NCBI GenBank assembly: GCA_046861385.1
Contig: JBHHTW010000036.1
Location: 1-20,604 of the forward strand
Source of the DNA: Fidelibacterota bacterium
Lineage (GTDB): Bacteria > Fidelibacterota > Marinisomatia > Marinisomatales > TCS55
Direction of reading: 5' to 3'
Length of the DNA: 20,604 bases
Shown here: piece by piece, positions 1 to 20,604 of the stretch
How the letters are laid out: each line of letters begins with the position of its first letter
How positions within the stretch are numbered: the stretch's first letter is position 1
Notes under the pieces: model-generated
The model's database searches: none
What the model saw: the letters and a program-made list of their open reading frames with translations, nothing else
Told to the model about the DNA's origin: nothing
Program-made: the position numbers and the translations under genes

Positions 1-102
1 ATGCACACTTTACGTTATGATAAATTCAGTCTCTACGTTTTTGGTTTGATATTTCGTTAATATCTATGGAAGTTATATGGTCAAAATGAGATCATAAATA
101 AT

Positions 103-354
103 ATGCTATACCCACTCATCAATCTGGTATTCCAGATATTGTACATTTGCCTGATCACGCGGGTAATATTATCGTGGATCGACTACAATCCAAACAACGA
201 AATAATTCATTTGATTTACAAGATAACAAATCCACTAATTAAACCATTTCAGCAGATTATTCCCCCACTGAGCATTGGGATTGATATATCACCTATTGTA
301 GCATTTATTGTATTGGGATTTGTTAAAAAGTTCATTATTTGGGTAATGTTTTAA
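103..354 (+). CDS. yggT: YggT family integral membrane protein
   Basis: 83-aa hydrophobic protein with YggT-type motifs RVILSW, IYKITNPLIKPFQQIIPP and GIDISPIVAF. Confidence 0.88.
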   Translation: MLYPLINLVFQILYICLITRVILSWIDYNPNNEIIHLIYKITNPLIKPFQQIIPPLSIGIDISPIVAFIVLGFVKKFIIWVMF

Positions 355-445
355 GTGCTTGGGACATTGAAGAAATTGTTAAGAGACTTATATTAATGGT
401 TCGTCTCTCCCGGAACTTGAGGACTCAACACGGATTGGAATCGGC

Positions 446-1897
446 TTAAAAACTGAACACAAGACCCAAAGCAAACTCCATACCGGTCATATCAACAGAA
501 CCTTCTTCACCCCCATCTCCCCATGATTCAGGAGCTGGATAGTAATTACCATAATTTTCAAACAGGATTGCGTCTTCTTCGGATTGTAGATTTCCATAAG
601 AATAAAATTTGACTGTCCCAGTGTAACCTTCTATTGTTGCTGATCGCCAATTAAGATTCGATTCGATACTAAATCTTGGTGTAAATCTGTAACCAATACT
701 CAAACCTGTATGATAACCACCCCCGGAAGCGGTTAACTGGGATTTAGTTTCGCTTAATCCAAAATCTACATTATCTAAAAAGTCGATTGTACTCTGGTAG
801 ATGTCAATTCCTACCCCAACTGTTCCATATAACTGGGATGGTGAGGGAATTAAGTGATAATTAAAAGTTATACTTTCAAATATATTTGATAATGCGAACT
901 TATGTTCCCAACCGCCCCCTCTGGATTGTTTCATATCATCAAGATAACCCTCCCCAGTGATCTGGCCAACAGTTAATCCAATTTCGTATTCGGGTTTCAG
1001 GTAATAAGTAAAGTGTATTGAAAGATTATTCATATTTCCAAAATGACTCAATTTTTTCCTTGAGCTATCAGGCTCTAATATAAATTCGTTAACAACATCC
1101 ACCCAGTCGTCATAGTCCGCCATGGTTCCAGATACAATAGAGAATTGTGTTTTTATACTGTATTTTGATTGCTCGGAGACAACTTGTTGTTGAGGCTTTT
1201 CAATTTTTTGCAGTTGAATTTTTAAATCGGTGGTTTCACCGGCCTTTACTTCCACGACTCTTTGAACTTTGAGATAACCACGCAGAGAAATATGAACCGG
1301 ATAGCTGCCCTCTGATAAATTATCTATTAAAGCGGGCGTCTTCTGTGATATATCCTTACCATCAAATGTGATTCGTGCCTTGGATGGAATAGTGGAGATA
1401 GAAACTGCTCCTGTTGTTACTGGAGCGGGAGCATCCGGTTCATCAGCAATTAATTTATAGGCAATATTCGTCATCCCGGTTTTTAACACTTCATTTATGG
1501 AACCTTCGATCATTTCTTCAACATTATTTATAATCGTTCCCTCGGTTACACTAATTAAGCGGATGGAGATGAAATAAATATCACCAACCTTTCCTATGCT
1601 ACCGGCAATAACTTGTTCGACACCAATTAATCTGCCAACTTCAACGATGCATTCGTTACTGAAACATCCGGTTTGTTGAAATCCCTGTTCGGCAAGAACT
1701 TCATCCATCTGTGCCCGCTCAATAATTTTAAACTTATTTGTTTTATATAATTCAACACGCAGTTTGTCAGACAATATGGATGCCTCGGTCTGTGGGACAT
1801 TTTTCCCTTCTAATTCTAGGATGGCAATATTGACCGGTTGCGCCAAAACATAGGTGATAGATAGTATAATGGTAATTAAAATTTTCATGTTTTTCAT
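446..1897 (-). CDS. Exported/outer-membrane protein: CsgG/TolB-N-like domain + PEGA domain + C-terminal beta-barrel
   Basis: Signal peptide (MKILITIILSITYVLA); CsgG-like segment IIERAQMDEVLAEQGFQQTGC...GRLIGVEQVIAGSIGKVG; PEGA motif ISTIPSKARITFDG...TPALIDNLSEGSYPVHISLRGY; alternating aromatic strands ending in a terminal Phe (GLVFSF). Confidence 0.7.
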   Translation of the reverse strand: MKNMKILITIILSITYVLAQPVNIAILELEGKNVPQTEASILSDKLRVELYKTNKFKIIERAQMDEVLAEQGFQQTGCFSNECIVEVGRLIGVEQVIAGSIGKVGDIYFISIRLISVTEGTIINNVEEMIEGSINEVLKTGMTNIAYKLIADEPDAPAPVTTGAVSISTIPSKARITFDGKDISQKTPALIDNLSEGSYPVHISLRGYLKVQRVVEVKAGETTDLKIQLQKIEKPQQQVVSEQSKYSIKTQFSIVSGTMADYDDWVDVVNEFILEPDSSRKKLSHFGNMNNLSIHFTYYLKPEYEIGLTVGQITGEGYLDDMKQSRGGGWEHKFALSNIFESITFNYHLIPSPSQLYGTVGVGIDIYQSTIDFLDNVDFGLSETKSQLTASGGGYHTGLSIGYRFTPRFSIESNLNWRSATIEGYTGTVKFYSYGNLQSEEDAILFENYGNYYPAPESWGDGGEEGSVDMTGMEFALGLVFSF

Positions 1898-2188
1898 ATG
1901 ATATCCCTTGTATGGATTAGTCTAACTTTCAAGTAAGTTCTAGAGTTAGTCGAAAAACTAAAAGTCAATTAGTCTTAATTATGGATCAATTTAAGGTTTT
2001 ATTTGATTGCTTTCCAATGCTTTGGTAATCGGTCAAAACCAATGGTACCTCGCAAATGAGTAGGTCTTAAGACTTTGATTTTGAGCTGAATTATTAAATA
2101 GTCTATGAAGCAGAAAACGCCGTTTTTAGTTGAGTTTTAGAAATAGATTCGTTTTGTCACGATTCAAGTATAAGAAAGGAGAAAATAA

Positions 2189-2329
2189 ATGTCGATGGAT
2201 TATCAATCATTTTGGACATATCAGAGTTACGCTGTTATTGGTCACTCTGCAAACCCGCCTGCCCCATTTCAAGAACCAGATATGTGGCGGGCAGGGAAAA
2301 AATTTAACGAAAGGTTTGAGGTATTTTGA
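2189..2329 (+). pseudogene. Truncated N-terminal remnant resembling a CoA-binding (YccU-like) protein, interrupted by an in-frame palindromic insert
   Basis: Strong RBS AAGGAG upstream of ATG 2189; 46-aa ORF MSMDYQSFWTYQSYAVIGHSA[NPPAPFQEPDMWRAG]KKF...; removing 2254-2295 gives YAVIGHSAKKKF, resembling the first strand of CoA-binding proteins (recalled similarity). Confidence 0.4.
2254..2295. repeat. GC-rich palindromic mini-element
   Basis: CCTGCCC (2258-2264) pairs with GGGCAGG (2289-2295); alternatively CCCGCC (2254-2259) with GGCGGG (2286-2291), in AT-rich surroundings. Confidence 0.55.
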
Positions 2330-2493
2330 GGATTAGAATGAATTACTGTTTGAGTCCGCTACACCTACGGTAGATTTTATATTTCATTACCCGACTACTT
2401 ATGTTTGACAGGTAGGCAGTGGACGAGTTTAACTCATTCCCGAAAAATGCCGAAAAACCGATGAATTTTCTCTCAGCGACTGTTTCTTTTGCA

Positions 2494-2518
2494 GCCATCC
2501 CGAAATAATCGGGATGGC
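2494..2518. repeat. Perfect 10-bp hairpin (palindromic mini-element)
   Basis: GCCATCCCGA-aataa-TCGGGATGGC. Confidence 0.65.
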
Positions 2519-2607
2519 GGATGACTCTGTGATTGATTATCGGTTAAAAAAGAAATTCTTGAAAGACATTTGACCAAACACTGGACGCCTTAATTTTCAT
2601 CCTCACA

Positions 2608-2816
2608 TCAGGCAACTTTCTTTATCTTTTTCATCACATGCTGTAAGCTTCCGAGCTTGTCAATCGTTACGGTAAACACACCAAAACTTTCTTCTACCTT
2701 ACCGCGTAAAATGAACAATTTTTCCCAGTTGAGTAAATCGCCGTATTGCTTAAACGCATTGGGGAACATCACGCATTCATAGATGTTCGTTTCATCTTCA
2801 AATGTTACAGATTCCA
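2608..2816 (-). pseudogene. Duplicated 3'-terminal fragment of dnaE2 (last ~69 codons including stop), no start codon
   Basis: 2607-2816 aligns without gaps to 3683-3892 with 13 mismatches in 210 bp by manual alignment; reads ...ESVTFEDETNIYECVMFPNAFKQYGDLLNWEK...KIKKVA*; in-frame stop shortly upstream and no ATG. Confidence 0.92.
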
Positions 2817-2935
2817 GGAGATCATGCCAAATCTCTGAATTTCTCGGCTCTCACAATTGGTTAAAGTATTTTCATTGCAAAACTGCTAAAATTCCACAAA
2901 GACCTTCACCCTGAATTAATGAAGGTGTTGCAGAA

Positions 2936-3229
2936 TTATGGGTGGGGTATTATGGACGTAACAGTAATTTGTTTCCTTTCTGGGCCGTAATACCAAAATA
3001 TTCTATATGCGCTTGGGGTGTTTTGTTGAGCGTACGATTCCCATAATTTTTCACCGTTTGGGCCTGAAAGTGTTTTAAAAGGTTTGGAATTTAAACTTGG
3101 ATGTCTAGGGTCATTTTCAAGAAATCTTAATGATTTTGTAACAGCCTTAAATACTGCCGTTTTCGAATTATCATGTTTAAGACTGGTTAATTCATTTTTG
3201 GAAGTATCGGTAAACCGTAACCTGTACAT
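2936..3229 (-). CDS. RelE/ParE-superfamily toxin (type II TA)
   Basis: 97-aa basic protein; N-terminal YRLRFT, central LENDPRHPSLNS, C-terminal AYRIFWYYGP...ITVTSIIPHP; ATG directly follows the antitoxin stop. Confidence 0.75.
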   Translation of the reverse strand: MYRLRFTDTSKNELTSLKHDNSKTAVFKAVTKSLRFLENDPRHPSLNSKPFKTLSGPNGEKLWESYAQQNTPSAYRIFWYYGPERKQITVTSIIPHP

Positions 3230-3550
3230 TTAAAGAGACTCAAAAAAATCATCCAAATTGTCTACTGAAGTAACTTTTCCATCAATAACATCCTGAATTC
3301 CTTGCTGGAATTTTTCGAATGCCTCCGTTTTGTTAAACAGCCATTTCTCTTTTGCAGGGATTTTCATTTTAGGTTTTAACAAAACATCTCCGGTTGGACT
3401 GATAAATATTTCAAATTCATCAGGTGTGGAAATTCGCTTATATAATGAAAATATTTTTGCACCTAAATTGATGCGGTTTTTGTTATCCACTGCTTTTGAT
3501 GTAACATAAACAAATTTTTCTTTGTCTGGTATTGTAAGTGTATTACTCAT
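3230..3550 (-). CDS. AbrB/MazE/MraZ-like antitoxin
   Basis: Swapped-hairpin pattern VDNKNRINLG...FEIFISPTGDVLLKP, then IPAKEKWLF and an acidic tail (VDNLDDFFESL); immediately upstream of the toxin. Confidence 0.72.
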   Translation of the reverse strand: MSNTLTIPDKEKFVYVTSKAVDNKNRINLGAKIFSLYKRISTPDEFEIFISPTGDVLLKPKMKIPAKEKWLFNKTEAFEKFQQGIQDVIDGKVTSVDNLDDFFESL

Positions 3551-3600
3551 TATTGACCTATTTTTTATTTAAATATCTACGATAGAAATTAATTTCACTG

Positions 3601-3615
3601 GTGGGAAGTTCCCAC
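3601..3615. promoter_or_regulatory. Inverted repeat, putative TA autoregulatory operator
   Basis: GTGGGAA-G-TTCCCAC, perfect 7-bp arms, about 50 bp upstream of the antitoxin start. Confidence 0.5.
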
Positions 3616-3683
3616 TTAAATATTTTCTTAACACAAATAGTGTAATACCAACTATTCCAGTCTTCAAAGAAATGGTGGCAAAA

Positions 3684-6659
3684 TCAGGCAACTTTCCTTA
3701 TCTTTTTCATCACGTGCTGTAAACTTCCGAGTTTCTCAATGGTCACGGTAAACACACCAAAACTTTCTTCTACCTTACCGCGTAAAATGAACAATTTTTC
3801 CCAATTGAGTAAATCGCCGTATTGCTTAAACGGTTTGGGGAACATCACACATTCATAGATGTTCGTTTCATCTTCAAATGTCACAAATTCCATGGGTTCG
3901 CGCTTCTTCGTTGCTGTAACCTTCCGGGTAATGTAAACGCCCAGCAAATTGATGGTCTTGCCAACGAATTTTGGAATGTCCTTTGCTTTTTTGACCTTAT
4001 CCTTAAAAATGGATAAATACGGTCCCAGCGGGTGCTCTGAGATAGAGAACCCAAACGATTTGAACTCCAGTTCACGCTTTTGAATATCTGTCAAATCACC
4101 GGCGGACAGGGATGGTCGCAATGATTCACTCTCGTCAGAATCCAATTTATAACAGGCAACCTGAAAGGCAATTTCCCGATGGGTGAGTTCGGGCTCAAGT
4201 TCTGTGAAACATCCAGCATTCGTCAATGCCATCAAATCCGAAAGTTCAAGGTCGGTCCGCAATAAAAAATCCGAAAGAGAAGAAAAATCCCCTGTTTTAC
4301 GTTCGTCTAATATTTCATCTATTGCCTTTTTTTGCAGACGGTTAATGGCCATAAATCCGATACGTATTTTGTTATTCCGGCCTTTAAAAAACCGTTCGCT
4401 GCGATTGATATCCGGCCACAAAATTTTAATCCCAAACCGCCGGGCTTCGCTCAAATATGCATACGTGGAATAATACCCGCCCTGATTCGTAATGACGGAT
4501 GAAAGAAATTCCGCCGGATAATGTGCTTTTAAATACGCACAGGTAAATGACAACATGGCATACGACGCCGAGTGGGGTTTGCAGAATGAATATCCGGAAA
4601 AGGATTCGATCATTTCCCAGAGAGTTTCTGCCAATTCCCGGGTATATCCCCTGTTTTCGGCGCCGGCGATGAATTTACGTTTCCACAATGGCACTTTATG
4701 AGCAAGTCCCGAATGGGAAATACCTTTCCTCATATGTTCCGAATCCGCGTATCCAAAACCGGCAATTTCCCGTGCTGTTGTGGTGACTTGCTCCTCATAA
4801 ACCATAATCCCGTAACTTTCGTTCAAAAAATGCAAATCCGGGTGCAATAATTCCCACGGTTTGCCATGAATTCGTTCCAGCATCAGGTTGATGTAGCGGT
4901 TGGCGGCGGGGCGAATGATGGAAGAATAAATGACCACATGTTCAAAATCTACGACGCCCGCTTTGTTGAGCAATAAGCGTGTTGCCGGGGATTCAATATA
5001 AAATATGCCCATGGTTTTACCGGATTGCATTAATGCTTCCGTTTTGGGATCATTGTTTGGCTGGATGGTGTGATAATCCATCCGCTCGTTGCGATATAAC
5101 CCGATCTGGCGCAACGTATCCCGCACCACAGCCAATGAACGATTGCCAAGCAGATCAATTTTCAACAATCCCGAATCCTCCACCTGGTCTTTTTCCCATT
5201 CCACAATTTGTACACCCTTCGGAGCGGTTAATACAGGCACATATTTGCGAATTTCATCCGGCACGATGATGATACCTCCCGGATGGACAGAAGACACCCG
5301 AAATGCTCCGATAATTTTTTCACTTTGCTCAATGATCTCCAAAAGCGTTTCATCAAGATCAAGGTCCTTAAATCGTGGATCGGTGGATATCCATTTGGCC
5401 AGTTCTTTTTTTCGCGCAAAATATCCGATACGTTTGGTCACCGCTTTGATTTCTTCATTAGAGAGTCCATAAACTTTGGCAACTTCACGGATGGCCGACC
5501 GGGGCTGTAAAAATACCTGGCTGGAAACCATTGCCGTACGTTGTAAACCATAATTATTGAAGACATAATCCAAAATATCATCCCGTTCGTCCCAGGGGAA
5601 ATCCACATCGATATCCGGCATATCCACCCGTTCAGGGTGAATGAACCGCTCAAATTGAAGATTATATTTGATTGGGTCAACCTGGGTAATGAACAGACAG
5701 TAACTCACGATGGACGCCGCTCCGGACCCACGCCCAATGGTTGATTTGGTTTTCTGGACAATATCATGTACCACCAGGAAATAAGGAGAAAATCCCTTCT
5801 GTGTGATTATTTCAAGTTCATAGTTAATCCGATGATTAATTTCATCGGTAATGGCATCAAAACGGACATTTGCCCCTTCATAAACCAATTTTCGTAAAAG
5901 TTGATTGGCTTTATGGGTCTCCTTTAGGGATATCTCCGGGAAAATGGTATTGAGATATCGCCAATCTGTTTTACACCGCTCTGCCAGGTATTGTGAATTA
6001 TTGATGGCGTCCAAACTGTTTGGAAATCTGCGGATCATTTCTTTTTCCGGACAAAAATAATGATGCTTATCCTTAATGTCGTTTTTGGTTAATTGTGAAA
6101 GTGTGGCGTTCTTTTCAATGGCTCGTAATATTTTATGGGACTTCTGATCGCTTTTCTCCAGAAAATACACATCCCCGGTGGCAACCATATCGATTCCAAA
6201 TTGTTTTGCCAATTCCTTAGCGTGTTGCTCGGTAATCGTCGGGCGTAATTCCACAAATAAATGGGAGGATGGAAAAATTTTCACCAGTTCGGAAAGCGCT
6301 GACTGGCTGTGAGATAATACAAACAATCCATCCCGGTGTTTTTGAAATAATGCCCGTATCGTAATCTCCGGTTCATCGTGCACCATGGAGACCAGACGGC
6401 AAATATTTTCGTAACCAGTCTGATTTTCCGCAAGTAGAATAACGTCACATTCCGGCGTAATAATATTGGTTCCGGCTATAGGCTGAATGCCAAAATCCCT
6501 TGCAGCCTGAATAAAGCGAATGAATCCGTACATGCCATTGGTTTCTGTCATGGCTAAATGGGAGAAATTGAATTCCTTTGCCCTCTGCAATATTTCCGAA
6601 AACGTCGCAGTACCGGACATTTTTGAATAAATGGAATGGGTGTTCAGATGGGTAAACAT
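3684..6659 (-). CDS. dnaE2: DNA polymerase III alpha subunit, error-prone DnaE2/ImuC-type
   Basis: PHP domain HLNTHSIYS; GRGSGAAS; catalytic PDIDVDF and KIDLLG; YSFCKPHSASY; C-terminal OB fold; 991 aa; TGATG overlap with the upstream Y-family gene, downstream of lexA. Confidence 0.9.
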   Translation of the reverse strand: MFTHLNTHSIYSKMSGTATFSEILQRAKEFNFSHLAMTETNGMYGFIRFIQAARDFGIQPIAGTNIITPECDVILLAENQTGYENICRLVSMVHDEPEITIRALFQKHRDGLFVLSHSQSALSELVKIFPSSHLFVELRPTITEQHAKELAKQFGIDMVATGDVYFLEKSDQKSHKILRAIEKNATLSQLTKNDIKDKHHYFCPEKEMIRRFPNSLDAINNSQYLAERCKTDWRYLNTIFPEISLKETHKANQLLRKLVYEGANVRFDAITDEINHRINYELEIITQKGFSPYFLVVHDIVQKTKSTIGRGSGAASIVSYCLFITQVDPIKYNLQFERFIHPERVDMPDIDVDFPWDERDDILDYVFNNYGLQRTAMVSSQVFLQPRSAIREVAKVYGLSNEEIKAVTKRIGYFARKKELAKWISTDPRFKDLDLDETLLEIIEQSEKIIGAFRVSSVHPGGIIIVPDEIRKYVPVLTAPKGVQIVEWEKDQVEDSGLLKIDLLGNRSLAVVRDTLRQIGLYRNERMDYHTIQPNNDPKTEALMQSGKTMGIFYIESPATRLLLNKAGVVDFEHVVIYSSIIRPAANRYINLMLERIHGKPWELLHPDLHFLNESYGIMVYEEQVTTTAREIAGFGYADSEHMRKGISHSGLAHKVPLWKRKFIAGAENRGYTRELAETLWEMIESFSGYSFCKPHSASYAMLSFTCAYLKAHYPAEFLSSVITNQGGYYSTYAYLSEARRFGIKILWPDINRSERFFKGRNNKIRIGFMAINRLQKKAIDEILDERKTGDFSSLSDFLLRTDLELSDLMALTNAGCFTELEPELTHREIAFQVACYKLDSDESESLRPSLSAGDLTDIQKRELEFKSFGFSISEHPLGPYLSIFKDKVKKAKDIPKFVGKTINLLGVYITRKVTATKKREPMEFVTFEDETNIYECVMFPKPFKQYGDLLNWEKLFILRGKVEESFGVFTVTIEKLGSLQHVMKKIRKVA

Positions 6660-7810
6660 CAGGCGGATGCAGCCTGGATTAATGAAAATCCATACTTTTT
6701 ACGGATATTGTCAATAGCTTGATTCAACGAACGATTATTTTGATATTGGGTTTTTTCGAATAATTCAACTTGATGAGATACCTGCCGGAAATTTGATGCA
6801 TCAATCAAAATAGATCGCAAACGGTTTCGACGGTGATTGGCTTTTTCAAACAGATCCAAACAATCCCGAACAATGGATTGATCATCGTTTTGGGAAAATT
6901 TTCCGGTTTTTGACGATTTAAAACCGTCCGTGTAGTGAATTTCCAGCTTCACTTTCAACGCAATCGAACGCCGCTTGCGGCATTTGAATGCAACCTGTTC
7001 CGCCAGTGTTCGAACAACATTTGCCAGTATGTCCACATCGTTGGTATCGCATTCCATGATCTTTTGTTCGGTGATGCACGAACGTTTTATGGGCGGTTGA
7101 ACACGGGAATGATCCTGGCCGTTGGCTTCTTTGTTTAACTGATTATTATGTTTCCCAAAAATCTCGGTTCCCACTCTGACATTATGCGTGATTTCCCGAA
7201 TTTGATGTACTTGATCCAGCAATAAAAACCGAACCATTTTCAAGACAGTGTTTTCTTGAGCGGTTGGCAAAATTAGAGAATTCAACGGAGATAGAAATTT
7301 CGATTCTTCGCCGTAAGATACTTTATGAATTTTTTCAGGAATGACTTCTGTAGAAATCTGGCTGATTAATTTATTTTGACTAATACCTACATGACTTTCC
7401 ATCTCAATTTTGGTTTTAAGATCATCGAGGATAACCTCGCCGGCTTGAACAGGGTTTTTATAAACCAAGTCCATACCCGTCATATCCATAAAATATTGTC
7501 CAAACACAGTGGGTTCAACAATGGGTGAATATTTGGCAACTGCTTTGTAAATATAGGAATTCATTCGTGAATAAAGCGTATTGTTGTAAGGCAAAAGTAG
7601 TGCCGAGTGGGACATCTTTCTGGCAAGGGAAACTTTCATCCCGGCGAAAAGGCCATCCTGTGCGGCTTCATCAGAAAGCGAAATGATCGTGCCGTTTGGA
7701 TGGTGGGAAGAAATAATGGCAACAGCCCTTGTCCGCAGGGCTGGATCAAGCAAACGCTCAGCATTGAGTTCGAAATCTGACAATCGAATATGATAGACAG
7801 ACTGGTTCAT
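6659..7810 (-). CDS. imuB: ImuB-like Y-family polymerase homolog, probably catalytically inactive
   Basis: DinB-like fold motifs (SDEAAQDGLFAGM, YSPIVEP, VGISQNKLIS, AIDNIRKKYG); catalytic acidic residues missing (HIRLSDF instead of HxDxDxF; VFGQYFMD instead of SIDEAYLD); clamp-binding-like QVELF. Confidence 0.8.
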   Translation of the reverse strand: MNQSVYHIRLSDFELNAERLLDPALRTRAVAIISSHHPNGTIISLSDEAAQDGLFAGMKVSLARKMSHSALLLPYNNTLYSRMNSYIYKAVAKYSPIVEPTVFGQYFMDMTGMDLVYKNPVQAGEVILDDLKTKIEMESHVGISQNKLISQISTEVIPEKIHKVSYGEESKFLSPLNSLILPTAQENTVLKMVRFLLLDQVHQIREITHNVRVGTEIFGKHNNQLNKEANGQDHSRVQPPIKRSCITEQKIMECDTNDVDILANVVRTLAEQVAFKCRKRRSIALKVKLEIHYTDGFKSSKTGKFSQNDDQSIVRDCLDLFEKANHRRNRLRSILIDASNFRQVSHQVELFEKTQYQNNRSLNQAIDNIRKKYGFSLIQAASA

Positions 7811-7862
7811 ACTTTACTATCAATAATAATCATTTTTAAAACCTAGTCTTCAATATGATTTT

Positions 7863-7914
7863 CACCACCCCACGAGACCCCTCCTCATACGAGGAAGGGG
7901 ATTAAGGGGTGGTG
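7863..7914. repeat. REP-like nested hairpin
   Basis: Outer arms CACCACCCC/GGGGTGGTG; inner CCCCTCCTC-atac-GAGGAAGGGG. Confidence 0.65.
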
Positions 7915-8050
7915 TTAAATATTGTGTTTTTTTAAATTGTTTACTATAGACAGACATAGTTCATGTTTTATTATTACTCTGGCGATAAATAATGTTAAAC
8001 TTTCTGAAGGATAAAAATCGTTATATGAAAAATCAATATCCATTATTAGA

Positions 8051-8169
8051 ACCCCTTTGTGTTTCCCCTATGATCCGCCTACATTTCAGTTCCGGCGGAT
8101 AGGCAGGGGAAAAATTTAGGATAGAACCATTACCTTCTCCCCTGTAATAGGGGAGAATGAAAGAGGGGT
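8051..8169. repeat. REP doublet (REPIN-like) with a nested ATCCGCC/GGCGGAT element
   Basis: Left unit ACCCCT...TTTCCCCT(8062-8069)...AGGGGAAA(8105-8112) with ATCCGCC(8073-8079)/GGCGGAT(8094-8100) in its loop; right unit TTCTCCCCT-gtaat-AGGGGAGAA(8135-8157)...GAGGGGT. Confidence 0.6.
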
Positions 8170-8219
8170 CTTTAAAAATGGATAAACTCATGGTTTCATA
8201 CGATTTCAATACCGGAGTA

Positions 8220-8813
8220 CTAATAATTTCTGAATACATGCAGAACAACACCGCCGATTCGAAACTCATCTTCCGGAGAAACATGAATAATATCGAAATC
8301 AGGGTTCCGGGGATGAAGCTCGACCCCGGACGCCTTGGGATAATATCGTTTTAATGTTGCTTCACCGTTCACGTAGGCAATAATCGTCTGCCTTGCTTCT
8401 GCCTGTTCGGCTTGTTTGATGATCACATAATCGCCATCTTCGATGTTGTCATCAATCATAGAATTTCCCCGAACTTGAAGTACAAAATTTGAAGGATGAG
8501 CCCATGATGGCGGCACTTCGACCATTTCCCTGTTTTCAATGGCTTCCAGCGGATAACCCGCTGCGATTCTCCCCAGCAATGGCAATTGGTTTGACAGATC
8601 ATCGACAACAGCAAGGGCACGTTTTCCACTAAACCCTTTTTCCCGCTGCAAATGACCGGACTTGATTAATTCCCGGATGTACCAACTCACCGTACCCACA
8701 GACTTGAATCCCAACCCTGTCTTAATTTCTTCAAACGTTGGCGATTCCTCATTTTGGATAATGAAGTTTTGAATGAATTCTAATATTGATTTTTTCTTTT
8801 TTGAAAGTATCAT
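8220..8813 (-). CDS. lexA: LexA repressor
   Basis: N-terminal wHTH (SPTFEEIKTGLGFKS); Ala-Gly cleavage site GRIAAGYP; catalytic Ser in VRGNSM and Lys in EATLKR. Confidence 0.95.
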   Translation of the reverse strand: MILSKKKKSILEFIQNFIIQNEESPTFEEIKTGLGFKSVGTVSWYIRELIKSGHLQREKGFSGKRALAVVDDLSNQLPLLGRIAAGYPLEAIENREMVEVPPSWAHPSNFVLQVRGNSMIDDNIEDGDYVIIKQAEQAEARQTIIAYVNGEATLKRYYPKASGVELHPRNPDFDIIHVSPEDEFRIGGVVLHVFRNY

Positions 8814-8829
8814 AATATTTTCCAGGTTA

Positions 8830-8851
8830 TACTCGCTAATTACTCGCTAAT
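8830..8851. promoter_or_regulatory. Tandem 11-bp direct repeat, candidate LexA operator
   Basis: TACTCGCTAAT TACTCGCTAAT, 17-38 bp upstream of the lexA start codon. Confidence 0.5.
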
Positions 8852-9013
8852 AAATTACACCAATTTAATTTTTTGAAACAAATGAAATTTTATTAGAGGA
8901 ATTAGTAATGATAAATAATGTTCCAAACCAGATTGTTTACGTGCAAATAGTTAATGTAGTAATATTATGTTAGGCAATTTAAAAAAGTTGTAATAAGTTT
9001 ATATATTAAACTT

Positions 9014-9835
9014 ATGGTTCAATTATTAAACACACAGAAATCCTCCCCGAATTTGTCACTCCAAAATGGGTCTGTAATAAAAACATTTCAGATACTTGAA
9101 CAGTTTACGAGAGAAAATCCTGAACTGACCATAAACGATATCGCAAGACCCACCGGGATAAATCGTTCAACGGTCTTTCGGTTTTTGAATTCTTTACAAT
9201 CATTAGGAATAATTGAAAGGACTGATGAAGGGTTATACAAATTGGGTATTCGGCTTTTTGAGCTCGGAATTCGCGTGGATGTTAATCAGTCTATTGTAGA
9301 CAAAGCGCAGCCATATTTACGGGAACTATCAAATCGAGTTCAAGAGTCTTCATGTTTATCCATACGTGACAGAGTGGATGCGCTCTGTTTAGTTAATGAG
9401 GAGTCTGTACAGAATATTCGCATAGACATCCCGGTGGGAACCAGAAATCCCATGTACTGTACGTCAATGGGAAAAGCGATTCTAGCTTTCATGGATTCTG
9501 AATTTTTAGATTTATATTTTGACATCACTGAATTAAGGAAACGAGCAACCAACACGATAACGACAGAATCAGAAGTGCGAAGTGAACTTAACCGAATTCA
9601 AAGTTCATTTATTAGTTATGATGAAGAAGAGTTTGCTGCTGATGTTTATTGTATCGGAACACCAGTCTTTGACATTAATGAACACCCGGTAGCAGCCATT
9701 AGTATATCTGGTTTGATGAGCAGAATAATCGATCAAAAAGATTCGATTTCAGAAGCAGTACTGTACGCTGGAAAGATGATTACAAAGGCAATTGGCGGCC
9801 ACTATCCGTCTAGGTATTCAACCAAAATATATTGA
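9014..9835 (+). CDS. IclR-family transcriptional regulator
   Basis: HTH SVIKTFQILE...GINRSTVFRFLNSL...YKLG; effector-domain motif PMYCTSMGKAILA and VAAISISG. Confidence 0.93.
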   Translation: MVQLLNTQKSSPNLSLQNGSVIKTFQILEQFTRENPELTINDIARPTGINRSTVFRFLNSLQSLGIIERTDEGLYKLGIRLFELGIRVDVNQSIVDKAQPYLRELSNRVQESSCLSIRDRVDALCLVNEESVQNIRIDIPVGTRNPMYCTSMGKAILAFMDSEFLDLYFDITELRKRATNTITTESEVRSELNRIQSSFISYDEEEFAADVYCIGTPVFDINEHPVAAISISGLMSRIIDQKDSISEAVLYAGKMITKAIGGHYPSRYSTKIY

Positions 9836-9996
9836 AAATAAGTTGATAATGATTTTTTGCAAACAAATTTCTGATTAAAAAAAATATCGTACTTTTTTTA
9901 AAATCAAAAAACAGGATAAAATGATCAAATCATCTCAATATGAATATTAATTCAAAATTATATTTTTTTAACTAAACCAACAAGGATAACCAAGTT

Positions 9997-11853
9997 ATGG
10001 CAAATGAAAAAACAGGAAGGTTCCCGGATCCTCATGAATATGAAGTTCCAGCTAACCTTGAGGGGTGGGAGGAAATGTATCCTTCCCATCAATTATTTTC
10101 TAGTGAAAGAAAAGAATGGGAAAAAAGTCAGTTCTGGTTTCAAGATAAGATTCATGCACCGGAAGCTATACCACCGCTGGATCATATTTTTCAGGAAGCG
10201 TGGCAGATTTCATTATCTCAGTATTCTACCCGTGTATTTTGTATACCTCCGGCTCAGGGAATCGCTCAAAGAATGGTGGGATGTTATTTATATATCTGTG
10301 CCATTGCGCCCCCTCCCGATGAAGTGATCGGAGAAAAAGCCCAACGATTTGAAAAACGGGTATTTCCGGTTTTTAAAAATTATGATCAGCTCTGGGAAAA
10401 ATGGCTGGTCAAGTTCAAAGCGCTCGGAAAAGAAATGGATGAATTGGATATTCCTCATGAGCTGCCGGAATTTATACCGGAAGAAGATGTGTTTCCTGAT
10501 TTAAAAGGATGCTATGTATCCTATGACATCATGGAGAAATTTGACCGGTTAGTGAATATGATGTTCAAGGGATGGCAGTATCACTTCGAGATGCTGAATT
10601 TATCCTATCTGGCATACCTGATGTTTGCTGATGTAGCTCGGAATTTATTCCCGGGAATCAGCGAAAGTTCCATCGGAAAAATGGTTGCCGGTGCTTATGT
10701 GGCCATGTTCCGTCCGGAAGAAGAACTATGTCAACTGGCCAGATTAGCTCATTCCCAACGGGGTGTTTCAGATATATTGAAAAGTGACTCCTCTGTGAAT
10801 GAGAAAGTAGACCAATTAAAGAACTTAACAGATGGAAGAAACTGGTTGGATCACTTTGATAATATTAAAAGTCCATGGTTCTTTGTCTCCTGTGGGAGTG
10901 GTTGGTATCATCATGAAGGAAGCTGGATTACCAATCTGGAAATTCCATTCGGATATATTAAAAGCTATCTCGAACAACTGGATAATGGAGAAACCATCGA
11001 AAGATCATTGGATAAAATAGAACAGGAGCGGGATCAAATTGTGGCAGAATACCGCGGATTGATTTCGACAGATGAAGATAGAAAAACATTCGATGACACG
11101 TATGAAACCATTCGGTCTATTTACCGATATGCTGAGGATCATTTATTCTGGGTTGAACATTGGTTTCATACCATCTGGTACAGCAAGGTCAGAGAATTCG
11201 GACAACTTCTGGTTAACTCTGAGATGTTAAATGAAGTGGATGACATATTTATGTTCAACCGCTATGAAATTCCGGAACTACTGACTGAATTATCCACTGG
11301 TTGGGCACTTGGAGTGAATATTCCCATGAGAAGCGATTACTACAAAGCAAAAGTTGCGAAACGTAAGGAAATCCTTGATGCTGCAAGAGAATGGAATCCA
11401 GATCCAGCATTGGGCATCCCTCCCGAAGAAATCGCTGAACCCTTTACTATTATGCTTTGGGGGATAACCACCGACAGAGTCCAGGAATGGTTGAAAGGAG
11501 TTGATGGTTCATCCGGGAAAGATGTATCTGAAATTAAAGGGTTTGCATCGTCAGCCGGAGTAGCTGAAGGATCGGCGAGGGTTTTGAAGCTTCTGAAGGA
11601 CATTGTCAAAATACAACCTGGTGAAATACTGGTCTGTGCTTCCACCAATCCTTCATGGGCTCCCATATTCACAAAAATAAAAGGTGCTGTAACCGATATC
11701 GGTGGATTAACCAGCCATGCTGCAATCGTTTGCAGGGAGTATGGGATTCCTTCAGTTACCGGTACTGGGGTTGCTACTACAGCAATTAAAACGGGTGATA
11801 TGATTCGGGTAGATGGTGATACAGGAGAAGTATCTATCTTGAAACGAGCCTAA
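9997..11853 (+). CDS. ppsA: Phenylphosphate synthase subunit A-like protein (PEP-utilising mobile His domain)
   Basis: N-terminus FPDPHE...EGWEEMYP, EAWQISLSQ, WQYHFEMLNL and EDHLFWVEHW resemble Thauera PpsA (from memory); phosphohistidine motif TDIGGLTSHAAIVCREYGIP with His574 (codon 11716-11718). Symbol used in the phenylphosphate-synthase sense. Confidence 0.85.
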   Translation: MANEKTGRFPDPHEYEVPANLEGWEEMYPSHQLFSSERKEWEKSQFWFQDKIHAPEAIPPLDHIFQEAWQISLSQYSTRVFCIPPAQGIAQRMVGCYLYICAIAPPPDEVIGEKAQRFEKRVFPVFKNYDQLWEKWLVKFKALGKEMDELDIPHELPEFIPEEDVFPDLKGCYVSYDIMEKFDRLVNMMFKGWQYHFEMLNLSYLAYLMFADVARNLFPGISESSIGKMVAGAYVAMFRPEEELCQLARLAHSQRGVSDILKSDSSVNEKVDQLKNLTDGRNWLDHFDNIKSPWFFVSCGSGWYHHEGSWITNLEIPFGYIKSYLEQLDNGETIERSLDKIEQERDQIVAEYRGLISTDEDRKTFDDTYETIRSIYRYAEDHLFWVEHWFHTIWYSKVREFGQLLVNSEMLNEVDDIFMFNRYEIPELLTELSTGWALGVNIPMRSDYYKAKVAKRKEILDAAREWNPDPALGIPPEEIAEPFTIMLWGITTDRVQEWLKGVDGSSGKDVSEIKGFASSAGVAEGSARVLKLLKDIVKIQPGEILVCASTNPSWAPIFTKIKGAVTDIGGLTSHAAIVCREYGIPSVTGTGVATTAIKTGDMIRVDGDTGEVSILKRA

Positions 11854-11865
11854 ATGCGTTATATT

Positions 11866-11910
11866 TGTGTAACAGAGGATGGATGATTAATTCCAATCCT
11901 CTGTTACACA
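11866..11910 (+). other. Long intergenic stem-loop between ppsA and ppsB
   Basis: TGTGTAACAGAGGAT (11866-11880) and ATCCTCTGTTACACA (11896-11910) form a perfect 15-bp inverted repeat; no plus-strand U-tract. Confidence 0.75.
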
Positions 11911-12012
11911 TAAGGGATTGATGAATAGTTATCGAAATAATCCCCTGTACAATTTCTAACGAATTAATTTTAATGAGGATGCTTTAACAATGAATGAACA
12001 AATGAGTCGAAA

Positions 12013-13080
12013 ATGAAACCTATTATTAATTTCAAATCTATCGATAAAGGATTTCTAAATATGGTAGGTGGGAAAAATGCCAGTCTTGGAGAAATGATCA
12101 AAGCAGGCATCCGTGTTCCCCAGGGGTTTGCCGTCACTACCGAAAGTTATCTTCACTTTATCACAAAATACGGAATCATCGACAAAATTTATTCCATGTT
12201 GTCAAATGTGGATGTCGATGACATAAAAGCTTTGGATATTGCAAGTCAAAAAATTCGAGCTTCAATAGTGAGAACACCCATGTCCAGTGAAACGCAGACA
12301 TCCATATGGAAGGGATATGAAGAATTAGGCCGGGAATACCACGACAGGAATATTCCTGTTGCGGTTCGGTCGAGTGCCACAGCAGAAGATCTTCCGACAG
12401 CCAGTTTTGCGGGACAACAGGATACGTATCTCTGGACCATCGGCATTGCTCAGGTTCTTGCAAATGTAAAACGGTGCTGGGCAAGCCTCTTTACATCCAG
12501 GGCTATTTCCTATAGGATCAAAAACGGTTTTTCCCATGAAGATGTATTGATCAGTGTTGGAATTCAAAAGATGGTCAGTTCAAAAACATCCGGAGTTATG
12601 TTTACACTTAATCCATCCAATGGAGACCCGTCTAAAGTAGTGATAGAAGGAAGCTGGGGTTTTGGTGAAACTGTGGTTGGAGGATATGTCAATCCAGACA
12701 AATTTGTCGTAGATAAAGTGACTCAGGAAATAAATGAGAGAAAAATATCACAAAAACACATTGAATGTGTTTATGATCCCGACTTGGATGAAGTAGTACA
12801 AACAGATGTGAAAGATGAATTACAGCTGGAAAGATGTTTACGAGATGAGGAAATCAGGGAGCTTGTAAGAGTCGCTAAAATTATTGAAAAACATTATGGT
12901 TACCCCCAAGATATCGAATGGTCAATAGATAAAGATTTATCGTTTCCCGAGAATGTATTTATTGTCCAGAGTCGGCCGGAAACCGTTTGGAGCCAAAAGA
13001 AGAAAAAACCAATTCTCGGTGGAAAAAGCAGTTATCAAATCATGATAGATCGGGGATTAAAACGAATCAAAATTAAATAA
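12013..13080 (+). CDS. ppsB: Phenylphosphate synthase subunit B-like protein (ATP-binding N-terminal domain of PEP synthase)
   Basis: VGGKNASLGEM, VAVRSSATAEDLPTASFAGQQDTYL, PQDIEW, VQSRPETVWS; stand-alone 355 aa without His or PEP domain. Confidence 0.88.
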   Translation: MKPIINFKSIDKGFLNMVGGKNASLGEMIKAGIRVPQGFAVTTESYLHFITKYGIIDKIYSMLSNVDVDDIKALDIASQKIRASIVRTPMSSETQTSIWKGYEELGREYHDRNIPVAVRSSATAEDLPTASFAGQQDTYLWTIGIAQVLANVKRCWASLFTSRAISYRIKNGFSHEDVLISVGIQKMVSSKTSGVMFTLNPSNGDPSKVVIEGSWGFGETVVGGYVNPDKFVVDKVTQEINERKISQKHIECVYDPDLDEVVQTDVKDELQLERCLRDEEIRELVRVAKIIEKHYGYPQDIEWSIDKDLSFPENVFIVQSRPETVWSQKKKKPILGGKSSYQIMIDRGLKRIKIK

Positions 13081-13132
13081 CCTTTCAAAACCAACATTCA
13101 CAAAAACAAATAGAAACGGAGGATTTCAATCC

Positions 13133-14533
13133 ATGAAAGACATGAGAGATTTTATTAAGGAAGGGGAGAAAATAGGGATAGTTAAACGGATTACAGCAGA
13201 AGTGGATCCCTACCTGGAATTATCCCATATTGCCAAGCTCAATGAAGAAGAACGAGGCCCCGCTTTACTCTTTGAAAATATTAAGGGATATAGCTCACCA
13301 GTGATTACTAGTGTTTGTACAACAGAAGAACGGTTAGCATTTATCATGGGAATGCCGAGAGAATCAACCCTTTTTGATTTATATGATTCCTGGGCCAAAC
13401 GGGGAGAAACATTAATTCCACCCCGCTTTGTAGAAACAGCACCCTGCAAGGAAAATATTTTGCTGGGAGACGATATTGACCTTTACCGATTTCCCATTCC
13501 CCATTATTATCCTCTGGATGGAGGGCCTTATTATGGAACGGCACATTTTGTGATTACGAAAGACCCGGATTCCGGATGGGTCAATCTTGGAACTTACCGG
13601 GGGCAGCTGTTTGAGAAGGATAAAGTCGGAACTCAGTTTATCAAAGGGAAGCATGCTGACATCATGCTGAAAAAATATCAAGAACGAGGCGAAAAAATGC
13701 CAGTGGCTTCTATTTCCGGATGTGATCCCTTATTATTCATTCTTGGGGCATCCAGAGTATCTGCATTTGTGTCCGAATATGATGTGGCAGGCGCACTTCG
13801 GGGCGAACCGGTGGAGGTGATAAAAGGTGAAACAGTGGATTTACCTGTTCCTGCCATGGCTGAAATGGTGGTGGAAGGTTTTGTTGATCCGGAAACATTC
13901 TATGAAGAAGGACCCTTTGGCGAATATACAGGGTATTACTCAGGCGTCGGGGCTGATCCGAGAAATTTTATCCAGGTCACCTGTATCACCCATCGAAATA
14001 ATCCCATTCATCATGGAACGACGGTTGGACGAGCGGTAACGGACACCCACATGACGATGGCTCTTTCCTACGGAGCTACCCTTTGGCAGCAATTAAATGC
14101 CATGAAAATTCCCGGACTGAAATCCTGTTACTGTCCACCGGAAGGATCCGGTAGGTTTCTGGCCATCATTTCAATTAAGCAAATGTATCCAGGACACGTG
14201 GACCAGGTGTTGACTGCTGCAATCTCAACTGAGATGGGAGCTTATGGACTTAAAACAGTCATTGTAGTAGATGATGATGTGGATCCGTGGGATATTCCCC
14301 GGGTGATGTATGCATTAAGTTTTCGGTTTCAACCCAATCGAAGCCAAGTGATCAAAAGAGGACGTTCTACCCCCTTAGACCCGTCTTTGCCCATCCATTC
14401 CCGTGAAATAACAGGCCGGTTGCTTTTGGACGCTACAATTCCCTACGAATGGAAAGATAAACCGATCCCGATTGAATTAGATCCCAATGTTGTTGCAAAA
14501 GTAAAAGCCCGATGGTCCGAATTAGGATTTTAG
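13133..14533 (+). CDS. ppcB: UbiD-family prFMN (de)carboxylase, phenylphosphate carboxylase beta-like
   Basis: UbiD motifs PALLFENIKGY, DGGPY, NLGTYR, EGPFGEYTGYY; PpcB-like segments GRAVTDTHM, IKRGRSTPLDP and DATIPYEWK. Confidence 0.85.
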   Translation: MKDMRDFIKEGEKIGIVKRITAEVDPYLELSHIAKLNEEERGPALLFENIKGYSSPVITSVCTTEERLAFIMGMPRESTLFDLYDSWAKRGETLIPPRFVETAPCKENILLGDDIDLYRFPIPHYYPLDGGPYYGTAHFVITKDPDSGWVNLGTYRGQLFEKDKVGTQFIKGKHADIMLKKYQERGEKMPVASISGCDPLLFILGASRVSAFVSEYDVAGALRGEPVEVIKGETVDLPVPAMAEMVVEGFVDPETFYEEGPFGEYTGYYSGVGADPRNFIQVTCITHRNNPIHHGTTVGRAVTDTHMTMALSYGATLWQQLNAMKIPGLKSCYCPPEGSGRFLAIISIKQMYPGHVDQVLTAAISTEMGAYGLKTVIVVDDDVDPWDIPRVMYALSFRFQPNRSQVIKRGRSTPLDPSLPIHSREITGRLLLDATIPYEWKDKPIPIELDPNVVAKVKARWSELGF

Positions 14534-14536
14534 TCC

Positions 14537-15784
14537 ATGGCAAGTCAAAAAACCATTCTCATTATCGCCAATCTGGATACCAGAGGTTATGAATTCAAGT
14601 TCGTAAAAGAATTAATTCAGTCCAGAGGGCACCGTGCCATTCTTCTGGATTTCAGTATGGAACAAGAACCTTTTTTCGAGGGTGACATCACTTGCGAAGA
14701 AGTGGCCGAAGCTGGAGGAATCAGCAATATTCAGGAGGTTCGCCGGTTATATAGATCTGAACGGCAGAAAGCCACCCAAAACCAAATCTCCGGGGCAACT
14801 CTAATTGCAAAAGCGTTGCTCAAAGAAGGTAAAATACATGGCATCCTAGGTGTGGGAGGAGGAACCTCTTCACTGGTATCAACGAGCATTATGAAATCCA
14901 TGCCCTTTGGAATGCCGAAATTGATGGCTTCCAGTATGGCTGGTCATCCAAAGTATGTGGGTAAATATGTGGGGACTAAAGATATTACGATGCTCAATAC
15001 AGTCGTTGATGTGGTGGAACTTAACCCAATCCTCAAAACGCAGCTCATCAATGCAGTCGGTGCCATTTGTGGAATGGTGGACATTTCTCCCGGCTGGAAA
15101 GTGGAATTTGAACAGCCAGTCGTTGCCATGACATCCTTTGGTTTTGCCGAGCGTGCTGTGGAACCCTCTATCCACTTTCTGCGGGAAAAGGGTTATATCC
15201 CGGTCCCATGTCACGCCCAGGGACGAGGAGACCGGGCCATGGATGAACTCATTCGGGAAGGATGGTTTCAGGGGGTCATTGATTTCGTGACCCGGGGGAT
15301 TGGAGAACAGCTTTTGGATGGAAATTGTGCGGCTGGGAATGACCGAATTTTGGCTGCTTCAGAATCAGGTATTCCCCAAGTAGTGGCTCCTTCCGGATTG
15401 GATATGTTGAGCATTGGGGGTCGAAAGGATTTAATAGAAAAATATAAGGATCGGCCACAAGCCGTGATTGATGAGTTAAGGATTGAAGTCAGGACGCAGG
15501 TTCAAGAATTGGAAGAAATGGCATCCATTATGGCCAGTCGATTAAATGCCTCGACGGCTCCTTGTGCCGTTCTAAACCCTTTAAAGGGTTGGAGTTCATT
15601 GGATGAAAAAGGACATACCCTTTATGATCCCGAGGCAGACCAGGCTTTTATGGATGCATTGAAATCAAATCTGAAACCTCACATTCAAATCAAAGATATC
15701 GAACTTCATTTGAATAGCCCTGAATTCGGAAAAGAAGCATTCAAATGTTTCCATCAACTATACAGTAGCTGGAAACAATCTTAA
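14537..15784 (+). CDS. UPF0261 / Tm-1-like ATP-binding domain protein
   Basis: IANLDTRGYE, GVGGGTSS...MKSMPFGMPKLMASS, YVGTKDITMLNTVVDVVELN, HAQGRGDRAMDELI, GIPQVVAPSGLDM, PLKGWSSLD. Confidence 0.85.
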   Translation: MASQKTILIIANLDTRGYEFKFVKELIQSRGHRAILLDFSMEQEPFFEGDITCEEVAEAGGISNIQEVRRLYRSERQKATQNQISGATLIAKALLKEGKIHGILGVGGGTSSLVSTSIMKSMPFGMPKLMASSMAGHPKYVGKYVGTKDITMLNTVVDVVELNPILKTQLINAVGAICGMVDISPGWKVEFEQPVVAMTSFGFAERAVEPSIHFLREKGYIPVPCHAQGRGDRAMDELIREGWFQGVIDFVTRGIGEQLLDGNCAAGNDRILAASESGIPQVVAPSGLDMLSIGGRKDLIEKYKDRPQAVIDELRIEVRTQVQELEEMASIMASRLNASTAPCAVLNPLKGWSSLDEKGHTLYDPEADQAFMDALKSNLKPHIQIKDIELHLNSPEFGKEAFKCFHQLYSSWKQS

Positions 15785-15788
15785 AATC

Positions 15789-16208
15789 ATGGATACGGAC
15801 CATTCTGTATTTACGGTCACTACTCATGAAGGATCTTATGATTTGACCGCCAGTATCCGGTTCATCGGAAAAGATATTCTGATTGCTGTTTGGGGAGGCG
15901 ATACTCCCCATATTGGTGCCGTTGCCACCTCCCAGTCTCAGGAAAGTATTGTGAATCCAAAGAAGAATAATGCCACCGTTTCTATTTTTTGCTTTCCGGG
16001 TCACATGGAAGATCGACTGATAAAACCAATTGCAGAGAAAGTGGCCTTATTTTCAGAATCAAATGTCGTTGTTACCGGAGGAACACATTGGAATAACATA
16101 GACAACGTAGGTATTCAAAAAGTGTTAAAAAATGGTCATGTATTAGCAGACTTAATTATGAAAATATTATTAGAAAATAGAAAACAACTCATGAAAGTAG
16201 AGCCATAA
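15789..16208 (+). CDS. LpdD-like prenylated-flavin binding/chaperone protein
   Basis: IGKDILIAVWGGDTPHIGAV...GHMED...VVVTGGTH resembles L. plantarum LpdD (GGxxPHIG, AGIH; from memory); TAATG overlap with ubiX. Confidence 0.7.
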   Translation: MDTDHSVFTVTTHEGSYDLTASIRFIGKDILIAVWGGDTPHIGAVATSQSQESIVNPKKNNATVSIFCFPGHMEDRLIKPIAEKVALFSESNVVVTGGTHWNNIDNVGIQKVLKNGHVLADLIMKILLENRKQLMKVEP

Positions 16209-16768
16209 TGTCCAAAAAAATAATAATCGGAATTTCGGGAGCCAGTGGTGTGATCTATGGTGTAAAGCTTTTGTCCGTTTTAATGGAAAAAGATATAGAA
16301 ACACATTTAATTATTTCAGAATCCGGAGAAAAAAATCTTCAAATTGAAACAGATTACCAAATAGATGATGTAAAACAAATGGCCTCCTATGTTTATAATC
16401 CTAAAAACATGGGTGCAAAAGTATCCAGCGGTTCCTTTTTAGTGGATGGAATGGTGGTCGTTCCCTGCACAATAAAGACACTTTCTGGTATCGCAAATTC
16501 TTATTCTGAGAATCTGATTGTTCGAGCCGCCGATGTAACATTGAAAGAGAAAAGAAAATTGTTATTGGTCGTCAGAGAAACGCCGCTTCATAAAGGACAT
16601 TTGAATTTGATGCTCAAAGCATCTGATCACGGCGCACAGATAATGCCGCCGGTACCTTCCTTTTATCATAATCCTAAAACCATTGATGATATTATCGACC
16701 AAACCATTGGGAAGATACTGGATTATTTTAATATTGAGCATCATCTATTTCAACGGTGGGGAGAGTAA
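16208..16768 (+). CDS. ubiX: Flavin prenyltransferase UbiX
   Basis: IIIGISGASGVIYG, SSGSF, PCTIKTLSGIA, RAADVTLKEKRKLLLVVRETP, PPVPSFYHNP. Confidence 0.96.
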   Translation: MSKKIIIGISGASGVIYGVKLLSVLMEKDIETHLIISESGEKNLQIETDYQIDDVKQMASYVYNPKNMGAKVSSGSFLVDGMVVVPCTIKTLSGIANSYSENLIVRAADVTLKEKRKLLLVVRETPLHKGHLNLMLKASDHGAQIMPPVPSFYHNPKTIDDIIDQTIGKILDYFNIEHHLFQRWGE

Positions 16769-16779
16769 GCGAAACTAAA

Positions 16780-18108
16780 ATGTGCTATTCATTGCCCTAT
16801 TGGAATCCTTTCCTTGAGACATTGCCATCGGAAAAAATCCGAAAGCTCCAATTAAAGAAATTCAAAAGAATATTTTCCTGGGCATATCATCAGTCCAAGT
16901 TTCATCGAGGACTCTACGAAGAAGCAGGAATTAAACCGGGAGATATTCAATCGATGGCTGATCTCACCCGGATTCCCACAGTAGAAAAATCAATGATGAG
17001 AGATATCCAGGGTAAAGCACCGTTTCCGTATGGGGATGCCCTTTGTGTCCCCTTGTCAGATGTAACAGCCTACAGGCAAACCAGCGGGACGACAGGACAA
17101 CCCGTCTATCAGCCGGATACATGGCAGGACTGGGAATGGTGGTCGGAGTGCTGGGCTCAACTGTTATGGGCACAAGGCTACCGACCGGAAGATCGTGTTT
17201 TCATTCCTTTTGGATATAACGTATTCGTTGCTTTTTGGGCTGGACATTATGGTGCAGAAAAAATCGGCTGTGAAGTCATTCCTGGAGGCGTACTGGATAC
17301 CCGGGCAAGAATTTTGAAAATACAGGAATTAAATGCCACAGCCATGATGGGAACACCCACCTATATGCTGGGAATGGCGGACGTGGCCCGGAATGAACTA
17401 GGGATAGAACCATCGGAGTTATCGATCAATAAAATTACCTGTGCTGGAGAACCGGGTGCTAGTATCCCCAGTACTAAAAAACGTTTGGAAAACGATTGGG
17501 GTGCGAAAGTGTATGACCATGCCGGAGCCACTGAGATCGGTGCATGGTCTTTTGAGTGTCTGGAACAGCCGGGAAGCATGCACGTGAATGAAGGATTATT
17601 TCTGGTGGAAATTGTGGATATGGATACTGGAGAAACAATTGAAGATCCTGGTGTAAAAGGGAAAATGGTTATCACCGCCCTGGATCGCCAGGCCCAACCC
17701 TGTATACGGTTTGATTCAAAAGATATCATTGAATGGGATCCAGAACCATGCGCTTGCGGAAGAACTTCCAGAATGATTAAAGGGGGTGTTTTAGGTCGAA
17801 CGGATGATATTACAAAAGTAAAAGGAGTTCTATTTTCTCCAACTTCTATCGAAGATGTAGTTAGGGGAATTGAAAGATTGGGCAATGAATATGAATTACA
17901 GATAGAAGAAGTAAATCATCGGGATATTATCAAACTCCAGGTGGAAGTTTTAGAGGGGTCACAGGATTATATAGATGAAATTCGTTTCGAACTATCTGAT
18001 CAACTCCGGTTGAAAACCAATTTAAATTATGATATTACTTTTCACAGTTATGGAGATTTACCCAGATATCCGGTGAAAGCAAAACGGTTTAAGGATCTTA
18101 GAAAATGA
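16780..18108 (+). CDS. Phenylacetate-CoA ligase (PaaK) family aryl-CoA ligase
   Basis: ANL motifs QTSGTTGQP, AGEPG, DHAGATEIG, IRFDSKD, GRTDDITKVKGV, KAKRFKD; ATG 16780 preferred over the GTG at 16756 that overlaps ubiX. Confidence 0.88.
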   Translation: MCYSLPYWNPFLETLPSEKIRKLQLKKFKRIFSWAYHQSKFHRGLYEEAGIKPGDIQSMADLTRIPTVEKSMMRDIQGKAPFPYGDALCVPLSDVTAYRQTSGTTGQPVYQPDTWQDWEWWSECWAQLLWAQGYRPEDRVFIPFGYNVFVAFWAGHYGAEKIGCEVIPGGVLDTRARILKIQELNATAMMGTPTYMLGMADVARNELGIEPSELSINKITCAGEPGASIPSTKKRLENDWGAKVYDHAGATEIGAWSFECLEQPGSMHVNEGLFLVEIVDMDTGETIEDPGVKGKMVITALDRQAQPCIRFDSKDIIEWDPEPCACGRTSRMIKGGVLGRTDDITKVKGVLFSPTSIEDVVRGIERLGNEYELQIEEVNHRDIIKLQVEVLEGSQDYIDEIRFELSDQLRLKTNLNYDITFHSYGDLPRYPVKAKRFKDLRK

Positions 18109-18284
18109 ACAAAAAAACAAATTTAAAAAATATAGATCAGGAAATAAAATCTTTAAAAAAGACTGCCCGGTCTTTAATGGAGGATTCCAAGTCCATTCCA
18201 ACTATTCAGAAAAATACGTCACGGATTCTTTCCAGTATCAAAATGATGGAAATAAATATTTGCGATTTGGTTGATTTGGACTAA
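18105..18284 (+). CDS. Small 59-aa helical protein (not in ORF track)
   Basis: ATGA overlap with the ligase stop; MNKKTNLKNIDQEIKSLKKTARSLMEDSKSIPTIQKNTSRILSSIKMMEINICDLVDLD*; amphipathic two-helix pattern. Confidence 0.7.
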   Translation: MNKKTNLKNIDQEIKSLKKTARSLMEDSKSIPTIQKNTSRILSSIKMMEINICDLVDLD

Positions 18285-18691
18285 ACCGTTATCAGTTTAC
18301 TCTGTTATTTTCGAAAGGATAAGTACAAGATAGAAAATTCCACCATTTGTTTTATCATCTGTTCCTTTTAAATAGATGCCTCATTATGGTTAACATTTTT
18401 TTTATCGACTGAGGCATTAAACAAATAAAATCTTTACAAATAAGAATGACCAGTGCCTTCGGTTCTTGCCCTTGTGCAATTCAATTCCTACTTTTCGACA
18501 TAATTTTTAGACGTTTCTCGTGAATGTACAACTGAGATCGGTTTGGAATTATCTGATCTACTCAGTCTGAAAGTCAATTTGATTTATCGTATTACATCTT
18601 TCAGATATGAGGCACTACTCAGCTATCCGATGAAAACAAATTTATTCAATAACATTAGAAAATAAGTTTAACAGAATTTGTAAATAAACAA

Positions 18692-19057
18692 TCAGGGGGC
18701 TGATATTGTGAATGAATGCGTATGTCCTCCATTTAATGAAGATGTTTTAACAATGGTTTCACCCATTTCTAAAGACTGGAAATCTGAGGTTGTTAAAACG
18801 ATGCTGTGGCTGTGACCTCCATTAGATGTACTGGTGAGTGTTTTGCTTGATTGGGGAGGATTTTCAATATCACTGGTTTGGATTGTTATGGAATGTGAGT
18901 GACCGCCATCGTAGGATGAGGTGACAACAAAGCTATCGGATGTATTGTCATTACTGGAACGCAACGGAATGGAATCATCCTCACAGCTTATGGACTCAAT
19001 CACAAGCGGAATGGCAACCAATCCGGAAATTTTTCGAAGAAATAGTCGTCTATTCAT
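18692..19057 (-). CDS. Putative Tat-exported lipoprotein with three GGH(S/T)HS repeats (possible metal binding)
   Basis: MNRRLFLR twin-arginine motif, lipobox-like SISC, repeats GGHSHSI, GGHSHSI, GGHTHSF. Confidence 0.72.
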   Translation of the reverse strand: MNRRLFLRKISGLVAIPLVIESISCEDDSIPLRSSNDNTSDSFVVTSSYDGGHSHSITIQTSDIENPPQSSKTLTSTSNGGHSHSIVLTTSDFQSLEMGETIVKTSSLNGGHTHSFTISAP

Positions 19058-19109
19058 AATCTTTACCTTATTATACGTTGAAATATTATGGTGAATAAAT
19101 AAAAGAAAA

Positions 19110-19125
19110 TGTCATATTGGTGACA
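19110..19125. promoter_or_regulatory. TGTCA-N6-TGACA palindrome, CRP/FNR-family-like spacing
   Basis: TGTCA tattgg TGACA in the divergent intergenic region, 53 bp upstream of the Tat-protein start. Confidence 0.3.
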
Positions 19126-19437
19126 AAACTACAATATTGAAAAATATTATGATGGATCAAATTGCATCTTTCGTCTTCTCCCCTATCAATTATTTGATTT
19201 TATTCTTTTACCATTGTGTCATTTATTGACTAACCGATTTTTTGTTGTTTGTTTTATTGGATGTTTCCATAAAATCAATTATGAATATTCAGATCAACAT
19301 CTTATAATTAACAATCAATAAATGTACTACAATTCAATAAACTTAAACTTGATACATGAGCCAAGCTACAACGTATTTATCACTTCTGTCATTTCAGCAC
19401 GATTCTGCAAATTCGTTGAATTAAAGTCTATAGCAAA

Positions 19438-20109
19438 ATGAACGTATTTGAATTTATCCGGGGAAAAACAGATAATCTTCAGGGAAATGTTGCTCAGTTC
19501 AGGGCAAAATTAGAACCCAAATTTCGCCATTGGTCAAATACTCTCAATGATAAAATAACAAATACATTGAATAATCCGTGGATGACGAATCTTATTCCAT
19601 TTGATGGAAAGCTTTTTTCATCAGAAGAGGTCATTCAAAATAAGACAGCAAAAAAAGTCTATATTGACCTGAAAAAGCGACTCGATCAAGAAATATTTGT
19701 TGGAGATTGGAAAATGATTGATCAGGAATGTATCAATCAATTTGCAGAGGTAACTGGAGATAAACAATGGATTCATACAGATCTGGAACGTGCCAGTAAA
19801 GAATCGCCGTTTAAAACTACGATTGCTCATGGGTTTCTAACTTTATCATTGATACCAAAGTTAACCAATGCCCTGGATTCTTTGAATCATATGATCCCTG
19901 ATGCAAGATTGATTGTTAATTACGGATTAAATCAAGTCCGTTTTCCATTCCCGGTAAAATCAGGTTCAAGGGTCAGGGCGCGCACGCGCCTCATCAAAGT
20001 TACTCCCATTAAAAATAGTATTGAAGTAGTCAATGAGGTTAGTATAGAAGTAGAAAATAGAAAACGCTTTGCCTGTGTTGCAGAGACAGTCGTCCATCTC
20101 TACTTTTGA
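19438..20109 (+). CDS. MaoC-family (hot-dog fold) dehydratase with N-terminal extension
   Basis: QFAEVTGDKQWIHTD, IAHGFLTLSL, NYGLNQVRFPFPV. Confidence 0.88.
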   Translation: MNVFEFIRGKTDNLQGNVAQFRAKLEPKFRHWSNTLNDKITNTLNNPWMTNLIPFDGKLFSSEEVIQNKTAKKVYIDLKKRLDQEIFVGDWKMIDQECINQFAEVTGDKQWIHTDLERASKESPFKTTIAHGFLTLSLIPKLTNALDSLNHMIPDARLIVNYGLNQVRFPFPVKSGSRVRARTRLIKVTPIKNSIEVVNEVSIEVENRKRFACVAETVVHLYF

Positions 20110-20241
20110 TTATTCCGATACCATGCTGATATATATATTTTATTAAGATTAATTATTTTTGTCTTAACATATTCTCATTAGTACCATTGGGACTCTAACC
20201 GGTAAAATAATACCAATGGACATCGGCATCAACCACACTAA

Positions 20242-20604
20242 TTACATAATTACTAAAATCATTGCAACGACTGACAAGGTGATGAAATGATAACTTGTAT
20301 CTATTCCAAACAGTTTCCAGGATTTCTTTTCCCAAGTGACTGTTCCCAAATCTACCGGAAGGAAAAATCCAAGCCATGTAAATAATGCAGTTTGAAATCC
20401 ATTGGAAATTGCCGGCATTTCCCTCATCCCGGGGACGTATTCCCACGCAGCCATATTATGAGCGAACATTCGAATTAAAATATATTACCAATAACCATTA
20501 TAACCATTCCTTTGGCCATAATTTTTCCTTCAAGTTTTTCATCAGGATCAAATCCCAACAAGAAGTTTACAATCACAGCTAATATTATTGCGAGCATGTT
20601 AATT
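20242..20604 (-). pseudogene. DUF1761-like membrane protein, frameshifted, 5' end outside window
   Basis: 5' part reads INMLAIILAVIVNFLLGFDPDEK...MAKGMVIMVIGNIF* (stop 20475-20477); 3' part in another frame reads MFAHNMAAW...FTWLGFFLPVDLGTVTWEKKSWKLFGIDTSYH. Confidence 0.65.

Follow-up and report, generated by a model that had tools for sequence, protein, structure and literature searches.

Could a single compact operon enable a marine bacterium to activate phenol without oxygen? The question is raised by a window of 20,604 nucleotides (the whole stretch of DNA analysed here) from a Marinimicrobia bacterium, in which nine genes probably constitute one catabolic operon with a predicted role in the O2-free activation of phenol, or of a monohydroxy aromatic much like it. 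Directly established are the genes present, their order and coupling, the families they belong to, their key motifs, the conservation of synteny and the existence of a downstream pathway; the host genome, apparently a 2.4-Mb Marinimicrobia MAG and 97.85% complete, was searched as well.

Layout and regulation of the locus

According to the ORF listing, nine co-oriented ORFs occupy positions 9014–18284 of the + strand. The spacings from the first gene to the ninth are 161, 159, 52, 3, 4, −1 (TAATG), −13 and −4 (ATGA) bases; among the last six genes, two junctions thus leave 3 and 4 bases and the others overlap by 1, 13 and 4 bases. A ligase start at the ATG at 16780, in place of the GTG at 16756, would turn the −13 into +11. 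These coordinates bear out an earlier sequence-only reading of this DNA, which had described nine co-oriented genes with the last six tightly coupled. The identical nine genes in the identical order were found in three other loci (L003, L004 and L025), and eight of the nine in L005 and L029, whose contigs begin just upstream of PpsA. Because this order recurs, the arrangement is beyond chance.

The first gene (9014–9835, +) encodes an IclR-family transcriptional regulator of 273 aa, and the regulator type named in that reading is confirmed by Pfam matches to HTH_IclR (52.5 bits) and IclR_C (127.4 bits). The best NCBIfam model is that of the PcaR/PcaU/PobR subfamily (150.5 bits, under the cut-off of 284.75). 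Counterparts with 71–82% identity occupy the same position in L003, L004 and L025. Within the IclR-ppsA spacer lies an imperfect 20-bp palindrome (9915–9934, inverted repeat I6) centred on TGATC, the core columns of which do not vary when the four Marinimicrobia spacers of the window, L025, L003 and L004 are aligned. The IclR protein probably controls the operon by binding to this candidate operator. Such a regulator is specific to the Marinimicrobia version, whereas a divergent LysR is present instead in four annotated Desulfobacterota loci.

Split dikinase

The second and third genes correspond to the two parts of a split dikinase. The PpsA-like subunit (9997–11853, +; 618 aa), the putative aryl-binding, phospho-histidine carrier, scores 865 bits on NF006153 against a cut-off of 578. 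Its residues 539–610 form a PEP-utilizers mobile domain (Pfam), and it carries the GGLTSHAA motif with His574, while no PDB relative was found by sequence for its first ~500 residues. The nearest ESM Atlas cluster bears the automatic name 'putative Phenylphosphate synthase subunit A', which is recorded here as a lead only. The PpsB-like subunit (12013–13080, +; 355 aa), the predicted ATP-binding domain, matches PPDK_N with 401 bits (Pfam) and aligns only to the N-terminal third of PEP synthase models and PEP synthase structures.

Then, is phenol itself the substrate? Three sister NCBIfam models give the PpsA-like protein 589–611 bits, below their cut-offs. It thus scores best on a subfamily of its own, and consequently a different phenolic substrate is possible. 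The same architecture would then serve another aromatic nucleophile, either a dihydroxy phenolic such as catechol or hydroquinone (yielding protocatechuate or gentisate) or a substituted phenol, and the CoA ester would be dehydroxylated by one of four Hcr/XDH-like enzymes. Indeed, contigs C73 and C56 of the genome carry two HcrA-like genes each, four in all, the 120 close PpsA relatives listed are all unnamed or have generic enzyme names only, and the organisms named among them are all MAGs or higher taxa. However, the best Hcr-like set is closest to 4-hydroxybenzoyl-CoA reductase models, and the gene families of the operon match a phenol-induced cluster of Desulfatiglans anilini described below. 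Another phenolic is accordingly considered unlikely, and phenol or a close relative is the preferred substrate.

Carboxylase and prFMN module

The fourth gene (13133–14533, +) encodes a single PpcB-like UbiD-family (de)carboxylase of 466 aa, the only UbiD-family gene in the whole genome. All three UbiD Pfam domains are present, and R156 together with E259-GPFG-E264, invariant in 32 aligned relatives, fits the UbiD motif RXnEX4(E/D) (PMC5818171). On TIGR02724 (phenyl_P_beta) the protein scores 475.4 bits against a cut-off of 468.95, a margin of only ~6 bits; this marginal standing as a PpcB equivalog is one more point in favour of another phenolic.

The LpdD-like protein (15789–16208, +; 139 aa) matches PF21758 (PAC_bac/LpdD) with 98 bits and the PDB entries of LpdD 8po5 (E 2.5e-8), 8pzh and 8p4w. 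LpdD is reported as a chaperone that binds prFMNH2 and activates UbiD enzymes, with His35, His61 and Asp63 as metal ligands (PMC10865409). As read off the PDB-match alignment, these residues correspond to H41, H72 and E74 of the window protein, a probable prFMNH2 chaperone, and of 21 aligned relatives, 20 have the triad His-His-Glu and one has His-His-Asp. The adjoining gene (16208–16768, +; 186 aa) encodes a UbiX flavin prenyltransferase (NF004685, 261.4 bits vs 188; TIGR00421, 242.8 bits vs 108.9).

The three proteins could also be read as a reversible hydroxyarylic acid decarboxylase of the LpdBCD/VdcBCD type that runs in the decarboxylating direction, the dikinase genes being unrelated neighbours. 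LpdD and UbiX are reported as the partners of the gallate decarboxylase LpdC (PMC10865409), and UbiD matches VdcC with 313 bits and UbiX matches VdcB with 249 bits, both below cut-off. However, the PpcB model gives UbiD a higher score than VdcC does, and PpsA-PpsB-UbiD adjacency is kept in 56 loci from several phyla. Moreover, the operon's CoA ligase and the reductive pathway of the genome suit a carboxylated product, whereas decarboxylation would yield phenol, for which the cell would have no other route. Such a decarboxylase is therefore extremely improbable, and carboxylation is the direction adopted here.

The absence of ppsC, ppcA, ppcC and ppcD, as claimed earlier, holds within the bounds of the window; across the genome, the only PpcD-like match reaches 126.8 bits against a cut-off of 281.95. 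The PpcC model has no match in the host genome, nor in any control genome.

Comparison with known phenol and aniline clusters

The "non-canonical" label given to this gene set in the earlier reading is at best partly apt, and the comparison does not support it as a framing. As described in the published accounts, the phenol (phe) cluster of D. anilini contains PpsAB and only a PpcB homologue with no ppcC, the stand-ins for ppsC and ppcD being unlinked AcuB-like and KdsC-like proteins only, and G. metallireducens has the same reduced set (PMC6114531). A 2018 comparison describes PpsAB, PpcB and the UbiX-like PpcY as a core common to syntrophs and to sulfate, iron and nitrate reducers (PMC5946492). 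PpsAB with a single PpcB and UbiX is thus the published core of strict anaerobes (Geobacter, D. anilini, Syntrophorhabdus). The phe cluster also holds, according to the supplement, a UPF0261 protein, a PaaK-like ligase, UbiX and a 62-aa protein; it is phenol-induced, and phenylphosphate synthase activity was reported in extracts (PMC6114531). The families in the window are the same, as judged from their names, the sizes of the proteins and the content that the clusters share. As to whether a like gene set had already been characterised, the gene families largely have been, in the D. anilini phe cluster, but the gene order has not. The operon amounts to a pared-down version, carried by an uncultured marine bacterium, of the phenol phosphorylation and carboxylation gene set of strict anaerobes.

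A route for aniline like that of the D. anilini ani cluster, in which a phenylphosphoamidate synthase and a carboxylase lead to 4-aminobenzoate and its CoA ester, would use similar parts: that cluster has a split dikinase and a PpcB-like UbiD alongside an acyl-CoA synthetase and the UPF0261 protein 03869, and D. anilini PasAB phosphorylates phenol too in vitro. However, the D. anilini aniline carboxylase needed two different UbiD subunits, compared with one in the host genome, and the Pas-alpha and Pps-alpha of D. anilini share only 26.7% identity. The ani cluster has another ligase type and, as described, no UbiX, whereas the PaaK-like ligase and UbiX make the window operon resemble the phe cluster. 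Nor would aniline be expected as a substrate in seawater or vent fluids, which also counts against this route. Aniline is thus a very improbable substrate, and the phenol-type reading is retained.

The UPF0261 protein

The fifth gene (14537–15784, +) encodes a UPF0261 protein of 415 aa, the only one in the host genome, with both the N domain (166.9 bits) and the C domain (207.5 bits). Its best PDB match is 9MPY (E 9.7e-47, residues 3–402), that is, MarK, the only assayed member of the family, reported as an ATP-dependent kinase of phenolic hydroxyls that yields ADP (PMC12624787). D14, T15 and K16 of MarK align to D14, T15 and R16, and the phenolic-oxygen ligands Gly195 and His219 to G202 and H226. 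The ketone ligand His348 and the stacking His304 of MarK are replaced by L355 and I311, a loss that counts against the MarK-type reading of the protein. Such a Leu/Ile replacement of substituent-binding residues would suit a plain ring and so may argue against another phenolic.

In the published proteome tables, the phe UPF0261 protein 02057 has values of 2.5e9, 4.2e9 and 6.7e8 in phenol-grown D. anilini cells and of 5.3e7, 3.0e8 and 1.9e8 in benzoate-grown cells, and the ani protein 03869 is reported only from aniline and 4-aminobenzoate cells (PMC7500099 supplement). Despite this induction, the term UPF0261 does not appear in the main texts on D. anilini.

Alternatively, the protein may serve the cofactor and not the aromatic substrate, for example by converting prenol to dimethylallyl phosphate for UbiX or by helping prFMN maturation without O2. 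It lies directly 5′ of LpdD and UbiX in the window, and four annotated Desulfobacterota loci have the order UPF0261, an HD or LMW-phosphatase-like gene, LpdD and UbiX. The oxidation of prFMNH2 in strict anaerobes is noted as an open problem (PMC10865409). However, the ani cluster, without UbiX, still has its aniline-induced UPF0261 gene between the kinase and ligase genes, the Gly195 N and His219 equivalents are invariant in 17 of 17 proteins of the window's subtype, and the sole assayed relative acts on phenolic hydroxyls. We therefore regard a cofactor role as decidedly unlikely. Most likely, the protein is a MarK-type phosphotransferase acting on the same phenolic oxygen as the dikinase; it may serve as a second aryl kinase, one that forms ADP, or else stand in for the missing PpcD as the carboxylase's partner in handling the aryl phosphate. 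A UPF0261 protein is not strictly required for the sister reaction, which is counted against this main reading. Both accessory proteins now have precedents, LpdD in the prFMNH2 chaperone and UPF0261 in the MarK fold.

CoA ligase and downstream pathway

The eighth gene (16756–18108, +; 450 aa from GTG) encodes a PaaK-family aryl-acid CoA ligase with AMP-binding and AMP-binding_C_2 domains (Pfam); its 224 bits on TIGR02155 (PaaK), against an equivalog cut-off of 646, place it at the family level only. Its counterpart in the phe cluster, the 'phenylacetate-CoA ligase' 02049, was proposed as a 4-hydroxybenzoate-CoA ligase (PMC6114531). The ligase stop is overlapped (ATGA) by a conserved 59-aa ORF (18105–18284, +), which has no Pfam family above threshold. 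Counterparts of this ORF with 52–80% identity occur in five Marinimicrobia loci (L003, L004, L025, L005 and L029), and in L012 and L080, two loci of Desulfobacterota, ORFs with 37–42% identity lie 3′ of the PaaK-like ligase. According to the supplement, the 62-aa hypothetical protein adjoining the D. anilini ligase gene was detected in cells grown on phenol and hardly at all in others.

Contig C73 of the same genome carries a BCR-like, Dch-like, Had, Oah and Hcr-like benzoyl-CoA route. Oah (559 bits vs 464) and Had (436.5 vs 338.65) exceed their cut-offs, while the Dch-like protein (232 vs 292.5) and an HcrA-like protein (836.9 vs 994.55), accompanied by beta-like and gamma-like subunits, fall below theirs. 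BcrC-like (266.5 bits) and BcrB-like (195.8 bits) proteins are best matches below cut-off, and two activase-type subunits are also present. Tyrosine phenol-lyase was not found in the host genome, so that phenol has no evident source inside the cell.

Distribution and acquisition

PpsA is present in 9 of 401 genomes of the phylum searched; in this one sample, Oah occurs in eight of the nine, compared with 40 of the 401 overall. Near-identical UbiD and UPF0261 share a contig with PpsA in the seven genomes with uncut contigs. Dozens of Desulfobacterota MAG loci carry the same core, with PpsA 72–78% identical to that of the window. Among the 27 informative loci (those with PpsA, a UbiD >60% identical and at least 6 kb of DNA 3′ of UbiD), UPF0261 and UbiX lie within 6.5 kb after the carboxylase in 26 and 24, respectively, and an LpdD-like ORF is found anywhere on the locus in 16. 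A 78-row PpsA tree unites the window, L025, L005, L003, L029, L004 and L006 in one clade (SH-aLRT 100), and nearly all rows outside it have Desulfobacterota-type labels. This Marinimicrobia lineage thus appears to have gained the operon in a single event, with a Desulfobacterota-like donor; the tree is midpoint-rooted only, which leaves the direction of transfer tentative.

Proposed route

The likely route leads from phenol or a close phenolic through an aryl phosphate to 4-hydroxybenzoate and its CoA ester; we infer the substrate, the carboxylase direction and every step alike. PpsB would bind ATP, and His574 of PpsA would relay the phosphoryl group to the oxygen of the phenolic substrate. 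The prFMN made by UbiX and handed over by LpdD would load the single UbiD, which would carboxylate the ring para to the oxygen. The ligase would then form the CoA thioester, and the C73 Hcr-like and BCR-like reductases, Dch-like hydratase, Had and Oah could lead through benzoyl-CoA to aliphatic products. The gene calls of the earlier reading and the sequence from aryl phosphate to carboxylated acid to CoA thioester with its own prFMN supply, as first proposed for this DNA, are supported by the protein families and by the benzoyl-CoA pathway elsewhere in the genome. The compactness of the operon draws attention to one kinase-like protein, little studied so far, that may supply a part missing from the chemistry of phenol phosphorylation and carboxylation.

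Organization of the operon and its surroundings

The window is the entire contig C68 (20,604 bases) of a 2.43-Mb genome in 104 contigs, with a completeness of 97.85% and a G+C content of 38.9% as computed by script. Nine ORFs on the + strand occupy positions 9014-18284 in the ORF listing, the first encoding an IclR regulator according to Pfam and NCBIfam, and the last a 59-aa product without a Pfam family. Between these two come, in this order, genes for a PpsA-like, a PpsB-like, a UbiD-family, a two-domain UPF0261 and a PAC_bac (LpdD-like) protein, UbiX and a PaaK-family ligase. The intergenic spacings are, in order, 161, 159, 52, 3, 4, -1, -13 and -4 bases, where -13 turns into +11 when the ligase gene is started at the ATG at 16780. 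The sequence-only reading had claimed nine co-oriented genes, the last six tightly coupled, at this place, and since the ORF listing, the family matches and the spacings agree, this observation is confirmed as stated. Between 8700 and 19500, we counted 32 promoter-like sites (29.8 expected from shuffles) and seven terminator-like sites (9.4 expected), both of which are uninformative. No RNA run among the sequencing runs found by search matched the window, and no reading on expression is drawn. Strong DNA matches occurred only in four runs of one hydrothermal-vent sample, from which the window may itself derive and no habitat reading is drawn, and four marine DNA runs contained small shares of the window.

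Divergent from the operon, a group of genes on the - strand (3684-8813) resembles an SOS-mutagenesis cassette. It comprises LexA (8220-8813; TIGR00498, 141 bits, over the cut-off), an 83-aa ORF without a family (8033-8284), a Y-family polymerase with IMS and IMS_C domains (6659-7810) and a DnaE-type polymerase of 991 aa (3684-6659), for which the scores of the error-prone DnaE2 model (538 bits) and of DnaE (665) are both below cut-off. On the other side of the operon, a 121-aa protein is encoded on the - strand (18692-19057); its N-terminus is signal-peptide-like, and the motif Gly-Gly-His-(Ser/Thr)-His-Ser recurs in each of its three repeats. It has no Pfam family and only a weak match to YmaF (E 0.22), and may be secreted and bind metal. 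Beyond a gene-poor, AT-rich stretch of 1.1 kb downstream of the operon lies a MaoC-like dehydratase gene (19438-20109, + strand), whose 223-aa product has an N-terminal extension of about 85 residues without a family.

Dikinase and carboxylase subunits

The PpsA-like protein, encoded on the + strand, matches NF006153 with 865 bits, while Pfam recognizes only its C-terminal PEP-utilizers mobile domain (PF00391, 89.5 bits, residues 539-610). This domain has the phospho-histidine feature of the alpha subunit, namely the motif GGLTSHAA with His574 as the phospho-histidine, whose equivalent in Desulfatiglans anilini is His569 (excerpts of PMC7500099). The PpsB-like protein is a separate ATP-binding beta subunit, with PPDK_N (PF01326, 401 bits, residues 16-334 of 355 aa) as its sole Pfam domain. 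According to the ORF listing and Pfam, there is no PpsC within the operon; the PpsC stand-in of D. anilini is an AcuB-like protein, 25% identical, which showed no induction by phenol (excerpts of PMC6114531). The ESM Atlas cluster nearest to PpsA carries the automatic name 'putative Phenylphosphate synthase subunit A', which is taken as a lead only. Among the PpsA homologues listed (120 of 1920), all are unnamed or bear generic enzyme names and none names a cultured strain; they offer no bridge from PpsA to a characterized enzyme.

The UbiD protein narrowly passes the PpcB equivalog TIGR02724 (475.4 bits vs. a cut-off of 468.95), and its UbiD_N, UbiD and UbiD_C domains are all found by Pfam. 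The RXnEX4(E/D) motif, needed for UbiD catalysis (excerpts of PMC5818171), is present as R156 and E259-x4-E264 and is invariant in 32 relatives; the motif residues were matched to those of Fdc1 by spacing rather than by structural alignment. It is the only UbiD-family gene in the host genome (E <= 1e-5; completeness 97.85%). No PpcA partner, that is, a second UbiD-like alpha subunit, was found in that genome, and the single UbiD scores 211.7 bits on the alpha model TIGR02723, whose cut-off is 564.6. PpcC (TIGR02725) had no match in the genome, in a weak search whose model matched nothing in control genomes either. No true PpcD was found in the genome: the best match to TIGR02726 (126.8 bits vs. 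a cut-off of 281.95) lies on another contig and is similar to the KDO-8-P phosphatase that is reported to stand in for PpcD in D. anilini. A quinone-biosynthesis role of UbiD and UbiX was also considered and rejected, with scores far short of the cut-offs (275 against 496 for the menaquinone decarboxylase model and 259 against 788 for E. coli UbiD).

LpdD-like protein, UbiX and ligase

The 139-aa PAC_bac protein on the + strand (PF21758, 98 bits vs. 27) matches solved LpdD structures (8po5, E 2.5e-8). The metal ligands His35, His61 and Asp63 of LpdD align to H41, H72 and E74, so that Glu takes the place of Asp in the window; none of the 21 aligned relatives lacks the triad (Glu in 20 and Asp in one). 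LpdD binds prFMNH2 and helps to activate UbiD enzymes (excerpts of PMC10865409); by family features, the window protein is an LpdD-family member and a putative prFMNH2 chaperone. The UbiX flavin prenyltransferase is identified by its family model (NF004685, 261.4 bits vs. a cut-off of 188). The ligase reaches 224.3 bits on the PaaK equivalog TIGR02155, below its cut-off of 646.3, and its score marks it as a PaaK-family member with a predicted specificity other than phenylacetate.

In Lactiplantibacillus plantarum, LpdB, LpdC and LpdD likewise combine UbiX, UbiD and an LpdD-type protein with a His/His/acidic triad (excerpts of PMC10865409). However, the Lpd system is a gallate decarboxylase, whereas the module set of the window stands in an operon for phosphorylation, carboxylation and ligation, and the LpdD identity is low (E 2.5e-8).

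The UPF0261 protein and MarK

Both Pfam domains of UPF0261 are present in the window protein of this family, whose gene is the only one of its kind in the host genome. The first family member to have a known activity is MarK (Saro_1862) of Novosphingobium aromaticivorans, which uses ATP to phosphorylate acetovanillone and related monomers at the phenolic hydroxyl, forming ADP (excerpts of PMC12624787). Its structure 9MPY is the closest solved relative of the window protein (E 9.7e-47, full length), with moderate similarity overall (162.6 bits over about 400 aligned residues). The printed alignment was read against the MarK residues named in PMC12624787. The nucleotide-site residues Asp14-Thr15-Lys16 of MarK correspond to D14-T15-R16, and the phenolic-oxygen ligands Gly195 (backbone N) and His219 to G202 and H226. 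The ketone ligand His348 and the stacking His304 are replaced by L355 and I311, respectively; the aryl-ketone specificity feature is therefore absent, and the protein is not classed as an acetovanillone kinase. It is classed only as a relative with a possible action on a phenolic oxygen. Across 17 proteins that belong to the subtype of the window (alignment A1 of UPF0261 relatives), D14, R16, G202, F203, H226 and M290 do not vary.

The two proteins share the two-domain UPF0261 fold family, the Asp-Thr-basic nucleotide site and the Gly and His for the phenolic oxygen. However, MarK acts on aryl ketones in an aerobe, and its partners are a biotin carboxylase and a phosphatase, whereas the partner in the window is a prFMN-dependent UbiD, and a dikinase-type aryl kinase is also encoded in the operon. 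A complex prediction for UbiD and UPF0261, based on A1 and on the alignment A2 of UbiD relatives, gave a score of 0.00 and weighs neither for nor against a contact. Within the literature searched, outside of which most subscription journals lie, the MarK report alone was relevant to UPF0261; the term does not occur in PMC7500099 outside its supplement, nor does PMC6114531 belong to the literature found to mention it.

Desulfobacterota loci contain at least two further UPF0261 subtypes. Phenol-type loci of this group (L009, L013, L021, L041, L060, L061, L077, L082 and others) have two to three paralogues of distinct subtypes. The window-like subtype directly follows UbiD, the second follows an AMP-forming ligase and has Ser in most members in place of the substrate-binding His (the position of His226), and the third lies about 3 kb upstream of PpsA.

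Comparison with known phenol clusters

The phenol cluster (phe) of D. anilini, H567DRAFT_02048-02061, resembles the operon in many respects. It has PpsA- and PpsB-like proteins of like size class (70.0 and 39.9 kDa), one in-cluster PpcB-like UbiD (52.2 kDa), UbiX, a PaaK-type ligase beside a protein of about 60 aa, and a phenol-induced UPF0261 protein; ppcC is absent, and ppsC and ppcD exist only as unlinked housekeeping-like genes. In contrast, a second, unlinked and phenol-induced UbiD (ppc-alpha) is found in D. anilini only, as are, within the cluster, Hcr genes, a 552-aa AMP-forming ligase, a 175-aa receiver-domain protein and another gene order, whereas the IclR regulator is a feature of the window. 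LpdD is present in the window and absent from the phe rows examined in the supplement of PMC7500099.

According to excerpts of PMC6114531, the phe cluster is induced by phenol and comprises pps-alpha, pps-beta, only ppc-beta, Hcr genes, a UbiX-like gene and a PaaK-type ligase proposed as the 4-hydroxybenzoate-CoA ligase. The same source reports no ppcC, unlinked AcuB-like and KDO-8-P-phosphatase genes as the ppsC and ppcD stand-ins, and a Geobacter cluster likewise having a ppc-beta homologue only, while PpsAB, PpcB and the UbiX-like PpcY are described as a shared core in excerpts of PMC5946492. The reduced subunit set is therefore an already recognized form in strict anaerobes, and the suggestion of the sequence-only reading that the set is non-canonical is not borne out (PMC6114531, PMC5946492). 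By gene content, namely PpsA, PpsB, one PpcB, a UbiX-like protein and an aryl-acid CoA ligase, the operon corresponds to the strict-anaerobe phenol cluster.

The proteomic data in Table_1 of PMC7500099, as far as the excerpts extend, concern several of these families and go beyond what is discussed in the main texts. The 403-aa UPF0261 protein 02057 has areas of 2.5e9, 4.2e9 and 6.7e8 in three phenol cultures and of 5.3e7, 3.0e8 and 1.9e8 in benzoate cultures, while 03869 of the aniline cluster, a 411-aa UPF0261 protein, is seen only in aniline or 4-aminobenzoate cultures, and a third UPF0261 protein, 02061, is not induced. The 552-aa AMP ligase (02058) and the 175-aa receiver-domain protein (02050) are phenol-induced. 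The 62-aa hypothetical protein 02048, adjoining the ligase gene, was detected in all three phenol cultures and elsewhere in only one 4-aminobenzoate replicate. These rows match the genes of the window and of the related loci by family name, size and neighbourhood.

In Thauera aromatica, whose regulator is sigma-54 dependent, PpsABC/PpcABCD shares with the window the split dikinase (phospho-histidine alpha and ATP-binding beta) and the UbiD-type beta carboxylase subunit, whereas the host genome is without a PpcA partner and a true PpcD, and the operon without PpsC. Geobacter and Syntrophorhabdus, anaerobes of the Desulfobacterota type, have a class II benzoyl-CoA reductase, whereas the host genome has a class I-like reductase and no AFOR/BamB-type gene. 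The Thauera cluster also has the UbiX-like ORF8 and the PaaK-like ORF14, and UPF0261 and LpdD are not among its genes named in excerpts of PMC6114531. Geobacter metallireducens (Gmet_2100-2102) and Syntrophorhabdus share the essential core of PpsAB, PpcB and PpcY, and their descriptions make no mention of UPF0261 or LpdD in the excerpts of PMC1924859 and PMC5946492. The recent reports on anaerobic benzene degradation that were checked contained no relevant cluster.

Conservation and distribution

Species-representative genomes were scanned with PpsA, and the best 80 of 249 relatives were kept. Among these, five loci share the gene order of the window. Four belong to MAGs labelled Marinimicrobia or Neomarinimicrobiota, and the fifth (L025, PpsA 95% identical) to a MAG that is unclassified. 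The IclR gene is included in three of the five (L003, L004 and L025), and the 59-aa ORF occurs in all of them with 52-80% identity. The other loci of the best 80 are nearly all from Desulfobacterota-type MAGs, with PpsA 72-78% identical. Four annotated loci of this type (L009, L027, L041 and L039) have a divergent LysR gene upstream, followed by the order PpsA, PpsB, UbiD, UPF0261, LpdD-like and UbiX. A receiver-domain protein of about 175 aa comes after UbiD in three of the four and upstream in L009, and an AMP-forming ligase of about 550 aa comes after UbiD in all but L039. Ahead of the LpdD-like gene, there is an HD gene in L027 and a low-molecular-weight-phosphatase-like gene in L009.

As informative loci, we took the 27 that have PpsA, a UbiD >60% identical to that of the window and at least 6 kb of DNA downstream of this UbiD, shorter loci being dropped. 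UPF0261 lies within 6.5 kb downstream in 26 of the 27, UbiX is present in 24, an LpdD-like ORF in 16 by profile search, and a PaaK-like ligase in four. The operon is thus a conserved arrangement and not a chance one.

A single sample of 401 genomes of the phylum was searched for PpsA, Oah, UbiD and UPF0261. PpsA occurs in nine of them, the host included, and the ring-opening hydrolase Oah (Oah/BamA) in 40 at E <= 1e-100, in 37 of which it exceeds the curated cut-off. The Oah matches are concentrated in the host's order, which suggests that the anaerobic degradation of benzoyl-CoA is fairly common within this lineage of Marinimicrobia. Oah is present in eight of the nine PpsA-positive genomes and missing in one (G303). 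Eight genomes of the sample have a UbiD copy with at least 88% identity, and seven have a UPF0261 copy with at least 81%; both share the PpsA contig in all seven genomes with an uncut contig. In the host's genus, one of the five other genomes has PpsA and four have Oah. Given nine PpsA-positive genomes against 40 with Oah, and the overlap in eight of the nine, the operon is a patchy add-on to a more widely spread benzoyl-CoA pathway; no statistics are claimed for this co-occurrence, since the relatives are not independent.

A tree of PpsA was computed for 78 rows (IQ-TREE quick search, LG+G4). In it, the window forms one clade with L025, L005, L003, L029, L004 and L006 (SH-aLRT 100, stem length 0.2), and the rows outside it have nearly all Desulfobacterota-type labels. 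It is reasonable to infer that the operon was acquired once, from a Desulfobacterota-like donor, although a tree with only a midpoint root does not demonstrate the direction of transfer.

L006, which falls inside the Marinimicrobia clade by its PpsA, comes from a MAG labelled Proteobacteria (UBA5680), with PpsA 82% and UbiD 90% identical to those of the window. Its order is rearranged, with PpsB, UbiD, UbiX and a distant ligase upstream of PpsA and no UPF0261 match. Either a binning error or another transfer event could explain this locus.

Downstream pathway in the host genome

Another contig of the host genome, C73, carries genes of a benzoyl-CoA route, and consequently the product of the operon has a downstream outlet. 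BcrC-, BcrB- and activase-like genes lie at 26358-30445, with benzoyl-CoA reductase models as their best matches, below the equivalog cut-offs. Had (436.5 bits) and Oah (559 bits) are both over their cut-offs, and an adjoining Dch-like gene is below its own with 232 bits. There is also an HcrCAB-like set (alpha 836.9 bits vs. 994.55), together with a thiolase, an acyl-CoA dehydrogenase, an indolepyruvate-ferredoxin-oxidoreductase-like gene and a second XDH-family set.

More broadly, C73 (loci L095-L097) contains an island of aromatic and acyl-CoA catabolism at about 3.5-45 kb, flanked by a REP-associated tyrosine transposase. The island includes a four-gene set resembling benzoyl-CoA reductase plus an extra HgdB-like/activase pair, and its two XDH/Hcr-like sets have three subunits each. 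The indolepyruvate-ferredoxin-oxidoreductase-like gene is fused, and caprolactamase- or acetophenone-carboxylase-like alpha and beta genes stay below cut-off with 657 and 391 bits. Contig C56 carries two further HcrA-like genes. An internal source of phenol from tyrosine was considered and dropped, as no tyrosine phenol-lyase was found in the genome.

Proposed mechanism and role of UPF0261

From the gene content, PpsB and PpsA would phosphorylate phenol or a near relative, after which UbiD, supplied with prFMN by UbiX and LpdD, would carboxylate the ring. The ligase would then form the CoA ester, and the C73 enzymes would perform dehydroxylation, ring reduction and ring opening.

Excerpts of PMC6114531 and PMC7500099 report that phenylphosphate carboxylase activity could not be demonstrated in D. 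anilini extracts, and that the two UbiD subunits together converted phenylphosphoamidate and not phenylphosphate. Therefore, the published picture of phenylphosphate carboxylation appears to be short of one component. Among the conserved proteins of the minimal set, UPF0261 alone has no assigned role, because the Marinimicrobia operon keeps UPF0261 and LpdD and is without the AMP ligase and the receiver-domain protein. Two roles may be weighed for it, cofactor supply and phosphotransfer on an aromatic substrate. The window protein keeps the phenolic-oxygen and nucleotide-site residues of MarK, without those for the acyl side chain, and in the aniline cluster of D. anilini UPF0261 accompanies kinase and carboxylase genes with no UbiX present (excerpts of PMC7500099). 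Because of both observations, a putative role in phosphotransfer is favoured over cofactor supply.

Phosphotransfer could be taken one step further, to a proposal that we consider improbable. UPF0261 would be an unrecognized fourth catalytic partner in the phenol carboxylation of strict anaerobes, holding the aryl phosphate or phenolate at its Gly/His site and carrying out a PpcD-like phosphoryl transfer. The acceptor might be ADP, so that one ATP would be recovered; alternatively, UPF0261 might act as a phenol kinase that spends one ATP rather than two. Such a partner would account for the failure to obtain phenylphosphate carboxylase from D. anilini extracts or from its two UbiDs, for the induction of UPF0261 specifically by phenol and aniline, and for how energy-limited anaerobes afford the activation. 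If this is true, the Marinimicrobia operon represents the minimal set of PpsAB, one UbiD, UPF0261, LpdD and UbiX.

Implications

The operon is real and conserved, and it belongs to the Pps/Ppc phenol clusters of strict anaerobes. It is notable for its host phylum and its compactness, and because it points to UPF0261 and LpdD as components of such systems. In the searched literature, most subscription journals being outside the search, we found no link between Marinimicrobia and phenylphosphate, and in the parts of that literature examined the benzoyl-CoA pathway is not attributed to Marinimicrobia/SAR406. No report tying MarK/UPF0261 or LpdD to the anaerobic phenol pathway was found in the same literature, and the excerpts of PMC10865409 name phenylphosphate carboxylase once, in the reference list only.

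If the reading holds, the operon would represent the phenol cluster of strict anaerobes in a naturally minimal form, which keeps UPF0261 and LpdD and drops the AMP-forming ligase and the receiver-domain protein, their companions in Desulfobacterota. MarK, the UPF0261 kinase described in 2025, and LpdD, the prFMNH2 chaperone described in 2024, would thereby be tied to a classical anaerobic pathway. The search for replacements of PpcA, PpcC and PpcD would become narrower, and the finding would bear on why phenylphosphate carboxylation in D. anilini has resisted reconstitution. Marinimicrobia are a widespread, uncultured marine phylum with small genomes, and the same reading would place in them both the anaerobic activation of phenol and the benzoyl-CoA pathway.
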